Part shown: one piece after another, positions 1-47,546 of the stretch | Position numbering within the stretch: position 1 is the stretch's first letter | How the letters are laid out: each line of letters opens with the position of its first letter | NCBI GenBank assembly: GCA_016210585.1 | Contig: JACQTX010000044.1 | Coordinates: 1 to 47,546, forward strand | Origin: Chloroflexota bacterium | GTDB lineage: Bacteria; Chloroflexota; Dehalococcoidia; Dehalococcoidales; JAFGLR01 | Length of the DNA: 47,546 nt | Direction: 5' to 3' | Made by a program: the position numbers and the translations under genes | Notes under the pieces: model-generated | Databases searched by the model: none | What the model saw: the letters and a program-made list of their open reading frames with translations, nothing else | Told to the model about the DNA's origin: nothing

Positions 1-88
1 AAGGTGAGTATAAGCGCGAATCTGTCCAGCTTCATCTTCTTCTCTGAGTCCACGGACCACGGGAGGGGGAATCGGTCTTGACAGCACA

Positions 89-97
89 TGGTATAAT
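89..97 (+). promoter_or_regulatory. extended -10 promoter candidate (TGgTATAAT) for the amidohydrolase gene
   Basis: TG at 89-90, one spacer nt, then a perfect TATAAT at 92-97. A GGGAGGA RBS (161-167) and ATG 172 lie downstream. The TTGACA at 78-83 is only 8 nt from the -10, so it is not a usable -35. Confidence 0.35.
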
Positions 98-171
98 AGA
101 GTCACGGCTAGCGAAGCGATATACTCCGCAGGGTTGGCCATCTATCTCAAACATAATTATGGGAGGATTTC

Positions 172-1161
172 ATGAAAATAGACGTCTTCACCCACTTAGT
201 TCCCCCCAAAGTTGCCGACTTCATGTTCCGGAAGGATATCCGGCTTCTCGAAAGGTTACGGAACTTTCCGGGGCTCTATGACCTTAGCGTGAGGTTTCGC
301 GGCATGGCCAAGAACCCGGACGTCTTGCAAGTCCTCACTGTTCCCGGTGCCTCGGTAGATGACATGGTCGGGCCGCAGGAAGCACCTGACCTCGCCCGAA
401 GAATGAACGATGAACTCGCCGAGCTGGTTTTCCACTATCCTGACCGGTTTGCCGCCGGGGTCGCGGTTCTTTCCTTCCGTGATATTGACACCACGCTAAC
501 AGAGATAGATAGAGCCATAAATGACCTGAAGCTCAGAGGAATACTTTTCCGCATTCCAGTTAACGGAAAGCCGGTGGACCGCCCTGAGTTCATGCCCATC
601 TACGAAAAGATGTGCCAGCATAACCTCCCCATCTGGTGGCATCCAGCCAGCAGTCCAAAGAAAGCTGACTATGCCGACGAGACCGAGTCAAAATACATGA
701 TATGGCACCTGTGGGGCCTCATCTACGAGACCACCATATCCATGACCCGCCTGGTCTTCAGTGGTGTGCTAGAGAAATATCCAAAGCTCAAGATAATAAC
801 CCATCACTGCGGCGCCATGACGTCATTCTTTTCGGAAAGAATCGTCTCACATTACGACCAATCGGAGATGCGGGAGAAAATGGACATTAAGGCAGGACTT
901 ACCGAACCCCACATTGACTACTTCCGCCGGTTCTATAATGATACTGCCCTTTTCGGCAACACGCCGGCACTGATGTGTGCTCATAGTTTCTTTGGCACTG
1001 ACCATATTCTCTTCGGCAGTGACAGTCCTTTCGATACACAGTGCGGGGAGTGGAGCACTAACCGGGCTGTAGAAGCCATACAACAGATGGCTATCCCTGA
1101 CGCTGACAAGAAGAAAATATTCGAGGACAACGCCAGAAGACTACTGCGCCTGGCTGTATAG
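172..1161 (+). CDS. amidohydrolase-2 family metal-dependent hydrolase/decarboxylase (ACMSD-like TIM barrel)
   Basis: 329-aa ORF with a good RBS. It has an N-terminal KIDVFTH strand, an internal IITHHCGAM block and a C-terminal ILFGSDSPFD block, all typical of this family. Recognised by eye. Confidence 0.75.
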   Translation: MKIDVFTHLVPPKVADFMFRKDIRLLERLRNFPGLYDLSVRFRGMAKNPDVLQVLTVPGASVDDMVGPQEAPDLARRMNDELAELVFHYPDRFAAGVAVLSFRDIDTTLTEIDRAINDLKLRGILFRIPVNGKPVDRPEFMPIYEKMCQHNLPIWWHPASSPKKADYADETESKYMIWHLWGLIYETTISMTRLVFSGVLEKYPKLKIITHHCGAMTSFFSERIVSHYDQSEMREKMDIKAGLTEPHIDYFRRFYNDTALFGNTPALMCAHSFFGTDHILFGSDSPFDTQCGEWSTNRAVEAIQQMAIPDADKKKIFEDNARRLLRLAV

Positions 1162-1738
1162 GGGTCGGGCCTTAATCGATTGAGCCCTTTGCCTTTGACC
1201 CTTTTGTCGTCACCCGGGTTGGCAAAATCCACTTCACCGCCTTCATAAGGCCTGCCCTCTTCCTCCTCATTGTTGCCGGACGCTAAACCTGATTCTTCAC
1301 TTGCGTTCTCCGGCTCAGCCTGGTTGCCCCACATCGGGATCCGACAAGCAAGAAGGCCGGACTGCAGGCCCACACGGTACCATGGAGAAGAATCCGAACA
1401 TTCGCCAACCAGGGCAGATTCGGGTTCCCCGCCTCGCGCTGACTCATCTGTGATCAGTTTCAGGTGATTTAGGCACATTGAACAATCTAGCGTGATGTGC
1501 AACGTAGACCTTACGATATAGCGCAGACCACTGTCAGTTGACACTCGTCATGCCGCCGGTAGGGTGACGGCCTTGCTGTTGAAAATCTTGCCGATCACCC
1601 TCATGGCTTCCGAGATTGCCTTCTGCTCCGCAAGCATGAAACTTTCGCCATCCACCACTTGCTTTGTCTTCGGCAATAGAATATTATGATGGTATTCGTT
1701 CGCAGCCGATGGTGCACCTGGATTCGGAGTAGGATGAA

Positions 1739-2155
1739 ATGACATCTCTGTGTGGATGGTCGGGGACTATCCTGGGCATTAATCTCACTGATGGTAAAAT
1801 TGAGAAGGTGCCAACCTCCTTGCAGTTCGCCCGGAAATACATTGGCGGGATTGGTTTCAACGCAGTGAGGCTTTTTGATATGACAGGGCGGGGGATAGAT
1901 GCCCTAGGCCCGGAGAATGTAATTCTGTTCGGCACCGGTCCATTTACAGGCACCCTTTATCCGGGCGGTGCACGGCTTACGGTCACGGCAAAATCGCCCC
2001 TGACGGATGTATTCGGTAGCACGAACATCGGAGGACATTTCGCGGCGGAGCTGAAACTGGCTGGCTATGACCAGGTTGCCATCCTGGGCAAATCAGACAG
2101 ACCGGTCTATCTATGGATAGATGATGACAAGGTAGAGCTAAGGAATAAGACATGA
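1739..2155 (+). pseudogene. truncated N-terminal fragment of an aldehyde:ferredoxin oxidoreductase (AOR family)
   Basis: The 138-aa ORF matches the AOR N-terminal domain (GWSGTILGINLTDGKI, GGIGFNAVRLF, FGTGPFTGT..PGGARLTVTAKSPLT, GGHFAAELKLAGYD, PVYLWIDD). It stops after about 138 aa, whereas AORs are about 600 aa. The next gene starts about 70 nt later and no further AOR-like frames follow. Confidence 0.6.
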
Positions 2156-2225
2156 CACCATAATAAATAAGCAAAAATGGGAAGCAAAAATGGGCTCGTG
2201 TGAGAGGCCCAAAAGGAGGTTTCAA

Positions 2226-3413
2226 GTGCAAAAGAAGACTCTTATCATTATCCTGTTCCTTGTCCTGTCATTGTCTATTCTCCCTCTGATAGCGGGCTGC
2301 AAGGCAAGCCCCACGCCAACGCCGAAGCCGACACCCGCGCCAACAGTAACCACTACAGCGACGGCAACCATAACCGCGCCGCCTACCACAGTAACCGCAA
2401 CACCAGCACCAGCGCCAACCGTCACTGCCACTGTGACAACATCACCTTCGCCGTCGCCAGCCCAGGCCGTTGTGCTAAAGGTATTACGCGGTCTGCCTTG
2501 GACAAGTCCCAGTAACCTTGCCTTCAAGGCGTTCTGGGACAGGGTGATTGACCGGGCAGGGGGACGCCTCGTGCTCAAAGACATCGGAGGCAGCGAGGTC
2601 TATCCGACGGCAGACCAGCTAAAGATATTAAAGCTTGGTACGGTTGACATGCTTGCCACAGCCATGGGATACATTGGACGGGACTTCCCGGAGGGCGTTG
2701 CCATGGTGTATACCTTCGGGGCGACGCCGCCCCAGATATGGGACGCCGGCCTTGTAAAAATGTTTGATGATATCCTGCTCAAAGAGCATGGTCTGCGGCT
2801 GTTGGGAATTCCTTACTATGATACCGGACATATATGGTTGGCCAAGAAGACTATTAGCTCGGTTGCTGACCTCAAAGCCATGAAAATCCGGGTCAGCGAA
2901 GACTGGTACCCGCTTGTCAACGAGCTGGCCACGGCAGTCACCATACCCTTTGGCGACATCTACACAGCAATGGAGAGGGGCGTGGTTGATGGTATGGCTT
3001 TCCCCTCAGGTGCGCTTATGGCCTACGGGCTTGAAGAGGTGACAAAGTACCGAGTTGACCCGCCTTTCTGGAGCGGGGGTGCCATGGGCACTTTTATCAA
3101 TGCCAAGAGCTTTAACGCTTTGCCCGCGGATCTTCAGCAACTGTTGAAAGATGTAGCCAAAGAGGTGGATGGCGAATCAGCCAAAATCATAGGCAAAGCA
3201 AGAGATGACGAGACGAAGATTCTTGGCAAGCTGGGCATTACGTCGGTCAAAGTGAGTGACCAGGATTGGGTAGAAACGCAGCGCGTTGCTTGGGAGAAGG
3301 CTGTTATCCCCACAGTGAAGAAGGTCAGCCCTACTCACGCAGACGAGGTCATTAAGGCTCTGTCAACCTTCTACCCACCCAAGCAACCTTATCCCGTCCG
3401 GCCATGGAAATAG
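2226..3413 (+). CDS. TRAP transporter substrate-binding lipoprotein (DctP family), cassette 1
   Basis: I prefer the GTG start at 2226, 6 nt after GGAGG (2215-2219), over the track start at 2190. Signal peptide with lipobox LIAGC, then a Thr/Pro/Ala stalk of about 60 aa, then a DctP-like body. The dctQ and dctM genes lie downstream. Confidence 0.8.
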   Translation: MQKKTLIIILFLVLSLSILPLIAGCKASPTPTPKPTPAPTVTTTATATITAPPTTVTATPAPAPTVTATVTTSPSPSPAQAVVLKVLRGLPWTSPSNLAFKAFWDRVIDRAGGRLVLKDIGGSEVYPTADQLKILKLGTVDMLATAMGYIGRDFPEGVAMVYTFGATPPQIWDAGLVKMFDDILLKEHGLRLLGIPYYDTGHIWLAKKTISSVADLKAMKIRVSEDWYPLVNELATAVTIPFGDIYTAMERGVVDGMAFPSGALMAYGLEEVTKYRVDPPFWSGGAMGTFINAKSFNALPADLQQLLKDVAKEVDGESAKIIGKARDDETKILGKLGITSVKVSDQDWVETQRVAWEKAVIPTVKKVSPTHADEVIKALSTFYPPKQPYPVRPWK

Positions 3414-3473
3414 GTCTGGGTAGGGAACGCCCTGGGAACCCTAAGAAAATAAGTTAGGGGGTTCAAAACTACG

Positions 3474-4658
3474 ATGCCAGCGAAAAAAGCATGGACCGAT
3501 GACGAAATACGTGCTGCTATCAAGGAGTGGGGCGAAAAGACAAGGCCGGAGAAGTTGAAGACCGGTGACTGGCGGGCCGAGGATTTGCCTCTATGCGACC
3601 CGCCGGGCGTGCCGCGTCTGGACCTGTGGCACAGGGTGCACTACCTAGATGAGCTAGAGCTCACCTGGGGCAAAAAGTGGGGCGCCAGCGGTCTGGGAAA
3701 GCTGCGCGAGGTTGTCGTCTCACGGCCGACCGAGCGGGACATGAATGTCTCGCCTATAATATCGGGTAGCCCGATGCACCATATCCACGCCCCGCGTGTT
3801 GGCACAACCCCCACTCTAAGGGACCTGGATGAATGGCAAAGGGAACACGATACAATGGTGCAAATTCTACGGGACAACGGAGTCACCGTCCATTACATTG
3901 AATACCCTAAAGCATATCCAGAAGGGCCTTCGGGCCCCATAGGTCCATATGGTCCCATTGGCGTACTGACGTCAATTGATTGCTGGGTAATCTGGGGTGG
4001 GGCTATTGTCGGACGTTTTGGCATACGTCCGACGGGCAGAGGCAAGGAGAGGCTGCTATCCGAATGGCTCGCCAGGATGGGATGTCCGATTCTCCTCACC
4101 ATCTCTGGGAAAGGCGTGTGTGAACCGGGTGCGTTTATGAACATTGCCGATGATTGCATGTTCCTGGCGCTCGGACCGGCGGCAAACATGGAGGGTATCA
4201 ATCAGGTCATACCTGTACTGGAAAGAGCGGGCATCACCACGGTACATATAGTCCAGCACGGGGGATGGGTAGAGTCCTGCGAATGGCCTATGGGGGGCAG
4301 CTACCACATGTCCCTGTTTATGAACCCCGTTGATATCGGCAAGATGTTACTTTACCCACCGCTCCTCAGCTGGCCGACTATCATGTGGATGAGGGAACGA
4401 GGTTTTGAGCTTATTGAGATACCTGCCGACGAGCAAAGGGACTTCAACCCGGGGTGTCTGATATGCCTTGAGCCGGGCAAGGTAATCATGCACGCCGAAG
4501 CCAAGGAGAGCATCCGTAGGGTCAGAAGAGCAGGGGTTGAGGTGATCGAGTGCCCCTCCATAACCAGCCGGGTGAAGATAGGTTTAGGTGGTGGGCTGAA
4601 TTGCCGCTGCCGCGAGCTCGTGCGCGACCGCGGTCCGGTACTTGCGGATATTAAATGA
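3474..4658 (+). CDS. amidinotransferase / arginine-deiminase (guanidino-group modifying enzyme) superfamily protein, paralogue 1
   Basis: 394 aa. The C-terminal GLGGGLNCRCRELVRDRG resembles the catalytic-Cys block of glycine amidinotransferase/StrB1 (GGGxHCWTCDVRRRG) and ADI (GGGxxCM). Candidate Asp and His blocks are NIADDCMF and GGSYHMSLF. It lies between dctP and dctQ. Confidence 0.65.
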   Translation: MPAKKAWTDDEIRAAIKEWGEKTRPEKLKTGDWRAEDLPLCDPPGVPRLDLWHRVHYLDELELTWGKKWGASGLGKLREVVVSRPTERDMNVSPIISGSPMHHIHAPRVGTTPTLRDLDEWQREHDTMVQILRDNGVTVHYIEYPKAYPEGPSGPIGPYGPIGVLTSIDCWVIWGGAIVGRFGIRPTGRGKERLLSEWLARMGCPILLTISGKGVCEPGAFMNIADDCMFLALGPAANMEGINQVIPVLERAGITTVHIVQHGGWVESCEWPMGGSYHMSLFMNPVDIGKMLLYPPLLSWPTIMWMRERGFELIEIPADEQRDFNPGCLICLEPGKVIMHAEAKESIRRVRRAGVEVIECPSITSRVKIGLGGGLNCRCRELVRDRGPVLADIK

Positions 4659-4765
4659 CGGCGAACTGCTGTCTGACTCGCGGAAAGAGCCAATAGTATG
4701 ATATAGCCTGTTCTTGATGATACCCTCAGGGCAATGATGTCAGGCGTTTTGTTAGGGAGAGCGTA

Positions 4766-5284
4766 ATGTTCGGGCGCGGTTTTGACCGTCTGCTGAGATA
4801 CCTGTCTGTCATATTAGGCGGCCTTATCGCCTATCTTGTGCTTGGCGTGACCTATGAGGTCATTATGCGGTACGTGTTCAACCACCCCAGCCAGTGGTCG
4901 GTTGATGCCACTGAATACTCCCTTCTATTTATACTCTTCCTGGGCTCGGCGTGGGTACTGGCAGGGGAAGCACACGTTAAGGTTGATATCCTGCTGGTCA
5001 TTTTGCCAAGACGGGTGCAGCACGTGATGAACGCAGTCACTTCCGCGATAGCCGCCGTTGGCTGCGCGTTATTCTTCTGGCAGAGTGTGACGCAGACTTG
5101 GACAGCTTTTGTCGGCAAAGAGTTCATCTGGAAGTCACTTATCTTACCTAAGTGGCCGAGCTGGGCAGTGATGTCCTTCGGTATGTTGCTTCTTGTCATC
5201 CAGTTTTCTCGAAGAGCCTGGCGCTTCGCAAGGGAACAGCCCGAGAAAGAGCTGGCTGAGAAGCTCCCGGATGGGGTAGGCTAA
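4766..5284 (+). CDS. TRAP transporter small permease (DctQ family), cassette 1
   Basis: 172 aa with four predicted TM helices and the typical RYVFNHP..W..E motif region. It sits immediately upstream of the large permease. Confidence 0.8.
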   Translation: MFGRGFDRLLRYLSVILGGLIAYLVLGVTYEVIMRYVFNHPSQWSVDATEYSLLFILFLGSAWVLAGEAHVKVDILLVILPRRVQHVMNAVTSAIAAVGCALFFWQSVTQTWTAFVGKEFIWKSLILPKWPSWAVMSFGMLLLVIQFSRRAWRFAREQPEKELAEKLPDGVG

Positions 5285-5320
5285 CGAGTGGTTATCTTAG
5301 GATGGGAATAGTCTAAACCT

Positions 5321-6640
5321 ATGCAGTGGGAATGGTGGGTTAGCCTGCTCGTTATCGGGGGGATACTTATTTCGTTCTTTCTCTCCGGGCTTCCGGTGGC
5401 TTTTGCCTTTCTGACCTTTAATATCATTGGATTTGTTGTCTTCATGGGAGGCGTGCAGAATCTCAGCCTTTTGGTACCTAGTGCCTTCGCCAGTGTCACC
5501 AGCTTTGCGTGGGTGCCGGCGCCGCTGTTCATTTTCATGGGTGAGATAATATTCCAGAGCGGCTTGGCCAAGATGATGGTGGATAGTGTGGCCAAATGGA
5601 TTGGGCGAATCCATGGCAGCCTCAGCCTGGTCGGCATCGCTGCCGGGACCATTTTCGCCATGATGAGCGGCTCATCTCTCAGTGGCGTAGCTGTTTTTGG
5701 CTCGACCCTCGTCCCTGAAATGAAGAGGCGCGGCTATCAAAAGCCGATGATTTATGCCCCCATTCTGGCCGCGGGGGGACTGGCGACTCTGATTCCGCCC
5801 AGCGTTCTGACTGTCATTTTAGCGGCTCTGGCACAGCAGTCGCTTGGCAAGCTCCTGGTGGCCAGTTTCATACCAGGGTTCATGTTAGCCGCACTCTATG
5901 CTACGTATATTCTGGTGCGGGGCAAGCTCCAACCACATTTAGCACCTGACTTCGCCCCGCCGCGAGTCACCTGGCGTGATAGGATGAAAGCTGTGGTGCT
6001 TATCTTACCACTGGGCATCATTATCTTCCTAGTGCTGGGCGTCATCTTTGTGGGAGTGGCCACGCCAACCGAAGCGGCAGCGCTGGGCGCTGTCGGTACG
6101 GTTGTTTTGGCCGCAGCGTACCGCCGGCTAACCTGGCAGGGAATCAAAAAGGCACTCATGGAAACAGCCAAGGTGAACGTCATGGTCTTCACCATTATTA
6201 TGTCGGCCACCGCCTTTAGCCAGGTACTTGCGTTTACCGGCGCCACCAGGGAACTGGCCAAGCTGGCGGTGAGCCTGCCCATTGCACCTATTCTTATCGT
6301 TGCCGCCACACAGGTGGTCATGATTGTAGCGGGAATGTTCATGGATACCCTTTCCATGATGATGATATTTATCCCCATCTTTTTTCCGGCAATTCATACC
6401 CTCGGTCTTGACCCGATATGGTATGGCATCCTCATGTTGGTAAATCTGGAGATGGCAGGCGTTTCTCCACCATTCGGATTGCTGCTGTTTACCTTGAAAG
6501 GTGTAGTCCCTGACGCGACCATGGGAGACATTTACCGGGCTGGTATCCCAGTCTGTCTATTGATAGGGACATTACTAGCACTGTTACTCTTCTTCCCATC
6601 GCTGGTAACAATCCTGCCGCAGCTCATGAAGGGCGGATAG
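5321..6640 (+). CDS. TRAP transporter large permease (DctM family), cassette 1
   Basis: 439 aa and polytopic. It has DctM-like blocks (PLFIFMGE, GSSLSGVAVFGSTLVPEM, GVSPPFGLLLF). Confidence 0.9.
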   Translation: MQWEWWVSLLVIGGILISFFLSGLPVAFAFLTFNIIGFVVFMGGVQNLSLLVPSAFASVTSFAWVPAPLFIFMGEIIFQSGLAKMMVDSVAKWIGRIHGSLSLVGIAAGTIFAMMSGSSLSGVAVFGSTLVPEMKRRGYQKPMIYAPILAAGGLATLIPPSVLTVILAALAQQSLGKLLVASFIPGFMLAALYATYILVRGKLQPHLAPDFAPPRVTWRDRMKAVVLILPLGIIIFLVLGVIFVGVATPTEAAALGAVGTVVLAAAYRRLTWQGIKKALMETAKVNVMVFTIIMSATAFSQVLAFTGATRELAKLAVSLPIAPILIVAATQVVMIVAGMFMDTLSMMMIFIPIFFPAIHTLGLDPIWYGILMLVNLEMAGVSPPFGLLLFTLKGVVPDATMGDIYRAGIPVCLLIGTLLALLLFFPSLVTILPQLMKGG

Positions 6641-6703
6641 ATCAGTGCGGAAAATCATCTGCCAATCTCGGACACAATTATCAATGAAAAAGGGGGTAGA
6701 AGA

Positions 6704-7168
6704 ATGAAAATAAAACGCTTGCTATGTGACAATGCGGCCGTGGTGAGCCTGGAGGAGGCGGAGAAGTTCTTCCGGGACGTTCTGGGGGCGAAAATCAGCC
6801 CGGAGATGCCTCACGGGAAGTACTTCGGGTTCCGCGCCAAGGGAGCATGGCTGGGGACGGAGGCGCCTTACCGCCTGGAGCTGCTGCAATCAACCAGTGA
6901 TGAGCTGCCCATGGGTCGGTCGGTAAAAAGGATGGCGCCCAGGTACCGGACGGTCTCACTGGAGGTCGAGGATATAGATGCAGCCATCGCCGAGCTGCGG
7001 GCCAAGGGCATAACAGTCACTGACAAGCTGGATATGACACCGAAGGGGTTTGGCGGTATTGGCTTCGAAAGCATAACGGAGTGCGTTATACACCCGAAGG
7101 ACGCCTGTGGGCTGCGTATCGAGCTGGTCGAGATAAAAGGCAAAAGGCCACCACCCGGGGAGTGGTAA
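6704..7168 (+). CDS. VOC (glyoxalase/bleomycin-resistance/dioxygenase) family protein
   Basis: 154 aa with an AGGGGG RBS. The beta-alpha-beta-beta-beta module pattern is present (FFRDVLGA ... SLEVEDIDAAIAELRAKGI ... GLRIELVE). Confidence 0.6.
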   Translation: MKIKRLLCDNAAVVSLEEAEKFFRDVLGAKISPEMPHGKYFGFRAKGAWLGTEAPYRLELLQSTSDELPMGRSVKRMAPRYRTVSLEVEDIDAAIAELRAKGITVTDKLDMTPKGFGGIGFESITECVIHPKDACGLRIELVEIKGKRPPPGEW

Positions 7169-7223
7169 TCTCGCAGAGCCAAGTGTGCAGGGTAGGATGC
7201 TGTGTAACAGAGAAAGCGGCACT

Positions 7224-8594
7224 ATGGAGAAGAGGTACTATCATCGTGAGCTGGAGACCATGCCGAGGAGCGACTTCCTGGCATGCCAGTGGCAGAAGCT
7301 CAAGGAGCAGATAGAGTACACCTATCGGAAAAGCGACCTCTGCCGACGGCAGTTCGCTCAGACTGGCTTAACCCCGGTGGACATCAAGACCAGAGAAGAC
7401 TTCACCCGTAAAGTGCCTTTCACCACCAAGCAGGACTTCATCGCTGACCAGCAAATAAGCCCTCCCTACGGAACACGGCTGGCCGTCGCCGAAAATGAGG
7501 TGTTTCTTACCTATTTGACCAGCGGCACCTCCGGCCGGGGACAGGAGGTCCACGCCATGACCGAGGAGGACTATCACTTCTATGCCTCTGAAGCTATAGC
7601 CATGCTCTACACCTGGTGCGGCTGGAAGCGGGGCGATAAGGTGATGAACCCGCTGCCGCTAGGCATGCCTATTGGTGGCACGCTGCGGTATGCCGGCCTG
7701 CTGCGGCTGGGCTGTGACATATTCAACCTGGGCATGTATGACACAAAGGCCAAGCTTGAGCTAATGCAGAGGTTCAAAATAAGCGGTATCAATGCCAGTG
7801 CTGCCTACCTACAAGCCCTGACCAACCAGGCGGAAGAGATGGGCCTGGACCCGGGCCGTGACCTCTCGGTCAGGCGGATACTGATGGCCGGGCAAGCCTA
7901 TCCCGCTTCGTTCGTGCCCCGGATGCAGGAGAAATGGCAGGCCAAAATTTACGACTATTATGGGGCCACGCAATACTCGGTAGGCAGCACCTGTGAGAAG
8001 GGCGCTGTCACGGAGGGTCGGCGAGGATATTACCACCTCTTTGAGCATGTGGCACTCCACGAAGTAATTGACCCGGAGACTGGTGGGCCGGTGGAGCCGG
8101 GCGAGGTCGGCGAGCTGGTGGTGACCCCACTCTTCAAGAGGGCTTCCCCGTTCCTCCGCTTCCGTATGGGCGATAAGGTGCGCTATTTCCCGCCGGAAGC
8201 CTGCGATTGCGGACGGCCCTTTCCCCTGCTGGAGGCGGGCACCATCGCCCGCTACGATGATATGATGAAGGTGAGGGGCATGAACATCTGGCCCCAGGCG
8301 GTGGATGAGGTGGTGCTGGGCAAGCCGGAGATAGCTGAATACAAGGGTAGAGTCTATATCTCCGACGAGGCAAAAGAGAAGATTGAGGTAGCCGTCGAGT
8401 TCAAGCCCGACGCCAGCCCCGAGGCCCGGCGCGCCTTGCTGGCACGAATAGGCGACGAGCTGCGTGAGAAGACCGGTGTATCCTTCATCACAAATGAAGC
8501 GGCTGAGACGTTGCCCCGGTATGTGACCAAATCGCTTTCCCTCCGCTGGGCTGATGAGCGCATCAAAGGCCTGGAGAAAAAGAGGATGGACTAG
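7224..8594 (+). CDS. phenylacetate-CoA ligase-like adenylate-forming enzyme (PaaK / F390-synthetase family)
   Basis: I prefer ATG 7224 (MEKRYYHRELETMPRSD..., typical PaaK N-terminus) over the track start at 7185. It has the P-loop LTSGTSGRGQ and PaaK-like C-terminal blocks (RFRMGD, DDMMKVRGMNIWP). Confidence 0.8.
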   Translation: MEKRYYHRELETMPRSDFLACQWQKLKEQIEYTYRKSDLCRRQFAQTGLTPVDIKTREDFTRKVPFTTKQDFIADQQISPPYGTRLAVAENEVFLTYLTSGTSGRGQEVHAMTEEDYHFYASEAIAMLYTWCGWKRGDKVMNPLPLGMPIGGTLRYAGLLRLGCDIFNLGMYDTKAKLELMQRFKISGINASAAYLQALTNQAEEMGLDPGRDLSVRRILMAGQAYPASFVPRMQEKWQAKIYDYYGATQYSVGSTCEKGAVTEGRRGYYHLFEHVALHEVIDPETGGPVEPGEVGELVVTPLFKRASPFLRFRMGDKVRYFPPEACDCGRPFPLLEAGTIARYDDMMKVRGMNIWPQAVDEVVLGKPEIAEYKGRVYISDEAKEKIEVAVEFKPDASPEARRALLARIGDELREKTGVSFITNEAAETLPRYVTKSLSLRWADERIKGLEKKRMD

Positions 8595-8634
8595 GCGCAC
8601 TGTGTTCAGGAAAACACTTTCGTAAGGATAGAAA

Positions 8635-9111
8635 ATGGTTACTGCTGAGAAGAAACAGTTCCCGGTGCTGCCAGGGGCATGGACGACCCCTTCCGCGCCC
8701 GGTGAGAAGCCGCACCTCATCGGCAGCCGGTGCCCGGCCTGCGGTGAGGTGTTCTTTCCCCGGAAGCCCAAAGGGCGCTGCACTCACTGCCAGCACGACG
8801 GCCTGGAGGAGATTAAGCTCAGCCGGCAAGGGAAAATCTTCACCTTCACCGTGGTCACGCAGCCACCCGGTGGCGGCTATTATCACGGGCCGGTGCCCTA
8901 TGCCTTCGGGCTGGTCAGGCTGCCGGAAGGGGTCTACGTGGAAAGCCCGCTGGTAGCTGATGACCTGGACGCGCTTAAAGTGGGTATGGATGTAGAACTG
9001 GTTATCGGGAAGGTCTGGGGAGATAGCGAGGGTAATGAGTTGATAGGCTTCAAGTTCCGGACAGTCCAATCCGCCAGGAAGAAGGAGGCTGCCGGTGAAA
9101 TCGCTAGGTGA
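8635..9111 (+). CDS. DUF35-type Zn-ribbon/OB-fold protein (thiolase partner)
   Basis: 158 aa. It has a CPACG...CTHC rubredoxin-like ribbon followed by an OB-fold-like region. It overlaps the downstream thiolase gene by 17 nt. Confidence 0.8.
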   Translation: MVTAEKKQFPVLPGAWTTPSAPGEKPHLIGSRCPACGEVFFPRKPKGRCTHCQHDGLEEIKLSRQGKIFTFTVVTQPPGGGYYHGPVPYAFGLVRLPEGVYVESPLVADDLDALKVGMDVELVIGKVWGDSEGNELIGFKFRTVQSARKKEAAGEIAR

Positions 9112-10258
9112 ACTGAAGGCACTGCGGGAGGTAGTGGTGGCGGGCATCGGCATTACCAGGTGGGGTGTCTATCCGGAGCAGGAGTGGTATGACCTGGGCA
9201 GTGAGGCCGTTCTTTTGGCCCTCAAGGATGCCGGCATGGAGTTCAGAGACATACAGGCCGCCTTCTGCGGCAGCTGCTACCAGGGGGTAGGCTCAGGGCA
9301 CCAGGCACTCGCCGAAATCGGCAAGACCGGCATACCAATTGTCAACGTGGAAAATGCTTGCTCCAGTGGCTCATCAGCCTTCCGGCTAGCCTATCAGCAG
9401 ATTGCCACAGAGCTTTACGATATCGTGCTCGCTGTGGGCTTCGAGAAGCAGCAACATAAGGGATTTATCCCCAGCACCGCCTTCCGGCCCTGGGAGAGAC
9501 TACTGGGCTATAATGTCCAGCCAGCCAACTATGCCAAAGGGGTCGTGCGGTATATGGAGGACTACGGCGCGACCATAGAGGACTTTTCCTTGGTCACCGT
9601 CAAAAACCGCCGGAATGCGACCATGAACCCGAACGCCAGGTTTCAGCAAGAAGTCACTCTGGAAGAGGTGATGAGCTCTCGCATGATTGCCAAACCGCTC
9701 CGTCTGCTGCACTGCTGCCCCCTGGCTGATGGCGCGGCCGCCGCCATTCTATGTAGCCGGGACAAGCTCAAAAACAAAGATAGGGCCGTAACTGTGGCCG
9801 CTTCGGTGCTAGCTTCCGGGGTATATGGCGAGCATGAGACAGCGGGGGGCAGCATCAAGTTCCCCCCGGCGGTGGGCATGGTAGAGCTTTCCGTCCGGCA
9901 GGCCTGGGAGCTATCCGGGTATGGGCATGAGGACATGGACGTAATCCAGGTATATGACGCCATGTCACCCGGCGAGCTGTGGGACATAGAGAAGCTTGGC
10001 TTCTGCCGTCCTGGGCAGGCCCCGCGTCTACTGAGGGAAGGGGTATTCGATATCGGCAGCAGACTTCCGGTGAACACCGACGGCGGCCTGATGGGGCGTG
10101 GCCACCCGATGGGTGCCACCGCCCTGGCGCAGATAATCGAAGTTGTCACCCAGCTAAGGGGCGAGGCCGGACCGAGGCAAGTCGCCGGTGCCAGGGTCGG
10201 CCTGGCCCACAGCATGGGTGCCGGGCCTAACTCAGTGGTCACCATCCTGAAAAGGTGA
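9095..10258 (+). CDS. thiolase-like protein (SCP-x / non-specific lipid-transfer type)
   Basis: GTG start 7 nt after GAAGGAGG. Active-site block NVENACSSGSSAF, plus C-terminal NTDGGL..GHPMGATA and HSMGAG blocks. Confidence 0.85.
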   Translation: MKSLGELKALREVVVAGIGITRWGVYPEQEWYDLGSEAVLLALKDAGMEFRDIQAAFCGSCYQGVGSGHQALAEIGKTGIPIVNVENACSSGSSAFRLAYQQIATELYDIVLAVGFEKQQHKGFIPSTAFRPWERLLGYNVQPANYAKGVVRYMEDYGATIEDFSLVTVKNRRNATMNPNARFQQEVTLEEVMSSRMIAKPLRLLHCCPLADGAAAAILCSRDKLKNKDRAVTVAASVLASGVYGEHETAGGSIKFPPAVGMVELSVRQAWELSGYGHEDMDVIQVYDAMSPGELWDIEKLGFCRPGQAPRLLREGVFDIGSRLPVNTDGGLMGRGHPMGATALAQIIEVVTQLRGEAGPRQVAGARVGLAHSMGAGPNSVVTILKR

Positions 10259-10408
10259 CCATCCACATTGCTGTCCAAAAAGGCTTTTCAAGAGAGCCTG
10301 GTTTGGATAGCGGGAAGTCTTGCCTATTGATATTCCAAGTGGAGATAGGGTAACAATAGGTAGAACTATTATTTGAAGCGTCTCAAGTGATTGCCTATGC
10401 ATCATAGT

Positions 10409-10601
10409 AAATCCGAAGCACGAAATCCGAAATCCCTTCGGCTTCGCTCAGAGCTTGCCCTGAGCAAGGCGAATGGGGCAGGCCTGAACAAATTCAAGGC
10501 ACTAACGTTCAAAATAAAGGTTTTTCATTCTTATTTTGGTAATTGGAATTTGTTTCGTGCTTCGATTCCTTAGACAAGCTCAGGACAAGATTCGGATTTC
10601 G
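10409..10601. repeat. composite inverted-repeat / MITE-like intergenic element
   Basis: The left arm aaatccgaagcacgaaatccgaaatc (10409-10434) is mirrored by tttcgtgcttcg (within 10545-10569) and gattcggatttcg (10589-10601). There is an inner GCTCAG/CTGAGC hairpin. It shares aacgttcaaa...ttggaatttg with 44385-44440. Confidence 0.5.
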
Positions 10602-10799
10602 ACTTTTTCAACCTTCTGAGTCTAAACTATTATGAGACCATTAATAATCTCTGAGATTCTTCGCCGCGGGGCTCATACTAAGCGAGCGAATGTGCTCTGG
10701 AAAATGGCAATTCGATTGGTATTGAGGATGACAAGCTATGAATCTGGTGCTTTAGCTTTCGCTGGCCACAGAGGATGACGTTTCGGGATAGTCTCCAGA

Positions 10800-11345
10800 C
10801 TAATTGCTTTGCTTCCAGCAATCGTGGAGAAAACGGGCGTTAATGGTGATGACCTTGTCGGCTACTATCCGCAGCTGCCGCGAGGTCTGCTCCTTACCAA
10901 ACAGGGCAACCTCCACGTGCTTGCCGCTATCCTTCACCGCCTGCAAGGCACCGACGTAGTCATTGTCGCCGGCCACCAGAATGACAGTGTCATAGTTGTC
11001 GCGAAAGCCGTGCACCAGCATGTCTGTCGCCAGTGAGATGTCAACACCCTTCTCATAGGGCGGCGAGTTAGGCCAGTTATTATAGACCAGGCGGCCCAGC
11101 CGCAGCTCAAAATAGGGGATTTTGGTGAGGCCATTGAAGAAGGCCTGCTGATCCTTGAAGCGCTGCGGCTCTTCCTTTCGGCCGACGATGGCATTGTAAT
11201 AGTAGATTCGCACCAGGCGGCGCCGTCCCAGCAGCTTCAGGCAGAACTTCCCGAAATCGAGGCTGGTCCGGCCGAAGTGCTTCTTCAGCGAATGGTACAC
11301 GTTGCTGCCGTCAATGAATATCATCAATCGCTCACTACTGGGCAC
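10800..11345 (-). CDS. NYN-domain (LabA/PIN-like) putative RNase
   Basis: MIFIDGSNVYH..., VILVAGDNDY and ALFG blocks typical of NYN/LabA proteins. The start is uncertain: GTG at 11345 or the ATG of MIFIDG at 11324. Confidence 0.7.
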   Translation of the reverse strand: MPSSERLMIFIDGSNVYHSLKKHFGRTSLDFGKFCLKLLGRRRLVRIYYYNAIVGRKEEPQRFKDQQAFFNGLTKIPYFELRLGRLVYNNWPNSPPYEKGVDISLATDMLVHGFRDNYDTVILVAGDNDYVGALQAVKDSGKHVEVALFGKEQTSRQLRIVADKVITINARFLHDCWKQSN

Positions 11346-11717
11346 TTTTCACCTGCCTTTCGCAATGAGACCACGTTGACACCTATTATAGCGTCTGCGG
11401 CAAGGAATAGCCAGTAGTCGGGCGACCTCGGGTCGACCGAGGTTCCCAGAGGTCCCTATTGTGGAATAGGTGTAATTGGAGTATGATAGAACGTCAGTGA
11501 AGCTGGGGAGTTCAGGGGGAGATAGAGCAGGAAGTTCGAGACGGCAAATATGTCCAGAGAGGACCTGCTGAAGGACAATATCTGGATGGACAGGAAGATT
11601 GATCCGGTCCGGGCGGTGGGACACATGGACATCGCCCTTTACTGCCGGACCACCGATGTTTTTGAGCTTGCCATATCACAAATTTGAGAAATTGGCCATG
11701 AATTTGCGTTTACCCTA

Positions 11718-11746
11718 TTGACATTCGTCCCAGAATAGCTTATCTT
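11718..11746 (+). promoter_or_regulatory. sigma70-type promoter candidate
   Basis: TTGACA (11718-11723), 17-nt spacer, TATCTT (11741-11746). It lies 32 nt upstream of the ATG at 11778. Confidence 0.4.
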
Positions 11747-11777
11747 GATAGTCAAACTAAAGAAAAAGGAGGTGTGA

Positions 11778-11918
11778 ATGCAGGGCTATTGTATGAAGTG
11801 CCGGACCAAGAGGGAAATGAATAACGCCAAAGCCATCACCATGAAGAATGGCAAGCCGGCTACCCAGGGCGTTTGTCCTACTTGCGGCACCAAGATGTTC
11901 CGAATCGGCAAGAGCTAG
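11778..11918 (+). CDS. small Zn-ribbon protein (DUF5679-like), 46 aa
   Basis: Not in the ORF track because it is under 60 aa. Sequence MQGYCMKCRTKREMNNAKAITMKNGKPATQGVCPTCGTKMFRIGKS, with CxxC...CxxC. An AAGGAGG RBS lies 7 nt upstream, a promoter upstream and a strong terminator downstream. Confidence 0.65.
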   Translation: MQGYCMKCRTKREMNNAKAITMKNGKPATQGVCPTCGTKMFRIGKS

Positions 11919-11940
11919 GTAGCTGTTAGTAATATTAGAA

Positions 11941-11982
11941 AGGCAGGGCAGCCTTCACTGGAAGGCTGCCCTGCCTTTTTCT
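11941..11982 (+). terminator. rho-independent terminator
   Basis: Perfect 16-bp stem aggcagggcagccttc / gaaggctgccctgcct with loop ACTG, followed by TTTTCT. Confidence 0.85.
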
Positions 11983-12047
11983 GGCATCAAATCGCGCTTT
12001 TTTGCTAAAATGGAGGTAGTCCGCTCTATATTCTTGAGTGACTAGCG

Positions 12048-12635
12048 ATGAAAATCGGTGTTTTGGCATTACAGGGCGCTTTCATTGAGCATGTAGCTGT
12101 GCTGCGAAGGCTTAATATCGAGGCACGGGAGATCAGGCTGCCGGCGGAGCTGGCGGAAATGGACGGCCTGATTATTCCCGGCGGGGAAAGCACCACCATG
12201 CTGAACCTGATGCAGAGCTACAGCTTTGTCCCGGCCCTCCAGGAGCAGATCCGGAGTGGTTTCCCGGTGCTGGGCACCTGCGCCGGCATGATTTGCCTGG
12301 CCAAGAGGGTGTCTAGCTTGACCAATGATATGAAGACCCTGGCAGCCATGGACATGGAGGTCAGCCGCAATGCCTTTGGCCGCCAGGTGGACAGCTTTGA
12401 GGCGGAGCTGGCTGTGCCTGCCCTCGGCGAGCCGCCTTTCAAAGCGGTTTTCATTCGGGCGCCTCTCATCAAGGAGGTCGGGCCTGGGGTGGACGTTCTG
12501 ACCCGGCTGCCCGATGGCACACCGGTGGCTGCCCGCCAGGGCAACCTACTGGCAACTGCCTTCCACCCTGAGCTGACCGGTGACCTCAGGTTCCACGAAT
12601 ATTTCGTGAAAATAGTGGCCGCTCGTCAATCATAG
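12048..12635 (+). CDS. pdxT: pyridoxal 5'-phosphate synthase glutaminase subunit PdxT
   Basis: MKIGVLALQGAF.EH, LIIPGGESTTM, GTCAGMI and FHPELT blocks. 195 aa, the expected size. Confidence 0.9.
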   Translation: MKIGVLALQGAFIEHVAVLRRLNIEAREIRLPAELAEMDGLIIPGGESTTMLNLMQSYSFVPALQEQIRSGFPVLGTCAGMICLAKRVSSLTNDMKTLAAMDMEVSRNAFGRQVDSFEAELAVPALGEPPFKAVFIRAPLIKEVGPGVDVLTRLPDGTPVAARQGNLLATAFHPELTGDLRFHEYFVKIVAARQS

Positions 12636-12745
12636 CTGTATGTCTTTCTCCGCTCTGTCGAAAGAGATTGAGAGCAATACAGCGAAAATATGGGTGTGAT
12701 TGTCCTCCAATCGCCTTGAGTGTTTCTTCTTGCTGCTAGTTCCCT

Positions 12746-12774
12746 TTGACAGTCTCCGGGAATTGCTCTACCAT
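12746..12774 (+). promoter_or_regulatory. promoter candidate overlapping a near-NrpR-operator half-palindrome
   Basis: TTGACA (12746-12751), 17-nt spacer, TACCAT (12769-12774). GGAA-N6-TACC (12759-12772) is one mismatch from the methanogen NrpR operator consensus GGAA-N6-TTCC. Confidence 0.3.
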
Positions 12775-12818
12775 AAGGCAGGCGGCAAACGGTTTCCTAC
12801 TGCCACCCGGAAGACAGA

Positions 12819-13811
12819 ATGGCTTTTCAGACGCAGGATGTCCGGCGAAAGACCTTCGCCATTCTTAAGATTCTGAGCGATTCGCCGGAAGCTATAGGGG
12901 CACGGCTCATCGCCCGCCGCCTGAAGGAGCATGGCATAGCTCTCGGCGAGAGGGCAGTCCGTTACCACCTGAAGCTGCTTGACGCGCGTGGCCTGACCCA
13001 ATTAGTAGGAAAAGATGGTCGGCAGATTACCGAGCGCGGCGTAGAGGAACTGGGGAATGCTCTGGTCCGGGAGAAGGTTGGCCTCGCTATCTCCAGAATT
13101 GAGTTGCTGGCTTTTCGCACTACCTTTGACTGGGAGAAACGCTCCGGCAATGTCCCGGTAAACGTTGCCTTCTTTCCCAAGGAACGTTTCGGCAGGGCTG
13201 TGCGGGAAATGAGACCGGTCTTTGAAGCCGGTCTCTGCGTAAGTGACCTGGTGGGTGTTGTCCGTGAGGGTGAGCTTATCGGGGACTATATTGTGCCCCG
13301 CGGACGGATTGGCCTGGTAACTGTCTGTAGTGTGTTGATAAACGGGGTTTTGCTTAAGGCCGGTGTGCCGGTGGACTCGAAATTTGGCGGCATTCTGCAA
13401 ATAAGCGAGGGGAAACCGTTGCGTTTCGTGGAGCTTATCCACTATGCCGGGTCATCCCTGGACCCATCGGAGGTTTTTATCCGGTCACGGATGACCTCGG
13501 TGATGGATGTGGTGGAACAGGGGGAAGGCAATATCCTGGCTAATTACCGGGAGATACCGGCAGCCTGCCGGACGCTGGCGGAGGAGGTAATCGCCAGGCT
13601 GAAGATAGCCGGCATAGGCGGTGTGTTGGTGATGGGCAATACCAGCGAGCCGGTCTGTGAAATACCTGTGGAGCTTGACCGGATTGGCCTTGTGCTGGGT
13701 AGCGGTCTAAACCCGGTGGCCGCCGCCGGCGAAACCGGGCTGGAAGCGGAAAGCCATGCGATGACAGCGGTCATGGACTATGGGAAGCTAACAAAATTCG
13801 GGGAGCTATAG
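12819..13811 (+). CDS. NrpR-like transcriptional regulator (winged HTH + one DUF128/NrpR domain)
   Basis: 330 aa. The N-terminal wHTH (ILKILSDSPEAIGARLIARRLKEHGIALGERAVRYHLKLLD) is followed by an NrpR-type domain (ISRIELLAFRTTFD..., VCSVLINGVLLKAGVP). Confidence 0.65.
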   Translation: MAFQTQDVRRKTFAILKILSDSPEAIGARLIARRLKEHGIALGERAVRYHLKLLDARGLTQLVGKDGRQITERGVEELGNALVREKVGLAISRIELLAFRTTFDWEKRSGNVPVNVAFFPKERFGRAVREMRPVFEAGLCVSDLVGVVREGELIGDYIVPRGRIGLVTVCSVLINGVLLKAGVPVDSKFGGILQISEGKPLRFVELIHYAGSSLDPSEVFIRSRMTSVMDVVEQGEGNILANYREIPAACRTLAEEVIARLKIAGIGGVLVMGNTSEPVCEIPVELDRIGLVLGSGLNPVAAAGETGLEAESHAMTAVMDYGKLTKFGEL

Positions 13812-13813
13812 AG

Positions 13814-14584
13814 ATGAAAGAGGTAAAGGTCATACCCTGCCTGGACATAAGGGAGGGACGGGTAGTGAAAGGCGTGAAGTTCGTCAACCTGAGGGATGCC
13901 CGTGACCCGGTAGAGGCGGCGGAAGCCTACTGCCGCGCGGGTGCCGATGAGCTGGCCTTCCTGGACATCTTCGCCACGGTCGAGAATCGTAAGACGAGGT
14001 TGGAATGGGTCCGCCGAGTCGCGGAAGTCGTCAGTGTCCCCTTCACCGTGGGCGGTGGCATTGCCAGCATCCAGGACATGGACGCCCTGATAGACCTCGG
14101 CGTGGACAAGGTCTCCATAAACACTGCCGCCGTAAAGAACCCGGGTCTCATCCAAGAGGCCGCCCGAGAGTTCGGCAGCGAAAAGATTGTGGTGGCCATA
14201 GACGGACGTAAGAACCCCCTGTCCAGCAATGCCCCGCACCTTGAGGTGGTCATCAAGAGCGGCACGGAGCCGACGGGCATGCATATTTCGGAATGGGCCA
14301 AGCGGGTGGAAGACCTGGGTGCCGGCGAGATCCTGCTTACCAGCAAAGATGCTGACGGCACCAAAGAGGGCTATGACCTGGAGATGACGCGGGAGGCGGC
14401 GCGGGTCGTCAGCATACCGGTGACGGCTTCCGGTGGCGCCGGCAAGCTGGAGCATTTCTATGACGCGGTAATCATCGGGAAGGCATCGGCCGTCCTGGCG
14501 GCTTCTGTTTTTCACTTTGGCGAGATAGCCATACCGGATGTGAAGAGATACCTGAAAGAAAGAGGCATTCCAGTCAAAAGGTAG
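13814..14584 (+). CDS. hisF: imidazole glycerol phosphate synthase cyclase subunit HisF
   Basis: Near-consensus HisF blocks: VIPCLDI..GRVVKGVKF, GADELAFLDI, PFTVGGGI, GVDKVSINTAAV, GAGEILLTSKDADGTKEGYDL, VTASGGAG and AASVFHFGE. Confidence 0.92.
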   Translation: MKEVKVIPCLDIREGRVVKGVKFVNLRDARDPVEAAEAYCRAGADELAFLDIFATVENRKTRLEWVRRVAEVVSVPFTVGGGIASIQDMDALIDLGVDKVSINTAAVKNPGLIQEAAREFGSEKIVVAIDGRKNPLSSNAPHLEVVIKSGTEPTGMHISEWAKRVEDLGAGEILLTSKDADGTKEGYDLEMTREAARVVSIPVTASGGAGKLEHFYDAVIIGKASAVLAASVFHFGEIAIPDVKRYLKERGIPVKR

Positions 14585-14618
14585 GCTGCTGAAATAGTAA
14601 GAACAAAGGAGGTTTCTG

Positions 14619-16190
14619 ATGACATTAAGCAAGCCGAACTATAGTGCCGCCACGGTAACAACAACGCGGGTGGCGCCGGCACCCATCTCAGGGATATGCG
14701 TTACCTGTGTTGACGGCTGCCCGGGCTACTGCGAGGTGGGGCGGTCAGCACTGCGGGGGAGGGAGGTCATCTATCCCAAGCCCTTTGGCAAGGTGATAGC
14801 CGGCTCGGAGAAGGACTACCCGGTTGATTTCTCCCACTTCAATATCCAGGGCACCTGTGTTGGGGCCGTAGGCGTGGCTGCCGACCCGGACAAAGCAGTC
14901 TTTCATGCCGTTGACCTGTCCGTGGAAATCGGTGGTGAGAAAAACAAGATAAAGATGAAGGTGCCCTTCTTCACCGGGGCCCTCGGCTCGACGGAGATAG
15001 CCCGGGTGAACTGGGAGGGCACGGCGGTGGCCGTGGCCATGTGCGGCGCCGTGCTTGTCTGCGGCGAGAACGTCTGCGGCATGGACCCTGAAGCTACCAT
15101 CAAGAATGGCAAGATAGTGGACTCCCCGGAGCTCGCCCGGCGGGTGAAGACATACAAGGATTGGTATAACGGGTATGGCGCCATGCTGGTCCAGGCCAAT
15201 GTAGAGGATACCCGCCTCGGTGTGCCGGAGTATGCCGTGCAATCCCTGGGCGTGGAGGGCATCGAGATAAAGTGGGGGCAGGGCGCCAAGGACATCGGTG
15301 GTGAAGTTAAGCTGCCCACGCTGCAGCGGGCACTCCAGCTCAAACAGCGGGGCTATATTGTCATCCCGGACCCGGAGAACCCCTTTGTGCAGGAGTCCCA
15401 TAAGCTCGGCGGCATAACGGAGTTCGAGCGGCACTCCCGCCTGGGCATGGTGGACGAGGAGTCCTTCCTCAAGGAAGTCGAGCGGTTCCGGAAAATCGGC
15501 GCCAAGTATGTCACGCTCAAGACCGGTGCCTATAAAGCGTCTGACCTGGCCCGCGCCGTAAAGTATGCTTCGGAGGCCAAGATTGACCTGCTGACGGTTG
15601 ATGGTGCTGGCGGTGGCACAGGGATGAGCCCCTGGCGGATGATGAACGAGTGGGGTATTCCCACCGTATACCTGGAGAGTATGCTTTATAAATTCCTCAA
15701 GCGCCTGGACGAAAAGGGCGAATATGTGCCTAGCTGTGCTATTGCCGGTGGTGTCTCCCTCGAGGACCACGTCTTCAAGGCTTTAGCCCTGGGTGCACCA
15801 TACGTGAAGGCTATCTGTATGGGCCGGGCTACCCTGACGGCAGCTATGGTCGGCAAGACGCATGGCCAGCTCATGGCGGAGAGCTTCGGTGACGGGGGTA
15901 GCAAGGAATACCAGGAAGCCCTGCTGCGCACCTTCGCGGGCGCGGCCCAGCTGAAGGAGAAGTTCGGCGAGGACTTCACCCGGATTCCACCGGCAGCTAT
16001 CGGCATCTATACTTACTATGACAGGCTCGCCACCGGCCTGCGGCAGATGATGGCCGGCGAGCGCAAGTTCGCCCTGCAATATCTGGAAAGAAGCGACCTG
16101 ATGTCATTGACCCGTGAAGCGGCGGACGTCTCCGGTATCCCCTACGTCATGGAGGCGGACATGGCAGCCGCGGAGAAGATTCTGGGCTAG
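14619..16190 (+). CDS. FMN-dependent glutamate-synthase (GltB central domain)-like oxidoreductase with N-terminal Cys cluster
   Basis: 523 aa with a strong RBS (AAGGAGG). It has an N-terminal CVTCVDGCPGYC motif and Glu_synthase-type blocks (IEIKWGQGAKDIGGE, LLTVDGAGGGTGMSP, IAGGVS). Confidence 0.75.
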   Translation: MTLSKPNYSAATVTTTRVAPAPISGICVTCVDGCPGYCEVGRSALRGREVIYPKPFGKVIAGSEKDYPVDFSHFNIQGTCVGAVGVAADPDKAVFHAVDLSVEIGGEKNKIKMKVPFFTGALGSTEIARVNWEGTAVAVAMCGAVLVCGENVCGMDPEATIKNGKIVDSPELARRVKTYKDWYNGYGAMLVQANVEDTRLGVPEYAVQSLGVEGIEIKWGQGAKDIGGEVKLPTLQRALQLKQRGYIVIPDPENPFVQESHKLGGITEFERHSRLGMVDEESFLKEVERFRKIGAKYVTLKTGAYKASDLARAVKYASEAKIDLLTVDGAGGGTGMSPWRMMNEWGIPTVYLESMLYKFLKRLDEKGEYVPSCAIAGGVSLEDHVFKALALGAPYVKAICMGRATLTAAMVGKTHGQLMAESFGDGGSKEYQEALLRTFAGAAQLKEKFGEDFTRIPPAAIGIYTYYDRLATGLRQMMAGERKFALQYLERSDLMSLTREAADVSGIPYVMEADMAAAEKILG

Positions 16191-16201
16191 AGGAGATAGA
16201 G

Positions 16202-16411
16202 ATGCTGAAGACAGTTTGTATCAAACACTGCGCGGACCCCTTCTGCGCGGTAGCTTGCCCTTCCGGAGCACTGATAGTCACGGAAGACGAGATCAAGGTG
16301 GACTCTGACAAGTGCCACGGCTGCGGCATCTGCCGCCTGGTATGTATGACCTGGAGTCGTGACCATGTGATGCGGACAAAGAGCCGCTTCTGGCTGGCCG
16401 GGCGGCTGTAG
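16202..16411 (+). CDS. small 4Fe-4S ferredoxin-domain protein
   Basis: 69 aa with a GAGGAG RBS. It has CAVACPSGA and CHGCGICRLVC motifs. It starts 12 nt after the previous stop. Confidence 0.65.
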   Translation: MLKTVCIKHCADPFCAVACPSGALIVTEDEIKVDSDKCHGCGICRLVCMTWSRDHVMRTKSRFWLAGRL

Positions 16412-16441
16412 TCGAATATCTAGCAGGACGTTAAGCGCGCA

Positions 16442-16488
16442 GTGCGAAGCAGGGACGGGCTTCCGTCCCTGCTTCGCACTTGCTATTT
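16442..16488 (+). terminator. rho-independent terminator candidate
   Basis: Perfect 17-bp stem gtgcgaagcagggacgg / ccgtccctgcttcgcac (16442-16458 / 16463-16479) with loop GCTT, followed by TTGCTATTT. Confidence 0.7.
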
Positions 16489-16671
16489 CAACGGGGGTAG
16501 AGTAGCTCACAAAGCGTTTAGGGCAAACGTTTTGTGTAGGAGCCTGACTCGCGCGTGACTCCATGGTCACGATTGCTCCTTAATCCGTGGATTTGCATTC
16601 AAAATCACTTACTTTGCGAGTTCCAACGACAAACCACACCCAAATGCATAAGAACCATTGCTCGGCAGCTA

Positions 16672-16700
16672 TTGACATTGACTGTCGCTTGATGCATATT
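16672..16700 (+). promoter_or_regulatory. sigma70-type promoter candidate for the histidine kinase gene
   Basis: TTGACA (16672-16677), 17-nt spacer ending in TG, CATATT (16695-16700). The ATG lies at 16721. Confidence 0.35.
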
Positions 16701-16720
16701 AGGAGCATTGGAGAGCCTAA

Positions 16721-18073
16721 ATGAACCAAGTAAGAGAAAACCTATTCCTGCAGTTTTCCATCGTAAGCTTTGTAGCCCTGGTCATAATAGCGTTTGTTCT
16801 TAACGCTTCCATCGCTTCTGCTGTCCGCTCGCATGCCGAAGCCGCCCTAGCCAGCGAGGCAGTAGCTATGGCATCGAACCACCTCGTTGCCAGAATCACA
16901 CTGGCAGACCTTGAAACCCCGATGACTGGGGATCGGTATGACCGTTTTGACGCATTTGTGAAGACATCTATACTTAGCGGAAACACAGCCCGGGTAAAGG
17001 TGTGGGCCAAAGACGGAACGATAATCTATTCTGATAGCCGTGAAGCGGTAGGGAAGAAATTCCCTACAAACGAGCGGATGTTGCGGGCATTGAACGGCGA
17101 AACTATTGCTGAGATAGAAAAACCGGAGAGTGAAGAGACTGAAACGGAAGCGTCTCTCGGGGTCCTGATGTCCGTATATACTCCCATCGTTTTCGCAGAC
17201 ATCAGCGAGGCTAAGGGAGTCTTTGAGATTTACCAGTACTACGAGCCAACAGGACAGCTCATCGCCAAGCTGCACAGATGGGCTTCGTTATCAATCAGTG
17301 CTGGGTTCTTGCTGCTTTACGGTGCGCTGGTAGGCATTGTGTGGCGAGGCTGGCGGACTATTAAGCGGCAGCAAGCGGCACTGGTCACCTCAGACCGGCT
17401 GGCCTCCATCGGTGAGCTAGTCTCGGGCGTTGCTCATGAGATTAATAACCCGTTGACTAGCGTTATCGGGTTTTCCCAGCTATTGCTGGAAAAAGACGTC
17501 TCACCGGATATCAAGAGTGACCTGCAAGTGGTCCATGACGAGGCCCAGCGCACAGGGAGAATAGTGAAAAACCTGCTCAGCTTTGCCCGCCAGCAGGCAC
17601 CTATCAAACAGCTGACAAACGTAAACAGCGTTATCGAGAGAGTGCTCGCCTTGCGTGCCTATGAGCAGAAAGTAAACAACATCCAAGTCAATGCGCAGCT
17701 TGCCCCGGGTCTGCCGGAAATCATGGCCGACCCGTCACAGCTGCAACAGGTATTTTTCAACCTGGTTATCAACGCCGAGCACTTTATGCTAAAGGCACAT
17801 AAGCGTGGCACCCTGACCATATTGACGGAGAAGTCTGGCAGAACGGTGAGGGTTACCTTTACCGATGACGGTCCCGGTATTCCGAAGGAGCATATGAAGC
17901 GTCTGTTCACCCCCTTCTTTACGACAAAAGAGGTCGGCAAGGGCACCGGGCTGGGACTTAGCATTTGCTATGGCATAATAACCAGGCATGGTGGCCGAAT
18001 CTACGCTGAAAGTGAGCCGGGCAAAGGGGCTACCTTTATCGTGGAGCTGCCGATTACGCAGCAGCTTAAATAG
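16721..18073 (+). CDS. sensor histidine kinase (two TM helices, extracytoplasmic sensor, HisKA + HATPase_c)
   Basis: H-box SGVAHEINNPLT, plus N (NLVINAEHF), G1 (DDGPGI) and G2 (GKGTGLGLS) boxes. TM helices at about aa 8-30 and 187-208 flank a sensor domain of about 155 aa. No response regulator gene is adjacent. Confidence 0.85.
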   Translation: MNQVRENLFLQFSIVSFVALVIIAFVLNASIASAVRSHAEAALASEAVAMASNHLVARITLADLETPMTGDRYDRFDAFVKTSILSGNTARVKVWAKDGTIIYSDSREAVGKKFPTNERMLRALNGETIAEIEKPESEETETEASLGVLMSVYTPIVFADISEAKGVFEIYQYYEPTGQLIAKLHRWASLSISAGFLLLYGALVGIVWRGWRTIKRQQAALVTSDRLASIGELVSGVAHEINNPLTSVIGFSQLLLEKDVSPDIKSDLQVVHDEAQRTGRIVKNLLSFARQQAPIKQLTNVNSVIERVLALRAYEQKVNNIQVNAQLAPGLPEIMADPSQLQQVFFNLVINAEHFMLKAHKRGTLTILTEKSGRTVRVTFTDDGPGIPKEHMKRLFTPFFTTKEVGKGTGLGLSICYGIITRHGGRIYAESEPGKGATFIVELPITQQLK

Positions 18074-18277
18074 ATATCCGTGACTTTCTTCCTGAAAACA
18101 ACTTTTTCTTTCTCGCCTCGTATCGCCATGCGGTGGTAGATTCAGCCGGCATCCAGATACCAGACCGTCCTGGATTCCGGTTGGAGTTTACCCCGTTCAC
18201 GGTGGACTGTTCAAGGTGTTACCCGTGCTTCGACACGAGGCCGGAATGGACAGCGGTTGTATTTTCGGGGTGATAAC

Positions 18278-19393
18278 ATGCACTCCTCAGAACTCAATAT
18301 TGCCATCATCGGTGCCGGGGTCATTGGCCTGGCCGTAGCGGCGGAAATGGCACAGAAGCACAGGGGCGTCTATGTCTTCGAGAGAAACCGCACCTTCGGC
18401 CTGGAGACGAGCAGTCGGAACAGCGAGGTCATCCACGCCGGTATCTACAATCCCCCCGGCTCGCTGAAGGCAAAGCTCTGCGTCGAAGGCAGAGAGCTAC
18501 TCTATGAGCTTTGTGCGCGCCACGGCATCAGCCATCGTAAGCTAGGCAAAATCATTGTGGCCGTGGACGAAGATGAATTCGGGAAGCTGGAAAGGCTCTG
18601 CGAGCAGGGCAGAGAGAATGGTGTTGACGATTTGCGTTTTCTCTCCCGAAAAGAGCTAAGACAGCTTGAGCCGGAGGTAGAAGGTATCGGTGGCTTGCTC
18701 TCCCCTTCCACCGGCATCCTTGACGTCCATGCCCTGATGAGCTTCTTTCACAGCCAGGCAAAACGAAGTGGTGCTGAGTTCGTCTTCAACGCGGAGGTGA
18801 TTGGCCTGGAAAAGACCGGCACAAAATACCGCCTGGGCGTCAGGGATAGAGAGGGTATCCAGTCTGTTCTTGCCAGAATAGTCATAAACTGTGCTAGCCT
18901 GAACTCAGACCAGATAGCCCAACTCGCTGGCATTGACACCTCGGAAGCAGGCTACAGGCTTCACTACTGCAAAGGGGAATATTTCAGCCTCAGCCCGCCG
19001 CAGCGCGATCTGGTCAGCCGGCTTGTTTATCCGGTCCCGGAGGAATCAGGGCTGGGCATTCACATCACCCGTGATATCGAAGGGAAGCTGCGGCTCGGCC
19101 CCAATGCCTATTACATAGATAACATAGACTATAAGGTGGACGATACTCATAAAGAAGCCTTCTACCAGGCGGTCAAGAGATTTCTGCCCGCTATTGAACG
19201 GGAATGGCTGGCCCCCGATTTCGCCGGTATCCGGTCCAAGCTCCAGGGACCGGGCGACGGTTTCCGTGACTTCGTCATCGCTCATGAGGACAAGCGCGGT
19301 CTGCCCGGCCTTATCAACCTCATCGGTATTGAGTCTCCCGGCCTCACCGCCTCGCCGGCTGTTGCGAGATACGTGGCGGGAATGATAGAATAA
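18278..19393 (+). CDS. FAD-dependent oxidoreductase, L-2-hydroxyglutarate oxidase/dehydrogenase (LhgO)-like
   Basis: I prefer ATG 18278 over the track's TTG at 18257. It has an N-terminal Rossmann IAIIGAGVIGLAVAAE, plus SSRNSEVIHAGIY and a C-terminal GIESPGLTASPAVA block typical of this DAO-type subfamily. Confidence 0.7.
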   Translation: MHSSELNIAIIGAGVIGLAVAAEMAQKHRGVYVFERNRTFGLETSSRNSEVIHAGIYNPPGSLKAKLCVEGRELLYELCARHGISHRKLGKIIVAVDEDEFGKLERLCEQGRENGVDDLRFLSRKELRQLEPEVEGIGGLLSPSTGILDVHALMSFFHSQAKRSGAEFVFNAEVIGLEKTGTKYRLGVRDREGIQSVLARIVINCASLNSDQIAQLAGIDTSEAGYRLHYCKGEYFSLSPPQRDLVSRLVYPVPEESGLGIHITRDIEGKLRLGPNAYYIDNIDYKVDDTHKEAFYQAVKRFLPAIEREWLAPDFAGIRSKLQGPGDGFRDFVIAHEDKRGLPGLINLIGIESPGLTASPAVARYVAGMIE

Positions 19394-19395
19394 GC

Positions 19396-19872
19396 ATGTT
19401 ATCGGGGTTTGTTGTGGCTGACGAGCTAGCGAAAATCTTAGCATCATACCGGGGCAACAGAAGCGAGCTACTGTCCATTCTGCGAGAAGTGCAGGACACC
19501 TTCAACTATCTACCGGAAGAAGCCATGCGGCAGGTGGCCAAGTTCATTGGCATTCCGGAAAGCCAACTCTACTCTGTGGCCTCTTTCTACTCTCATTTCC
19601 GCCTGACGCCACTGGGTCGGAAGCGGATTTCCGTCTGCCGCGGCACGGCCTGTCACATTCGCGGTGCCCCGCAGGTCATAGAGGAGGCCGGGCGTCTCCT
19701 TGGCGTCAAGGAATCGGAGACAACACCTGACCTGGAATATACCCTGGAGACTGTGGCCTGTATCGGCTGCTGTGCACTGGCACCCTGCCTGCGTGTGAAT
19801 GAGGAAGTCCACGGCGAGGTGACGCTGAAGAAGGTGCGGGAGCTACTGCCCGACTTGAACAATGGAGCATAG
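19396..19872 (+). CDS. NuoE/HydC-like [2Fe-2S] thioredoxin-fold subunit
   Basis: CRGTACHIRG ... CIGCCALAPC Cys pattern. 158 aa. It starts 2 nt after the upstream stop. Confidence 0.85.
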   Translation: MLSGFVVADELAKILASYRGNRSELLSILREVQDTFNYLPEEAMRQVAKFIGIPESQLYSVASFYSHFRLTPLGRKRISVCRGTACHIRGAPQVIEEAGRLLGVKESETTPDLEYTLETVACIGCCALAPCLRVNEEVHGEVTLKKVRELLPDLNNGA

Positions 19873-21499
19873 CATGGCGGACGGGCAGTGCACAGTGACA
19901 GTTTGCCAGGGGACTGGCTGTATCTCCAATGGCGCCGACCGGCTCTACGCCGCGTTGCAGGCCGAAGTGGTTCGACTCAACCTCGGTGACAGTATTCACG
20001 TCAAGCAGACTGGTTGCCAGGGCTTCTGCCAGCGCGGACCGCTCGTTATCACCAGGCCTGATGGCACCTTCCATTGCAGGGTCACACCGGAAGACGTCCC
20101 CGATTTTGTCCAATCGCTTTTGCCTGGCGGCAAGCCTGCCGAGCGCCTCTACTATCGCGACATGGTGACGGCGCGGGCGACAGCCCACTGGGCGGATATT
20201 CCCTTCTACTACCAGCAGGAGCGCCGTGTCCTGCGCAACTGCGGGCATATTGACCCGGAGAATATCGAGGAATACATAGCCGCTGGCGGCTACCGGGCAC
20301 TGCACCGTGCCCTGTTTGAGATGGCGCCGGAGGAGGTTATCGCCGAGGTCAAACGCTCCGGGCTGCGCGGGCTGGGCGGCGCCGGTTTCCCGGCAGGGCG
20401 CAAGTGGGAGAGCTGCCGGAAAGCCCCAGGCGAGCCGAAGTTCGTCATCTGCAATGCCGACGAGGGCGACCCCGGTGCTTTTCAGGACCGCTCGCTTTTG
20501 GAGGGCGACCCCCACTCCGTTCTGGAAGGCATGACCATCGCCGCCTACGCGGTAGGTGCTCACAAAGGCTTCGTCTATGTTCGCGCCGAGTACCCACTGG
20601 CTGTGAGGCGCCTTGGGGTTGCCGTGACGCAGATGCGGGAAAAGGGCTATCTGGGCAAAGGCATCCTGGGCAGCGGCTTTGATTTCGATATCGAAATCTT
20701 CCAGGGCGCCGGGGCTTTCGTCTGTGGCGAGTCAACAGCCCTGGTGCTCTCCATCGAAGGCAAACGTGGTATGCCTAAGGCACTGCCCCGGCCGCGCACG
20801 TCCGAGGTCGGCCTGTGGGGTAAGCCTACCCTGCTCAACAACGTGAAGACCTTTGGCAACGTCCCGCTCATTATCGCCCACGGCGCCGATTGGTTTGCTC
20901 GCCTGGGCAATGCGCAGAGCAAGGGCACGGCTATCTTCTCCCTTACGGGCAAAATTGTCAATAGCGGCCTCATCGAGGTGCCTATGGGCACCCGGCTACG
21001 TGAGGTTATCTATGACATCGGCGGGGGGATTCCTGACGGGCGGGCTTTCAAGGCGGTACAAACGGGCGGGCCTTCCGGTGGCTGCCTGCCAGCCTCCATG
21101 CTCAACATGCCCGTGGACTTTGATTCCCTCAAGGCTGCCGGCTCCATGATGGGGTCGGGCGGCATGGTAATCATGGATGAGGACACGTGCATGGTTGATG
21201 TGGCCCGCTATTTCCTCGATTTCTCGCGCCGCGAGTCCTGCGGGCAGTGCACCCCTTGCCGTGTGGGCACGCAGCAGATGTTTGCCATTCTGGATGATAT
21301 TACGCAGAGGAAAGGCAAGCCGGGTGACATCGAAGTGCTTTTGGAGCTGGGCGAGGCAATGGCGCAGACCTCCATCTGTGCCCTGGGCCAGACGGCGCCC
21401 AATCCCGTGCTGACCACTATCCGCCACTTCCGCTCCGAGTATGAAGCCCATATTTACGAGAAGCGATGTCCGGCCGGCGCCTGCCGGGCATACCTGTAG
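19862..21499 (+). CDS. NuoF/HydB-like NAD(H)-binding FMN/[4Fe-4S] subunit with N-terminal [2Fe-2S] domain
   Basis: GLRGLGGAGFPAGRKW, CNADEGDPGAF, GAGAFVCGESTAL, ESCGQCTPCRVG and ICALGQTAPNPV blocks. It overlaps the nuoE-like gene by 11 nt. Confidence 0.9.
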   Translation: MEHSMADGQCTVTVCQGTGCISNGADRLYAALQAEVVRLNLGDSIHVKQTGCQGFCQRGPLVITRPDGTFHCRVTPEDVPDFVQSLLPGGKPAERLYYRDMVTARATAHWADIPFYYQQERRVLRNCGHIDPENIEEYIAAGGYRALHRALFEMAPEEVIAEVKRSGLRGLGGAGFPAGRKWESCRKAPGEPKFVICNADEGDPGAFQDRSLLEGDPHSVLEGMTIAAYAVGAHKGFVYVRAEYPLAVRRLGVAVTQMREKGYLGKGILGSGFDFDIEIFQGAGAFVCGESTALVLSIEGKRGMPKALPRPRTSEVGLWGKPTLLNNVKTFGNVPLIIAHGADWFARLGNAQSKGTAIFSLTGKIVNSGLIEVPMGTRLREVIYDIGGGIPDGRAFKAVQTGGPSGGCLPASMLNMPVDFDSLKAAGSMMGSGGMVIMDEDTCMVDVARYFLDFSRRESCGQCTPCRVGTQQMFAILDDITQRKGKPGDIEVLLELGEAMAQTSICALGQTAPNPVLTTIRHFRSEYEAHIYEKRCPAGACRAYL

Positions 21500-21506
21500 G
21501 GTTTGT

Positions 21507-21585
21507 AGCTATCAGCAGTCAGCCTTCGGTTTGTGTATTGTAAATAATCAATAAGCTGATAGCTGAAAGCTGATTGCTGATAGCT
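21507..21585. repeat. palindromic intercistronic repeat (agctatcagc family)
   Basis: The arms agctatcagcagtcagc (21507-21523) and gctgattgctgatagct (21569-21585) are 16/17 complementary. It shares 13-nt agctgattgctga and 10-nt gctgaaagct with 42829-42897. Confidence 0.6.
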
Positions 21586-21600
21586 TCGTGTTGGGGTCTG

Positions 21601-24156
21601 ATGGAAACAGTTACACTGACAATTGACGGTCGAAACGTGGTTGCCGAGCGGGGCATCACTGTCCTTGAGGCAGCGCTTGAGAATGGCATCTACATCCCGC
21701 ACCTGTGCTACCACCCGGACTTCGAGTCACATAGTGCCTGTCGGCTGTGCCTGGTTGACACCGGCGATGGCGAGCTTTTGCCCTCCTGCCGACTGACGGT
21801 AGCACCAGGTATGGTTGTTACGACCAATAGCCAGATGATTGAGCGGGCGCGCCGCTCCATACTGGAGATGATGGTCGCCGACCACCATACCACCTGCCGG
21901 GGTTGCCCCAGCAGCGGGCAGTGTGAGCTACAACGGATTATGGGACGGCTGCGCATAGACCGCAAACGTCTCGAAAGGCTGAGATGGCCCACTGAGGATT
22001 TACCACGCGACACGTCCAATCCCTTCTTCGACTTTGACCCCAACAGATGCGTGCTCTGCGGCATTTGCGTCAAGACCTGCGAGGAGATCCAGGGGGCTGA
22101 TGCCATCTATTACACCGCCCGGGGTAATATGACCCGGATCGCCCCCTTCGGCAACAAGCCGTTCGCCCAGTCCCGCTGCGAGTCCTGTGGCGAGTGTGTA
22201 GTCCGGTGCCCCGTCGGGGCTCTGGTGACGAAGAACGTCCAGCGTCCCAAGCAAGAGGTAAAGTCGGTCTGCCCTTACTGCGGGGTTGGCTGCGGTATCT
22301 ATCTGGGTATCCGCGAGGGCGTCATCGTTGATGTGCGCGGTGATACGGCAAGCCCCGTCAATGGCGGCCACCTCTGCGTGAGAGGTCGCTACGGCTGGCG
22401 CTTTGTCCATTCGCCGGAGCGTCTCACGACGCCGCTTGTCAAGAAGAGCGGTGAGCTTGTTCCGGCGTCCTGGGACGAAGCTTTGAGTCTGGTGGCGGAA
22501 AGACTGGCTGGCTACCGCGGCGACCGGTTTGCTATGGTTACCTCAATCAAGCTCACCAACGAAGAGGCTTATCTGGCGCAGAAGTTCGCCCGGACAGTTA
22601 TGGACAGCAACAACATAGATAGCGATGCCCGCCTGTCTGACGCGCCCACACTGGCAGCCTTGCAGAGGACGGTGGGCATGGGTGCCACCAGCCCGCTCAG
22701 TGAGCTGGCGCAGGCAGCTACCATTCTGGCTATTGGGACAAATGCTACCGAGACGCATCCAGTGGTTGGAGCGCGGCTAAGGCAGGCGGCGCGCCGGGGT
22801 GCCTCCCTCATTGTGGCCAATCCACGCGAAATTGACCTCTGCCGCCACGCCAGGATGTGGCTGAGGCCGCACCTGGGCACGGACGTAGCTCTTATCATGG
22901 GGATATGCCGTGTCATTCTGGAAGAAGGGCTGGTGGACGCCAGTCTTGTTGATGAGAAGGCTGCCGGTCTTACGGCCTGGCGTGAGTCACTGCGTGACTT
23001 CAGCCTGGGACGGGTGGAGCGGATTACGGGTGTTCCCCAGGAGGAAATAGCAGAAGCTGCCCGTCTCCTGGCCAGCGGGCCGACGGCTATCGTCTATGGT
23101 GCTGGGATTACCCAACATACCCATGGAACGGACAACGTCCTGGCGCTCATCAATCTGGCGCTGCTTCTCAATACTGGCAACGATAGTCTGAGGCTTTACC
23201 CGCTCCAGGCGCATAACAATGCTTTGGGTGTCTGTGACATGGGCTGCCTGCCGGACTACTTGCCCGGTTATGCGGCCGTGGCTGACGCATCGGTCCGTGA
23301 GCGGCTCGCAGCCGTCTGGAAAGCTGATTTGCCGGCTAGTCCTGGCCGGACCCTGACAGAGATGTGGTCGGCACTGGCGTCGGGGACGGTGAAGGCATTA
23401 TACCTTGTGGGTGCTGACCCCTTGTCAACTATGCCCGGCCATGAGGCAGTACGGCAAGCCCTTGCGTCCGCGGCGTTCGTAGTTGTCCAGGACATGTTCC
23501 TCACCGAGACGGCCAGGCACGCCGATGTCGTTCTACCGGCCGCCAGCTTCGCGGAGCAGGAGGGAACTTTCACCAATATGGAGCGGCGCCTGCAGCGCGT
23601 CCGTAGAGCTATATCACCGGTGGGTGACTCTCGCCCGGGCTGGCAGATTATCACCGAGCTGGCCGGCAGGATGGGTAGCAAAGGTTTCGCTTTCGGCAGT
23701 GCGGCAGAAATAATGGCAGAGGTCGCTGCACTGGTCCCGCCATACGAAAAAGCGAGCCCGGAGGAAAGCACACTATGTAGCTTCCCCGCGGCTGACAGAC
23801 GCTTCGCGCCACTGGCATATGAGCCAGTGGAGAAGATTGCCGATATTGACTACCCATTGCTCCTGGTCACAGAAAGCTGCTTATACCATCATGGTAACTG
23901 GTCAGCCAGAGTGGCCGGACTCAAGGTGCTGGCGGACGAGCCATTTCTACAGGTAAATCCAAAGGATGCCGCGGACTACGGTGTCACGAATGGCCAGATG
24001 GTGCAGGTCGCGTCAAAGCAGGGGGAAATGGTCACAAAAGCTATTGTTTCGGATGTCACGCCGCCCGGCGTGGTGACTCTGAAGGGCGGCGCCCAAGACC
24101 TTCAGGCGTTGCAGGCTGGGCTGACGGCGGTCCGTATAGTCCCCCAAACAGAATGA
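21601..24156 (+). CDS. formate-dehydrogenase-alpha-like molybdopterin-family subunit with substituted active site (Ser/Asp/Gln)
   Basis: I prefer ATG 21601 (METVTLTIDGR...). The N-terminal 2Fe-2S and 4Fe-4S motifs and CPYCGVGC are conserved. The active-site block reads DSDARLSDAPT instead of HCARL(U/C)HAPT, and YPLQAHNNALG instead of NPLRGQNNVQG. Confidence 0.85.
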   Translation: METVTLTIDGRNVVAERGITVLEAALENGIYIPHLCYHPDFESHSACRLCLVDTGDGELLPSCRLTVAPGMVVTTNSQMIERARRSILEMMVADHHTTCRGCPSSGQCELQRIMGRLRIDRKRLERLRWPTEDLPRDTSNPFFDFDPNRCVLCGICVKTCEEIQGADAIYYTARGNMTRIAPFGNKPFAQSRCESCGECVVRCPVGALVTKNVQRPKQEVKSVCPYCGVGCGIYLGIREGVIVDVRGDTASPVNGGHLCVRGRYGWRFVHSPERLTTPLVKKSGELVPASWDEALSLVAERLAGYRGDRFAMVTSIKLTNEEAYLAQKFARTVMDSNNIDSDARLSDAPTLAALQRTVGMGATSPLSELAQAATILAIGTNATETHPVVGARLRQAARRGASLIVANPREIDLCRHARMWLRPHLGTDVALIMGICRVILEEGLVDASLVDEKAAGLTAWRESLRDFSLGRVERITGVPQEEIAEAARLLASGPTAIVYGAGITQHTHGTDNVLALINLALLLNTGNDSLRLYPLQAHNNALGVCDMGCLPDYLPGYAAVADASVRERLAAVWKADLPASPGRTLTEMWSALASGTVKALYLVGADPLSTMPGHEAVRQALASAAFVVVQDMFLTETARHADVVLPAASFAEQEGTFTNMERRLQRVRRAISPVGDSRPGWQIITELAGRMGSKGFAFGSAAEIMAEVAALVPPYEKASPEESTLCSFPAADRRFAPLAYEPVEKIADIDYPLLLVTESCLYHHGNWSARVAGLKVLADEPFLQVNPKDAADYGVTNGQMVQVASKQGEMVTKAIVSDVTPPGVVTLKGGAQDLQALQAGLTAVRIVPQTE

Positions 24157-24205
24157 CCATTCCCTCAGGAGTGGCCATTATCGTTTCCCGTGTATTGGGC
24201 CTTGG

Positions 24206-24367
24206 TTACTCTTTGTCACATTCCCGGCAAACAATGAGCGGCGGGAAGAAGCGAGTTGAGACCAACACTTCATCCAGCGGCTTGGTCTCCCCGCACAGTT
24301 GACACTTGAAGGTAGTGGCTCCCTTCTCTGGAAGCTCGCTACTTTTTGGTGACGTCTTCGTGGTCAT
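24206..24367 (-). CDS. candidate small CxxC...CxxC protein, 53 aa
   Basis: Not in the ORF track. Sequence MTTKTSPKSSELPEKGATTFKCQLCGETKPLDEVLVSTRFFPPLIVCRECDKE. The ATG overlaps the 3' end of the FmdB-like gene by 29 nt. I saw no clear RBS. Confidence 0.3.
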   Translation of the reverse strand: MTTKTSPKSSELPEKGATTFKCQLCGETKPLDEVLVSTRFFPPLIVCRECDKE

Positions 24368-24626
24368 GCCCTTCCCCCTTTGACTCGGCTTTGGCGCTGG
24401 GAGTTTTCTCTTTCTCCTTGTCGCCGTTGCGGTGAGGCAGGCTGTGGCTTTGCTTATGGTCGGTGCAGTAGAAGCCAGGACCCTTGAAAATCACCGCCAC
24501 CGGTGAGAAGATACGTTTGGTGCTGCCGCCGCATTGCGGACAGCATACCGGGCTATTATCGTGAAAGCTCCGCGTTAGCTCGAACTGGGACGAACAACTG
24601 TCACATTGATACTCGTAGATGGGCAA
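24339..24626 (-). CDS. FmdB-family putative regulatory Zn-ribbon protein
   Basis: I prefer the TTG start at 24626, after GGAGG, which gives the family-typical MPIYEYQCDSC...CPQCG N-terminus. The tail is Lys/Glu/His-rich. Confidence 0.75.
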   Translation of the reverse strand: MPIYEYQCDSCSSQFELTRSFHDNSPVCCPQCGGSTKRIFSPVAVIFKGPGFYCTDHKQSHSLPHRNGDKEKEKTPSAKAESKGEGHDHEDVTKK

Positions 24627-24838
24627 GGCTCTCAACCTCCTCAACCAACAGGTTGATCAAAAAAGGCGTCTAGTCATGAGAAGCGGACAAGCTTAGCAAT
24701 CTCATCACTAGACTGCTAATATTTTAGCGAAAATCACCCAGTCTCGTCAAGTATTGCGGCGTGGCCCCAAGCCAAGGGTTTGTTCTCAAATCGGTGACCT
24801 CCTGGATTCTAACGATGAATTGACCCCCCACAAGAAAT

Positions 24839-24992
24839 GTCTTTGCGAGACCATTCCTTCGCAGAAGGAAGCCTGCCCTGAGCGGAGCCGAAGGGGCGAA
24901 GCAATCTGCGATTCGCACCCGCTGGCCCACAATTCGGAGATTGCTTCGGCTCCGCCCTTCGACGAGCTCAGGGCGGATGCGCTCGCAATGAT
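24839..24992. mobile_element. MITE-like palindromic element, copy 1
   Basis: An element of about 150 nt with imperfect terminal inverted repeats (ctttgcgag / ctcgcaatg) and internal 10-bp arms ggagccgaag / cttcggctcc. It is co-linear with the reverse complement of 47213-47343, sharing the blocks ccattcctt, cgattcgcacccgc, cttcggctcc and gatgcg.tcgc.atga. Confidence 0.55.
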
Positions 24993-25031
24993 ATCCGGCG
25001 GCCCTCTCCAAAGCCCGGTATCGGGGACCAC

Positions 25032-25583
25032 CTACGGCGTGAAGAACTCCCACTGGCAGCATATCTCATCGGGGCTCTGGCGGGGCGGCCTCTTCAGAAT
25101 CCGGGTCTCTATCTTCGGGCCGACCAGCCGGGCGTAGAGCTGGAATATTAGCGGGTCAACCGTGCCGCAGATGTCCTTGATACGCACACCGCCCTCTCTC
25201 TCCAGGGCCTCCAGTGTGCCGCATTTCTTGATAGTCAGAATGCCGTGATTCGGATTGGACAGACTGGTATCCAGGTCCATCCCGCCGAAGAGGGGGTCTA
25301 GCTGGATGAGCTTCATCAGCGTGGCCACGTCATGGCCATGAATGTCCATGGCGCGGCGCATCTGCTTCATCTCGTAGGCCACCATCTTCTGCCAGGCCTC
25401 TATATCAATAGCCACCGCCTGCTCGTTGCTGACATGGTCGCGCACCCCCAGATACCAGAAGGCGTCAATCACCAGGTAAAACCTGGCGTAGAGGCGCAGC
25501 AGCTTGACCAGTGTCTCTTTGGAGAAGTCCTCCAGCTTAAGGTCCGGCTGGTAAGCTCCGCTGTAATCGTTCCGTTCCGCCAT
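25032..25583 (-). CDS. hypothetical protein (possibly DUF6125 / ATC-hydrolase-like helical protein)
   Basis: I prefer ATG 25583, which follows AGGAGG with a 5-nt spacer, over the track start at 25628. 183 aa, with a C-terminal CCQWEF motif. The family call is from memory only. Confidence 0.5.
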   Translation of the reverse strand: MAERNDYSGAYQPDLKLEDFSKETLVKLLRLYARFYLVIDAFWYLGVRDHVSNEQAVAIDIEAWQKMVAYEMKQMRRAMDIHGHDVATLMKLIQLDPLFGGMDLDTSLSNPNHGILTIKKCGTLEALEREGGVRIKDICGTVDPLIFQLYARLVGPKIETRILKRPPRQSPDEICCQWEFFTP

Positions 25584-25687
25584 CAGACCTCCTGCATGTG
25601 ACCGCTCGAATGAAAATGACCGTTTCATATTAGCATATCGGGCAGAGGGACGCCAAGAGAGACTGTGCCTTAGGGCGAGGCTCTCAA

Positions 25688-25765
25688 AAATCCCCCTTGC
25701 TCCCCCTTTTGCAAAGGGGGAAATCTGGCTCTCTCCCTTTCATAAAGGGAGATTAAGAGGGATTT
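25688..25765. repeat. nested-hairpin intergenic repeat
   Basis: An outer aaatccc / gggattt pair encloses two 9-bp hairpins: tcccccttt / aaaggggga (25701-25721) and tctcccttt / aaagggaga (25732-25752). Confidence 0.55.
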
Positions 25766-25774
25766 CGCCTTTCT

Positions 25775-26140
25775 TTATTTCGTCTCGCCCAGCACAAAGG
25801 CTATGGCATGCGACTTCGAGTGGGAGAGGCTGATGGCAAGTCCGCTAAGCCCCAGCCGCGCGGCTTGTGCCTGTGCCCGGCCGTAGAGACGGACAGTAGG
25901 CTTTCCTGACGCGTCGGCCAGGACTTCAATCTCCCGCCAGCGGACGCCGGTGAAGGGCGTGCCCAGGGCCTTCATGACGGCCTCTTTGGCAGCGAAGCGG
26001 GCGGCCAGGGAGAAGGTGTCCTTGCCGTAAGCCTCAAGCTCAGCATCGGTGTATATCCGCTGGAGGAACCGGTCTCCCCAGCGGGCAATGGCCTCCGCCA
26101 CGCGGGCTATCTCGATTATGTCAACACCAACATGATGCAA
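25775..26140 (-). CDS. acpS: holo-[acyl-carrier-protein] synthase
   Basis: 121 aa. GVDIIEIARV, FAAKEAVMKALG and SLSHS blocks typical of AcpS. TTG start preceded by GAGGGT. Confidence 0.85.
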   Translation of the reverse strand: MHHVGVDIIEIARVAEAIARWGDRFLQRIYTDAELEAYGKDTFSLAARFAAKEAVMKALGTPFTGVRWREIEVLADASGKPTVRLYGRAQAQAARLGLSGLAISLSHSKSHAIAFVLGETK

Positions 26141-26218
26141 CGTCTTACCCTCAATGCTCCTATTTTACTAATATGGACATCATAAGTGAAGTGGCATCAC
26201 CCCGAAAATAGCCCCATT

Positions 26219-26292
26219 GTCATTCTGGCGGAGGCCAGAATCCAGTCTGCACCCCATCCCCACCTCTGGATTCCAGCCTGCGCTGGAATGAC
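26219..26292. repeat. palindromic intergenic repeat
   Basis: The arms gtcattctggcggaggccagaatccag (26219-26245) and ctggattccagcctgcgctggaatgac (26266-26292) are imperfect reverse complements. Related ctggattccgg / ccggaatgga arms occur at 18169-18250. Confidence 0.55.
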
Positions 26293-26351
26293 ACATCAGG
26301 CGAGTGGGAATGTTATTTCCGGAGAACGCTCACCTATCTCCTGAATCCCCA

Positions 26352-26380
26352 TTGACAAGACACCGGAACTGATTTACAGT
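26352..26380 (+). promoter_or_regulatory. sigma70-type promoter candidate for the DUF262 gene
   Basis: TTGACA (26352-26357), 17-nt spacer, TACAGT (26375-26380). Confidence 0.4.
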
Positions 26381-26429
26381 ATCTATGCGTAAAGGCGGCC
26401 AAGTCGAGACTCTTTTCAGGGGGTGTGCT

Positions 26430-27800
26430 ATGGCAAAAATGGAAGACTGGGAGAGTGATGACTCAATAGAACAGGACAATACACCTGTTGACGTTCCGAT
26501 AGAATATAGAAACATTAACGCTAGGGATGACAAAATAAGCTTAGAGGAACTTTGGGAACGTTACAAGAAAGGCAATCTGGTTTTGGAGCCTGACTTCCAG
26601 CGCCATTACGTATGGGACGACAACAGAGCGAGTCGCTATGTAGAATCTTTGCTTCTAGGGCTACCTACTCCGCCAATTTTTATAGCTGAAGAAACCGGCG
26701 GTGAGTGGACAGTTATAGACGGACATCAAAGATTGGGGACTATCTTCCGTTTTATGAAGCCGTTATTAAAAGGCCCATCAGAAGTGGCACACGTAAATAT
26801 CCCTTTCGCCAGTCTCTCACCCCTAATTTTGAAGAATCTCGAAGTTATGTCCGCTGAGTTGAACGGGCATGATATCCAAGGGTTATCGCCAGATGGTAGA
26901 GAGCGGTTATGGAAAACTCAGCTCTCAATAGTTTTGCTTCCCAAAACGGCTCATTCAAAAATGAAATATGTCATGTTTGCGAGATTGAATCTTGGTTCAA
27001 TGAGCTTGAATAATCAGGAACTTAGAAACTGTCTATACCGAGGCAAGTATAATGATTTTATAGCTAAATTGAGCGAAGCACAGCAATTTCTCAAATTGTG
27101 GGGAAAGAACTTTCCGGACAAAAGAATGAGACATAGAGAGTTAGTATTACGTTTCTTCGCATTTCTACACATGAGGGAAAACTACGAACCCCCTTATAGG
27201 ACGTTCCTCAATAGAGAGCTGGAGGAGAATCAAACCATAACGCAAGAAAGACTCTCTCATTACCATTCGCAATTTGACGCTGCAATCAAGTGGGTCGATA
27301 ATATTCTTGTCAAAGAAGCTTTCAGACAGTTTCGTATCGGGGACGAGATAAATCATTCAGGTCGTTGGGTAGCAAAGCGTTATGAACTTGTCTACGAATT
27401 TCAAGCGGTTGGTTTTGCTCAATTCGGTAGCTTACTTGATAATATTTGGGGTAGCATTACCCCCACTGAACAAGACCTGCTACGATTGGTTATCAGGAAT
27501 CGGCTAGTTTCTATTATGGCAACAGACCACTTTGTGGCTAGTATAAAGGAAGGCACTACGAAACCAAGCTCCATAGAGTCTAGGTTTGAACCATGGATTC
27601 AAGTTCTTGAACAAACTACGGGAGATGTCAAGAGGACGCTCGAGTTTGGCAGAACGTTGCATACGGCAATAACTCAAAGCAATATATGTGCTTGGTGTCC
27701 AGTTCAAGTATTACCTGAAGAAGCCGTCCTGGTAACTCTGAACAATAACTACAAGGTAGCACACCGATATTGCCAAAAAGTGCACCAGTCGTTCAAATAA
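26430..27800 (+). CDS. DUF262 (ParB-like nuclease/NTPase, GmrSD N-terminal type) domain protein
   Basis: I prefer ATG 26430 after AGGGGG. It has DFQRHYVW, IDGHQRLGTI and FARLNLGSMSLNNQELRNC blocks. The roughly 200-aa C-terminal part is unrecognised and ends CAWCP...HRYC. GC is about 35-42% in hand-counted samples, against about 60% in neighbouring genes. Confidence 0.8.
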   Translation: MAKMEDWESDDSIEQDNTPVDVPIEYRNINARDDKISLEELWERYKKGNLVLEPDFQRHYVWDDNRASRYVESLLLGLPTPPIFIAEETGGEWTVIDGHQRLGTIFRFMKPLLKGPSEVAHVNIPFASLSPLILKNLEVMSAELNGHDIQGLSPDGRERLWKTQLSIVLLPKTAHSKMKYVMFARLNLGSMSLNNQELRNCLYRGKYNDFIAKLSEAQQFLKLWGKNFPDKRMRHRELVLRFFAFLHMRENYEPPYRTFLNRELEENQTITQERLSHYHSQFDAAIKWVDNILVKEAFRQFRIGDEINHSGRWVAKRYELVYEFQAVGFAQFGSLLDNIWGSITPTEQDLLRLVIRNRLVSIMATDHFVASIKEGTTKPSSIESRFEPWIQVLEQTTGDVKRTLEFGRTLHTAITQSNICAWCPVQVLPEEAVLVTLNNNYKVAHRYCQKVHQSFK

Positions 27801-27892
27801 CTACCATGTCATCAGCGATTCGTTGGCAATCTAAAATGATGATGATAATGCGTAGATAACCCTTTACCTAAGTTCTCTACTTCTTCAAGTGT

Positions 27893-30574
27893 CTACACGG
27901 CAACCGATTGTTTCAGTTTCTCCACCCTTACCGCGCAGACCTTAAGCTCGGGGATTTTGGCTACCGGGTCAAGGGCGGGGCTGGTGAGACGGTTGGCGGG
28001 ACTTTCGGCGAAGTGGAAGGTCATGAAGACCACGCCCGGCGGGGTAGTAGCCGTCAGCTTTGCCCTGGCCGCTACCGTATCACGGCGAGAGGTTATCCGG
28101 ACGGTGTCACCGTCCGCGATGCCCAGTGCCGCAGCATCAGCCGGATTGATTTCGACAAGCTCTTCGCCCATGAACTTATTCAGCCCACCGACCTTCCGGC
28201 TCATGGTGCCGGTGTGGAACTGGAACAGGCTGCGGCCCGTGGTCAGAATGAGAGGATACTCCGCGTCGGGAAGCTCTTGCGGCGGCTTATACTTCAGAGG
28301 TAGGAACTGGCCTTTGCCACGCGTGAACTGGGCCGTATGCAGGATGGGTGTCCCCGGGTGTTTCTCGTCCGGACAAGGCCAGGTCAGACCGCCTGTCTCC
28401 AGCCGGTCGTAGGTAATGCCGCCATAGCTCGGCGTGACGCGGGCAATCTCGGCCATAATCTGGGCCGGGCTGGCAAAGTCAAAGCCCTTGCCGCCCATCC
28501 GCCGGGCAATCTCGCAGGCAATCCACCAGTCTGAACGGGCTTCGCCAACCGGCGCCAGGGCTTGCCTGACCCGCTGCACGCGGCGCTCGGTATTGGTAAA
28601 GGTGCCTTCCTTCTCGGCAAAGGAGACGCCAGGTAAGATAACATCGGCTAATTGTGCCGTCTCCGTCAGGAAAATGTCCTGCACCACAAGGAAGTCCAGC
28701 TTCTCCAGTGCCTTTCTCACATGGCTGGCATCCGGGTCGGAGAGCACCGGGTTTTCGCCGATAAGGTAGACCGCCTTTATCTTGCCCTGGTGGGCGGCAT
28801 CCATAATCTCGGTCAGTGTCAGTCCCGGCTTGTCATCCAGGGTGACGCCCCAGGCGGATTCAAACTTGGCCTTGACGGCCGGGTTGCTCACCGCCTGATA
28901 GCCGGAATAGACATTGGGCAGGGCACCCATATCGCAGGCACCCTGGACATTGTTCTGGCCACGCAGGGGATTAACGCCGGACGAGGGCTTACCCACGTTG
29001 CCGGTGAGCATCGCCAGGTTGGCGATAGCCATGACATTGTCCGTGCCATGCGAGTGCTGGGTAATACCCATGGCGTAGATGATGGACGCCGGGCGGGTGG
29101 TAGCGTAGAGCCGCGCCGCCTCCACTATCTTTGCGACGGGAACGCCCGTAATCTGTGCCACAGAGTCCAGGTCAAAGTCCTTGAGCGATTCCCGGAAGGC
29201 AGCGAAGTTCTCGCCGCGTTGCTCAATAAAAGCTTGGTCAAGCAGTCCTTCAGCAACGATAACCCGCGCCATGCCCATCAGCAGGGCAACATCGCTGCCC
29301 GGGTTCTGCTGGAGCCAGATGTCAGCATAGCGCACCAGCTCAATCTCACGGGGGTTGGCCACGATGAGCTTATTGCCCTTGCGTGTAGCCTGCTTGACGA
29401 TGAAGCCAATCACCGGGTGAGCCGCCGTCGTGTTGGAGCCGATGGCTAAGATACAGGCGGCATCCTTCAGCTCCCCTATCGAGTTAGTCATGGCCCCACT
29501 ACCAAAGCTTTGCGCCAGACCGGCGACAGTGGGGGCATGTCAAAGCCGGGCACAGTGGTCAACGTTGTTCGTGCCGAGAACAGCGCGGGCCAGCTTCTGA
29601 AAGACGTAGTTCTCTTCGTTGGTGCACTTGGCAGAGGTGATGACGGCGACCTCGCCTTTCTGGTAGCTGGCCAGCTTGCGGGCAACGAGGTCAAGGGCCT
29701 CATCCCAGCTAACTTTTTTCAGCTCACCATCCCGGCGCACCAGGGGCGCGGTCAGCCGGTCGGGATGGCTGACGAACTCACCGATGCCGTAGCGGCCTTT
29801 CACACACAGCCAGCCCTTATTGGGACTGTCCTCACGCTTGCCGCGCACGCTCACGATTTCGTGACCACGAATGCCTAGGGACATCTGGCAGCCCACGCCG
29901 CAGTAGGGACAGGTTGTCAGGACCTCACGGGTGGGGCGGCGGGACTCCTTGGGTGCCAGGGCACCGGTAGGACAATGGGCGACGCACTCGCCGCAGGACT
30001 TGCAGATGGAGCTAATCATAAGCTGGTCACCGAAGGTGGCCACCTTGCTCTGGTAGCCGCGGTAGGCCAGGTCAATAGCCCCGACACAGGTGATTTCATT
30101 GCAGGCGCGCACGCAGCGGGCACAGAGAATGCAACGGTTGCGGTCAAGGTCAAAGAAGGGGTTGCTGTCATCCACCGGGAAAGTCCGGGTGGTCTTGGGA
30201 TAGGGCAACCTGGTAATACCGAGGTAAGCCGCCACCTTCTGTAGCTCACAGCGCTGGTTCTGCGGACAGGTCAGACATTCGCTATAGTGGTCAGCACAAA
30301 GCAGCTCAACGGCGGCACGGCGGACATCGTTGGCCGCCGGCGTATCCGTATGGACAACCATGCCTTCCGTGGCCGGCGTAGTGCAAGAGGTGGGCAGGCC
30401 ACGCATCTTCTCAATCTCAACCACGCAGAGACGGCAACCGCCGTAAGGCTCCAGGTCAGGGTCATGGCAAAGGGTGGGGATATAGACGCCGGCGGCCTGG
30501 GCCGCCTCGAGCACCGTGGCCCCTTTCTTAACCTTGACCTCTCGCCCGTCAACAGTCAGTCTTATCTCGTCCAA
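27893..30574 (-). CDS. fdhA: selenocysteine-containing formate dehydrogenase alpha subunit (NAD-linked FdhA type), 893 aa with in-frame UGA
   Basis: Track ORFs 29540..30574 and 27893..29491 are in the same frame, separated only by TGA (plus-strand TCA at 29540-29542). Read-through gives [26 protein letters not shown], the canonical FdhH/FdhA active-site block. NPLRGQNNVQGACDMG is also present. TTG start at 30574 after AGGAGG. Confidence 0.85.
29494..29542 (-). promoter_or_regulatory. UGA (Sec) codon plus bacterial SECIS-like hairpin
   Basis: mRNA: UGA CAU GCC CCC ACU GUC GCC GGU CUG GCG CAA AGC UUU GGU AGU GGG G. A CGCC/GGCG stem with a GGUCU loop starts 18 nt after the UGA, the same spacing and GGUC loop as I recall for E. 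coli fdhF. It is nested in a 7-bp CCCCACU/AGUGGGG stem. Confidence 0.6.
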
Positions 30575-30583
30575 AATGGCCTC

Positions 30584-33500
30584 CTATTCATGCTCCTCAA
30601 GGTCACAACGCAAGCAGCGCCTCGCCTCTTCTGCCGCCAGCTCCGCGGTCAGGCCAAGCTCAACCGTGGCAAAGCTGCAAAGGCGCTGGCCAAGCGGCAG
30701 CACGGGCATGACAGGCCGGCGTTTCTCACCCGCCTCCTCAAGCGGCTTAAGCTCGCCTTCGGGCGGCGCCAGCTTCTCATCAATCTCACCCTTGCCGCCG
30801 AGGGACTTGTCTATCGAAATAGCCGCCTGTCGGCCGGCGGCAATGGCCTCAATGACCGAAGCCGGCCCGGTGACGGCATCACCCCCGGCGAAGATACCAG
30901 CTTTACCGGTCGCCAGCGTATCCAGATCAACCTTAATGGTATTGCCGCCGCCAGTGGTCAATTCTCCGGGAACTTCCGGCTGCTGTCCTATAGCCGCTAT
31001 TACGGTATCGAAGACAAGAGAGAACTCACTGCCCTTTACTGCCACCGGGCGCCGCCGTCCCGAAGTGTCAACATCACCCAGGGCCATATGGACGCACTCC
31101 AATTGCACCTGCTTGCCTTGCTGGGCTATCTTCGTCGGTGCTGACAGGAAAAGGACTTGGACGCCCTCGGCCAGGGCGTCTTCAATCTCCTCATCGCTGG
31201 CCGGCATCTCGGCACGGGTGCGCCGGTAAATCATAGTGACTTCCGCAGCGCCAAGACGCAGTGCCGTGCGCGCCGCATCAATGGCAGCATTGCCGCCACC
31301 AATAACCGCTACCTTATCGCCCACAGCTACCGTGTGGCCGAGGTTAACTTCTCTCAGGAACGATACGCAATCTATTACCTGCGGGCTGTCTTCGCCGGGG
31401 ATGCCCAGCTTGAGACCGCGGTGCGCCCCTACGGCCAGGAAGACCGCCTGGTAGCCTTGCGCCAGCAGGCTCTCCGGATTCTCAATGCGAGTGTTCGTCT
31501 TTATCTTGACGCCGGCGTTCTCTATTTCCGCAATCTCCGCGCCCAGCATGTCCTTGGGCAGGCGGTAATCGGGGATGCCCACCTTCATCATGCCGCCCGG
31601 CTCCGGCAGTGCCTCAAAGACCGTCACGGAATGCCCCAGCCTGGCCAGGTAGTAAGCCGCTGTCAGGCCGGCCGGGCCTGAGCCGACCACCGCCACCTGT
31701 TTGCCGGTGGGCGGCGCCGCCTTGACGCCCTGCTTCCACAGCCCGTTGCCAAACTCGGCGGCAAACCGCTTGAGCATACGGATGCCGACGGCCTCATCAA
31801 GCTGGCCGCGGCGGCACTTCGTCTCGCAGGGATGGACGCAGACATAGCCACAGACCGAGGGGAAGGGTATCTTCTCCCGGATGACAGCTACCGACTCATC
31901 CGGCTTGCCCGCTTCGATGAAGCGGATATAGCGCGGCACATCAATGCCCGCCGGGCAGGTATGGCTACAGGGTGCCCTGACCAGGCCGGAACACACCGCG
32001 GCCGCGCAGTGATGTTTCTTAATGTGCTCCTCATATTCGTTCCGGAAGTAGCGCAGGCTGGAGAGCACGGGATTGGGTGCCGTCTGCCCCAGGCCACAGA
32101 GGGAGCCGATCTTGACCTGTTTGCCCAGGTCTTCCAGCAATGCAATGTCCTCCGGCGTGCCCTGGCCGCGGGCGATTTTCCCCAGCGTATCCATTATCTG
32201 CTTGGTGCCCAGCCGGCACATGACGCATTTGCCGCAGGACTCGGACTGGGTGAACGAGATGAAGTAGCGGGCGAAGTCCACCATGCAGGTGTCCTCATCC
32301 AGGACCACCATGCCGCCGGAGCCCATGATGGAGCCGGCCTCGGTGAGCGACTCGTAGTCAACGGATAAGTCCAGGCGGCTGGCCGGGATACAGCCCCCGG
32401 AGGGGCCACCCGTCTGGACGCCCTTCAGCCGCTTGCCGCCGGCCACGCCATCGCCGATATCATAGATAATCTCTTTCAAAGTGATGCCGATGGGCACCTC
32501 GATGAGCTGGGGCTTATTGACCTTGCCCACCAAAGAGAAGGTCTTGGTGCCCTTGCTGCGCGCTGAGCCGTAGCAGGCAAACCACTCGGCGCTGTTGTGC
32601 AGAATGGCCGCCACGGCGGCCCACGTCTCGGTGTTGTTGATGTTGGTCGGTTTGCCCCACAGCCCGGCCTGGGCCGGGAAGGGTGGGCGGGGACGGGGCA
32701 TACCCCGTTTCCCCTCGATGGAGGCCATCAGCGCCGTCTCCTCGCCGCAGACAAAGGCCCCGGCGCCTTCTTTGATTTTAATGTGGAAGCTGAAACCACT
32801 GCCCAGTATGTTGTCACCGATGAAGCCATACTCCGTCGCCTGCTGAAGCGCCAGCTTCAACCGCTCAATGGCCAAGGGGTATTCGGCACGGATATAGACA
32901 TAGCCCTCGGTCGCCCCGATAGCATAGGCCCCGATGAGCATCCCCTCCAGCACAGAGTGGGGGTCGCCCTCGATGAGCGAGCGGTTCATAAAGGCGCCAG
33001 GGTCGCCCTCATCAGCGTTGCAGACGATGTATTTGATCTTGCCAGGCGATTGCCGGCAAAGCTCCCACTTGGTCCCGGTAGGGAAGCCGGCGCCGCCGCG
33101 CCCGCGCAGGCCTGATTTCTTTATCTCCTGGATAACACCCTCCGGCGTCATCTTGAGCGTCTTGACCAGCCCGCCGTAGCCGCCGCGGGCGATGTAGTGG
33201 TCAAGCTTTTCCGGGTCAATAAAGCCGCAGTTGCGCAGGATAATACGCACCTGGGGCTTCAGCATGGGTAGCTCGAAGAAATTGGAGATACCAGCCACGC
33301 TGCCTTCGCCCATACTGCCCAGTGCCAGGTCCGGCTGCGGGTTGTCTTTGATAAGGTAGTCCTCGATGAGGTGGGCTGCTATTTCCGGGGTTACATTGCT
33401 GTAGCAGATGCGGGGGCGGCCTGGCTTTACTATGTCCAGCAAAGGCTCGGCGTAGCACAGGCCGATACAGCCGGTCTGCATGATAATGGCGTCAAGCTGG

Positions 33501-33655
33501 TGCCGCTCCAGCTCCGCCTTGACCCTGTCCAGCACATGAAGTGCCCCCGAGGCCCGTCCGCACGTAGCCGCCCCAACGATAATGCGGGGCTTATCCGTGT
33601 TTTCCAGTGCCGCCCACTCCGTCAGGGCACGGTCCTTAATCTCTTCAAAAGTCAC
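30584..33655 (-). CDS. NuoF-like FMN/NAD(H) subunit fused to a GltD/NfnB-like FAD/NAD(P)H oxidoreductase (1023 aa)
   Basis: The N-terminal two-thirds carry GLRGRGGAGFPTGTKW, CNADEGDPGAF, GAGAFVCGEETAL, ESCGKCVMCRLG and LCGLGQTAPNPV. The C-terminal third has a GltD-type Fe-S region (CPAGIDVPRYI...VCGYVCVHPCETKC) and two Rossmann motifs (VAVVGSGPAGLTAAYYLA, VAVIGGGNAAIDAART). Confidence 0.85.
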   Translation of the reverse strand: MTFEEIKDRALTEWAALENTDKPRIIVGAATCGRASGALHVLDRVKAELERHQLDAIIMQTGCIGLCYAEPLLDIVKPGRPRICYSNVTPEIAAHLIEDYLIKDNPQPDLALGSMGEGSVAGISNFFELPMLKPQVRIILRNCGFIDPEKLDHYIARGGYGGLVKTLKMTPEGVIQEIKKSGLRGRGGAGFPTGTKWELCRQSPGKIKYIVCNADEGDPGAFMNRSLIEGDPHSVLEGMLIGAYAIGATEGYVYIRAEYPLAIERLKLALQQATEYGFIGDNILGSGFSFHIKIKEGAGAFVCGEETALMASIEGKRGMPRPRPPFPAQAGLWGKPTNINNTETWAAVAAILHNSAEWFACYGSARSKGTKTFSLVGKVNKPQLIEVPIGITLKEIIYDIGDGVAGGKRLKGVQTGGPSGGCIPASRLDLSVDYESLTEAGSIMGSGGMVVLDEDTCMVDFARYFISFTQSESCGKCVMCRLGTKQIMDTLGKIARGQGTPEDIALLEDLGKQVKIGSLCGLGQTAPNPVLSSLRYFRNEYEEHIKKHHCAAAVCSGLVRAPCSHTCPAGIDVPRYIRFIEAGKPDESVAVIREKIPFPSVCGYVCVHPCETKCRRGQLDEAVGIRMLKRFAAEFGNGLWKQGVKAAPPTGKQVAVVGSGPAGLTAAYYLARLGHSVTVFEALPEPGGMMKVGIPDYRLPKDMLGAEIAEIENAGVKIKTNTRIENPESLLAQGYQAVFLAVGAHRGLKLGIPGEDSPQVIDCVSFLREVNLGHTVAVGDKVAVIGGGNAAIDAARTALRLGAAEVTMIYRRTRAEMPASDEEIEDALAEGVQVLFLSAPTKIAQQGKQVQLECVHMALGDVDTSGRRRPVAVKGSEFSLVFDTVIAAIGQQPEVPGELTTGGGNTIKVDLDTLATGKAGIFAGGDAVTGPASVIEAIAAGRQAAISIDKSLGGKGEIDEKLAPPEGELKPLEEAGEKRRPVMPVLPLGQRLCSFATVELGLTAELAAEEARRCLRCDLEEHE

Positions 33656-33674
33656 GTTTATACCTCAATTACCT

Positions 33675-34139
33675 TCAGCCGCCGGCTGATAGGATTTCGC
33701 CCACCGTCTTGGTCGTCATCCGTCCATAGACGTCTTTGTCCACAACCATGACCGGGGCCAGGGCACAGGAGCCGAAGCAGGCCACTGTTTCCAGGGAGTA
33801 GGCCAGGTCTTCCGTAGTCTCACCGGACTTGATACCAAGCTGTTTCTCCGCCTCACGCAGGATGCGCAGGCTGCCCCGCACATGACAGGCGGTGCCCCGG
33901 CAGACCCTGATCACCTTCCGCCCGGTAGGGATGAACTTGAACTGGGCATAGAAGGTGGCTACACCAAAGACCGTGCTTGCCGGCAGACGCAGAAAATCGG
34001 CAATGCGTGCCATCACGTCTCCCGAAAGATAGCCGAACCTCTCCTGGGCGCTCTGGAGGATGGAGATTAGCTCACTCTTATCTCCGGAGTAGCGCGCCAG
34101 GATTTCACCAAGCTCGTCTTTGACGCCAGTTTCCAGCAT
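33675..34139 (-). CDS. NuoE/HydC-like [2Fe-2S] subunit
   Basis: CRGTACHVRG ... CFGSCALAPV pattern. 154 aa. It is a paralogue of 19396-19872. Confidence 0.85.
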   Translation of the reverse strand: MLETGVKDELGEILARYSGDKSELISILQSAQERFGYLSGDVMARIADFLRLPASTVFGVATFYAQFKFIPTGRKVIRVCRGTACHVRGSLRILREAEKQLGIKSGETTEDLAYSLETVACFGSCALAPVMVVDKDVYGRMTTKTVGEILSAGG

Positions 34140-34347
34140 TAGCTCACCTCAACTGCGATTTACGAAAGAAAGGACTGCTAGCCGATAGGGAAACCGAAAG
34201 GCGTTTCACCGGGAATGTGAGTGGAAAGATGGGGAAAAGAAAGCGCCCGGATAAACATCTTGAGCGCTGATACGTGTCTATGGCCGCCCATTAAAGTCCT
34301 GTCAGCTTGGATTATACCCTATCCCGCGTTAACATTCAAGCTTCCGA

Positions 34348-34455
34348 AACAGCGTTCCCGAACCACAGACCGACCGCCGTGTCCGGGCAGGTTCGGAAAC
34401 CTGCCCTACGGGGGCAATGGCTATTTTGGGGAACAGCGTTCCCGAAGCCACAGAC
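34348..34455. repeat. direct repeat pair flanking a hairpin
   Basis: aacagcgttcccgaaccacagac (34348-34370) is repeated as aacagcgttcccgaagccacagac (34432-34455). Between them lies the 8-bp hairpin gggcaggt / acctgccc (34385-34406). Confidence 0.6.
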
Positions 34456-34462
34456 ACTCAGG

Positions 34463-34492
34463 TTGACATGGTTAGTGCTTTTGTGGTATTAA
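34463..34492 (+). promoter_or_regulatory. sigma70-type promoter candidate for TRAP cassette 2
   Basis: TTGACA (34463-34468), 18-nt spacer, TATTAA (34487-34492). It lies about 100 nt upstream of ATG 34595. Confidence 0.4.
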
Positions 34493-34594
34493 TAACGCTA
34501 ATTCAAGCCATTAGGCGGTGTTACCCCAGTTCCCCAGTTTGCACGGGCAAGCTGTTACTATCGAGTTCTACCAGGATGCTAAGAAGGAGGTAAG

Positions 34595-35848
34595 ATGTCG
34601 AAGAGAGCAAAGATTCTGGGAACTACTATCTCTATACTTGTCATCGTCACCCTTGTCCTGACTGCCTGCGCCAAACCGGCGCCAGCACCGACCGTTACCG
34701 TCACTACCACGGCTACAGCCACCGCACCGGCAGGTGCGGCGCCTACTGTTACGGTGACAGCCACACCAACAGCCGCCCCACCACCGACGGGCAAATTCAG
34801 CCCGGTTTCTCTGACCCATGCTTCCGCCCTGTCTTCTTACTCGTCTAACTGGGGTCTGGGCCTCAAACCCTTCATGGATGAGGTGAACCGGCTAACGGAT
34901 AACGCCCTGACGGTCAAGGTCAATATGGCTGGTGCCCTGCTGGGCGCCAAAGATATCCTGGATGGCACCGTCTCCGGGGTAGCCGATATCTCCTATTTCA
35001 ACGGTGCCGAGTTCCCGGCACAGCTCCCCTCCATGCAGCTCGGCAGCGTGGCTGACCCCATCCTCTCCGTCAGCCATCCTGATGAGGCCACCTGGGTGAT
35101 GATCGCCCAGCTCATCGCCAACGAGTTTGTAGCCCCGGAGTATGACAAAGCCGGACTCAAGTACCTCTGGGGAGTCGGTGCCTCCGAAAATACCCTCTTC
35201 CTTAACAAGAACGTGGCCACTCTGGATGACTTTAAGGGCATGAAGCTGAGAGTGTGGGCGGGCAAATACCAGGCCAGGCTATACGAGGCCATGGGTGCTA
35301 CGGCTGTGCCCGTTGTCGCCGCGGACTGGGCTGATGCGATCCAGAAGAACCTGGTAAATGGCGGTCTCACCCCACTGGACGTGGCTAACAGCTTCGGCAT
35401 TCTGCCTTACACTCAGTTCTGGATGACCAACAAGAAGGGTTCCACCTCTTTCTACATGGCCTGGCTGGTGGGGCATGGCCATGCTATGAATAAGAAGACC
35501 TGGGACAGTTTGACCCCCGACTGGAAGCGGGCGCTGCTCAAGGGCGCCAAGCAAGCCACTACTGCCTGGAGACTCGGTCACGTATCTCAGTTCATTGAGC
35601 CGGCCATAGTGTCCGGGGAGAAGGTGGGCGGCAAATTTATCAACCTGCCTGAGGCGGACCTGCAGAAGCTGATGAAGGGACCGCTAATGGCCAGTGTTTG
35701 GGATGATGCTGCGAAAGAGGTGGATGCGGCCGGGGGCAAGGGCACCGCGATGCTGACCCGGATACGCGAGCTACAGGTCATGCCTGGCGCTCAGATAGAA
35801 TTCCTCTTCGAGCAAATGTGGAGTAAGCGTATCGCCGACCTGAAGTAA
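34595..35848 (+). CDS. TRAP transporter substrate-binding lipoprotein (DctP family), cassette 2
   Basis: Strong RBS (AAGGAGG). Lipobox LTAC, a Thr/Pro/Ala stalk of about 40 aa, then a DctP-like body. The dctQ and dctM genes follow. Confidence 0.8.
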   Translation: MSKRAKILGTTISILVIVTLVLTACAKPAPAPTVTVTTTATATAPAGAAPTVTVTATPTAAPPPTGKFSPVSLTHASALSSYSSNWGLGLKPFMDEVNRLTDNALTVKVNMAGALLGAKDILDGTVSGVADISYFNGAEFPAQLPSMQLGSVADPILSVSHPDEATWVMIAQLIANEFVAPEYDKAGLKYLWGVGASENTLFLNKNVATLDDFKGMKLRVWAGKYQARLYEAMGATAVPVVAADWADAIQKNLVNGGLTPLDVANSFGILPYTQFWMTNKKGSTSFYMAWLVGHGHAMNKKTWDSLTPDWKRALLKGAKQATTAWRLGHVSQFIEPAIVSGEKVGGKFINLPEADLQKLMKGPLMASVWDDAAKEVDAAGGKGTAMLTRIRELQVMPGAQIEFLFEQMWSKRIADLK

Positions 35849-35856
35849 AAATAAAC

Positions 35857-35892
35857 CCGTCTTTAGCCCGCCTGCAGGCGGGCTAAAGACGG
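35857..35892 (+). other. perfect 16-bp intercistronic stem-loop (dctP2/dctQ2)
   Basis: ccgtctttagcccgcc / ggcgggctaaagacgg with loop TGCA. No T-tract follows. Confidence 0.7.
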
Positions 35893-35917
35893 AGCGGTAA
35901 GGACAAACAGGTAGGCC

Positions 35918-36397
35918 ATGTTGCGGAGAATTTTTGACGGCCTGTCCAACATCGGCAACTACATTGCCGGCATATTTCTCGTCATTGTCATGTTGCTGAC
36001 AATGGGCGAGATAACGGGACGCTATGTGTTCAGCCACCCCATTCCGGGCAATTTTGAAATCATAGAGCTGACCGTAGGGGTGCTGGCCACTATTGGCTTT
36101 GCCTTTGCTCTGGAGCAGGGCAAACACATCAGGGCGACAGTCCTGGTTGACCGCTTCGATGAAGTGGCACAGCGCGTCCTCCTGCTCATCAGCTACCTGG
36201 CCGGCTTTGTGGTGACCGGACTCTTGACATGGCAGCTTGCCATTGGCGCTATTCGGTCGGTGCAGATAAAGGAGGTCACCTATGGCCTCCTGCCTGTCCC
36301 GATGTATCCGACCAGAATCATCCTTGTCTTTTCGGTGGGATTGTTCTGCCTGGGGTTCTTACTGCGCTTCATCTGGGACCTCAGACGACAGCGTTAA
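35918..36397 (+). CDS. TRAP transporter small permease (DctQ family), cassette 2
   Basis: 159 aa with four TM helices and a GRYVFSHPIPG motif region like the cassette 1 DctQ. Confidence 0.8.
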   Translation: MLRRIFDGLSNIGNYIAGIFLVIVMLLTMGEITGRYVFSHPIPGNFEIIELTVGVLATIGFAFALEQGKHIRATVLVDRFDEVAQRVLLLISYLAGFVVTGLLTWQLAIGAIRSVQIKEVTYGLLPVPMYPTRIILVFSVGLFCLGFLLRFIWDLRRQR

Positions 36398-36403
36398 CCG
36401 AGT

Positions 36404-36438
36404 GTGCGGGCTATCCTTCTCAGAAGGATAGCCCGCAC
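36404..36438 (+). other. perfect 16-bp intercistronic stem-loop (dctQ2/dctM2)
   Basis: gtgcgggctatccttc / gaaggatagcccgcac with a 3-nt loop. No T-tract follows. It sits in a 159-nt gap. Confidence 0.7.
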
Positions 36439-36556
36439 GTTACCAATGTAGCTGTGCCGCGAGTACTGCTCAGCTTTTCCCCAGAGCCGTGACAGTCTGA
36501 AGGCGAGACGCGTCATAAAGAGGCTTTCGTGGTAAAGGTGATTGTGGAGGCTTGAA

Positions 36557-37870
36557 ATGGACCCATTTCTCGTAGCCTTACTTTCTTTCGTGGTCTTTCT
36601 CGTGCTGGTCCTGCTGGGCATGCACGTAGGCACCGCGTTAATTATCGTGGCCCTGACGGGCATGATAATCGTCAAAGGGTGGGCCTCTGCCATCAGCACG
36701 CTACGCTTTGTCCCCTTTTCCAGCGTGGTCAACTATAACCTCGCCGTCGTGCCCATGTTTATCCTGATGGGGGAGTTCATTTCCGCCTCTGGCCTGGTGG
36801 TCGGGTTCTTTGAAGCGGCACAGGCGTGGGTGGGACGTATCAAGGGTGGACTCGGCATCACCGTGGCTATAATGGGCGCCGGACTGGGCGCGGTGACCGG
36901 TTCCGCGGTAGCCGGTGCCGCCATGATGACCCGGACGGCTTTCCCTGAGATGCTGAAACATAAATATGACGCGGCTGTCAGTTCCGGTCTCATCGCGGCG
37001 GTTAGCCCCTTAGTCTTGATTATTCCCCCAAGCATCTTCCTGGTCTTCTATGCCATAGTTGTCGAGGTGTCAGTGACCCAGGTCCTGATAGCCGGTTTCC
37101 TGCCTGGATTCTTCATGGCAGCCGTATATGCTCTGGTGATTTACGTCATGGCGATACGCTCTCCGCACAAGCTGCCACCGGTCCAGCGCACCTATACCTT
37201 CAAGGAGAGGATGACTGCCTCAAAAGGGGTGCTGCCCATCGTGATAACCATAGTGGCGCTGCTGGGCGGCCTTTACGCTGGTGTCTTTACGGCTTCCGAG
37301 GTCGGGGGGGCGGGCGCCTTCATCGCCGTCATAGCCCTGATAGTTTTCCAGCGCGGCAAGGCATGGCGAATGGGCATGGCTTCTGTCTGGGAAGCGGCGG
37401 GCATGACGTCAATGATTTTCTATATCGTCATCGGCGCCCTGCTCTATGGCCGGTTCATCGCGGCTACCGGGGCCACTCCCCGGATAGTCGAGGCCATGAC
37501 GACTATCTCTATCTCACCCTATGTCACGTTCCTGCTGGTAGTCATTCTATATCTCATACTTGGCTGCTTCATTGACGGTATCTCCCTAATGGCAATCACG
37601 CTGCCGATTGTCTATCCATTGCTGACGAGCCTGGGTTTTGACGGTATCTGGCTCGGCGTCATGGTGACCATTCTGGTCGGCGTAGGTGCCTTAACGCCAC
37701 CCTTCGGCATCGTGGTATTTACAGTGAAAAGCATTATCGGTCCCCAGGTTGAGCTGATGACGATTTTCAAGAACACCATGCCCTTCTTCTTTGCCACGCT
37801 GGTGATAATAGTCATACTTACCGTCTGGCCGGAAATAGTCATGCTGTTACCCAACCTGGCCGCTAAATAG
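36557..37870 (+). CDS. TRAP transporter large permease (DctM family), cassette 2
   Basis: I prefer ATG 36557 after GTGGAGG over the track's TTG at 36542. Polytopic, with PMFILMGEF and ALTPPFGIVVFT blocks. Confidence 0.9.
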   Translation: MDPFLVALLSFVVFLVLVLLGMHVGTALIIVALTGMIIVKGWASAISTLRFVPFSSVVNYNLAVVPMFILMGEFISASGLVVGFFEAAQAWVGRIKGGLGITVAIMGAGLGAVTGSAVAGAAMMTRTAFPEMLKHKYDAAVSSGLIAAVSPLVLIIPPSIFLVFYAIVVEVSVTQVLIAGFLPGFFMAAVYALVIYVMAIRSPHKLPPVQRTYTFKERMTASKGVLPIVITIVALLGGLYAGVFTASEVGGAGAFIAVIALIVFQRGKAWRMGMASVWEAAGMTSMIFYIVIGALLYGRFIAATGATPRIVEAMTTISISPYVTFLLVVILYLILGCFIDGISLMAITLPIVYPLLTSLGFDGIWLGVMVTILVGVGALTPPFGIVVFTVKSIIGPQVELMTIFKNTMPFFFATLVIIVILTVWPEIVMLLPNLAAK

Positions 37871-37890
37871 ATAGAGAGTCAGGAGGGAAA

Positions 37891-39057
37891 ATGAAGCCGC
37901 CGAAGAAAGTCTGGACCGATGAGGAGATAGACGCCACTATCCGCGACTGGATTGCTCGGGTAAGACCGGAGAAGGTCAAGACGGGAAACTGGGACATCGG
38001 GGACTTGCCCTTTATGGAGCCAAACGGCAACCCGCGTATTGACCTGTGGCAGCGCATAAACTACCTCGATGAGGTAGAGATAACCTGGGGCAAGAAGTGG
38101 GGCGCCAGCGGCCTCGGCAAGATGAGGGAAGCCGCCGTGGTCCGGCCGCAGGAGCGGGATATCAGGGTCCCGCCCATGTCCAGGGCACCCATGTGGAGCA
38201 TTCATGCCCCGCCCATAACTGAAACGCCGACTCTCAAAGACCTGGACGCCTGGCAAAAAGAGCACGAGTATATGTGCCAGGTCCTGCGCGATCACGGCGT
38301 GACTGTTGACTATATCCAGTATCCGGACCCGCTGCCTATCGGGCCTTACGGGCCGCATGTCGCCATGACCTCGATTGATTTCTGGATAATCTGGGGCGGG
38401 GCTATACTGAGCCGCCTGTGCATCTGGCCGCTAGCCAGGGGACGGGAGGTCTTCCTTCTGAAATGGCTGGCTGAAATCGGCTGTCCTACGCTGCTCTATG
38501 TGACGGGCAGGGGCTTCTGCGAGATTGGCGCCATGGAGAGCCTGGCGGACGATTGCATGTTCATCGCCTCCGGCACCGCTGCCAACCAGGACGGTATCAA
38601 TCAGGTTTTGCCCGTCCTGGAACGCGCCGGCATCACCAACGTGCACATCGTGCAGCACGGTGGCTGGCTGGACTCCTGCCAGTTCCCCATGGGCGGCACC
38701 TACCACATCTCTCTCTTCTCGGCACCGCTCGATATCGGAAAACACCTGGTGTATCCCCCGCTGCTCGGCTGGGAGACCCAGCGGTGGTTCCATGAGCACG
38801 GCTACGAGGTCGTGGAAATACCGCCTGAGGACCACCGTGACTGGGCCGTCTCCAACCTGATAGTCCTGGCCCCCGGCAAGGTTATGATGGCCGCTGAGGC
38901 CAAAGAAACGATACGGCGTGTGCGCAAGGCCGGCGTCGAGGTCATCGAGTGCCCCACCTATACGAGCCGCTATAAAATCGGACTGGGCGGCTCCCTGCGC
39001 TGCCGCTGCAAGCCGCTTATCAGAGACCCCGGCCCCAGGCTCGCCGACTTGAAGTAG
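37891..39057 (+). CDS. amidinotransferase / arginine-deiminase superfamily protein, paralogue 2
   Basis: 388 aa with an AGGAGGG RBS. It is co-linear with 3474-4658, sharing the blocks TWGKKWGASGLGK, VHIVQHGGW, RRVRKAGVEVIECP and GLGGSLRCRC. Confidence 0.65.
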   Translation: MKPPKKVWTDEEIDATIRDWIARVRPEKVKTGNWDIGDLPFMEPNGNPRIDLWQRINYLDEVEITWGKKWGASGLGKMREAAVVRPQERDIRVPPMSRAPMWSIHAPPITETPTLKDLDAWQKEHEYMCQVLRDHGVTVDYIQYPDPLPIGPYGPHVAMTSIDFWIIWGGAILSRLCIWPLARGREVFLLKWLAEIGCPTLLYVTGRGFCEIGAMESLADDCMFIASGTAANQDGINQVLPVLERAGITNVHIVQHGGWLDSCQFPMGGTYHISLFSAPLDIGKHLVYPPLLGWETQRWFHEHGYEVVEIPPEDHRDWAVSNLIVLAPGKVMMAAEAKETIRRVRKAGVEVIECPTYTSRYKIGLGGSLRCRCKPLIRDPGPRLADLK

Positions 39058-39076
39058 CCCTTGCCTTTGAGTGAAG

Positions 39077-39112
39077 ACGGGTGTAATCGTCATGCACGGC
39101 GATTATACCCGT
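39077..39112 (+). terminator. possible terminator hairpin
   Basis: 13-bp stem (one G-U pair) acgggtgtaatcg / cgattatacccgt with a 10-nt loop, followed by the weak T-tract TCTGCGTCTTG. Confidence 0.35.
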
Positions 39113-39193
39113 TCTGCGTCTTGCATGACGGGCCAAAGAACGAGGCATCACAACGCTCCCCAGGCCGGCGCCCTCCGGCAAATGTGCCTCATG

Positions 39194-39202
39194 TGATATA
39201 AT
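39194..39202 (+). promoter_or_regulatory. extended -10 promoter candidate (TGaTATAAT)
   Basis: TG 39194-39195, one nt, then TATAAT 39197-39202. It lies about 215 nt upstream of ATG 39418. Confidence 0.3.
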
Positions 39203-39417
39203 TAACGTTAACCGCAAGCGCCCCACCCTGGCAGGTTAAAGCCCGACCGTGCTGCGTTGTCTGGCCTGGTGTCCAATCGGGGCACAAGTATCAGGGCCTG
39301 GCCGGTCCTCCTCAGACCGGGTCTCAAGTCCTGGCGGGAAAGACACCTTATGCCACCATCAAGACTCTGGAGGCGGCAGATGCCTTCACCCTGGCTCGTA
39401 GGAAAAGGAGGCTAAAC

Positions 39418-42400
39418 ATGAAGACCAAGCGGCTGGGCTTCCTCTTTGTGCTTATACTCGCTATCGTCTCCCTTGTCTTGAGTGGCTGCACCAGGACCAC
39501 GCCGGTGCCCACACCGACACCCACTGTGACCACTACACCCACGCCTATACCCGCACCGCCACCCCAGCCCACCCCCAGGTTCGAAATAGCGGCGCTTACG
39601 ATAATGCCGGCGAGAGTGGTCGTGGGACAGCCGGTAACCATAGAAGCCAGCGTGGCCAACATGGGCAATGCCGCTGGCAGCTACACCGTGGTCTTCAAGA
39701 TCAATGACGCCACGGTAGAGACCAAAGACGTGGCGCTCGGCGCTGGCGAGCAGAAGACGGTAGCCTTCCAATACACGGCACGGGCCGCGGGTAAGCAAAA
39801 GGTAGAGCTGAATACTCTGGCGGGCACGGTCGAGGTGCTGAGACCGGCCGAGTTTCGCGTGACCTCTATAGGCGTAAGCCCGGCAGAGATAATTGCCGGC
39901 AAGGACATAACCATCAACGTAGAAATCGAGAACACCGGCGAGGTCGAAGGTACCTATCCCGCTAAGGTGACCGTTGACGGCAAAGTAGTCGCCAGCAAGG
40001 ATGTTACGGTGGGTGCTAACGCCAGGAACACCTTCTCCTTTCCTCATATTCTTGATAAGTCCGGTGCCCGTGTTATTGATGTAGGTGGCGTGACCAAGAC
40101 CGTTACTGCCCTGAAGGCCGCGGAGCTAAAGGCAAGCCTGGTGAAAGTGACACCCGCCCTGGTGTTTCCCGGGCAGACCGCTACCGTAGAAGCTGAGGTG
40201 ACCAACGCTGGCGAGGTCAAAGGTAACCTGACGGCGTCCTTGAGGGTCAATAACGTGGAGGTTGACACGCGGCCTCTGTCCCTTGACGCCGGGGCCACCA
40301 GCAAGCCGTCTTTTACCGTAGTGCGTGACCAGCCGGGCAGCTACGAGATTAAGGTCGGCGAGGCTACCGCTAGCCTGACTGTCGCCGAGGTGGAGACCTC
40401 TACCAGTGAGGCATTCAACTACACTATGCTGTATCCCAAAGGATGGGTACTGAACGAGGACAATCCCCAGCAGGTGACCATGGTCAAGCAGGGGGTGGGG
40501 CTTCTGATGGTTGTCGCGGAAATAGTGCCCGTAGCCGTCAGTTCGGAGGAGTATTTCCGGCTCTTCAGCAGCAGCCTCGCCTCATCAGTTTCCGATCTGA
40601 AAACTATCTCCCAGAATGAGGTCCGAGAAAACGGTGCCATTGTCGGTTTTCGATTGGAGCTTTCTTTTACCGCCACCAATGGCGCCAAGACGAGAGGCAG
40701 CTACCTGATAACCAAGCGCGGCCGGTTCGCCTTTATCGCCTTCGGCCAGGTAGCTGAGTCAGTGTGGGACTTGAACGCCGCGGTGATTGATGCCGCGCTG
40801 AACAGCTTCAAACCACCGGTAGTGGCCGTTGGTAGCTATGCAAACGACGTCCATGGTTTTGCCCTTACCCTGCCTACGGGATGGGATGCCCGAGAGACCG
40901 GGGACCGCGTCCGGGTGGTCGAGGTCCTGAATACGGCAGGGCTACCACTGATTCGCACCAGTGTGTTCGTAGAGAGGGTTGATGAAACCGCCACGGCACA
41001 ACCTTACGCTCTGGAGTTTGCCGGCAGCTTCCAGGGGCAGACGGGTTACAAGCTGGTATCCCAGGGACAGGCCACGCTAGCCGGGACTGCCGCCTACGAG
41101 GTGATCCTGACCATCACCGCAGGGACAACCCCTTTGACAATGCGGATAGTCTCGGCAAAGCGCGGGACGCAGATGTTCACCATCCACCTGGTTACGGCAA
41201 CTACTACTTACGATTCACAACGCAATACCATTGACCAGCTAGTACGCAGCTTTGCGCTGACCGAGCCCAAGCCCTTCGGTGTCTCCCGGCAGGACTCTTT
41301 GTTCCTCTGGCAGGGTGATATTGTGACGCTGGACCCGGCACTCTCCGAGGACGCCCCGGATGGTATCATCGGGGCGATTTTCAGTGGCCTGGTCCGCATT
41401 GATAAAGACCTGAAGGTGGCACCGGACATCGCCGAAAGGTGGGACATCAGCGCCGATGGCAAGACCTACACCTTCTACCTGCGTGCTGGCGTCAAATTCC
41501 ACAACGGCAAGGCCGTAACCGCCCATGACCTCAAATACTCCTGGGAGCGGGCCTTAGACCCGCAGACCAAGTCCCGCAAGGCGCGCACCTACATGGGTGA
41601 TATTGTCGGTGCCGCCGATATGCTCGCGGGCAAAGCCACCGAGCTAAGCGGCGTCAAGGTGATTGATGACCGGACCCTGCAGGTGACCATTGACGGCCCC
41701 AAGCCCTATTTCCTGGGCAAGTTGGCCTATGTAACGGCTTTCGTCGTGGACAGGGCTAACGTGGCCCGCGGCAAGGGCTGGACGGACGCCCCGAATGGCA
41801 CCGGCCCCTTTGAGCTCAAACAATGGCTAAAGGACGAGCTACTGGTGCTGGAGCGCAATGACAACTTCTACCTCGGCCCGGCCAAGCTGCAGAACATTGT
41901 GTTCCAGATTTTTGCCGGCCGCCCCATGCTGATGTATGAGAATGGTGAGCTTGACGTGACCGGAGTCGGCTTGAATGATATCGAGAGAGTCCTTGACCCG
42001 GCTGACCCGCTCAACAAGGAGCTACTCACGGTGCAACGGTTTCAAAACGGTTTTCTCGGCTTTAATGTGACCAAACCGCCCTTCGATGACCCCAAGGTGC
42101 GCCGTGCCTTTGCCCTTGCCGTGGACTGGAACAAGATAATCGAGGTCTCGCTGAAGGGAGTGGTAGAGCGGGCGGCGGGCTACGTCCCGCCGGGGGTGCC
42201 GGGGCACAATGCGGAGCTTAAGCCTTTGCCCTTTGACCCAACCCAGGCGAAACAACTCATTGCCGAGTCAAAATATGGCAGTGTGGATAAGCTGCCGCCT
42301 GTCACCCTCTATGTCCTCTTCGGTGCCGGGCCGTCAGATGAGGCCATGGTGGCCATGTGGCAACAGAACCTCGGCGTCGCGGTGAATGTGGAAGCAGTTC

Positions 42401-42774
42401 GGGAGCTTGCCGAGTGGCAGCAGCGCAGCCATGACCGTGAGTTCCAGCTTTTCACCAGCGGCTGGGTGGCGGACTACCTCGACCCGCAGAACTTCCTGGA
42501 GGTCCTCTTCCACAGCCAGAGCGAGGAGAACCATCTGGCCTATGCCAACCCGGCAGTGGATGCGGCGCTGGCAGAGGCGGCCGTTACGCGGGATAACGCG
42601 GCCCGCCTCAAGAAATATCAGGAGATAGAGAAAACGATTCTGCAGGACCTGCCTGCGGCACCCTTCGACCAGAGTGGTAAAAGCTACACACTGGTCAAGC
42701 CCTATGTCAAAGGGTTTAACCTGTATCCCATCTCCGTCAACCAGTGGTGGGAAATCTCCATAGTACCCCATTAG
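39418..42774 (+). CDS. multidomain lipoprotein: 3 CARDB-like repeats + 2 PsbP/DcrB-like domains + family-5 (OppA/DppA-type) ABC substrate-binding domain
   Basis: Strong RBS. Lipobox LSGC and a Thr/Pro stalk. Three repeats of about 90 aa (aa 54-324). Two domains of about 140 aa begin F.YTMLYPKGW and HGFALTLPTGW. From about aa 625 there are SBP_bac_5-type blocks (IVTLDPAL, GLVRIDKDLKVAPDIAERW, YTFYLRAGVKFHNGK, LERNDNFY). Confidence 0.8.
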   Translation: MKTKRLGFLFVLILAIVSLVLSGCTRTTPVPTPTPTVTTTPTPIPAPPPQPTPRFEIAALTIMPARVVVGQPVTIEASVANMGNAAGSYTVVFKINDATVETKDVALGAGEQKTVAFQYTARAAGKQKVELNTLAGTVEVLRPAEFRVTSIGVSPAEIIAGKDITINVEIENTGEVEGTYPAKVTVDGKVVASKDVTVGANARNTFSFPHILDKSGARVIDVGGVTKTVTALKAAELKASLVKVTPALVFPGQTATVEAEVTNAGEVKGNLTASLRVNNVEVDTRPLSLDAGATSKPSFTVVRDQPGSYEIKVGEATASLTVAEVETSTSEAFNYTMLYPKGWVLNEDNPQQVTMVKQGVGLLMVVAEIVPVAVSSEEYFRLFSSSLASSVSDLKTISQNEVRENGAIVGFRLELSFTATNGAKTRGSYLITKRGRFAFIAFGQVAESVWDLNAAVIDAALNSFKPPVVAVGSYANDVHGFALTLPTGWDARETGDRVRVVEVLNTAGLPLIRTSVFVERVDETATAQPYALEFAGSFQGQTGYKLVSQGQATLAGTAAYEVILTITAGTTPLTMRIVSAKRGTQMFTIHLVTATTTYDSQRNTIDQLVRSFALTEPKPFGVSRQDSLFLWQGDIVTLDPALSEDAPDGIIGAIFSGLVRIDKDLKVAPDIAERWDISADGKTYTFYLRAGVKFHNGKAVTAHDLKYSWERALDPQTKSRKARTYMGDIVGAADMLAGKATELSGVKVIDDRTLQVTIDGPKPYFLGKLAYVTAFVVDRANVARGKGWTDAPNGTGPFELKQWLKDELLVLERNDNFYLGPAKLQNIVFQIFAGRPMLMYENGELDVTGVGLNDIERVLDPADPLNKELLTVQRFQNGFLGFNVTKPPFDDPKVRRAFALAVDWNKIIEVSLKGVVERAAGYVPPGVPGHNAELKPLPFDPTQAKQLIAESKYGSVDKLPPVTLYVLFGAGPSDEAMVAMWQQNLGVAVNVEAVRELAEWQQRSHDREFQLFTSGWVADYLDPQNFLEVLFHSQSEENHLAYANPAVDAALAEAAVTRDNAARLKKYQEIEKTILQDLPAAPFDQSGKSYTLVKPYVKGFNLYPISVNQWWEISIVPH
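39577..40389 (+). repeat. three tandem coding repeats (CARDB-like Ig-fold modules)
   Basis: Repeat units aa 54-142, 144-233 and 235-324. They share the pattern (V/I).P..(V/I)..G...T(I/V)E(A/I).V.N.G...G.Y...(V/L).(V/I)(N/D)...V....V.(L/V).A(G/N)....SF. Confidence 0.7.
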
Positions 42775-42828
42775 TCTCGCAGCAACAATGTTATGCGTTA
42801 TGCGAACTTTGGAAGAGAAATTGTAATC

Positions 42829-42897
42829 AGCTATCAGCACTCAGCCGTCAGCATTCAGCTTAAAATGGTAATAGCTGATTGCTGAACGCTGAAAGCT
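42829..42897. repeat. palindromic intercistronic repeat (agctatcagc family), second copy
   Basis: agctatcagcactcagc (42829-42845) and agctgattgctgaacgctgaaagct (42873-42897). It belongs to the same family as 21507-21585. Confidence 0.6.
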
Positions 42898-42923
42898 AAA
42901 TTGTTCGAACCAAGGATTAAGGA

Positions 42924-44327
42924 ATGTCTAGACCAGCCGGACTGAAACACAGTTTTATCGTCCTCCTGCTTCTCCTGGGCCTGATGTCGGGTCTCGTGGC
43001 GTGCCGGGGCGCGGCGTCTGTGACGGCGCCCACCACATCACCGGTTACGTCGCCAATTGCTACGCCAGCACCGATACCTGGCCCACCGCCTAGCCCCTCT
43101 CCTTCCCTCTCGCCCACACTTACTACAGTGCCTGTCCCGACGCCGACACCAACGCCCACCACGTCTCCCTCACCGGTAATCACGGTGACGCCTACACCAA
43201 CGCCAACGGCAACACCGACACTCACACCGACTGCCACACCCACTCTGACAGTGACGCCCTCACCCACGCCTACTCCCACCACTACGGCCACGCCCACACC
43301 CACCGCACCCGCCGAAATCACCATAGCTGGTAACCGAGCTGTGATTGACTTTCCAGATAGAGTAAGTTTCACCGTGGAAGGTAGCAGTATCCTGCCCGTG
43401 AAAAACATCAGCCTGGAGTATGGCACCAACCGGCGCTCTGTAGTCAGCCAGATAAACCGGGTGACACCGGAGTTTGGGCCAGGGGTCAGAATCAATACCG
43501 GCTGGGCGTGGGAGATGAAGAAGACTGGCTCCATCCCGCCCGGTGCGGCAATCTGGTGGCAGTGGCGCTTCACGGATGAAGCGGGGCGGAGCTACGTCAC
43601 GCCGCGCCAGACGATAGTCTTCGAAGATACTCGCTTCCAATGGCAGGTGGAAAAGGCTGCCAGCATGGACATCTACTGGCACACCCAGGATGCCAGCCTC
43701 ATCAAGGAGCTGATGGCTGTGCTTGAGGCCAAACTGGCCCGTGTGCAACTGGATGTCAAAATTCCGCCGGAGAGAAAGCCTCGGATTCTCGTATACCTCA
43801 GCTCGGAGCAGGTGCGCACCGCCGTGCTCTTCCAGCCGGAGTGGACAGGAGCGCTGGCTTTCTCCGACTACAACATCATACTTACGGCAGTCAACCCGGG
43901 TAACCTTGAGTGGGCCAAGAACGCCCTGCCTCACGAGATTACGCACCTGCTCGTCGGCGAAGCCGTCTTTGGCCCCTTTGGCGATATGCCCACCTGGTTG
44001 AACGAGGGCCTGGCCCGCTACAGCGAAGGTGACTTGAGCAGCTTCGACCGCGCTGCCATAGACAACGCGGCCAGGGAGGGCCGGCTTATCTCGGTGCGGA
44101 GCCTGGGCGCCAGCTTCCCGGCAGGCCCGGACCAAGCCCTGCTCGCCTACGCCCAGAGCGGCAGCCTCGTCACCTATCTCATTGACACCTACGGGTGGCC
44201 CAAAATACGCGATCTGCTCAATGTTTTCAAAGAAGGCAGCACCTACGATAATGCCCTCAGAAAAGTCTATGGCTTCGATACCGCCGGCCTGGAGCGGGAG
44301 TGGCGGGCCGCCATCGGCGCCCGTTAA
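42924..44327 (+). CDS. MA-clan (gluzincin, Peptidase_MA_2-like) Zn-metallopeptidase lipoprotein with ~100-aa Thr/Pro stalk
   Basis: Lipobox GLVAC and a very long TP-rich linker. The HEITH...WLNEGLARYSEG block gives HExxH plus a downstream Glu ligand. Confidence 0.7.
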   Translation: MSRPAGLKHSFIVLLLLLGLMSGLVACRGAASVTAPTTSPVTSPIATPAPIPGPPPSPSPSLSPTLTTVPVPTPTPTPTTSPSPVITVTPTPTPTATPTLTPTATPTLTVTPSPTPTPTTTATPTPTAPAEITIAGNRAVIDFPDRVSFTVEGSSILPVKNISLEYGTNRRSVVSQINRVTPEFGPGVRINTGWAWEMKKTGSIPPGAAIWWQWRFTDEAGRSYVTPRQTIVFEDTRFQWQVEKAASMDIYWHTQDASLIKELMAVLEAKLARVQLDVKIPPERKPRILVYLSSEQVRTAVLFQPEWTGALAFSDYNIILTAVNPGNLEWAKNALPHEITHLLVGEAVFGPFGDMPTWLNEGLARYSEGDLSSFDRAAIDNAAREGRLISVRSLGASFPAGPDQALLAYAQSGSLVTYLIDTYGWPKIRDLLNVFKEGSTYDNALRKVYGFDTAGLEREWRAAIGAR

Positions 44328-44567
44328 AAGACCGATCCCTTACAGCAATTCCCGCCCCTCTTCTTAAGTAATAACCAATAACCAACGTTCAAACACACAC
44401 CAGCACAAACCAGGCATTTGGAATTTGAGATTTGGAAATTGGTTATTGTCTCTTGTATCTTGCTTATTCTTTTTACCTCGTCAGTGCCCCTCATGGCAAA
44501 TAACCTGACGGATACAGTCACGAAAAATCCGTTGCCTTCCCCCCCTTACTAAGTAGATTTACGGATT

Positions 44568-44594
44568 TTGACCGCCTGAAATCAAGGCTACAAT
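44568..44594 (+). promoter_or_regulatory. promoter candidate for ppdK
   Basis: TTGACC (44568-44573), 15-nt spacer (short), TACAAT (44589-44594). Confidence 0.25.
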
Positions 44595-44665
44595 GGGAAA
44601 AAGAATCGCGTATTGCGCCAATTCGCCTGTCTTTCCGCAAATCTTTGCTCCGGAGGAGGGATATC

Positions 44666-46942
44666 ATGGACTACGTCTATACCTTCAAAGAGGGGTTCAA
44701 GGACAAATCGCAGCTTGGTAACAAGGGGGCCAACCTGGTGATAATGGTGCAGCTAGGCCTGCCGGTGCCGCCCGGCTTTGTTATCTCCATAGACGCCTAC
44801 AAAAAATGGCGTGAGACCGGGCTTCTCCCCGATGAGGAAATCAGCAGTGCCGTGGCTGAGCTGGAGATGGTGATGGGCCGGAAGATGGGCAAAGGCCTGG
44901 AGGTATCCGTCCGCTCCTCTGCGCCTGTCTCCATGCCGGGTATGATGGACACCGTGCTCAACATCGGCGACTACGAGGTTATGCGCGGTGCCATCCGGCG
45001 TATCTTCGAGTCCTGGGACAACATGCGGGCGGTGGAGTACCGCCGGCTGAATAAGATCCCAGCCAATCTGGGCACAGCGGCCATTGTCCAGGCTATGGTC
45101 TATGGTAACCGTGACGAACGGTCAGGCACAGGAGTGGTCTTTACCCGTAACCCTAGCACCGGCGAGAAAGGCCTTTTTGGCGAATACCTGATGCAGGCGC
45201 AGGGAGAAGACCTGGTCTCCGGGGCCCGCACTCCGCAGCCCATCGCCACCCTGCACTCGCTGATGCCGCCGGTCTTTGATGAGCTGGTGAAAATCGGCGA
45301 AAGGCTGGAGAGACATTTCTGCGATATGCAGGACATCGAGTTTACCGTCGAGTCCGGCAAGCTTTACATCTTACAGACCCGCAGCGGCAAGCGTAGCGGC
45401 CGCGCCGCCGTGAAAATCGTTGTGGATATGGTCGCGGAGAATGTGGTGAACCAGGAAGAGGCCATCATGCGAGTTACCGTTGACGAGATTACCGGACTAT
45501 TGCACAAGCAGCTCAAGGGCACAGACAGCTACCGGCCTATCGTGAAGGGGCTGAATGCGGCGCCCGGTGCCGCCCACGGGCGCGCCGCCTTTGACGTCGC
45601 TGAGGCACTGGCACAGGCCAAGAAGGGCGTCCCCATAATCCTGGTGCGCCCGGAGACCAGCCCGGATGACATCCAGGGTATCGCCGCCGCCGAGGGGGTG
45701 CTGACACAGAAGGGCGGGCTGACCTCCCACGCCGCCATTGTCACCCGCGCCATGGGTAAGCCCTGCATCGCCGGCGCAGAAGGTATCAGCATCAACATGA
45801 CCGCTCGCCATTTCAACGTCAATGGCCTGGTGGTCAGGGAGGGTGATGAGTTGACCATTGACGGCACCAGCGGCAACGTCTATCTGGGGCGGCTGCCCCT
45901 TGAGCCGGTCAGCCTCTTTCCTGAGTTCCAGGAGCTACTGAGTTGGGCAGATGGTTTCAAACGCCTCGGCGTGCAGGCCAACGCCGATACGCCGGAGATG
46001 ATTGCCCAGGCCAGGTTGTTCGGTGCCCAGGGCATCGGCCTCTGCCGCACGGAACGCATGTTCAACGCCCCGGAGCGTCTCTCCCTTATCCGTGAGTTCA
46101 TCCTGGCCGATACCGCCACGGGGCGGATGAATGCCATTGAGCGCCTGCGGGAGGTGCAGACCCTTGACTTCGTAGCCCTTTTCCGGGAACTGGCGGGGCT
46201 GCCCATTATCATCAGGCTGCTCGACCTGCCCCTGCACGAATTCTTACCGCCGGAGTATGAGGTGAGCGACCCGCGGGTGAAGCACCGCATCGCTGAGCTT
46301 AGGGAGACCAACCCAATGCTCGGCCACCGCGGCGTGAGACTGGCGGTGACCTCGCCGGAGATATACCAGATGCAGATTGAGGCCGTCGCCCAGGCCCGCA
46401 GCCAGGTCCCCGCCAATGTGGCCATTATGATTCCCCAAGTCGTCACGGCGCAGGAAGCCCGTTCCGTCAAACGCCTGTTCACCGGCACGCCGTCTAAATT
46501 CGGTGTCATGATGGAGACGGTGCGTGCCTGCATGCGTGCCGCACAGCTTGCTGAAGAGGTTGATTTCCTGTCCTTTGGCACCAATGACCTCACCCAGGCC
46601 GTTTTCTCCTTCAGCCGGGAGGATGCCGAGAAGAAGTTCCTCACCACCTACCTGGAGCTGGGCATTTTGCAGGACAATCCCTTTGAGATTATTGACGTCA
46701 AGGGGGTAGGCCGTCTTATGGAGACCGCCATCTTCTGGGCACGGCGGGCGAAGAAAGAGATAGAGATTGGCGTCTGCGGCGAGCAAGCCGGCGAGCCGCG
46801 CTCCGTCCGCTACTTCCACACCATTGGCATTGACTACGTCAGCTGCAGCCCCTTCCGCATACCCGTCGCCAAGCTAGTAGCCGCCCAGGCGGCCATTCAG
46901 AGCCGCCCTGAAGCCGCCCGGGCAGAGATCCCCTGCGGCTAA
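44666..46942 (+). CDS. ppdK: pyruvate, phosphate dikinase (short form, 758 aa)
   Basis: I prefer ATG 44666 after GGAGGAGGG. It has GNKGANL, SVRSSAPVSMPGMMDTVLN, DMQDIEFTVE.GKLYILQTR and the phospho-His block GGLTSHAAIVTRAMGKPC. The PEP-utilising C-domain has NDLTQ and CGEQAG. Confidence 0.9.
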   Translation: MDYVYTFKEGFKDKSQLGNKGANLVIMVQLGLPVPPGFVISIDAYKKWRETGLLPDEEISSAVAELEMVMGRKMGKGLEVSVRSSAPVSMPGMMDTVLNIGDYEVMRGAIRRIFESWDNMRAVEYRRLNKIPANLGTAAIVQAMVYGNRDERSGTGVVFTRNPSTGEKGLFGEYLMQAQGEDLVSGARTPQPIATLHSLMPPVFDELVKIGERLERHFCDMQDIEFTVESGKLYILQTRSGKRSGRAAVKIVVDMVAENVVNQEEAIMRVTVDEITGLLHKQLKGTDSYRPIVKGLNAAPGAAHGRAAFDVAEALAQAKKGVPIILVRPETSPDDIQGIAAAEGVLTQKGGLTSHAAIVTRAMGKPCIAGAEGISINMTARHFNVNGLVVREGDELTIDGTSGNVYLGRLPLEPVSLFPEFQELLSWADGFKRLGVQANADTPEMIAQARLFGAQGIGLCRTERMFNAPERLSLIREFILADTATGRMNAIERLREVQTLDFVALFRELAGLPIIIRLLDLPLHEFLPPEYEVSDPRVKHRIAELRETNPMLGHRGVRLAVTSPEIYQMQIEAVAQARSQVPANVAIMIPQVVTAQEARSVKRLFTGTPSKFGVMMETVRACMRAAQLAEEVDFLSFGTNDLTQAVFSFSREDAEKKFLTTYLELGILQDNPFEIIDVKGVGRLMETAIFWARRAKKEIEIGVCGEQAGEPRSVRYFHTIGIDYVSCSPFRIPVAKLVAAQAAIQSRPEAARAEIPCG

Positions 46943-47212
46943 GGTCACACCCTTTTTGTCATCTCCTAGCACCGGGGCACTGACGTCATTTCAGTCTGCC
47001 CGAAAGCAGTCATCCTGGACCAGGTGCGGAAGCCTGGTGGCGCGGCGGTTGGGGTCTCGCCCTCGCCGAAATCATAGCATAGCATCTGTATCTGCTGCGA
47101 AAACGGCCATCCGGGGGTGGGTTTCAGCTCGACTCCATCTACCAGGCTTTTACCTCATAGAATTCCCCCCCAACACCCGCAAACCGTGGGTCCTTAAGTA
47201 GTTCTCAAAAGT

Positions 47213-47343
47213 GTCATGGCGAACGCATCCTTCCCAAAGGGAAGGAGCCGAAGTCCTTCTAAGAAGGAGGGGCAAGCGGGTGCGAATCGTCCTCCCGCCG
47301 AAGGACATCGCCTTTCTTCTACAAAGGAATGGCCGCACAATGA
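47213..47343. mobile_element. MITE-like palindromic element, copy 2 (inverted relative to 24839-24992)
   Basis: Terminal gtcatggcgaacgc / gccgcacaatgac and internal hairpins tccttccc/gggaagga and tccttct/agaagga. Its reverse complement aligns block-wise with copy 1. Confidence 0.55.
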
Positions 47344-47508
47344 CGGTTCTCGGAAGTCCGCCAATTCATCATTAGAACGCCTGGGGTGACTAATTTGAAT
47401 CTAAATCCACGGACTAACGGAACTCCATCACTTATTGACGAATGTCTTTGAGATGTAGTAGTCTATTTTGGGGATGTGGACGACGACTACAGCCGTCCAC
47501 ATTCTTGT

Positions 47509-47546
47509 GCCGAGGTGGCGGAATGGCAGACGCGCTACGTTCAGGG
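47509..47546 (+). tRNA. tRNA-Leu (anticodon CAG), 5' part only, cut by the window end
   Basis: GCCGAGGTGGCGGAATGGCAGACGCGCTACGTTCAGGG. This gives an acceptor stem, a long Leu-type D-arm (GGCGGAATGGCAGACGC), the anticodon stem CTACG and the loop TTCAGGG. Confidence 0.8.

Follow-up and report, generated by a model that had tools for sequence, protein, structure and literature searches.

[quoted passage not shown] The pairing has the look of a genuine module for taking up and degrading an acid rich in nitrogen. TRAP systems are organic-acid importers, and we give a rough probability of 0.55 to the reading that each locus is a catabolic module for uptake plus the first step of degradation. The window contains just two TRAP systems and just two GME genes, and these are paired with each other; with both GME genes in or beside the only two TRAP operons, chance adjacency is unlikely (~1% by a rough estimate). 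No pairing of a TRAP system with a GME enzyme, NnhA-like or other, was found in the literature searched, consistent with the initial annotation, which knew of no characterized system of this type.

Organization of the two TRAP cassettes

Cassette 1 has the order dctP1, a gene coding for a 394-residue enzyme, dctQ1, and dctM1, all on the forward strand with intergenic gaps of 60, 107, and 36 nt; the open reading frame map and Pfam matches thus bear out the order and short spacing described initially. The solute-binding lipoprotein (SBP) gene dctP1 (2226 to 3413; PF03480, E = 7e-30; NCBIfam NF037995, 61.9 bits, cut-off 50) lies in a frame open from 2190, and its true start is likely the GTG at 2226, 6 nt past an AAGGAGG motif (2213 to 2219). 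DctP1 has the lipobox LIAGC followed by a Thr/Pro-rich linker of ~70 residues, and its MKIRV motif retains the conserved Arg for carboxylate binding. The enzyme 1 gene (3474 to 4658; PF02274, 33.4 bits against a cut-off of 22.8) is followed by dctQ1, coding for the small membrane subunit (4766 to 5284; PF04290, E = 1.5e-26, model positions 1 to 131 of 132), and dctM1, coding for the large one (5321 to 6640; PF06808, E = 2e-78, model positions 3 to 412 of 413; TIGR00786, 285 bits, cut-off 268). No terminator-like sites are present in the cassette 1 gaps, and the consensus scan total (10, compared with 9 ± 3 in shuffled sequence) shows no excess, so that the scan carries no weight for or against a terminator.

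On the 5′ side of cassette 1, a 138-residue N-terminal fragment of an aldehyde:ferredoxin oxidoreductase (AOR; 1739 to 2155, forward strand) matches only positions 2 to 128 of 199 in PF02730 (AFOR_N), aligns to residues 4 to 135 of a 641-residue AOR, and ends 35 to 70 nt from dctP1; no AFOR_C match was found among the scanned window proteins, and the fragment is probably a pseudogene remnant marking a rearrangement at the cassette edge. Farther 5′ is a gene for an Amidohydro_2 protein of the ACMSD/LigW/IDCase class (172 to 1161). On the 3′ side are four forward-strand genes (6704 to 10258) with spacing ranging from a 63-nt gap to a 17-nt overlap, coding by Pfam and NCBIfam matches for a VOC/glyoxalase-like protein (6704 to 7168), a PaaK-like acyl-CoA ligase (7185 to 8594), a DUF35/BbsA-like protein (8635 to 9111), and an SCP-x/BbsB-like thiolase (9095 to 10258). 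It is possible that these process the carbon skeleton further through CoA-dependent steps; they are not conserved in relatives.

Cassette 2 (34595 to 39057, forward strand) has the enzyme gene last, after dctP2, dctQ2, and dctM2, rather than between dctP and dctQ. Its SBP gene dctP2 (34595 to 35848; PF03480, E = 1e-24; NF037995, 68.9 bits against the cut-off of 50) codes for a lipoprotein with the lipobox LTAC, an Ala/Pro/Thr linker, and an MKLRV motif with the Arg for carboxylate binding. Next come dctQ2 (35918 to 36397; PF04290, E = 2.6e-24), dctM2 (36542 to 37870, listed with a TTG start; PF06808, E = 1.4e-70; TIGR00786, 259 bits, below the cut-off of 268), and the gene for enzyme 2, a 388-residue paralogue of enzyme 1 (37891 to 39057; PF02274, 32.0 bits against the cut-off of 22.8). 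Both TRAP systems are complete, with all three Pfam models above their cut-offs at near-full coverage and the K[IL]RV Arg in both SBPs, and we regard the long Thr/Pro linkers on these lipoproteins as usual for organisms with a single membrane.

The pairing is therefore present twice in the window, as first reported, but the description of the second cassette as clearly paralogous applies to the enzymes (62% identity) and not to gene order or the transporters. DctM1 and DctM2 are only 30% identical, DctQ1 and DctQ2 24%, and DctP1 and DctP2 are barely alignable, sharing a single 69-residue segment by BLASTP (E = 8e-4). By sequence comparison the cassettes are not duplicates: close paralogy is limited to the enzymes, and the two transporters come from separate TRAP lineages.

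The enzymes belong to an NnhA-like clade

By sequence and predicted fold, enzyme 1 falls, with its paralogue enzyme 2, in a small clade of NnhA-like proteins within the GME superfamily. The superfamily membership proposed initially for enzyme 1 holds (PF02274 and Foldseek), whereas the suggested likeness to glycine amidinotransferase (AGAT)/StrB1 or arginine deiminase (ADI) is not supported, the nearest relative being NnhA. The sole characterized clade member, NnhA is described as a 2-nitroimidazole nitrohydrolase from Mycobacterium sp. JS330 (PDB 9azg and 9b01; PMC11659421). It is the best PDB sequence match of enzyme 1 (E = 3e-50), and a profile search gives 5e-81 for NnhA, 1e-18 for dimethylarginine dimethylaminohydrolase (DDAH), and 2e-10 for AGAT, the last for the C-terminal half only; identity of the window enzymes to NnhA is about 30% (30 to 33%). 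An AF2 model of enzyme 1 (pLDDT 92.4, pTM 0.91) has the pentein fold (alpha/beta-propeller; Pfam clan CL0197) and matches NnhA with Foldseek TM scores of 0.79/0.84 over ~384 aligned columns, so that the match spans nearly the whole protein. ADI, DDAH, and amidinotransferase structures score 0.54 to 0.62, and Foldseek probability is 1.00 for NnhA, ADI, AGAT, and DDAH structures alike. Read by eye, neither N-terminus looks like a signal peptide, and both enzymes are probably cytoplasmic.

Neither ADI nor DDAH accommodates these enzymes. The NCBIfam arcA models score 24 to 29 bits against a cut-off of 489 and the DDAH models 16 to 26 bits against cut-offs of 340 to 450; the arcA and DDAH scores given for enzyme 1 span 26 to 29 bits, with cut-offs of 414 to 489. 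ADI is marked by the guanidinium-binding D166 and D280, carboxylate-binding Arg residues, and a helical insertion domain; enzymes 1 and 2 score 28.9 and 24.3 bits with TIGR01078 (cut-off 489), have Ser at the D280 equivalent, and reach TM scores of just 0.57 to 0.62 with ADI structures of 399 to 412 residues, and good sequence alignment is limited to the last ~65 residues, apart from a weak N-terminal stretch with one streptococcal ADI. DDAH has the substrate contacts D60, D66, R85, and R132 and a His-x-Lys motif; the window enzymes score 26.3 and 18.2 bits with NF045658 (cut-off 450), have a D66-like acid and one Arg, lack D60 and R132 equivalents, and have Ser after His-x. Assignment as NnhA orthologues is also rejected: both enzymes have Ser in place of NnhA D262, and enzyme 1 has Cys in place of N311 and Asp169 in place of W149.

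Active-site residues

Residues were mapped with sequence and profile alignments, with one-residue uncertainties. The key residues are C377, H278, E217, D169, R189, S280, and C328 in enzyme 1, whose C-terminus reads ...GLGGGLNCRCRELVRDRGPVLADIK, as quoted initially, and C371, H272, E211, D163, R183, S274, and N322 in enzyme 2. C377, H278, and E217 align with NnhA C357, H260, and E197, and C377 and E217 with DDAH C249 and E114; on these alignments a Cys-His-Glu hydrolase triad is intact in both window enzymes, and among 60 homologues the Cys and His are invariant and the Glu nearly so. The Cys-His-Asp triad that the initial annotation put up for checking is thus right for Cys and His but not for the acid, and because the acidic partner is the hydrolase-type Glu217, the label "amidinotransferase" is a poor one. 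In NnhA, mutating C357 or H260 abolishes activity, and E197 is called the catalytic acid through comparison with ADI and DDAH (PMC11659421).

The substrate-facing positions are more divergent. The His-x-Asp aspartate, a guanidinium ligand in ADI and required in NnhA (D262N is inactive; PMC11659421), is Ser in both window enzymes (S280 and S274), which makes a plain guanidinium substrate doubtful. His-x-Ser was found in only three proteins, enzymes 1 and 2 and one Dehalococcoidales metagenome-assembled genome (MAG) protein, among 5.8 billion protein clusters. Enzyme 1 has Cys at position 328, in the column of NnhA N311, which is also required for activity (PMC11659421); relatives, enzyme 2 among them, have Asn there. 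The D/E169 column corresponds to NnhA W149, a position that the NnhA authors equate with the Asp that binds the guanidino group in ADI and DDAH (PMC11659421). In the profile alignment R189 pairs with Pseudomonas aeruginosa DDAH Arg86, beside Arg85, and the preceding column, NnhA M168, is Gly188 in enzyme 1 and Ala in enzyme 2. No Asp was found at the alpha-amino-binding position (DDAH D60) in the active-site alignments, and the second carboxylate-binding Arg, DDAH R132, is Ala in enzyme 1.

Genomic neighborhoods of relatives

The adjacency, whose conservation the initial annotation proposed to check, recurs in other genomes. The enzyme adjoins TRAP genes at six sites: the two in the window, a Chloroflexi groundwater MAG (L013, order E-UbiD-P-Q-M), L014 (E-P-Q-M), L037 (P-Q-M-E-E), and L006, where it is convergent with a gene for a 582-residue permease with a DctM domain. 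The transporters at these sites come from at least four TRAP lineages, divergent from one another, and at least four gene orders are seen. DctM1 is 48% identical to the DctM adjoining the homologue in L013, and a protein from a Dehalococcoidales MAG shares 80% identity with enzyme 2. Other relatives are beside or inside ABC importer operons of the Opp and LIV types, including one embedded among ABC transporter genes (L015).

Several catabolic functions recur in these neighborhoods, among them CN_hydrolase (about four loci), M20 (one locus), and creatinase-like M24 peptidases (about nine loci); no CN_hydrolase, M20, or M24 genes are near either window cassette. Decarboxylase genes are also frequent neighbors, and L013 has two UbiD decarboxylases, of which the one adjoining the enzyme gene best matches PDB 6h6x. 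Xanthine-dehydrogenase-type Mo hydroxylases (L009 and L020) and PreA-like dihydropyrimidine dehydrogenase (L016 and L036) are found beside other relatives.

Proposed function and alternatives

We infer the direction of the pathway, its chemistry, and the substrate class as follows. A lipoprotein-anchored TRAP SBP would capture an organic acid through its conserved Arg, and DctQM would import it. C377 of enzyme 1, or C371 of enzyme 2, would then attack an amidine-type sp2 carbon of the acid (guanidino, amidino, ureido, or C2 of an N-heterocycle), a nitrogen-containing leaving group would be expelled, and water activated by His278/Glu217 would hydrolyze the covalent thio-intermediate, releasing nitrogen and leaving an oxo or ureido product, which in cassette 1 may pass to the 3′ CoA ligase and thiolase. 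We prefer a guanidino- or ureido-type carboxylic acid with no alpha-amino group and a modified terminal nitrogen, and the acids handled by the two modules are probably related but not the same. D/E169 and R189 match DDAH-type positions, the alpha-amino-binding Asp is absent, and ureido- and amide-cleaving enzymes recur beside relatives. The guanidino-acid import suggested initially is possible, but weakened by the Asp-to-Ser change. For DctP1 the nearest solved SBP structures reach just E = 2e-16, and both window SBPs are too distant from any solved SBP for a ligand to be deduced.

The genes around these enzymes also point in another direction, and it is conceivable, although on balance unlikely, that the acid brought in by the TRAP systems is a substituted N-heterocyclic carboxylate, with NnhA-type Cys-thioimidate chemistry displacing a ring substituent or opening a cyclic amidine. 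An example would be the carboxylate or acetate of a 2-substituted imidazole, pyrimidine, or similar ring; the displaced substituent would be nitro, amino, or another group, with decarboxylase and CoA steps afterwards. The only characterized clade member acts on 2-nitroimidazole, and shares with the window clade a small residue at position 163 and a Cys-Arg dipeptide; loss of the His-x-Asp aspartate fits a neutral rather than a cationic reactive group; and the Amidohydro_2 protein and PaaK-like aryl-acid ligase in the window, together with UbiD in L013, point to aromatic or heteroaromatic acids and away from the guanidino class, with the Mo hydroxylases and PreA-like enzymes of other loci in the same vein. 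However, the hydrophobic W149 and M168 of NnhA give way to D169 and the adjacent R189, as in guanidino-acid enzymes, the essential D262 is absent, and decarboxylase-type genes do not accompany the enzyme consistently from one locus to another. Identity to NnhA is also well under the 50% below which its authors regard function as not predictable (PMC11659421). We raise as a speculative and rather doubtful idea that the His-x-Ser subclade carries out a GME reaction type not yet known, in which Cys would mediate hydrolysis at an amidine-like carbon that is neutral or anionic, as in a ureido acid, a cyclic amidine, or an N-heterocyclic carboxylate with a ring substituent, delivered by dedicated TRAP importers. 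If true, this would represent previously unrecognized nitrogen acquisition from recalcitrant nitrogen-rich organic acids in Dehalococcoidia-type Chloroflexota.

Two further readings fare worse. That the adjacency is meaningless, or that the enzyme acts on an endogenous metabolite such as arginine or methylarginine, unrelated to the TRAP substrates, would suit some relatives with no transporter nearby (P0017 and P0021) and their public annotation as DDAH or ADI family members. It is improbable given the placement of both window genes, the recurrence of linkage across TRAP lineages and ABC importers and its persistence through gene-order changes, the missing contact residues for an arginine-type alpha-amino group and second carboxylate, and the low ADI/DDAH equivalog scores. 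Amidinotransferases such as AGAT, StrB1, and SxtG are marked by a Cys-His-Asp triad, an amidino-acceptor site, and a biosynthetic setting. Transfer of an amidino group to or from the imported acid, with no hydrolysis, draws on the AGAT profile match and on TM scores of 0.57 to 0.60 (normalized to the query) for AGAT, SxtG, HsvA, and StrB1, and is very improbable: hydrolase matches are stronger, the triad acid aligns at the ADI/DDAH/NnhA Glu position, and the neighboring genes are for import and catabolism rather than for a biosynthetic pathway. The TRAP/NnhA-like pairing is a solid lead for enzyme discovery.

Comparison with known systems

NnhA resembles enzyme 1 in clade, sequence, fold, triad, and Cys-Arg dipeptide, and likewise has no ADI-type helical insertion domain, but differs from the window enzymes at D262 and N311 and in its hydrophobic W149/M168 pocket. 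It is described as an actinobacterial resistance and catabolic enzyme with known orthologues >50% identical, and the available text of that report mentions no transporter link (PMC11659421). P. aeruginosa DDAH (1H70) shares with enzyme 1 a pentein fold without extra domains, the Cys-His-Glu triad, an acid at the first guanidino-binding position, an Arg-Gly motif near R85/R86, and a residue other than Asp two positions past the catalytic His, which is Ser in enzyme 1 and Lys in DDAH. It is only ~17% identical, however, and enzyme 1 lacks D60 and R132 equivalents and has an additional N-terminal arm of ~65 residues and extra lid elements.

ADI and agmatine deiminase pathways use covalent Cys chemistry on an amidine-type carbon, as proposed here, although the His-x-Asp aspartate of ADI is missing from the window enzymes. 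Agmatine catabolism proceeds by a deiminase and then a decarbamoylase, and agmatine deiminase is encoded beside N-carbamoylputrescine amidohydrolase; the CN_hydrolase, M20, and M24 neighborhoods of relatives resemble this logic, whereas the window has no such partner. SiaPQM is encoded with sialic acid catabolism genes, and systems of that type likewise have the DctP/Q/M architecture, an Arg carboxylate clamp, and an importer genetically coupled to the first catabolic enzyme. Cassette 1 differs from these in having the enzyme gene between dctP and dctQ, an NnhA-like GME partner, and a lipoprotein SBP with a long linker.

Organization and relationship of the two TRAP loci

The first of the two TRAP transporter loci in the window has the order dctP-enzyme-dctQ-dctM on the plus strand, as described in the initial annotation and borne out by the ORF map and Pfam/NCBIfam assignments. 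[quoted passage not shown] The intergenic gaps are 60, 107, and 36 nt, and a consensus promoter/terminator scan finds no terminator-like site in them, with a site count that equals the shuffled expectation and renders the scan uninformative. The second system (dctP, dctQ, and dctM; 34595-37870, by ORF map and Pfam) is followed after 20 nt by enzyme 2, a 388-aa paralogue (37891-39057). These are the only TRAP systems in the window, and enzymes 1 and 2 are its only GME genes. By direct reading of the sequence, both solute-binding proteins (SBPs) are lipoproteins with long Thr/Pro/Ala linkers, and both retain the TRAP carboxylate-binding Arg. Their best matches among solved SBPs (E = 1e-15 to 1e-16) are too distant to suggest a ligand; of these, 4NN3 is confirmed to bind orotate.

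The second locus had been considered a clearly paralogous cassette, which holds for the enzymes (62% identity) but not for the transporters or the gene order. DctM1 and DctM2 share 30% identity and DctQ1 and DctQ2 24%, DctP1 and DctP2 have a single marginal 69-residue segment in common, and the enzyme gene (E) follows P in the first locus (P-E-Q-M) and M in the second (P-Q-M-E). With transporters far more diverged than the enzymes and a different gene order, cassette duplication is ruled out. The only repeat linking the loci is a 216-nt segment of 71% identity within the enzyme genes, and a search of the window reveals no direct or inverted repeats flanking either locus, so a repeat-bounded mobile cassette was rejected. 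P0002, a protein from an uncultured Dehalococcoidales metagenome-assembled genome (MAG), shares 80% identity with enzyme 2, and enzyme 1 is 62-64% identical to both; the enzyme duplication is therefore older than the split of these two organisms.

Family assignment and active site

A relationship of the enzymes to glycine amidinotransferase, StrB1, and arginine deiminase (ADI) had been proposed, but their closest relative is instead the 2-nitroimidazole nitrohydrolase NnhA. The Pfam scan places both proteins weakly in PF02274, and the NCBIfam equivalog models for ADI and dimethylarginine dimethylaminohydrolase (DDAH) give 16 to 29 bits against cut-offs of 340 to 489. The best solved relative is NnhA, both by sequence (E = 3e-50) and by profile (E = 5e-81), followed in the profile search by DDAH (1e-18), ADI (6e-14), and amidinotransferase (AGAT; 2e-10). 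A confident AlphaFold2 model built on 60 homologues (pLDDT 92.4, pTM 0.91) also has NnhA as its top Foldseek match (TM 0.79/0.84, 30% identity, ∼384 aligned columns, nearly the whole protein), with ADI, amidinotransferases, and DDAH next at TM 0.54 to 0.62, normalised to the query. NnhA is described as an outlier within its cluster, whose other proteins come from bacteria and archaea and are uncharacterised (PMC11659421), and it is the sole characterised member of the NnhA-like clade. This clade of the GME superfamily is rare and tiny: when 1.84 billion representatives were searched exhaustively with HMMER, 42 clusters reached E≤1e-30, 142 reached ≤1e-10, and 385 reached ≤1e-3, and GTDB representative genomes contain only six loci.

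Across the 60 homologues the catalytic Cys and His are invariant and a Glu is nearly so, corresponding to C377, H278, and E217 in enzyme 1 and C371, H272, and E211 in enzyme 2. The Cys and His of the anticipated Cys-His-Asp triad are thus conserved on alignment, but the acid is Glu, and the resulting Cys-His-Glu triad is of the hydrolase type. The residues named as catalytic in NnhA are C357, H260, and E197, with D262 and N311 also essential (PMC11659421). Most family members have His-x-Asp, [KR]-Gly at 189-190, Asn at 238 and 328, and at position 169 an acid that is mostly Glu. These positions were mapped by sequence and profile alignment, which leaves ambiguities of one residue at 163, 169, and 188/189. 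By profile, position 169 aligns to NnhA W149, which the same source treats as the counterpart of the second Asp that binds the guanidino group in ADI and DDAH (PMC11659421), and position 189 pairs with Arg86 of Pseudomonas aeruginosa DDAH, the neighbour of Arg85. With polar contacts aligned to DDAH and ADI positions, most of the family resembles guanidino-acid hydrolases, NnhA being the member that has lost these contacts.

D169 and R189 are retained in the window enzymes, but residue 280 is Ser, giving a His-x-Ser motif present only in enzyme 1, enzyme 2, and P0002 among all sequences examined; a second protein search with enzyme 2 returned no further members. This is a new and extremely rare subclade. 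Enzyme 1 also has a Cys at the position equivalent to NnhA N311, and equivalents of DDAH D60 (the alpha-amino contact) and R132 are absent from the window enzymes on alignment.

Transporter linkage among relatives

Neighbourhoods were compared using precomputed gene calls together with ORF, phmmer, and clustering analyses over 41 non-redundant loci; a metagenome scan added 35 loci, many too short to inform. TRAP genes lie beside the enzyme in four loci besides the window: a Chloroflexi groundwater MAG (L013, E-UbiD-P-Q-M), a Chloroflexota locus (L014, E-P-Q-M), L037 (AOR-P-Q-M-E-E; AOR, aldehyde:ferredoxin oxidoreductase), and a Dehalococcoidales MAG in which the enzyme is convergent with a 582-aa DctM-domain permease (L006). 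The adjacency seen in the window thus recurs elsewhere, and with at least four DctM lineages: window-1 with L013 (48% identity), L014 with L037 (50%), window-2 alone, and L006. This persistence across gene orders and transporter lineages argues for functional coupling of enzyme and transporter, and a chance adjacency is unlikely.

Other relatives are within or adjoin ABC importer operons of the Opp and LIV types. In a Desulfatiglandales MAG (L015, ∼300-9650) the homologue sits inside an Opp-type operon (SBP5, creatinase-like M24, permease, permease, enzyme, ATPase), an enzyme-inside-transporter layout like that of cassette 1. Creatinase-like M24 peptidases are neighbours at about nine loci, CN_hydrolases at about four, and an M20 peptidase at one; xanthine-dehydrogenase-type Mo enzymes, AOR, and PreA-like dihydropyrimidine dehydrogenase also recur. 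No transporter is seen at the loci of the P0017 and P0021 subclades.

The DctP beside the P0006 homologue in L013 (12786-13832) has no match to K-[ILVM]-R in a regex check, and the copy of this SBP at L001 reads MKIGG (by eye, unaligned), which suggests Gly in place of the carboxylate-binding Arg. The ligand of this SBP may be other than a simple carboxylate.

Window surroundings and regulation

Close behind dctM1 are four same-strand genes coding for a VOC protein, a PaaK-like CoA ligase, a DUF35/BbsA-like protein, and an SCP-x/BbsB-like thiolase, and upstream of cassette 1 is an Amidohydro_2 gene of the ACMSD/LigW/gamma-resorcylate-decarboxylase class. A 138-aa AOR N-terminal fragment (1739-2155, +) ends 35 to 70 nt before dctP1; the C-terminal AOR domain has no match among the window proteins scanned, and the fragment looks like what is left of a pseudogene at the edge of the cassette. 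Enzyme homologues at L037 (directly upstream of dctP), L022, and L036 also have a full-length AOR gene nearby. The ∼580 nt that separate the Amidohydro_2 gene from the AOR fragment (1162-1738) have no convincing ORF and no Rfam match, the only ORF being a spurious-looking one on the minus strand (981-1544).

Rfam gives no guanidine or other riboswitch at gathering thresholds in the whole window, and relaxed scans of 1100-2300 and 34100-34650 give nothing credible. A full-length NrpR-type nitrogen repressor homologue (12819-13811, +; PF01995, E = 1e-80) has pdxT-like and hisF-like genes on either side and adjoins a glutamate-synthase-domain protein. Its operator, GGAA-N6-TTCC, occurs three times in the window, not above chance, and upstream of neither cassette, so NrpR control of them was rejected.

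Directly after enzyme 2 is a 1118-aa lipoprotein (39418-42774, +) in which two CARDB domains and a PsbP-like domain precede, in one fusion, a family-5 (Opp/Dpp-type) solute-binding domain; no ABC permease is among the neighbouring ORFs scanned. Paralogous NuoE-like/NuoF-like/FdhA-like gene sets lie in inverted orientation at 19396-24156 (+) and 27893-34139 (-), with DNA arms 73 to 74% complementary (e.g., 20319-20601 and 32871-33153). On the minus strand, the NuoF-like protein is a fusion of 1023 aa that also carries a Fer4_20 plus Pyr_redox_2 module of the GltD/dihydropyrimidine-dehydrogenase type. Ahead of the plus-strand set lies a flavoprotein of the DAO family (18257-19393), for which L-2-hydroxyglutarate oxidase is the best NCBIfam match but scores below cut-off. 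An in-frame TGA (29540-29542) divides the formate-dehydrogenase-like molybdopterin subunit (27893-30574, -) into two ORFs; it falls at the expected selenocysteine place (...HCARL-TGA-HAPTVAG...), so the organism probably uses selenocysteine. A GmrSD-type (DUF262) restriction endonuclease N-terminal domain protein (26385-27800, +) appears unrelated to the cassettes.

Interpretation and comparison with known systems

The best-supported reading is that each locus is an import-plus-first-step catabolic module. The TRAP system would take up a carboxylate, and the NnhA-like Cys-His-Glu hydrolase would then act at an amidine-type carbon, forming a covalent thio-intermediate and breaking a C-N (or C-X) bond. 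Such a mechanism is established for ADI and DDAH and has been proposed for NnhA. The amidinotransferase role carried by the initial title is unlikely, because of the triad type and the catabolic context.

Two classes of substrate are possible for such a module. A guanidino or ureido acid without an alpha-amino group is favoured by the polar pocket seen across the family and by the CN_hydrolase, M20, and M24 neighbours of relatives. An N-heterocyclic or aromatic acid is favoured by the Asp-to-Ser change in the window enzymes, their relationship to NnhA, and the decarboxylase, Mo-hydroxylase, and aryl-CoA-ligase-type neighbours. The window holds two intact paralogues of the clade, each tied genetically to its own binding protein, whose ligand should point to the enzyme's substrate; with two SBPs available as reporters, this is a good and directly testable enzyme-discovery lead. 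Should the substrates be guanidino, ureido, or heterocyclic acids, the loci would define both a catabolic entry point and a TRAP specificity that are new, account for the repeated encoding of relatives in or beside importer operons, and reveal the chemical effect of losing the otherwise conserved His-x-Asp aspartate. With ordinary substrates, it would simply be one more catabolic operon linked to a TRAP system.

In line with the initial view that no such system had been characterised, the pairing of TRAP with an NnhA-like GME was not found in the literature searched. Neither GME hydrolases nor TRAP operons that include catabolic enzymes are new as kinds, and there is no surprise at the level of either mechanism or system architecture; what is new here is the pairing with TRAP, a clade in which NnhA alone is characterised, and the His-x-Ser subclade.

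Follow-up and report, generated by a model that had tools for sequence, protein, structure and literature searches.

Background

The stretch of DNA analysed here (the window, 47,546 nucleotides from a Chloroflexota bacterium) carries a gene for a DAO-family FAD dehydrogenase that runs almost directly into genes for NuoE-like, NuoF-like and FdhA-like proteins. Do these four genes specify one NAD-linked redox complex, in which the flavin dehydrogenase has replaced the usual catalytic partner of NuoEF, as an earlier note on this DNA had proposed, or are they part of a larger system with a different catalytic core? We used domain annotation, comparison with solved structures and family models, and gene order in 178 related loci (window included; individual loci are given as L numbers) to investigate this question.

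Organisation of the locus

The DAO gene extends on the plus strand from an ATG at 18278 to a TAA ending at 19393, homologue N-termini favouring this start over a TTG at 18257. A gap of 2 nt separates it from the ATG (19396) of the nuoE-like gene (19396..19872, plus strand), which overlaps by 11 nt with the nuoF-like gene (19862..21499, plus strand); the FdhA-like gene (21601-24156, plus strand), whose predicted N-terminus aligns with those of its homologues, follows after a 101-nt spacer. All four ORFs are intact, and a consensus pattern scan of the plus strand showed nothing terminator-like from 18278 to 24156; beyond this interval, such sites first appear at 24384 and 24426. The earlier note had described these coordinates, junctions and the palindrome-bearing spacer correctly, and had also found no terminator in this interval. 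Because the four genes share one direction and lie close together, and no terminator was detected, the operon that it suggested is plausible. The spacer contains a REP-like palindromic element (21507..21585, no strand), with 21-nt arms (21507-21527 and 21565-21585) that are 90% complementary and would form a strong hairpin (-41.7 kcal/mol, z = -5.4) lacking a downstream U tract. The motif is present a second time in another intergenic region (42829-42897), and the window holds 8 matches to it against 0.16 expected by chance.

The full cluster spans 12819-24156. Its first gene encodes an NrpR-type nitrogen regulator (12819..13811, plus strand) with a winged helix and NRD1/2 domains (Pfam NRD1_2, 270 bits; HTH_12), and 2 nt after its stop begins the gene for a HisF-like (beta/alpha)8 protein (13814..14584, plus strand; Pfam His_biosynth, 267 bits). 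These are followed by a GltB-like FMN protein (14619..16190, plus strand), a small ferredoxin (16202..16411, plus strand), a histidine kinase (16721..18073, plus strand; Pfam HisKA and HATPase_c), and then DAO, NuoE, NuoF and the FdhA-like protein. The four-gene interval of the earlier note leaves out the GltB-like and ferredoxin genes (14619-16411), where the likely catalytic partner is encoded. The kinase, inserted 3' of the ferredoxin and ahead of the following cluster gene, is found there in the window only and in none of the relatives, and is probably outside the system. Domain annotation found no further nuo genes on the 47.5-kb contig other than those of a canonical Sec-FDH locus (27893-34139, minus strand; active site ARL-U-HAP and PLRGQNNVQG), a paralogous and intact locus with its own NuoE and a NuoF::GltD fusion.

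Conservation of gene order

The earlier note had offered conservation of the adjacency as a check on its proposal; the DAO-NuoE junction, however, was found in 1 of the 178 loci, namely the window itself. What recurs, contiguously and on one strand, is the order GltB-like, Fer4, NuoE, NuoF, followed by either an FdhA-like or a truncated NuoG-like gene, an arrangement that, with the FdhA-like gene, usually adjoins NrpR. The GltB-like/Fer4/NuoEF order is seen in Actinomycetota (L009), Nitrospirota/Thermodesulfovibrionales (L010, L011, L015, L017), Ammonifex (L018), a bin labelled Thermoproteota (L019) and Dehalococcoidia (L013, L014, L101, L117, L172, L178). Among genome loci with a GltB-like protein >75% identical to that of the window and at least 4.5 kb of downstream sequence, 7/7 have the ferredoxin and 6/7 have NuoEF. 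Wherever NuoE-NuoF-FdhA-like genes occur without DAO in other phyla, they are immediately preceded by GltB-like and small ferredoxin genes, and the majority of DAO-bearing loci have no NuoEF. Given these two patterns and the uniqueness of the junction, DAO does not appear to be a dedicated partner of NuoEF, and the idea that a flavin dehydrogenase has replaced the usual catalytic partner is not supported.

The GltB-like gene has an NrpR homologue beside it in many loci (L001-L005, L009-L015, L017, L101, L104, L111, L117, L172-L177). Only in Dehalococcoidia does the HisF-like gene keep its place in the cluster; the order NrpR-HisF-GltB-like is found in L001-L005, L012, L013, L021, L094, L101 and L172-L177. 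Other nitrogen genes in the vicinity of the cluster in relatives are glnA, purL/purQ, nadE and asnB. The best explanation of this gene order would be that DAO, NuoE, NuoF and the FdhA-like protein are encoded in the distal half of a nitrogen-assimilation cluster (12819-24156). No published description of such a cluster was found in the searchable literature, in agreement with the earlier note, which did not recognise this architecture as a characterised system.

The GltB-like protein and the small ferredoxin

The GltB-like protein ('FMN-binding glutamate synthase family') is 77-87% identical to the products of genes directly preceding Fer4-NuoE-NuoF in several phyla, and forms the cluster hub, with a likely role as catalytic partner to the NuoEF module. 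Its glutamate-synthase label is weak. It shares with glutamate synthases (GltBD, archaeal split GltB and YerD-type) a match to PF01645 (Glu_synthase, 59.7 bits) and its naming in the sources, but this match, while above the cut-off, is partial (185-302 of 369 positions). The protein matched none of the NCBIfam models, and the similarity is too weak for a 30-sequence profile to have reached any solved glutamate synthase; the AlphaFold model on which a fold search was based is poor (mean pLDDT 50). Further likenesses are its length of ~520 aa, as in stand-alone domain-2 glutamate synthase proteins, and its context of nitrogen assimilation (NrpR, glnA), with glutamate dehydrogenase displacing it in one locus. 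In contrast to GltBD, there is no GltD partner, the NuoEF-type module standing in that place. The ORF has neither an amidotransferase nor a GXGXG domain, and no gene for either is present among the annotated window ORFs outside 42924-44327 and 44645-46942. Finally, whereas GltB has an internal CX5CX4C motif, the hub protein has an N-terminal CX2CX3CX3C motif, whose four cysteines are invariant in 30 sequences.

The ferredoxin is a 69-aa 2x[4Fe-4S] protein, recognised as an ORF with homologues in L009 and L010 and by tblastn mapping. All loci whose GltB-like gene is at least 77% identical to that of the window encode it 3' of that gene; its PDB matches are generic dicluster ferredoxins. In relatives bearing the ferredoxin subtype of the window (80-84% identity), NuoE does not follow, and usually DAO does. 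The NuoEF-FdhA-like block may thus be a later addition in this organism, and its partner could differ.

Affinities of the NuoE and NuoF subunits

The first subunit of the module is a NuoE/HydC/BfuC-type [2Fe-2S] protein (Pfam 2Fe-2S_thioredx, PF01257, 162 bits; NCBIfam NF005722, 146.8 bits against a cut-off of 141). The second, an FMN- and NADH-binding subunit (Pfam Complex1_51K, SLBB, NADH_4Fe-4S), carries an additional thioredoxin-like 2Fe-2S domain at its N-terminus and is of the HydB/BfuB type. Its best PDB match is 7t2r_B (739 bits, residues 9-543), versus 349-388 bits for FdsB and 371 for Nqo1. By the Fe-S cluster definitions (B1-B5) of PMC9304861, it has in common with BfuB the 2Fe-2S domain at the N-terminus (B5), the motif for B1 and each of the five B2 ligand positions (C443, T481, H530, C536 and C541 in the alignment), including the signature His of B2 said to be absent in non-bifurcating homologues (PMC9304861). 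The NuoE/BfuC-, NuoF/BfuB- and NuoG-N/BfuA-like trio of the electron-bifurcating HydABC/BfuABC oxidoreductases, a family built on NuoEF (Schut et al. 2022, PMC9304861; A. mobile NiFe-HydABCSL, PDB 7t2r), also recurs in the window, with the same modular logic, in that extra genes encode the catalytic partner. There are, however, differences. The window NuoF ends at residue 545 without the C-terminal 2x[4Fe-4S] domain (B3/B4) that constitutes the ferredoxin path of BfuB, and the window instead encodes the separate dicluster ferredoxin, whose equivalence to B3/B4 is only putative. At least one conserved FMN-site residue is changed, M204 (PMC9304861) being Gln, and the third reactions that PMC9304861 lists do not include that of a GltB-like FMN enzyme.

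These affinities bear on the notion that the NuoE, NuoF and FdhA-like proteins are the detached NuoEFG NADH input of an 11-subunit complex I whose genes lie elsewhere, with DAO and the GltB-like protein as unrelated neighbours. NuoG is itself a degenerate relative of Mo-enzymes, which would suit such a role, and the NCBIfam equivalog cut-off for NuoE is passed. Chloroflexi with a separate nuoEFG operon beside an 11-subunit nuo operon have been reported (PMC5736913). We nevertheless regard this as very improbable: NuoF scores only about half as well against Thermus Nqo1 as against HydB/BfuB and has the extra N-terminal domain, FdsA gives 547 bits with the FdhA-like protein and bacterial NuoG only 223, the NCBIfam cut-offs for NuoF and NuoG are missed, the contig has no other nuo genes, and across phyla the module is joined to the GltB-like protein, ferredoxin and NrpR.

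The degenerate molybdenum subunit

The FdhA-like protein (Pfam Fer2_4, NuoG-type Fe-S domains, Molybdop_Fe4S4, Molybdopterin, Molydop_binding) has the same domain order as its best solved relative, the alpha subunit of FdsGBA (Rhodobacter capsulatus 6tg9; Cupriavidus necator 6vw7; 520-547 bits), and the gamma(NuoE)-beta(NuoF)-alpha gene order is also shared. Unlike in FdsGBA, the beta subunit resembles HydB rather than FdsB, and the FdhA-like protein falls below the TIGR01591 cut-off (603.6 against 666.25 bits). Its N-terminal Fe-S part (residues 1-215; 21601..22245, plus strand; Pfam Fer2_4, NADH-G_4Fe-4S_3, Fer4_Nqo3) is no less conserved than in homologues, with 6 of 89 conserved positions changed. 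In the Mo/W-bisPGD part (22246..24156, plus strand) the Mo ligand site reads ARL-S-D-AP versus ARL-C-H-AP in homologues, Ser-Asp having replaced Cys/Sec-His; the catalytic Arg is Gln (PLQAHNNALG versus PLRGQNNVQG); and ~12 residues of a conserved C-terminal motif are missing. Changes at 31 of 199 otherwise conserved positions, versus 2-18 in 16 homologues, make this part the strongest outlier of the 17 sequences. The Mo subunit is thus predicted to be catalytically degenerate, which bears out the earlier description of it as altered.

Similar decay is seen in relatives: all GltB-linked FdhA-like genes with readable motifs are without the catalytic Arg, and most are also without Cys-His. In several Dehalococcoidia, unlike in FdsGBA, the Mo half is deleted entirely. 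What is left encodes ~210 aa in most of these loci (L101 and L172 among them) and 154 aa in L014, with a 276-aa ORF in L013. The stand-alone Fe-S genes of L101, L172 and L013 lie 3' of nuoF, and their products are 58-62% identical to residues 1-214 of the window protein. The window protein is most likely a NuoG/BfuA-type Fe-S subunit of the GltB-linked module.

Might the genes simply have been juxtaposed by a chance rearrangement, with DAO acting alone and NuoEF-FdhA-like being a decaying paralogue of the Sec-FDH on the same contig? The degenerate Mo domain, the intact paralogous locus, the kinase inserted in the window only and the REP-like element in the spacer would fit such a history. That all four ORFs are intact, that the Fe-S part is as well preserved as in homologues, that GltB-linked orthologues match the FdhA-like N-terminus better (58-64% identity) than does the Sec-FDH of the contig (45%), and that the neighbourhood of the module is kept across phyla make it decidedly unlikely.

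The DAO-family dehydrogenase

DAO belongs to the LhgO/L2HGDH/type-2 GlpO branch of the family (Pfam DAO, PF01266, 228 bits). Among the named NCBIfam models LhgO scores best, but at 260.8 bits the protein is under its equivalog cut-off of 299, as it is for type-2 GlpO (199 against 460); its best solved relative, 3dme, is an uncharacterised protein. The fold is shared with LhgO (E. coli), L2HGDH (Drosophila, 8w75) and GlpO (Mycoplasma, 4x9m), and the FAD-binding N-terminal half aligns well, but only residues 7-278 align with LhgO and DAO is ~50 aa shorter. The protein most likely acts as a 2-hydroxyacid dehydrogenase, and the best guess at its substrate is that it possibly is L-2-hydroxyglutarate. 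The 2-oxoglutarate-producing reaction of the L2HGDH type would fit its genomic link to 2-oxoglutarate-using enzymes.

This link takes several forms. DAO accompanies NrpR/HisF/GltB-like genes without NuoEF in L001-L007, L012, L094, L096, L097, L106, L107 and L175; it lies beside a glutamate dehydrogenase, which replaces the GltB-like gene, in L100, directly 3' of, and co-directional with, the truncated NuoG-like gene in L101 and L172 (gap ~110 nt), in the same cluster as NuoEF in L104 and L111, and convergent with the GltB-like/NuoEF module in L117. NuoEF is present in 3 of the 8 loci with DAO of at least 59% identity, and none of 17 homologues at or below 45% identity has a nitrogen-cluster context. 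Since DAO recurs both with and without NuoEF, and with glutamate dehydrogenase in L100, it seems tied to the 2-oxoglutarate/glutamate node rather than to NuoEF, and is most likely a movable accessory gene of the nitrogen cluster.

It remains to weigh a single soluble DAO-NuoE-NuoF-FdhA-like complex, in which a 2-hydroxyacid would be oxidised at the FAD of DAO and electrons would pass through the Fe-S chain of the FdhA-like subunit to the FMN of NuoF and on to NAD+; by analogy with lactate dehydrogenase/Etf, reduced ferredoxin may help drive NAD+ reduction. The 2-nt gap with no terminator detected, the position of DAO in L101, L172, L104 and L111, the closeness of NuoF to bifurcating HydB/BfuB with its B2 ligands and signature His, and the co-occurrence of the window ferredoxin subtype with DAO in relatives are all in its favour. 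We consider it unlikely, however, as the junction is unique to the window, DAO may stand before the module, after it, convergent with it or separated from it by GltB-like and ABC transporter genes, NuoEF is absent from most of the close DAO loci, with glutamate dehydrogenase in one instead, and the NuoEF-FdhA-like clusters of Nitrospirota, Actinomycetota and Ammonifex have no DAO. Further, no docking-type Fe-S motif or extra domain was found in DAO. The shared Dehalococcoidia clusters favour a functional link between DAO and NuoEF, which does not imply a physical one, while their recurrence and the 2-nt gap leave room for a direct interaction of DAO with the module. Of the redox-complex interpretation, therefore, the gene packing, the degenerate Mo subunit and the HydB/BfuB-type NuoF stand, and DAO as dedicated partner does not.

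A predicted electron module for nitrogen assimilation

Our preferred reading, to which we give a probability of roughly 60%, is that the locus encodes a HydB/BfuB-like electron module, fed by NADH and serving a glutamate-synthase-like enzyme within a cluster under nitrogen regulation, with DAO as an accessory. The FMN of NuoF would oxidise NADH, and electrons would pass via the Fe-S clusters of NuoE and NuoF, the N-terminal Fe-S domain of the FdhA-like protein and the small ferredoxin to the [4Fe-4S]/FMN GltB-like protein, which would form glutamate from 2-oxoglutarate and either ammonia or glutamine nitrogen. NrpR, sensing 2-oxoglutarate, would control the whole cluster. The Mo domain would be a decaying remnant with no formate chemistry, and DAO would provide the step that forms glutamate with 2-oxoglutarate, and perhaps with electrons too, a rearrangement in this contig having presumably placed it between the ferredoxin and nuoE. 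As judged from sequence and gene order, the GltB-like protein, the ferredoxin, NuoE, NuoF and a NuoG/BfuA-like Fe-S subunit would constitute the functional unit that recurs across phyla.

Organization of the locus

The four genes that an earlier note had drawn together as a single NAD-linked redox complex, encoding an FAD dehydrogenase of the DAO superfamily, NuoE, NuoF and an FdhA-like protein (18278-24156, plus strand), are present with the boundaries proposed there, and their claimed domain assignments stand in Pfam searches. The DAO gene runs from an ATG at 18278, a start backed by alignments of homologues, to a TAA at 19393; the nuoE-like gene follows with an ATG at 19396 and ends at 19872; nuoF (19862-21499) overlaps it by 11 nt; and the FdhA-like gene begins at 21601, after a 101-nt spacer, at a start codon that agrees with the homologue alignments. 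The palindrome reported in this spacer is genuine, being an inverted repeat with 21-nt arms whose hairpin (-41.7 kcal/mol, z = -5.4) is not followed by a U tract. Its motif, with the core AGCTATCAGCA(N)TCAGC, is found in palindromic elements of two unrelated intergenic regions (21507-21585 and 42829-42897) and has 8 matches in the window against 0.16 expected by chance, which marks it as a dispersed REP-like element and not an operon-specific one. A consensus pattern scan of the plus strand detected no terminator-like site within 18278-24156, as had been claimed, the first ones lying at 24384 and 24426; this is consistent with one predicted transcript, yet that transcript would include the strong REP-like hairpin. 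Rfam and tRNA scans of the whole window gave no match, and the Rfam scan found no known riboswitch in the 204-nt region upstream of the DAO gene.

Upstream of the block, also on the plus strand, are genes for PdxT (12048-12635), the 2-oxoglutarate-sensing nitrogen regulator NrpR (12819-13811), a HisF-like protein (13814-14584), a GltB-like FMN protein with the Pfam Glu_synthase domain (14619-16190), a 69-aa 2x[4Fe-4S] ferredoxin (16202-16411), whose ORF falls below an 80-aa filter and is hence easily missed, and a histidine kinase (16721-18073). The kinase, situated between the ferredoxin and DAO genes, has no adjacent response regulator, and no relative compared has a kinase in that slot. NrpR, a regulator of archaeal type, is widespread beside nitrogen genes in bacteria, including Dehalococcoidia, Nitrospirota and Actinomycetota. 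Its operator GGAA-N6-TTCC occurs three times in the window, a number not above chance, and never in the relevant promoters; this consensus is of the methanogen type and the bacterial one may differ. In Dehalococcoidia (loci L001-L005, L012, L013 and L172-L177 of our comparison) the HisF-like gene is translationally coupled to NrpR, often near pdxT, purL/purQ, nadE and glnA. We considered the HisF-like protein as a core subunit and left it out because its position is conserved solely in that class.

A second, paralogous set on the minus strand (27893-34139) encodes NuoE, a 1023-aa NuoF::GltD fusion and an FdhA that is split into two ORF halves by an in-frame TGA (29542-29540). This FdhA has a CARL-U-HAP motif and an intact PLRGQNNVQG motif, and is thus predicted to be a canonical selenocysteine formate dehydrogenase, its NuoF being fused to a GltD-like NAD(P)H/FAD domain. 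With such an enzyme encoded on the same contig, the Ser-type paralogue of the four-gene block would not be needed for formate chemistry. The two NuoEF/FdhA loci are separated by a stretch of low G+C content (0.455 against about 0.58 in its flanks) with a gene for a GmrSD-type restriction endonuclease (26385-27800), probably a small defence island of foreign origin. Two similar TRAP transporter sets (DctP, DctQ, DctM) lie toward opposite ends of the contig (2190-6640 and 34595-39057), each including a gene whose match to the arginine deiminase (ADI) family is weak and partial.

The conserved partner of the NuoEF module

Conservation of the DAO-NuoE junction in related genomes, which the single-complex proposal had called for, was not observed: among the 178 loci compared, DAO directly adjoins nuoE in the window alone. 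The genes that recur with NuoEF are instead those for the GltB-like protein and the ferredoxin. No close relative of the FdhA-like protein was found, the best match being 57% identical. Of three among its best homologues, two, from a Nitrospirota MAG and from an Actinomycetota MAG that also has glnA close by, lie in neighbourhoods comprising NrpR, a GltB-like protein (521 aa), a ferredoxin (74 aa), NuoE, NuoF and the FdhA-like protein; the contig of the third begins at nuoE, so that its upstream genes are outside the contig. The window GltB-like protein is 79-80% identical to the copies in these two MAGs, versus 53-56% to the Dehalococcoidia subtype associated with DAO alone. A profile scan for GltB-like proteins over one genome per GTDB species recovered at least 585 loci. 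Among the best 80 of these, relatives of the window protein with more than 75% identity and with 4.5 kb or more of sequence downstream have the ferredoxin next in 7/7 cases, followed by NuoE-NuoF in 6/7, and the closest relative found (87% identity) likewise shows GltB-like, Fer4 (the small ferredoxin), NuoE and NuoF. Together these arrangements point to the GltB-like protein and ferredoxin, encoded just beyond the coordinates of the earlier note, as the partner that is conserved with these NuoEF genes.

The ferredoxins also indicate how the window might have been assembled. A subtype about 45% identical to the window's ferredoxin always has nuoE next, and the window's own subtype (80-84% identity) occurs, in its relatives, in loci without NuoEF. 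Among the seven loci with this window-type ferredoxin, DAO comes next in four (L012, L092, L094 and L175, not L173, L176 and L177). The window thus has the appearance of a GltB-like-Fer4-DAO cluster into which a histidine kinase and a NuoE-NuoF-FdhA-like block were added.

Two further loci show other arrangements. L173, a close relative without NuoEF or DAO, has convergent genes (11768-14033, minus strand) for a GltD/NfnB-like protein and a DHODB_Fe-S_bind (PyrK/NfnA-like) protein after its GltB-like-ferredoxin pair, and these may constitute a third alternative electron-input module. L019 (JARXPE010000038.1), binned as a Thermoproteota archaeon, encodes a GltB-like protein (83% identical), Fer4, NuoE, NuoF and a NuoG-N-like protein; its taxonomic placement reflects horizontal transfer or, alternatively, faulty binning.

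Affinities of the GltB-like protein

The GltB-like protein matches PF01645 with 59.7 bits (cut-off 20.4), over profile positions 185-302 of 369 only. Searches of solved structures, with the single sequence or with a 30-sequence profile, reached no GOGAT chain and recovered de novo TIM barrels only, and thus did not connect the protein directly with any solved glutamate synthase. An AlphaFold2 model built from 22 close homologues, all at least 82% identical, has a mean pLDDT of 49.9, and Foldseek with this low-confidence model retrieved FMN TIM barrels of a generic kind (TM-scores no higher than 0.28), the GOGAT structure 6s6s ranking 25th; we regard these matches as uninformative. The genes found beside it encode NrpR, glnA and other glutamine-dependent functions. 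In L100, the place of the GltB-like gene, flanked by NrpR-HisF and DAO, is taken by a gene for a Glu/Leu/Phe/Val-type dehydrogenase (418 aa, 2086-3342), in what looks like a non-orthologous displacement. The putative GltB-like label hence rests on the partial Pfam match, the source names, the neighbours and the L100 displacement, the last of which we regard as the best single argument that the protein would make glutamate from 2-oxoglutarate.

NuoE and NuoF resemble bifurcating modules

NuoE is recognized by PF01257 (161.9 bits) and by NF005722 (146.8 bits, over the cut-off of 141), which groups it with NuoE/HydC/BfuC. NuoF scores 476.7 bits against the complex I model TIGR01959, under the cut-off of 558.65, and its best solved relatives are the HydB/BfuB chains of bifurcating enzymes (7t2r_B with 739 bits, then 7q4v_B and 8a6t_B), as against 349-388 bits for non-bifurcating FdsB and 371 for Thermus Nqo1. 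It possesses the N-terminal [2Fe-2S] domain for B5 (PF01257 at residues 7-85; Cys 15, 20, 52 and 56), the B1 [4Fe-4S] region (NADH_4Fe-4S at residues 446-530) and the B2 [2Fe-2S] ligands C443, T481, H530, C536 and C541, equivalent to A. mobile C438, C476, H525, C531 and C536. The B2 histidine is missing in non-bifurcating homologues, and the second B2 cysteine is replaced by threonine in two thirds of BfuB sequences (Schut et al. 2022, PMC9304861). Unlike BfuB, however, the window NuoF stops at residue 545, without the C-terminal B3/B4 [4Fe-4S] domain, where 7t2r_B runs to 597. Its orthologues in like clusters (543-551 aa) also lack that domain; longer versions occur in L104 (647 aa, with the B3/B4 domain) and L111 (622 aa). 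The small ferredoxin was compared with the long L104 NuoF by BLASTP as a possible split-off BfuB C-terminus; this gave generic ferredoxin-motif similarity only, and HydB chains are not among the PDB matches of the ferredoxin. Given the absent B3/B4 domain, we do not assign the module to the Bfu family: it appears Bfu-like in architecture, yet without one defining feature.

The FdhA-like subunit as a probable Fe-S wire

The claim that the FdhA-like protein is catalytically altered is borne out at three places. Its Mo/W ligand motif reads ARLSDAP versus ARL-C-H-AP in relatives, so that Ser-Asp replaces the Sec/Cys-His pair; the catalytic arginine is a glutamine (PLQAHNNALG versus the (P/V)xRGQNNVQG motif); and a conserved C-terminal motif is short by about 12 residues. 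The protein scores below the cut-offs of both the formate dehydrogenase alpha model TIGR01591 (603.6 bits; 666.25) and the complex I NuoG model TIGR01973 (335.4 bits; 470.05). An assimilatory nitrate reductase was also considered, since NasC is the second-best NCBIfam match and the context is one of nitrogen metabolism; we dropped this reading given the scores (352 bits versus 603 for Fdh-alpha) and the complete loss of the Mo domain in relatives.

That loss is seen in the Dehalococcoidia loci L013, L014, L101, L117 and L172, where the gene after nuoF encodes Fer2_4/NuoG-type Fe-S domains alone. These stand-alone NuoG-like proteins (154 aa in L014, about 210-220 aa in L101, L117 and L172, and a 276-aa ORF in L013) share 56-62% identity with residues 1-214 of the window protein and end exactly where its Mo part starts. 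In a 17-sequence alignment of FdhA-like proteins, with conserved positions defined by a conservation of 93% or more in the other sequences, the window protein departs at 31/199 Mo-part sites and at 6/89 Fe-S-part sites; for the 16 homologues the number of Mo-part departures is 2-18. All GltB-linked full-length FdhA-like proteins with readable motifs have lost the catalytic arginine (to Leu, Trp, Phe or Gln), and the Cys-His pair in the same set reads C-H, C-Q, C-D or S-D. The Mo-less relatives, the uneven distribution of departures and the lost arginine thus argue that the Mo domain is dispensable and decaying. The FdhA-like protein would then act as the Fe-S wire of the NuoEF module, and its decay, by analogy, would follow an evolutionary route shared with the origin of NuoG.

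A probable role of DAO at the 2-oxoglutarate/glutamate node

The description of the flavoenzyme as LhgO-type holds at the level of the DAO superfamily (PF01266, 228.5 bits versus a cut-off of 27.9) and of the FAD motif (IIGAGVIGLA, residues 10-19), but not at that of LhgO itself: its score against NF008726 is 260.8 bits, under the curated cut-off of 299, and the alignment is partial (residues 7-278 to profile positions 2-269 of 389). The type 2 glycerol-3-phosphate oxidase model NF033460 aligns over the full length with 199.2 bits, under its cut-off of 460, and the closest solved relative, 3dme, is an uncharacterised protein. DAO relatives form a very large family of about 374 aa, 62-68% identical, chiefly from Dehalococcoidia/Chloroflexi, and in the first long contigs examined they come after NrpR-HisF-GltB-like or straight after NrpR, with no NuoEF near.

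A DAO-anchored metagenome scan gave 80 loci, and those with at least 3 kb upstream were binned by DAO identity to the window. At 59% or more (8 loci), a GltB-like gene is present in 7, glutamate dehydrogenase instead in 1 and NuoEF in 3; at 45-58% (16 loci) the respective numbers are 2, 0 and 1, and at 45% or less (17 loci) all three are zero. Where NuoEF occurs, the placement of DAO varies. In L101 and L172 the order on one strand is GltB-like, Fer4, NuoE, NuoF, truncated NuoG-like and DAO, with about 110 nt before DAO; L111 has NrpR, NuoE, NuoF, NuoG-like, GltB-like and DAO; L104 follows the L111 order with NrpR-HisF at the start and ABC transporter genes ahead of DAO; and in L117 DAO and the NuoEF module are convergent. 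DAO thus adjoins 2-oxoglutarate-consuming genes, GltB-like or GDH, and it does so with NuoEF present or not, from which we infer that it functions at the junction of 2-oxoglutarate and glutamate metabolism. Our best guess for its reaction would be L-2-hydroxyglutarate to 2-oxoglutarate.

These neighbourhoods bear on the proposal that DAO takes the place of the usual catalytic partner of NuoEF in one complex, which, if true, would be a hydroxyacid-linked bifurcating system. That interpretation is partly supported: the Mo subunit is degenerate and NuoF is HydB/BfuB-like, but the DAO-NuoE adjacency confined to the window makes the comparative evidence for the complex weak. Loci with GltB-like and DAO only, whether the ferredoxin is present or not, encode no other electron donor nearby, so DAO might supply electrons as well as substrate to the GltB-like protein; such a feed is possible, as is a direct DAO-NuoEF coupling. 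In its fullest form, which we consider improbable, an undescribed NuoEF/Bfu-type enzyme would have GltB-like glutamate synthesis as its third reaction, Fer4 would replace B3/B4, and the DAO of Dehalococcoidia would join the Fe-S network. DAO would then oxidise a 2-hydroxyacid, for example L-2-hydroxyglutarate, to 2-oxoglutarate, and the hydroxyacid electrons, alone or with NADH, would aminate that 2-oxoglutarate to glutamate, so that a hydroxyacid would become an amino acid without net redox change, in a pathway controlled by NrpR. This would account for the GltB-like and DAO loci with no other donor gene. We favour a NADH-fed module of NuoEF and the Fe-S FdhA-like protein that would serve the GltB-like enzyme, with DAO as an accessory; the wider NrpR-linked cluster (GltB-like protein, ferredoxin, NuoEF and a pseudo-FDH subunit) holds more interest than a DAO-NuoEF complex.

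Relationship to known systems and implications

The cluster resembles four kinds of system, BfuABC/HydABC, FdsGBA, stand-alone GltB domain-2 proteins and LhgO/L2HGDH, and is a member of none, since each of these catalytic families has one or more defining features that were tested and are absent here. In the Bfu classification a third reaction of the glutamate synthase type is not listed and 18 of 57 clades are left unassigned (Schut et al. 2022, PMC9304861). The literature searched, whose coverage is incomplete so that novelty is unproven, contained no description of the cluster, in agreement with the earlier statement that the architecture was not recognised as a characterised system.

If the NADH-fed reading is true, many strict anaerobes, among them Dehalococcoidia, Nitrospirota/Thermodesulfovibrionales and some Actinomycetota and Bacillota, would form glutamate through an electron-input module derived from hydrogenases and formate dehydrogenases, and not through GltD. 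NuoEF/Bfu-type modules would thereby gain a reaction in nitrogen assimilation. The full-length, degenerate and truncated forms in orthologous clusters would document the passage of a molybdoenzyme subunit to a pure electron wire, in parallel to the origin of NuoG. Likewise, metagenome annotations of such genes as 'formate dehydrogenase alpha' or 'NADH-quinone oxidoreductase E/F' would not signify formate metabolism or complex I.

What the first reader, a model, noticed from the sequence alone, without database searches (positions are those of the whole stretch)
21601..24156. FdhA paralogue with the whole formate-oxidation triad substituted (Sec/Cys->Ser, His->Asp, Arg->Gln) but an intact Fe-S chain
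I aligned the two FdhA-type proteins of this window by eye. The minus copy reads [31 protein letters not shown]. The plus copy reads SNNIDSDARL-S-DAPTLAALQRTVGMGATSP. In the plus copy the Sec/Cys position is TCT (Ser, 22636-22638) and the adjacent catalytic His is GAC (Asp, 22639-22641). In the second active-site block the minus copy has NPLRGQNNVQGACDMG and the plus copy has YPLQAHNNALGVCDMG, so Arg is replaced by Gln (CAG, 23206-23208). To my recollection these are the equivalents of SeCys140, His141 and Arg333 of E. coli FdhH. The N-terminal 2Fe-2S Cys set, the His/Cys cluster (HHTTCRGCPSSGQC), both ferredoxin-type CxxCxxCxxxCP motifs and CPYCGVGC are all retained. The 851 codons are uninterrupted. 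This looks like repurposing rather than decay: either a NuoG-like Fe-S scaffold or a molybdoenzyme with a different substrate. I recall that the FDH-like molybdoenzyme of Dehalococcoides (OmeA) also carries Ser at this position and lacks FDH activity. That protein is exported and membrane-complex bound, whereas this one is cytoplasmic and NuoEF-linked.
Basis: partly seen in the sequence, partly recalled or inferred. Interest (0 to 1): 0.8.

Follow-up and report, generated by a model that had tools for sequence, protein, structure and literature searches.

The report
Inactivated formate dehydrogenase turned electron wire
This gene encodes a formate-dehydrogenase look-alike that has lost every residue needed to oxidise formate but kept all its iron-sulfur sites; it most likely serves as the electron-conducting and scaffold subunit of an NADH-oxidising module attached to an undescribed, nitrogen-regulated glutamate-synthase-like enzyme, in the way complex I reuses a dead formate dehydrogenase as NuoG.

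Summary
Alignment to E. coli FdhH and R. capsulatus FdsA puts Ser346/Asp347/Gln536 at Sec140/His141/Arg333. Lys44 is also changed (Arg261), as is Val338 (Ala541), and 14 residues of the C-terminal cap are deleted. All 19 Fe-S cysteines are kept.

It is not a local paralogue of the window's Sec-FdhA (47% identity). It belongs to a separate clade that always sits in a conserved cluster: NrpR, an FMN-binding glutamate-synthase-family protein ("GluS"), a small 2x[4Fe-4S] ferredoxin, NuoE, NuoF, FdhA-like.
- All 12 unique GluS-linked full-length homologues have non-canonical, mutually different triads; none of 42 canonical FdhAs is GluS-linked (p=5.5e-9).
- In the nearest Dehalococcoidia clusters the same subunit is only the ~205-230-residue Fe-S module.
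- The Mo domain evolves faster than its partner NuoF but stays under purifying selection in relatives (dN/dS 0.14-0.27).

Best reading: a NuoG-like Fe-S wire and scaffold of an NADH-input module for a split glutamate-synthase-like system, with a vestigial Mo domain. The system appears undescribed, and relatives are annotated as formate dehydrogenase. Cofactor content and partners need biochemical testing.

The parts
21601..24156 (+). FdhA-like gene ('FdhAL'), 851 aa. It has the FdsA/FdhA architecture but scores below the curated FDH-alpha cut-off.
   Evidence: Pfam domains: Fer2_4, NADH-G_4Fe-4S_3, Fer4_Nqo3, Molybdop_Fe4S4, Molybdopterin, and Molydop_binding matched only over 1-82 of 110 profile positions. 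TIGR01591 scores 603.6, below the 666.25 cut-off. The closest solved structures are NAD-dependent FDH alpha subunits.
21601..22245 (+). N-terminal HoxU/NuoG-type Fe-S module (aa 1-215): one 2Fe-2S cluster, one His/Cys3 4Fe-4S cluster and two 4Fe-4S clusters.
   Evidence: All ligands are conserved in 15 of 15 full-length proteins of the clade (12 GluS-linked, 3 whose contigs are too short to show linkage). It is 58-63% identical to the stand-alone 205-230 aa subunits of Dehalococcoidia clusters.
22246..22416 (+). FS0 4Fe-4S domain (aa 216-272). Cys224/227/231/259 are kept. The conserved Lys (FdhH K44) is Arg261 (codon 22381-22383).
22636..22641 (+). Ser346 (TCT) and Asp347 (GAC), at the positions of the Mo-ligand Sec/Cys and the catalytic His.
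23206..23208 (+). Gln536 (CAG) at the position of the formate-positioning Arg (FdhH R333, RcFdsA R587). Ala541 replaces the Val next to the sulfido ligand.
24085..24108 (+). Approximate site of the 14-residue deletion in the C-terminal cap (domain IV). Only 33% of the canonical conserved columns in this domain are kept.
   Evidence: The AF2 model has low pLDDT at 761-768 and 830-839.
19862..21499 (+). NuoF-type NADH/FMN/4Fe-4S subunit (545 aa), with an N-terminal thioredoxin-like domain and no C-terminal 2x[4Fe-4S] domain.
   Evidence: It is 71-78% identical to the NuoF of GluS-linked clusters and 68% or less to FDH-linked ones.
19396..19872 (+). NuoE-type 2Fe-2S subunit. It overlaps nuoF and starts 3 nt after the DAO stop codon.
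18257..19393 (+). DAO-family FAD oxidoreductase. The best family models are L-2-hydroxyglutarate oxidase and type-2 glycerol-3-phosphate oxidase, both below their cut-offs.
   Evidence: It is a recurrent member of the Dehalococcoidia NrpR-HisF-GluS cluster.
16721..18073 (+). HisKA/HATPase histidine kinase that separates GluS-Fd from DAO-NuoEF-FdhAL. It is absent at this place in all related Dehalococcoidia loci.
16202..16411 (+). Small 2x[4Fe-4S] ferredoxin (69 aa) of the 'DAO-type' subtype.
14619..16190 (+). 'GluS': an FMN-binding glutamate-synthase-family protein (523 aa) with an N-terminal CxxCxxxCxxxC motif.
   Evidence: PF01645 scores 59.7 bits against a cut-off of 20.4. NCBI and JGI give that family name to its relatives. 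It is 82-87% identical to more than 100 cluster representatives.
12819..14584 (+). NrpR-type nitrogen regulator (12819-13811) and HisF (13814-14584), directly upstream of GluS.
   Evidence: The synteny is conserved.
21500..21600 (+). nuoF-fdhAL intergenic spacer, made of a palindromic GCTGAWW heptad element.
27893..34139 (-). Comparator operon: NuoE (33675-34139), a NuoF::GltD-like fusion (30584-33655) and a canonical Sec-containing FdhA (27893-30574, TGA-Sec).
   Evidence: TIGR01591 scores 861.9

Best explanation
FdhAL descends from an NAD-dependent formate dehydrogenase alpha subunit but no longer oxidises formate. It most likely works like NuoG.

Proposed mechanism:
- Its N-terminal Fe-S chain, and possibly FS0, carries electrons from the NuoE/NuoF NADH-FMN site to a partner enzyme.
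- The molybdopterin-fold part survives as a structural or docking domain.
- The partner system is the NrpR-linked set encoded next to it: an FMN/Fe-S protein of the glutamate-synthase family (GluS), a small 2x[4Fe-4S] ferredoxin and a DAO-family flavoprotein.
- The whole is best read as an NADH-input module for a split, nitrogen-regulated glutamate-synthase-like reaction. NuoEF-FdhAL would play the role that GltD plays in classical NADPH-GOGAT.

What is shown:
- The substitutions and the intact Fe-S ligands.
- The exclusive association of degenerate triads with GluS clusters.
- The absence of the Mo domain in orthologous subunits.
- The faster but still constrained evolution of the Mo domain.

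What is inferred:
- Physical association of the subunits.
- The direction of electron flow.
- The absence of Mo/W-bisPGD.
- The reaction catalysed by GluS.
For: 1. Active site. Sec/Cys, His, Arg, the FS0-pterin Lys and the Val next to the sulfido ligand are all replaced (residue roles from PMC7171172).
2. Fe-S ligands versus Mo ligand. All 19 Fe-S Cys ligands are invariant in 15 of 15 full-length proteins of the clade, whereas the Mo-ligand column reads S/C/T/G/Y.
3. Context. NrpR/GluS/Fd/NuoE/NuoF/FdhAL recurs in Nitrospirota, Actinomycetota, Ammonifex and metagenomic contigs. Non-canonical triads: 12 unique GluS-linked, 5 not linked. Canonical triads: 0 GluS-linked, 42 not linked. Fisher p=5.5e-9. 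The GluS-linked triads differ from one another: KCDM, KCDW, KCHL, KCQW, KGYQ, KSDF, KSYL, KSYS, KYYS, RTHL, RSDQ.
4. Dispensability of the Mo domain.
   - In Dehalococcoidia clusters L008, L009, L171, L199, L209, L211 and L216, and in L017 (contig labelled Thermoproteota), the third subunit stops right after the second ferredoxin-type cluster, at 196-227 aa.
   - These short forms fall inside the GluS-linked clade (NJ bootstrap 0.925).
5. Erosion.
   - The plus copy keeps 76% of the conserved canonical columns in Mo domains II/III and only 33% in the cap domain.
   - Active E. coli FdhH keeps 85% and 79%; cofactor-less E. coli NuoG keeps 34% and 18%.
   - TIGR01591 scores 603.6, below the 666.25 cut-off.
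6. Relative rate. The ratio of Mo-domain identity to NuoF identity has a median of 0.64 in GluS-linked clusters against 0.97 in canonical FDH operons, with no overlap (p=2e-6).
7. Still selected. The frame is intact, and dN/dS of the Mo domain in close GluS-linked pairs is 0.14-0.27.
8. Nitrogen link.
   - NrpR is adjacent in most loci.
   - GlnA is adjacent in L004, L006 and L249.
   - A GXGXG protein (GltB domain 3) is present in L249 and L007.
   - NadE, PurQ, PurSL, PdxT and HisF neighbour the cluster in L007.
Against: - Many motifs of the pterin-binding core remain (TNEE, G.N....HPV, GTD, ITQH.HG, QD.F..ETA..ADVVLP, FAE..GTFTN.ERR), and the fold is predicted confidently in the core. Cofactor binding is therefore not excluded.
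- The Mo domain is under purifying selection in relatives, so it does something, and I cannot say what.
- In this window GluS-Fd is separated from DAO-NuoEF-FdhAL by a strong terminator-like hairpin and a kinase gene.
- The window's ferredoxin is of the subtype found in clusters without NuoEF. Coupling of this particular NuoEF-FdhAL to GluS is therefore less certain than in other phyla.
- No glutaminase (GATase_2) or GXGXG gene is in the window (and the Pfam scans).
- No close orthologue exists (best 57-59% identity), so selection on this gene itself could not be measured.
- The position of the window protein inside its clade is unresolved.
Confidence: 0.62

Rival explanations
1. FdhAL is still a Mo/W-bisPGD enzyme. 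It would use Ser346 as the metal ligand, as in the DMSO-reductase subfamily, and would act on a substrate other than formate with NAD(H) as redox partner.
For: - The core motifs of domains II/III are largely retained, and 76% of conserved columns are kept.
- The FS0 cluster ligands are retained.
- dN/dS is below 0.3 in the Mo domains of relatives.
- The organism clearly makes the cofactor for its Sec-FdhA.
- Ser-ligated Mo enzymes exist (own knowledge).
Against: - The ligand position is not conserved among orthologues in the same cluster type (C, S, G, T, Y). The two neighbouring catalytic positions also vary freely.
- The cap domain that shields and contacts bis-MGD (PMC7171172) has a 14-residue deletion, and only 33% of its conserved columns are retained.
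- The Lys between FS0 and the pterin is replaced.
- The entire domain is absent from the orthologous subunit in sister clusters, which keep all other genes.
Confidence: 0.15
2. The NuoE-NuoF-FdhAL module works with the DAO-family flavoprotein encoded directly upstream, not with GluS. Together they would form a 2-hydroxyacid (for example L-2-hydroxyglutarate) or glycerol-3-phosphate:NAD+ oxidoreductase. FdhAL would still be only the Fe-S connector.
For: - The DAO stop codon lies 3 nt before the nuoE start.
- GluS-Fd is separated by a terminator-like hairpin and a kinase gene.
- DAO also directly follows the short Fe-S subunit in L171, L199, L209, L211 and L216.
- The DAO family models hit are L-2-hydroxyglutarate oxidase (260.7 bits) and type-2 G3P oxidase.
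Against: - Outside Dehalococcoidia the same NuoEF-FdhAL clade occurs with GluS-Fd and without any DAO.
- DAO occurs next to GluS-Fd without NuoEF in L007, L184, L185 and L188.
- DAO occurs alone in many Dehalococcoidia loci.
- Oxidation of a 2-hydroxyacid or G3P coupled to NAD+ reduction is thermodynamically uphill (established redox potentials; inference).
Confidence: 0.15
3. FdhAL is a non-functional remnant on its way to deletion, and only its presence in the operon is tolerated.
For: - It is the most eroded full-length member. It is the only one tested that falls below the TIGR01591 cut-off.
- It has the lowest cap-domain retention.
- It has no relative above 59% identity among 5.8 billion clusters.
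- Sister lineages have lost the Mo domain.
- A repeat element sits between nuoF and fdhAL.
Against: - The frame is intact over 851 codons (P about 4e-13 by chance).
- All 19 Fe-S ligands are intact.
- The N-terminal module is required in every related cluster, so at least that part must be functional.
- GC3 is close to that of neighbouring genes.
Confidence: 0.06

Closest known systems
NuoG / Nqo3 (75-kDa subunit) of respiratory complex I
   Same: - It has an N-terminal 2Fe-2S cluster, a His-ligated 4Fe-4S cluster and 4Fe-4S clusters, followed by a molybdopterin-fold domain with no catalytic Mo site.
- It partners with NuoE/NuoF.
- It acts as an electron wire and scaffold.
- FdhAL scores 335 bits on TIGR01973.
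- NuoG chains are among its structural matches.
   Different: - FdhAL falls below the NuoG cut-off (470).
- It is much closer to true FDHs (about 47-50% identity; 76% of conserved columns in Mo domains II/III, against 34% for E. coli NuoG).
- No membrane-arm nuo genes are nearby.
- The inferred acceptor is a soluble FMN/Fe-S enzyme, not quinone.
NAD-dependent formate dehydrogenase alpha subunit (FdsA/FdhA; R. capsulatus 6TG9/6TGA; TIGR01591)
   Same: - The domain order and all five Fe-S sites are the same.
- It has NuoE/NuoF-type partners.
- It gives the best sequence and structure matches (E down to 1e-163; TM about 0.7).
   Different: - Cys386, His387, Arg587 and Val592 are all replaced, as is the FS0-pterin Lys (FdhH K44).
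- Leu122 of the dimer interface is replaced by Arg100.
- The cap is truncated.
- The score is below the equivalog cut-off.
- No FdsD or FdhD genes are present.
- The gene neighbourhood is nitrogen metabolism, not C1 metabolism.
HoxU / short BfuA-type Fe-S subunits (N-terminal module only)
   Same: The first 215 residues are homologous to HoxU (177 bits). They are orthologous to the stand-alone 196-227 aa subunits that replace FdhAL in the Dehalococcoidia clusters.
   Different: FdhAL carries an extra 636 residues of FS0 plus molybdopterin fold. The HoxU equivalog cut-off (333) is not reached.
Cofactor-poor or non-FDH members of the Mo-bisPGD superfamily used as electron-transfer or structural subunits (Dehalococcoides OmeA, Desulfovibrio QrcB, ACIII ActB)
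   Same: These are formate-dehydrogenase-like proteins without FDH chemistry, built into larger redox complexes. OmeAB is described as an FDH-like molybdoprotein of the organohalide respiration complex (PMC6258894). FdhAL scores 125 bits on the QrcB model.
   Different: Those proteins are exported and membrane-associated and lack the HoxU-type N-terminal module and NuoEF partners. The Ser in OmeA and the lack of cofactor in QrcB are my recollection and were not tested here.
GltD (small subunit) of bacterial NADPH-glutamate synthase
   Same: This is an inferred functional analogy. GltD is a pyridine-nucleotide-oxidising flavo-Fe-S module that passes electrons through low-potential clusters to the FMN of a Glu_synthase-domain protein (review PMC8097209).
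   Different: There is no sequence relationship. The present input module is NuoE/NuoF/FdhAL plus a separate ferredoxin. The GluS partner lacks the fused glutaminase and GXGXG domains.

Membership tests
NAD-dependent formate dehydrogenase alpha (FdsA/FdhA, TIGR01591) | Sec or Cys ligand to Mo/W (FdhH U140, RcFdsA C386) | tested here: not met
   Ser346, codon TCT
NAD-dependent formate dehydrogenase alpha (FdsA/FdhA, TIGR01591) | Catalytic His next to the ligand, and the Arg that positions formate (H141/R333; H387/R587) | tested here: not met
   Asp347 and Gln536
NAD-dependent formate dehydrogenase alpha (FdsA/FdhA, TIGR01591) | Score above the curated equivalog cut-off | tested here: not met
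   603.6 against 666.25. The window's Sec-FdhA scores 861.9.
NAD-dependent formate dehydrogenase alpha (FdsA/FdhA, TIGR01591) | Domain architecture: 2Fe-2S, His-4Fe-4S, 2x4Fe-4S, FS0, Mo domains, with all Fe-S ligands | tested here: met
NAD-dependent formate dehydrogenase alpha (FdsA/FdhA, TIGR01591) | Complete C-terminal cap domain contacting bis-MGD | tested here: not met
   The Molydop_binding match covers 1-82 of 110 positions. There is a 14-residue deletion, and 33% of conserved columns are kept.
NAD-dependent formate dehydrogenase alpha (FdsA/FdhA, TIGR01591) | Bound Mo/W-bisPGD and formate:NAD+ activity | not testable with these tools
   Needs metal and pterin analysis and an enzyme assay.
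NuoG of complex I (TIGR01973) | Score above the equivalog cut-off | tested here: not met
   335.4 against 470.05
NuoG of complex I (TIGR01973) | Encoded with the membrane and Q-module nuo genes | tested here: not met
   No nuoA-D or nuoH-N genes in the 47.5-kb contig
NuoG of complex I (TIGR01973) | Molybdopterin-fold domain without catalytic residues, next to NuoE/NuoF | tested here: met
   This is a resemblance in working principle, not family membership.
Bfu (HydABC-type) electron-bifurcating family | BfuB/NuoF homologue with a C-terminal 2x[4Fe-4S] domain | tested here: not met
   The window NuoF ends at residue 545, after the NADH_4Fe-4S domain. The Bfu-type NuoFs of L052, L146 and L154 carry the extra Fer4 domain. 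A separate small Fd is encoded nearby, so bifurcation is not excluded.
Glutamate synthase (for the inferred partner system) | FMN-binding Glu_synthase domain (PF01645) | tested here: met
   59.7 bits against a cut-off of 20.4. Its relatives are named FMN-binding glutamate synthase family protein.
Glutamate synthase (for the inferred partner system) | Glutaminase domain (GATase_2) and GXGXG domain | tested here: not met
   Neither is found in the window. GXGXG proteins are present in the related loci L249 and L007. No GATase_2 was seen in any locus inspected.
Glutamate synthase (for the inferred partner system) | 2-oxoglutarate plus glutamine or NH3 converted to glutamate | not testable with these tools
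   There is only contextual support: NrpR, GlnA and genes of glutamine-using enzymes nearby.

The most novel reading that the evidence does not exclude
NrpR / GluS / Fd / NuoE / NuoF / FdhA-like is an undescribed, widespread class of pyridine-nucleotide-dependent (possibly ferredoxin-coupled) split glutamate synthase of anaerobes. Its electron-input modules would be exchangeable: NuoEF-FdhAL, AFOR-type tungstoenzymes or DAO-type flavoproteins. Within it, a formate dehydrogenase alpha subunit is preserved at every stage of conversion into a NuoG/HoxU-type wire: Arg and His lost, then the Cys ligand, then the cap, then the whole domain. That would make it a living model for how complex I acquired NuoG.
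Probability: 0.4. Interest if true: 0.78.

Novelty: new variant of a known kind. Interest (0 to 1): 0.6.

Why it matters
1. Annotation. Relatives of this protein pass NCBI's FDH-alpha model and are labelled 'formate dehydrogenase subunit alpha'. None of the GluS-linked ones has the catalytic triad. Formate metabolism inferred from such genes in Nitrospirota, Actinomycetota and Chloroflexota MAGs is probably wrong.

2. Nitrogen assimilation. The gene points to a conserved, nitrogen-regulated cluster built around a very strongly conserved glutamate-synthase-family protein (82-87% identity across more than 100 cluster representatives). I found no description of it in the searchable literature. 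It may be the missing electron-input side of 'archaeal-type' split glutamate synthases in strict anaerobes.

3. Evolution of complex I. The clade offers a graded natural series from active-type FDH to a cofactor-less scaffold to an Fe-S-only subunit. This bears on the long-standing idea that NuoG of complex I derives from a formate dehydrogenase.

Tried and rejected
- Local duplicate of the Sec-FdhA: rejected. The two are 47% identical and lie in different clades.
- Bfu-type bifurcating FDH: the NuoF lacks the diagnostic C-terminal ferredoxin domain. The Bfu survey lists no glutamate-synthase class and treats all Fdh-type BfuA subunits as formate-oxidising.
- dN/dS on the window gene itself: impossible, because there is no relative above 59% identity. 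I used close pairs within the clade instead.
- Exact placement of the window protein relative to the short forms: the first NJ tree placed it beside L171/L008/L009, but the bootstrap for that grouping is only 0.04. Only monophyly of the whole GluS-linked clade is robust (0.925).
- Lists of pterin-contact residues: none was available in the readable papers. I used retention of conserved columns, with FdhH and NuoG as controls.
- Structure prediction and Foldseek confirmed the FDH fold, with low confidence at the former active-site loops. They cannot show cofactor occupancy.
- PDB sequence search with GluS gave nothing useful, and NCBIfam has no model for it.
- Literature searches found no description of the cluster. 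The term sets were NrpR + glutamate synthase + NuoF/FDH; NuoEF + glutamate synthase; NrpR + Dehalococcoid; and archaeal-type glutamate synthase.
- HisF as the ammonia-delivering partner of GluS: considered. HisF passes the hisF equivalog cut-off, and the adjacency may simply reflect a glutamine-metabolism island. I left this open.

Full report
**The observation.** The plus-strand ORF 21601-24156 is an uninterrupted 851-codon gene. Its domain order is that of NAD-dependent formate dehydrogenase alpha subunits: Fer2_4, the His-ligated NuoG-type 4Fe-4S region, a two-cluster ferredoxin-like domain, Molybdop_Fe4S4, Molybdopterin, and a Molydop_binding domain matched only over positions 1-82 of 110.

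A HMMER alignment to R. capsulatus FdsA (6tg9) puts Ser346-Asp347 under Cys386-His387 and Gln536 under Arg587 (numbering checked by counting). The cryo-EM paper assigns exactly these residues as the Mo ligand, the pKa-tuning His and the formate-positioning Arg, with Val592 next to the sulfido ligand (PMC7171172). I also fetched the real E. coli fdhF and aligned it. The result is U140->S346, H141->D347, R333->Q536, K44->R261 and V338->A541, plus a 14-residue deletion that removes the conserved N.LT...DP..K.PE.K stretch of the C-terminal cap.

The minus-strand gene 27893-30574 reads K-U(TGA)-H-R at the same columns and scores 861.9 on TIGR01591. All Fe-S ligands of the plus copy are intact.

**Not a local paralogue.** The two window copies are 47% identical. 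The best relative of the plus copy among 5.8 billion protein clusters is only 57-59% identical. Among 185,579 species-representative genomes the best is 55%. Of the top 120 hits, 70 carry K-C-H-R. The closest ones form a group with (C/S/G)(H/Q/D/Y)(W/M/L/G/V/S/T/F/Q).

**Genomic context is the key.** Contigs carrying these close relatives show a repeated cluster: an FMN-binding glutamate-synthase-family protein of 521 aa ('GluS'), a 74-76 aa 2x[4Fe-4S] ferredoxin, NuoE, NuoF and the FdhA-like gene, with the nitrogen regulator NrpR adjacent and often glutamine synthetase nearby. It appears in Nitrospirota, Thermodesulfovibrionales, Actinomycetota, Ammonifex and unassigned metagenomic contigs. 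In one Actinomycetota locus a GXGXG protein (GltB domain 3) and GlnA sit next to NrpR-GluS.

The window has the same genes:
- NrpR 12819-13811
- HisF 13814-14584
- GluS 14619-16190
- Fd 16202-16411
- a histidine kinase 16721-18073
- a DAO-family flavoprotein 18257-19393
- NuoE 19396-19872
- NuoF 19862-21499
- FdhAL 21601-24156

GluS is extremely conserved: 82-87% identity to more than 100 cluster representatives, and 63-84% to species representatives across phyla. It passes Pfam PF01645 but has no NCBIfam model and no solved relative by sequence.

**Association test.** I extracted 82 full-length FdhA-type genes from all fetched loci, reading through Sec codons. The triad sorts perfectly with context:
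- Canonical (C/U)-H-R genes: 0 GluS-linked, 42 not linked.
- Non-canonical genes: 14 GluS-linked (12 unique loci), 5 not linked.
- Fisher p = 5.5e-9.

Three further degenerate relatives looked up afterwards are also in such clusters: two beside GluS itself (L249, L250) and one (L248) in the Fd/NuoE/NuoF/FdhAL/NrpR arrangement with the upstream gene cut off by the contig end. The GluS-linked triads are not one new motif but a scatter: KCDM, KCDW, KCHL, KCQW, KGYQ, KSDF, KSYL, KSYS, KYYS, RTHL and RSDQ. By contrast, all 19 Fe-S cysteines are invariant in 15 of 15 full-length members.

**The Mo domain is dispensable in sister clusters.** The window is probably from a Dehalococcoidia genome: GluS is 84-87% and DAO up to 68% identical to Dehalococcoidia MAG proteins. 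In that class the cluster (PdxT)-NrpR-HisF-GluS-[Fd]-[NuoE-NuoF-X]-DAO is common. There X is only 196-227 aa. It is the N-terminal Fe-S module, ends a few residues after the second ferredoxin-type CP motif, and is 49-63% identical to FdhAL residues 1-215.

In a neighbour-joining tree of this module, the short forms and all GluS-linked full-length forms make one clade (bootstrap 0.925). The short forms are monophyletic in 67.5% of replicates. The exact position of the window protein is unresolved. All outgroups are full-length FDHs, so loss of the domain is the parsimonious direction. The window protein is the only full-length form found in a Dehalococcoidia-type cluster.

**How eroded is it?** I took 204 columns conserved at 90% or more in 58 diverse canonical FdhAs and measured how many each protein keeps:

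| Protein | N-terminal module | Mo domains II/III | Cap domain |
|---|---|---|---|
| Window FdhAL (plus copy) | 90% | 76% | 33% |
| E. coli FdhH (active, about 33% identical) | not applicable (no N-terminal module) | 85% | 79% |
| E. coli NuoG (cofactor-less) | 60% | 34% | 18% |

The plus copy has the lowest cap value in its clade. It is also the only tested member below the TIGR01591 cut-off (603.6 against 666.25; relatives score 700-759, which is why they are annotated as FDH alpha).

Several losses are shared across the clade:
- His341 and Cys342, just before the ligand
- the Arg, and the Val next to the sulfido ligand
- a 'WPC' insert
- Leu100, equivalent to RcFdsA Leu122 at the FdsA dimer interface beside the His-ligated cluster

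The AF2 model (pLDDT 72.9) has a confident Mo-fold core. Confidence is low at 537-545, 761-768 and 830-839, which are the former active-site and cap elements. Its best structural matches are FdsA-type FDHs, then FdhH and Nap, then NuoG.

**Selection.** Measured from the window proteins, orthologous GluS-linked clusters show median identities of 0.72 for NuoF, 0.55 for the N-terminal module and 0.46 for the Mo domain. For the canonical minus operon against canonical FDH operons the medians are 0.62, 0.49 and 0.59. The Mo/NuoF ratios are 0.64 and 0.97, with no overlap (p = 2e-6). The Mo domain is therefore relatively accelerated.

It is not neutral, however. Nei-Gojobori dN/dS in close GluS-linked pairs is 0.14-0.27 for the Mo domain, against 0.04-0.21 for canonical pairs. 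The window frame has about a 4e-13 chance of being stop-free at random. The domain is retained for something, most simply for folding, assembly or docking, as in NuoG.

**Mechanistic reading.**
- Shown: loss of all FDH catalytic residues; full retention of the Fe-S chain; an obligatory NuoE/NuoF partnership; exclusive linkage of this clade to GluS-Fd; dispensability of the Mo domain in orthologous clusters.
- Inferred: NADH is oxidised at NuoF. Electrons run through the FdhAL N-terminal clusters to the small ferredoxin and on to the Fe-S/FMN protein GluS, which performs a glutamate-synthase-type reductive step under NrpR (2-oxoglutarate-sensing) control. NuoEF-FdhAL would thus replace GltD of classical GOGAT.
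- Support for the glutamate-synthase reading is contextual. It rests on NrpR, GlnA, GXGXG, and neighbouring genes for glutamine-dependent enzymes (NadE, PurQ/PurSL, PdxT, HisF).

**Caveats specific to this window.**
- A strong terminator-like hairpin (16441-16480) and a kinase gene separate GluS-Fd from DAO-NuoE-NuoF-FdhAL.
- The ferredoxin is of the subtype seen in clusters that have DAO but no NuoEF. It is 80-83% identical to those and only 41-49% identical to ferredoxins of NuoEF-type clusters.
- No glutaminase or GXGXG gene is on the contig.
- The NuoEF-FdhAL block may therefore have been added downstream of DAO in this lineage, and its immediate partner could be DAO.
- In Desulfobacterota the same GluS-Fd pair is followed by an AFOR-type tungstoenzyme, with or without HdrA/MvhD/Bfu-type NuoEF. 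This suggests exchangeable electron-input modules.

**Comparison with known systems.** The protein works like NuoG. It is not a member of the NuoG equivalog (335 bits, below 470) and has no nuo membrane genes nearby. It derives from, but fails the defining features of, NAD-dependent FDH alpha. Its N-terminus is HoxU-like. The NuoF lacks the Bfu-type C-terminal ferredoxin domain. Degenerate Mo-bisPGD-fold subunits are a known kind (NuoG; OmeA, QrcB and ActB from my own knowledge; OmeAB is described as FDH-like in PMC6258894). I found no paper describing the NrpR/GluS/Fd/NuoEF/FdhA-like cluster or degenerate FdhA in it. Hence my rating: a new variant of a known kind, embedded in an apparently undescribed system.

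**Verdict.** The finding is real and the 'repurposed, not decayed' idea holds in its NuoG-like form. The wider significance lies in the cluster it belongs to and in the graded FDH-to-wire series. Cofactor content and partner identity remain to be shown experimentally.

Noticed in passing
window 21500-21600 and 42829-42897: A palindromic element of GCTGAWW heptads with an inverted copy fills the nuoF-fdhAL spacer. Its RNA fold is -41.7 kcal/mol (z = -5.4). It recurs in another intergenic region. The 10-mer occurs 12 times against 3 expected. It looks like a REP-like repeat of this genome and may uncouple fdhAL expression from nuoF.
   Followed up: partly
window 16441-16480 and 16672-16700: A terminator-like hairpin with an 18-bp stem lies directly after the small ferredoxin gene, and a promoter-like site lies before the histidine kinase. 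GluS-Fd and DAO-NuoEF-FdhAL are probably separate transcripts.
   Followed up: no
window 16202-16411; L007, L184, L188 versus L002, L004, L006, L008, L009, L015, L171 versus L023, L052: The small 2x[4Fe-4S] ferredoxin has three subtypes whose C-terminal tails covary with the neighbouring electron-input module (DAO only, NuoEF, AFOR). The window carries the DAO-type although it has NuoEF-FdhAL.
   Followed up: partly
L023:8991-13986; L052:2644-13702: In Desulfobacterota, (NrpR-)GluS-Fd is followed by an AFOR-family tungsten enzyme and a Fer4 protein. In L052 these are followed by HdrA-like, MvhD-like and Fer4 genes, NuoE and a Bfu-type NuoF. The arrangement resembles Bam/Wor-Bfu clusters.
   Followed up: partly
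L146:592-10004; L154:5602-12688: Other degenerate FdhA-like genes (KCHQ, KNQA) lie in clusters of a LipA-like radical-SAM gene, a Pterin_bind gene, NuoE and a Bfu-type NuoF. In L146 this set sits directly upstream of a second, canonical Sec-FdhA set. Loss of the FDH triad in NuoEF-linked FdhA homologues has therefore happened more than once.
   Followed up: partly
L173, L178, L186, L214, L234 (also L202, L213, L027, L041): A second, distant lineage of short HoxU-like subunits (30-37% identity), each with its own NuoE/NuoF, is also linked to GluS in Dehalococcoidia and elsewhere, with DAO also present in the Dehalococcoidia loci. The gene order is HisF-NuoE-NuoF-X-GluS-DAO.
   Followed up: no
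window 27893-34139 (-): A canonical FDH operon: NuoE, a 1023-aa NuoF fused to a GltD-like FAD/2x4Fe-4S domain, and a TGA-Sec FdhA. The organism therefore has Sec and Mo/W-bisPGD machinery.
   Followed up: partly
window 12048-14584; L007:229-9982: PdxT, NrpR and HisF lie directly before GluS. In L007 a GXGXG protein, a response regulator, NadE, PurQ and PurSL lie further upstream. This is an island of glutamine-using enzymes. HisF passes the hisF equivalog cut-off, so its adjacency may be regulatory rather than mechanistic.
   Followed up: partly
window 16721-18073: An orphan HisKA/HATPase histidine kinase with no response regulator nearby is inserted between Fd and DAO. It is absent at this position in all related Dehalococcoidia loci.
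   Followed up: no
window 2190-6640 and 34595-39057: Two TRAP transporter sets (DctP/Q/M), each next to an amidinotransferase/ADI-like gene. An amidohydrolase, an acyl-CoA ligase, a ChsH2-like OB-fold protein and a thiolase-like gene lie at 172-10258. A GmrSD-type restriction gene lies at 26385-27800.
   Followed up: no
whole window: The window is a complete 47,546-bp NCBI contig. Its FdhAL is filed in a 90% cluster whose representative is a 45-aa fragment, so it did not appear in the homology search.
   Followed up: yes

What the first reader, a model, noticed from the sequence alone, without database searches (positions are those of the whole stretch)
29494..29545. In-frame TGA plus fdhF-like SECIS: the two minus-strand FDH ORFs are one selenoprotein gene
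ORF 29540..30574 ends ...NNVDHCARL at a TGA (plus-strand TCA at 29540-29542). The same frame continues [16 protein letters not shown] and runs into the M of ORF 27893..29491 (MTNSIGEL...). The joined sequence [24 protein letters not shown] is the canonical Sec active-site block. Eighteen nt after the UGA the mRNA forms CGCC-GGUCU-GGCG. That is the same distance and the same GGUC apical loop on the Gly-Leu codons GGU CUG as I recall for the E. coli fdhF SECIS. It is nested in a 7-bp CCCCACU/AGUGGGG stem. Standard gene callers would report two fragments or a pseudogene here.
Basis: partly seen in the sequence, partly recalled or inferred. Interest (0 to 1): 0.65.

Follow-up and report, generated by a model that had tools for sequence, protein, structure and literature searches.

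The report
Selenocysteine formate dehydrogenase gene with SECIS
The two minus-strand reading frames are one ordinary selenocysteine-containing formate dehydrogenase gene of an uncultured groundwater Dehalococcoidia bacterium, whose in-frame UGA is followed by the conserved hairpin that directs selenocysteine insertion: a useful annotation fix, not a new biology.

Summary
A minus-strand TGA (29542..29540) joins ORFs 29540..30574 and 27893..29491 in frame. The joined 893-residue protein matches the FdhA family model end to end (861.9 bits, cutoff 666). All key residues of E. coli FDH-H are kept, and the TGA lies at Sec140.

Of 83 homologous genes, 49 have TGA at this codon and 34 have Cys codons. 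A hairpin 15-31 nt after the UGA, with loop GGUCU, is 98% paired with compensatory changes in the TGA genes. It is only 57% paired in the Cys genes. Synonymous sites are frozen only in the hairpin codons, and only in TGA genes.

The window's hairpin, CGCC-GGUCU-GGCG, meets all four published bacterial SECIS criteria. GGUCUG sits at exactly the E. coli fdhF offset. Rfam SECIS_3 matches at 48.6 bits (E 1.9e-10). That is below its gathering score, but above the score of the Moorella thermoacetica fdhA element.

Two corrections apply:
- The 7-bp outer stem exists but is not conserved in that register.
- Thermodynamic folding alone prefers a competing fold.

No Sec machinery lies in the window, and the rest of the genome could not be searched. 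This is a new member of the most widespread bacterial selenoprotein family. Interest is low.

The parts
27893..30574 (-). fdhA, one gene of 893 codons plus a TAG stop. It encodes the selenocysteine-containing alpha subunit of formate dehydrogenase. The start is TTG at 30574, preceded by GGAGG with a 5-nt spacer. Sec is residue 345.
   Evidence: Translation. TIGR01591 861.9 bits against a cutoff of 666.25, in one stretch across the TGA. Pfam domains: Fer2_4, NADH-G_4Fe-4S_3, Fer4_Nqo3, Molybdop_Fe4S4, Molybdopterin (split by the TGA) and Molydop_binding. Closest solved structure is R. capsulatus FdsA, 6TG9, at 821 bits. Shine-Dalgarno sequence read.
29540..29542 (-). In-frame UGA, read as the selenocysteine codon (Sec345).
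   Evidence: It aligns with E. coli FdhF Sec140. The same codon is TGA in 49 homologues and TGT/TGC in 34. It is reproduced in independent contigs of two runs.
29513..29525 (-). SECIS apical hairpin CGCC-GGUCU-GGCG. It can also be drawn as 5 bp closed by G.U with loop GUC. It spans the Val-Ala-Gly-Leu-Ala codons, and the loop begins 18 nt after the UGA.
   Evidence: -5.4 kcal/mol on its own. RNAalifold on 50 TGA sequences returns only this hairpin. It is 98% paired, and 3 of 6 pairs show compensatory changes. The Cys control is 57% paired. The window's C-G at alignment columns 24/36 is itself a compensatory swap of the consensus G-C.
29494..29534 (-). Lower helix CCCCACU/AGUGGGG (29534..29528 with 29500..29494) that encloses the apical hairpin. 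It can be extended by CAUG/CAUG (29539..29536 with 29492..29489).
   Evidence: It is present and stable in this sequence (-11.6 kcal/mol with the apical part blocked). In this register it is not conserved: 60.9% paired in TGA genes against 62.8% in Cys genes. When any register is allowed, the flanks of TGA genes pair somewhat better than those of Cys genes (mean -7.5 against -5.4 kcal/mol).
29487..29545 (-). Full-length match to Rfam RF01989 (SECIS_3), including the UGA.
   Evidence: 48.6 bits, E 1.9e-10, model positions 1-59 of 59. This is below the gathering score of 63, so the gathering scan did not list it.
30584..33655 (-). Upstream operon gene encoding a NuoF-like module (FMN/NADH, 4Fe-4S) fused to a GltD/NfnB-like module (FAD/NADPH, 2x4Fe-4S), 1023 aa. 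It is the presumed electron-transfer partner of FdhA.
   Evidence: Pfam Complex1_51K, NADH_4Fe-4S, Fer4_20 and Pyr_redox_2. NCBIfam nuoF_fam and PRK12771. The same gene order occurs in many related loci.
33675..34139 (-). First operon gene, a NuoE-like thioredoxin-like [2Fe-2S] subunit of 154 aa. Its stop codon is TGA.
   Evidence: Pfam 2Fe-2S_thioredx 169.7 bits. NCBIfam NuoE PRK07539.1-2 151.2 bits against a cutoff of 141. Stop codon.

Best explanation
The stretch 27893..30574 (minus strand) is a single gene, fdhA. It encodes the molybdenum- or tungsten-bis-pterin catalytic subunit of a cytoplasmic, NAD(P)-linked formate dehydrogenase.

Shown here:
- Codon 345 is UGA, and it sits at the position of the catalytic Sec or Cys in this enzyme family.
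- Fifteen to thirty-one nucleotides downstream, the mRNA can form a short hairpin with loop GGUCU.
- This hairpin is conserved through compensatory base changes and frozen synonymous sites in homologues that carry TGA, and has decayed in homologues that carry a Cys codon.

Inferred from the established bacterial mechanism:
- When the ribosome reaches the UGA, the lower helix is already unwound and the apical hairpin lies just outside the mRNA entry channel.
- SelB, carrying GTP and Sec-tRNA(Sec), binds the hairpin loop through its C-terminal winged-helix domains.
- SelB delivers selenocysteine to the A site in competition with release factor 2.
- The selenium then ligates the Mo or W atom next to His346 and Arg538.

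The enzyme is co-transcribed with a NuoE-like subunit and a NuoF-GltD fusion. These presumably pass electrons between formate/CO2 and NAD(H) and/or NADP(H). The source organism is an uncultured groundwater member of the class Dehalococcoidia.
For: One gene:
- The frame is continuous across the TGA.
- The Pfam Molybdopterin domain is split by the TGA, with profile positions 1-81 in one ORF and 95-352 in the other.
- TIGR01591 scores 861.9 bits against a cutoff of 666.25, in one stretch.
- The match to 6TG9 FdsA covers residues 4-885.
- Eight key E. coli FDH-H residues are conserved, with U140 aligned to the UGA.

The TGA is real and recoded rather than a general sense codon:
- The sequence is identical in contigs from two independent runs.
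- TGA ends 4 of 23 family-matched genes in the window, so it is a normal stop there.

SECIS:
- 49 of 83 homologues have TGA at this codon.
- The apical helix is 98.0% paired in TGA genes, with 15 compensatory cells in 3 pairs. It is 57.1% paired in Cys genes.
- Third-position entropy in the hairpin codons is 0.67 bit in TGA genes and 1.89 in Cys genes. At other third positions it is 1.47 against 1.50.
- The loop is GGUCU in 46 of 50 TGA genes.
- RNAalifold finds only this hairpin in the TGA set and nothing in the Cys set.
- Rfam SECIS_3 scores the window at 48.6 bits. TGA controls score 36.6-57.9, including M. thermoacetica fdhA at 45.1. Cys controls score 26-35 or do not match.
- All four criteria of the published bSECIS model (PMC13188914) are met.
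- GGUCUG is at the same offset as in E. coli fdhF.

Context:
- The nuoE-nuoF(-gltD)-fdhA order recurs in related loci.
- The best hits of the window's pyruvate-phosphate dikinase (PPDK) are all Dehalococcoidia or Chloroflexota MAGs.
- Dehalococcoidia include some of the most selenoprotein-rich bacteria (PMC13326102).
- In one survey, 93% of genomes with a Sec-type Fdh carried selABCD (PMC13582414).
Against: - No selA, selB, selD or tRNA-Sec lies in the 47.5-kb window. The rest of the genome could not be reached. The species is not in the genome collection, where the best FdhA hit is 77% identical. Only contigs of about 1 kb carry its genes in the assembly index.
- The window's apical helix has only 4 Watson-Crick pairs, against 6 in 46 of 50 TGA relatives.
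- Minimum-energy folding prefers a competing structure by 1.9-4 kcal/mol, whatever part of the 5' side is removed.
- The Rfam score is below the family's gathering score.
- Part of any SECIS model score comes from coding-sequence homology, since Cys homologues still reach 26-35 bits.
- The statistical contrasts between TGA and Cys genes are not corrected for shared ancestry.
- There are no expression or proteomic data.
Confidence: 0.9

Rival explanations
1. The UGA is recoded with the help of the same hairpin, but as cysteine rather than selenocysteine. This would use a tRNA(ReC)/SelC*-type tRNA, so the product would be a Cys-type FdhA.
For: tRNA(ReC) has been reported to decode UGA as Cys in the presence of a downstream SECIS. 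It is found in both Sec-type and Cys-type genomes (PMC13582414, citing Vargas-Rodriguez et al. 2018). Close relatives switch freely between TGA and Cys codons: L001 and L002 carry Cys, L003 carries TGA, and L038 carries TGT with an intact hairpin. Nothing in the window identifies the decoding tRNA.
Against: tRNA(ReC) was found in only about 17% of Sec-type genomes in that survey, mostly alongside a normal tRNA-Sec. In contrast, 93% of genomes with a Sec-type Fdh carry selABCD. FdhA is the classic selenoprotein (PMC13188914).
Confidence: 0.04
2. The TGA is a nonsense mutation, or the gene is naturally split. The cell would then make a truncated 344-residue Fe-S protein, possibly plus a separate 532-residue protein started at ATG 29491, and would have no active formate dehydrogenase.
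For: A plain gene caller would read it this way (PMC13326102). A G-rich stretch (GGUAGUGGGG) precedes ATG 29491 and could pass as a ribosome-binding site. The Sec machinery has not been shown.
Against: The same codon is TGA in 49 homologues from many phyla. Both halves are intact, with no frameshift or further stop. The downstream hairpin is under selection only in TGA genes. A split would remove the metal ligand and cut the Molybdopterin domain in two. The sequence is identical in two samples.
Confidence: 0.04
3. The organism reads UGA as a sense codon throughout its genome, as in code 4 or code 25, so no special element is involved.
For: TGA is the rarest stop among the window's confident genes, at 4 of 23.
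Against: Four genes with full-length family matches end at TGA: nuoE, the thiolase gene, the FdhA-like paralogue and an amidinotransferase-like gene. Only one TGA in 47.5 kb is flanked by long open frames on both sides. Dehalococcoidia are not known to use such codes (my own knowledge).
Confidence: 0.01

Closest known systems
E. coli fdhF (formate dehydrogenase H, Sec140) and its SECIS
   Same: The UGA is at the homologous codon. The context is CAR(V/L)-U-H-(G/A)-P-(S/T)-V-A-G-L. GGUCUG lies on the Gly-Leu codons, 18 nt after the UGA. A short apical helix sits above a lower helix. All checked catalytic and cluster residues are conserved, and the catalytic domain is 42% identical.
   Different: The E. 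coli apical helix is UGCA/UGCA with a 4-nt loop GGUC and a bulged U below it. The window has CGCC/GGCG with a 5-nt loop (or G.U closure and loop GUC) and no bulged U. The window protein has an extra 215-residue NuoG-like N-terminal Fe-S domain. Its partners are NuoE/NuoF-type subunits rather than the hydrogenase-3 complex.
Moorella thermoacetica NADP-dependent FdhA (Sec) and its SECIS. From my own knowledge, this is the RNA used in SelB-SECIS crystal structures (Yoshizawa et al. 2005, listed as reference 17 in PMC4605307).
   Same: It belongs to the same FdhA subfamily and is locus L044 in the homologue set, 59% identical over the segment compared. It has TGA at the same codon and the hairpin GUGGCC-GGUCU-GGCCA at the same place. 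Its Rfam SECIS_3 score is similar: 45.1 bits against 48.6 for the window.
   Different: The Moorella helix has 6 bp and the window's has 4 bp. At the third pair the window has C-G where Moorella has G-C. The partner subunits differ.
Rhodobacter capsulatus FdsABG(D), NAD+-dependent formate dehydrogenase (PDB 6TG9/6TGA)
   Same: This is the closest solved structure to the whole protein, at 821 bits over residues 4-885. It has the same NuoG-like N-terminus, and the same logic of NuoE-like and NuoF-like partner subunits.
   Different: The R. capsulatus enzyme uses Cys rather than Sec at the metal (my own knowledge). Its NuoF-like subunit has no GltD-like extension.
Rfam RF01989 (SECIS_3)
   Same: The alignment covers the whole model, including the UGA, the apical hairpin and the AUGAC tail. 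The E-value is 1.9e-10.
   Different: The score of 48.6 is below the gathering score of 63. The model's lower helix is only partly formed in the window, with five non-standard pairs marked. No relative tested reached the gathering score either.
Sporomusa-type Nfn (StnABC) electron-bifurcating transhydrogenase (PMC7483475)
   Same: It uses the same four modules: NuoE-like, NuoF-like, GltD/NfnB-like and NuoG/FdhA-like.
   Different: In Stn the GltD module is fused to the NuoG-like subunit, and that subunit has no formate dehydrogenase activity. In the window GltD is fused to NuoF, and the NuoG-like subunit is a complete FdhA with Sec, His and Arg. Whether the window's complex bifurcates electrons is unknown.

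Membership tests
Formate dehydrogenase alpha subunit, FdhA (NCBIfam TIGR01591), Sec type | Full-length match to the family model above its curated cutoff. | tested here: met
   861.9 bits against a cutoff of 666.25. One stretch covers profile positions 1-672 of 672 and protein residues 220-884, crossing the TGA.
Formate dehydrogenase alpha subunit, FdhA (NCBIfam TIGR01591), Sec type | In-frame UGA at the position of the metal-ligating Sec/Cys, followed by the catalytic His, with the catalytic Arg present. | tested here: met
   U345 aligns with E. coli U140, H346 with H141 and R538 with R333. Homologues carry TGA (49) or TGT/TGC (34) at this codon. The roles of these residues are from my knowledge of the FDH-H structure (1AA6/1FDO).
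Formate dehydrogenase alpha subunit, FdhA (NCBIfam TIGR01591), Sec type | The four Cys of the [4Fe-4S] cluster and the two molybdopterin-binding domains. | tested here: met
   C222, C225, C229 and C257 align with E. coli C8, C11, C15 and C42. Pfam finds Molybdop_Fe4S4, Molybdopterin and Molydop_binding.
Formate dehydrogenase alpha subunit, FdhA (NCBIfam TIGR01591), Sec type | Selenium in the protein, and formate oxidation or CO2 reduction activity. | not testable with these tools
   This needs 75Se labelling or mass spectrometry, and an enzyme assay.
Bacterial SECIS element (consensus bSECIS model as stated in PMC13188914) | Apical loop of 3-9 nt on an upper stem of 4-16 bp. | tested here: met
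   Loop GGUCU (5 nt) on CGCC/GGCG (4 bp), which is the lower limit.
Bacterial SECIS element (consensus bSECIS model as stated in PMC13188914) | At least one G in the first two loop positions (G followed by G or U). | tested here: met
   The loop starts GG-U. 49 of the 50 TGA sequences compared (the window included) start their loop with GG.
Bacterial SECIS element (consensus bSECIS model as stated in PMC13188914) | [quoted passage not shown] | tested here: met
   18 nt, the same as in E. coli fdhF.
Bacterial SECIS element (consensus bSECIS model as stated in PMC13188914) | Folding energy of -7.5 kcal/mol or lower. | tested here: met
   -15.3 kcal/mol for the apical hairpin plus the 7-bp lower helix, and -21.7 with the CAUG extension. 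The apical hairpin alone is only -5.4. The global minimum-energy fold (-23.6) is a different structure.
Bacterial SECIS element (consensus bSECIS model as stated in PMC13188914) | Structure maintained by selection: covariation in Sec genes and decay in Cys homologues. | tested here: met
   98.0% against 57.1% paired, and 3 of 6 pairs with compensatory changes. Synonymous-site entropy is 0.67 against 1.89 bit. The inner 4 bp form in 48/50 against 5/33. None of this is corrected for phylogeny.
Bacterial SECIS element (consensus bSECIS model as stated in PMC13188914) | Binding by SelB, and hairpin-dependent read-through of the UGA. | not testable with these tools
   This needs a binding assay or a reporter with synonymous hairpin-breaking changes.
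Rfam RF01989 (SECIS_3) | Bit score at or above the family's gathering score (63). | tested here: not met
   48.6 bits, with no listing in the gathering scan. TGA relatives also fall short at 36.6-57.9 bits, among them M. thermoacetica at 45.1. I therefore do not file it as a member of RF01989, only as a bacterial SECIS of the fdhA type.
Sec-decoding trait of the host genome | selA, selB, selC (tRNA-Sec) and selD in the same genome. | not testable with these tools
   None is in the window: ARAGORN finds no tRNA, family scans of 40 ORFs find none, and tblastn with E. coli SelA and SelB finds none. The rest of the genome is not available.

The most novel reading that the evidence does not exclude
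The Sec-FdhA may be the catalytic head of a formate dehydrogenase type that has not been characterised. Its electron-transfer partner is a NuoF-GltD/NfnB fusion plus NuoE. These are the same four modules as the electron-bifurcating Stn transhydrogenase, joined differently. The complex might therefore couple formate/CO2 to both NADH and NADPH, or to ferredoxin, by flavin-based bifurcation.

A smaller alternative is that the UGA is read as Cys through a tRNA(ReC)-type system.
Probability: 0.2. Interest if true: 0.45.

Novelty: new member of a known kind. Interest (0 to 1): 0.15.

Why it matters
The main value is correct annotation. Read as two fragments or as a pseudogene, this bacterium would wrongly appear to lack a working formate dehydrogenase. 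That would distort any metabolic reconstruction involving formate use or CO2 reduction, for example in a Wood-Ljungdahl-type pathway, for an uncultured groundwater Dehalococcoidia lineage.

The finding also predicts that the genome carries selA, selB, selC and selD, and that the organism needs selenium.

The set of 83 homologues gives a clean natural experiment for how little RNA a fdhA-type SECIS needs. It contains TGA genes with the hairpin, Cys genes without it, and a few caught in transition.

None of this is surprising to a specialist. FdhA is the most widespread bacterial selenoprotein, and Sec/Cys exchange in it is documented (PMC13188914).

Tried and rejected
- The Rfam scan at gathering thresholds found nothing in the window. 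It also found nothing in nine related loci. The SECIS_3 match appears only in the permissive scan.
- Single-sequence folding was not informative. Removing the 5' side to mimic a ribosome at the UGA did not change this.
- A search of the window for Sec machinery found no tRNA. No sel family appeared among 40 scanned ORFs. tblastn with E. coli SelA and SelB found nothing.
- In the 80 related loci, only L071 (Perlabentimonas) has tRNA-Sec, selA and selB beside its fdhA. That gave no Chloroflexota sel query to work from.
- Attempts to find the source contig failed. The exact C-terminal ORF is not on record. The NuoE protein is carried only by Logan contigs shorter than 2 kb, the one shown being 1.2 kb. 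The species is absent from the genome collection.
- A scan for further split selenoprotein genes in the window found no other credible candidate. The TGA at 11351 upstream of the NYN-domain ORF is preceded by non-coding-looking sequence.
- I rejected a genome-wide UGA sense code.
- I looked in PMC5424206 for the tRNA(ReC) system and it is not described there. It is described in PMC13582414.
Full report
**What is in the sequence**

On the minus strand, the codon at 29542..29540 is TGA. It ends ORF 29540..30574 (...NNVDHCARL). The same frame runs on as [16 protein letters not shown] into the ATG at 29491, which opens ORF 27893..29491 (MTNSIGEL...).

Read through, the frame gives 893 residues. 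It starts at a TTG at 30574, which lies 5 nt behind a GGAGG, and ends at a TAG.

The RNA after the UGA reads CAUGCCCCCACUGU-CGCC-GGUCU-GGCG-CAAAGCUUUGGU-AGUGGGG-CCAUG. Together they evaluate to -15.3 kcal/mol.

One detail needs correcting. Fourteen nucleotides separate the UGA from the stem, and 18 separate it from the loop.

**One gene or two**

- The Pfam Molybdopterin domain is cut by the TGA. Profile positions 1-81 lie at the end of the upstream ORF, and positions 95-352 lie at the start of the downstream one.
- The joined protein matches NCBIfam TIGR01591 (formate dehydrogenase subunit alpha) at 861.9 bits, against a curated cutoff of 666.25. The match is a single stretch over the whole profile.
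- The closest solved structure is FdsA of the NAD-dependent formate dehydrogenase of Rhodobacter capsulatus (6TG9), at 821 bits over residues 4-885.
- I aligned the protein with E. coli FdhF taken from NC_000913.3. The UGA falls on Sec140. Cys8/11/15/42, Lys44, His141 and Arg333 all have identical counterparts: C222, C225, C229, C257, K259, H346 and R538.

This is one fdhA gene.

**Is the TGA real, and is it an ordinary stop in this organism?**

Logan contigs from two independent groundwater metagenome runs cover 29300/29312..29623 without a single difference.

Among 23 window genes with family matches, 14 end in TAG, 5 in TAA and 4 in TGA. The gene for the NuoE-like subunit of the same operon is one of the four. 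UGA is therefore a normal stop here.

The fdhA site is the only TGA in 47.5 kb with long open frames on both sides, 347 and 548 codons.

**Is the hairpin a SECIS?**

A fold of the single sequence cannot answer this.
- The 66 nt fold only slightly better than shuffles (z = -1.74).
- The competitor stays 2-4 kcal/mol ahead when the 5' side is removed to mimic a ribosome sitting on the UGA.

The answer comes from comparison. A scan of one genome per species returned 80 loci with relatives of the catalytic region, 54-77% identical. With second copies counted, these give 83 genes. At the aligned codon, 49 have TGA, 22 have TGT and 12 have TGC.

- RNAalifold on the 49 TGA sequences plus the window predicts exactly one structure. 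For the 33 Cys sequences it predicts nothing.
- Counted on fixed columns, this helix is paired in 98.0% of cells in the TGA set. Three of its six pairs show changes on both sides: G-C to C-G, A-U or U-A at the third pair, C-G to A-U at the sixth, and G-C to A-U at the fourth. In the Cys set the same columns are paired in 57.1% of cells.
- The window's own CGCC/GGCG is one of the compensatory variants. It has C-G where the consensus has G-C, as do L039, L052 and L068.
- Third-codon-position entropy in the five hairpin codons is 0.67 bit in TGA genes against 1.89 in Cys genes. At the other 15 third positions, the two sets are alike (1.47 and 1.50).
- The inner four pairs all form in 48 of 50 TGA genes and in 5 of 33 Cys genes. 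The loop is GGUCU in 46 of 50 TGA genes.

These contrasts are not corrected for shared descent. However, TGA and Cys forms are interleaved among close relatives. L001 and L002 (77% and 76% identical) are Cys, and L003 (75%) is TGA. This argues against a purely phylogenetic effect.

**Independent models**

Rfam's SECIS_3 (RF01989) aligns to 29545..29487 over its full 59 positions, UGA included, at 48.6 bits and E = 1.9e-10. This is below the gathering score of 63, so I do not file the element under that family.

Controls show what the score means.
- Five TGA relatives score 36.6-57.9. Among them is Moorella thermoacetica fdhA at 45.1. From my own knowledge, its SECIS-SelB complex has been solved.
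- Two of four Cys relatives score 34.7 and 26.2. The other two do not match.

The model thus takes part of its score from coding homology. The window still sits squarely in the TGA range.

The published consensus model for bacterial SECIS elements sets four criteria: a 3-9 nt loop on a 4-16 bp stem, a G in the first two loop positions, 16-37 nt from the UGA to the loop, and an energy of -7.5 kcal/mol or lower (PMC13188914). The window meets all four. It has a 5-nt loop on 4 bp, the loop starts GG, the spacing is 18 nt, and the energy is -15.3 kcal/mol.

The real E. coli fdhF sequence has GGUCUG at exactly the same offset.

**The outer stem**

CCCCACU/AGUGGGG is stable in this sequence. With the apical part blocked it evaluates to -11.6 kcal/mol, among the strongest in the set.

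In that register it is paired in 60.9% of cells in TGA genes and 62.8% in Cys genes. Most of it therefore follows from conserved Pro and Gly codons.

When any register is allowed, the flanks of TGA genes pair somewhat better than those of Cys genes (mean -7.5 against -5.4 kcal/mol, Mann-Whitney p = 2.5e-4, uncorrected). Some lower helix is probably favoured, without a fixed form.

The window and L068 are the only two TGA sequences whose apical helix is shortened to 4 bp, because a Gln codon CAA follows. Both have a strong lower helix in the same register. This is suggestive, but it rests on two cases.

**Mechanism**

Three points are shown here:
- the UGA sits at the catalytic position;
- the hairpin is under RNA-level selection;
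- its distance from the UGA is that of characterised elements.

The rest is inferred from the established bacterial pathway (PMC4605307; PMC13188914). SelB, carrying GTP and Sec-tRNA(Sec), binds the apical loop and delivers Sec to the UGA in competition with RF2. The selenium then ligates Mo or W next to His346 and Arg538.

**Context**

The gene is the last of three on the minus strand.
- nuoE-like, 33675..34139.
- A 1023-residue fusion of a NuoF-like module with a GltD/NfnB-like module, 30584..33655.
- fdhA.

The order nuoE-nuoF-fdhA is common among the relatives. The NuoF-GltD fusion recurs in at least eight of the loci inspected, including L010, L016, L024, L025 and L040.

This points to a cytoplasmic NAD(P)-linked enzyme. 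Its four modules are those of the bifurcating Stn transhydrogenase, joined differently (PMC7483475). Whether the complex bifurcates electrons is open.

The best hits of the window's pyruvate-phosphate dikinase (PPDK) are all Dehalococcoidia or Chloroflexota MAGs, at 78% identity or less, and several come from groundwater. The runs holding the sequence are groundwater metagenomes.

Sec-type NAD-FDH has been reported in subsurface Chloroflexi (PMC5736913, PMC4959059). Some Dehalococcoidia rank among the most selenoprotein-rich bacteria (PMC13326102).

**What is missing**

The window holds no tRNA and no selA, selB or selD. I could not reach the rest of the genome.

In a recent survey, 93% of genomes with a Sec-type Fdh carried selABCD (PMC13582414). 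The prior for the machinery is therefore high, but this remains untested.

The same paper notes that tRNA(ReC) can read UGA as Cys with a SECIS. That reading stays open as a minor rival.

**Verdict**

The finding is a correct annotation call on a new member of the best-known bacterial selenoprotein family. Interest is low.

Noticed in passing
window 19396..24156 (+): A second NuoE-like / NuoF-like / FdhA-like cluster sits 4 kb from the first. Its FdhA-like protein (21574..24156, 860 aa) is about 45% identical to the true FdhA (406 identical columns in a 909-column alignment). It has Ser-Asp (DARLSDAPT) where the true FdhA has Sec-His, and it falls below the TIGR01591 cutoff (603.6 against 666.25). 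It is probably not a formate dehydrogenase. It resembles the Ser-bearing FDH-like proteins of Dehalococcoides, or the inactive NuoG-like part of StnC.
   Followed up: partly
window 26385..27800 (+): An ORF with a GmrSD_N restriction-endonuclease domain (471 aa) lies in a patch of 45.5% GC, in a window that mostly has 52-62% GC. It sits between fdhA and acpS, which are adjacent in the related Dehalococcoidia chromosome L006. It looks like an inserted defence gene.
   Followed up: partly
window 30584..33655 (-); L001 7006..11082; L013 6171..10223: The GltD/NfnB-like module is fused to the C-terminus of NuoF in the window. In L001 (first copy) and L013 it sits inside FdhA, between the N-terminal Fe-S domain and the catalytic domain. 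This is domain shuffling within one enzyme family among fairly close relatives.
   Followed up: partly
L001 9406, L002 496, L038 388 (codon aligned with the window's TGA): The two closest relatives of the window's FdhA (77% and 76% identical, both Dehalococcoidia) have Cys codons and a decayed hairpin. L038 has TGT with a perfect hairpin, GTAGCCGGTCTGGCTAC. These look like recent switches between Sec and Cys.
   Followed up: partly
window 2190..6640 and 34595..39057 (+): There are two TRAP transporter gene sets (DctP, a small ORF, DctM). Each is accompanied by a weakly amidinotransferase/arginine-deiminase-like ORF (3474..4658 and 37891..39057). This is a duplicated uptake-plus-enzyme module of unknown substrate.
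   Followed up: no
window 29514..29578, runs X1 and X2: Short contigs from other community members lie over the Sec-site region with 4-5 differences, at word depths of up to about 106. Related fdhA genes from more abundant organisms are therefore present in the same groundwater samples.
   Followed up: no
L071 428..3451: In Perlabentimonas gracilis, tRNA-Sec, selA and selB lie directly upstream of the Sec-type fdhA operon. It is the only one of the 80 related loci where the Sec machinery is linked to fdhA.
   Followed up: partly
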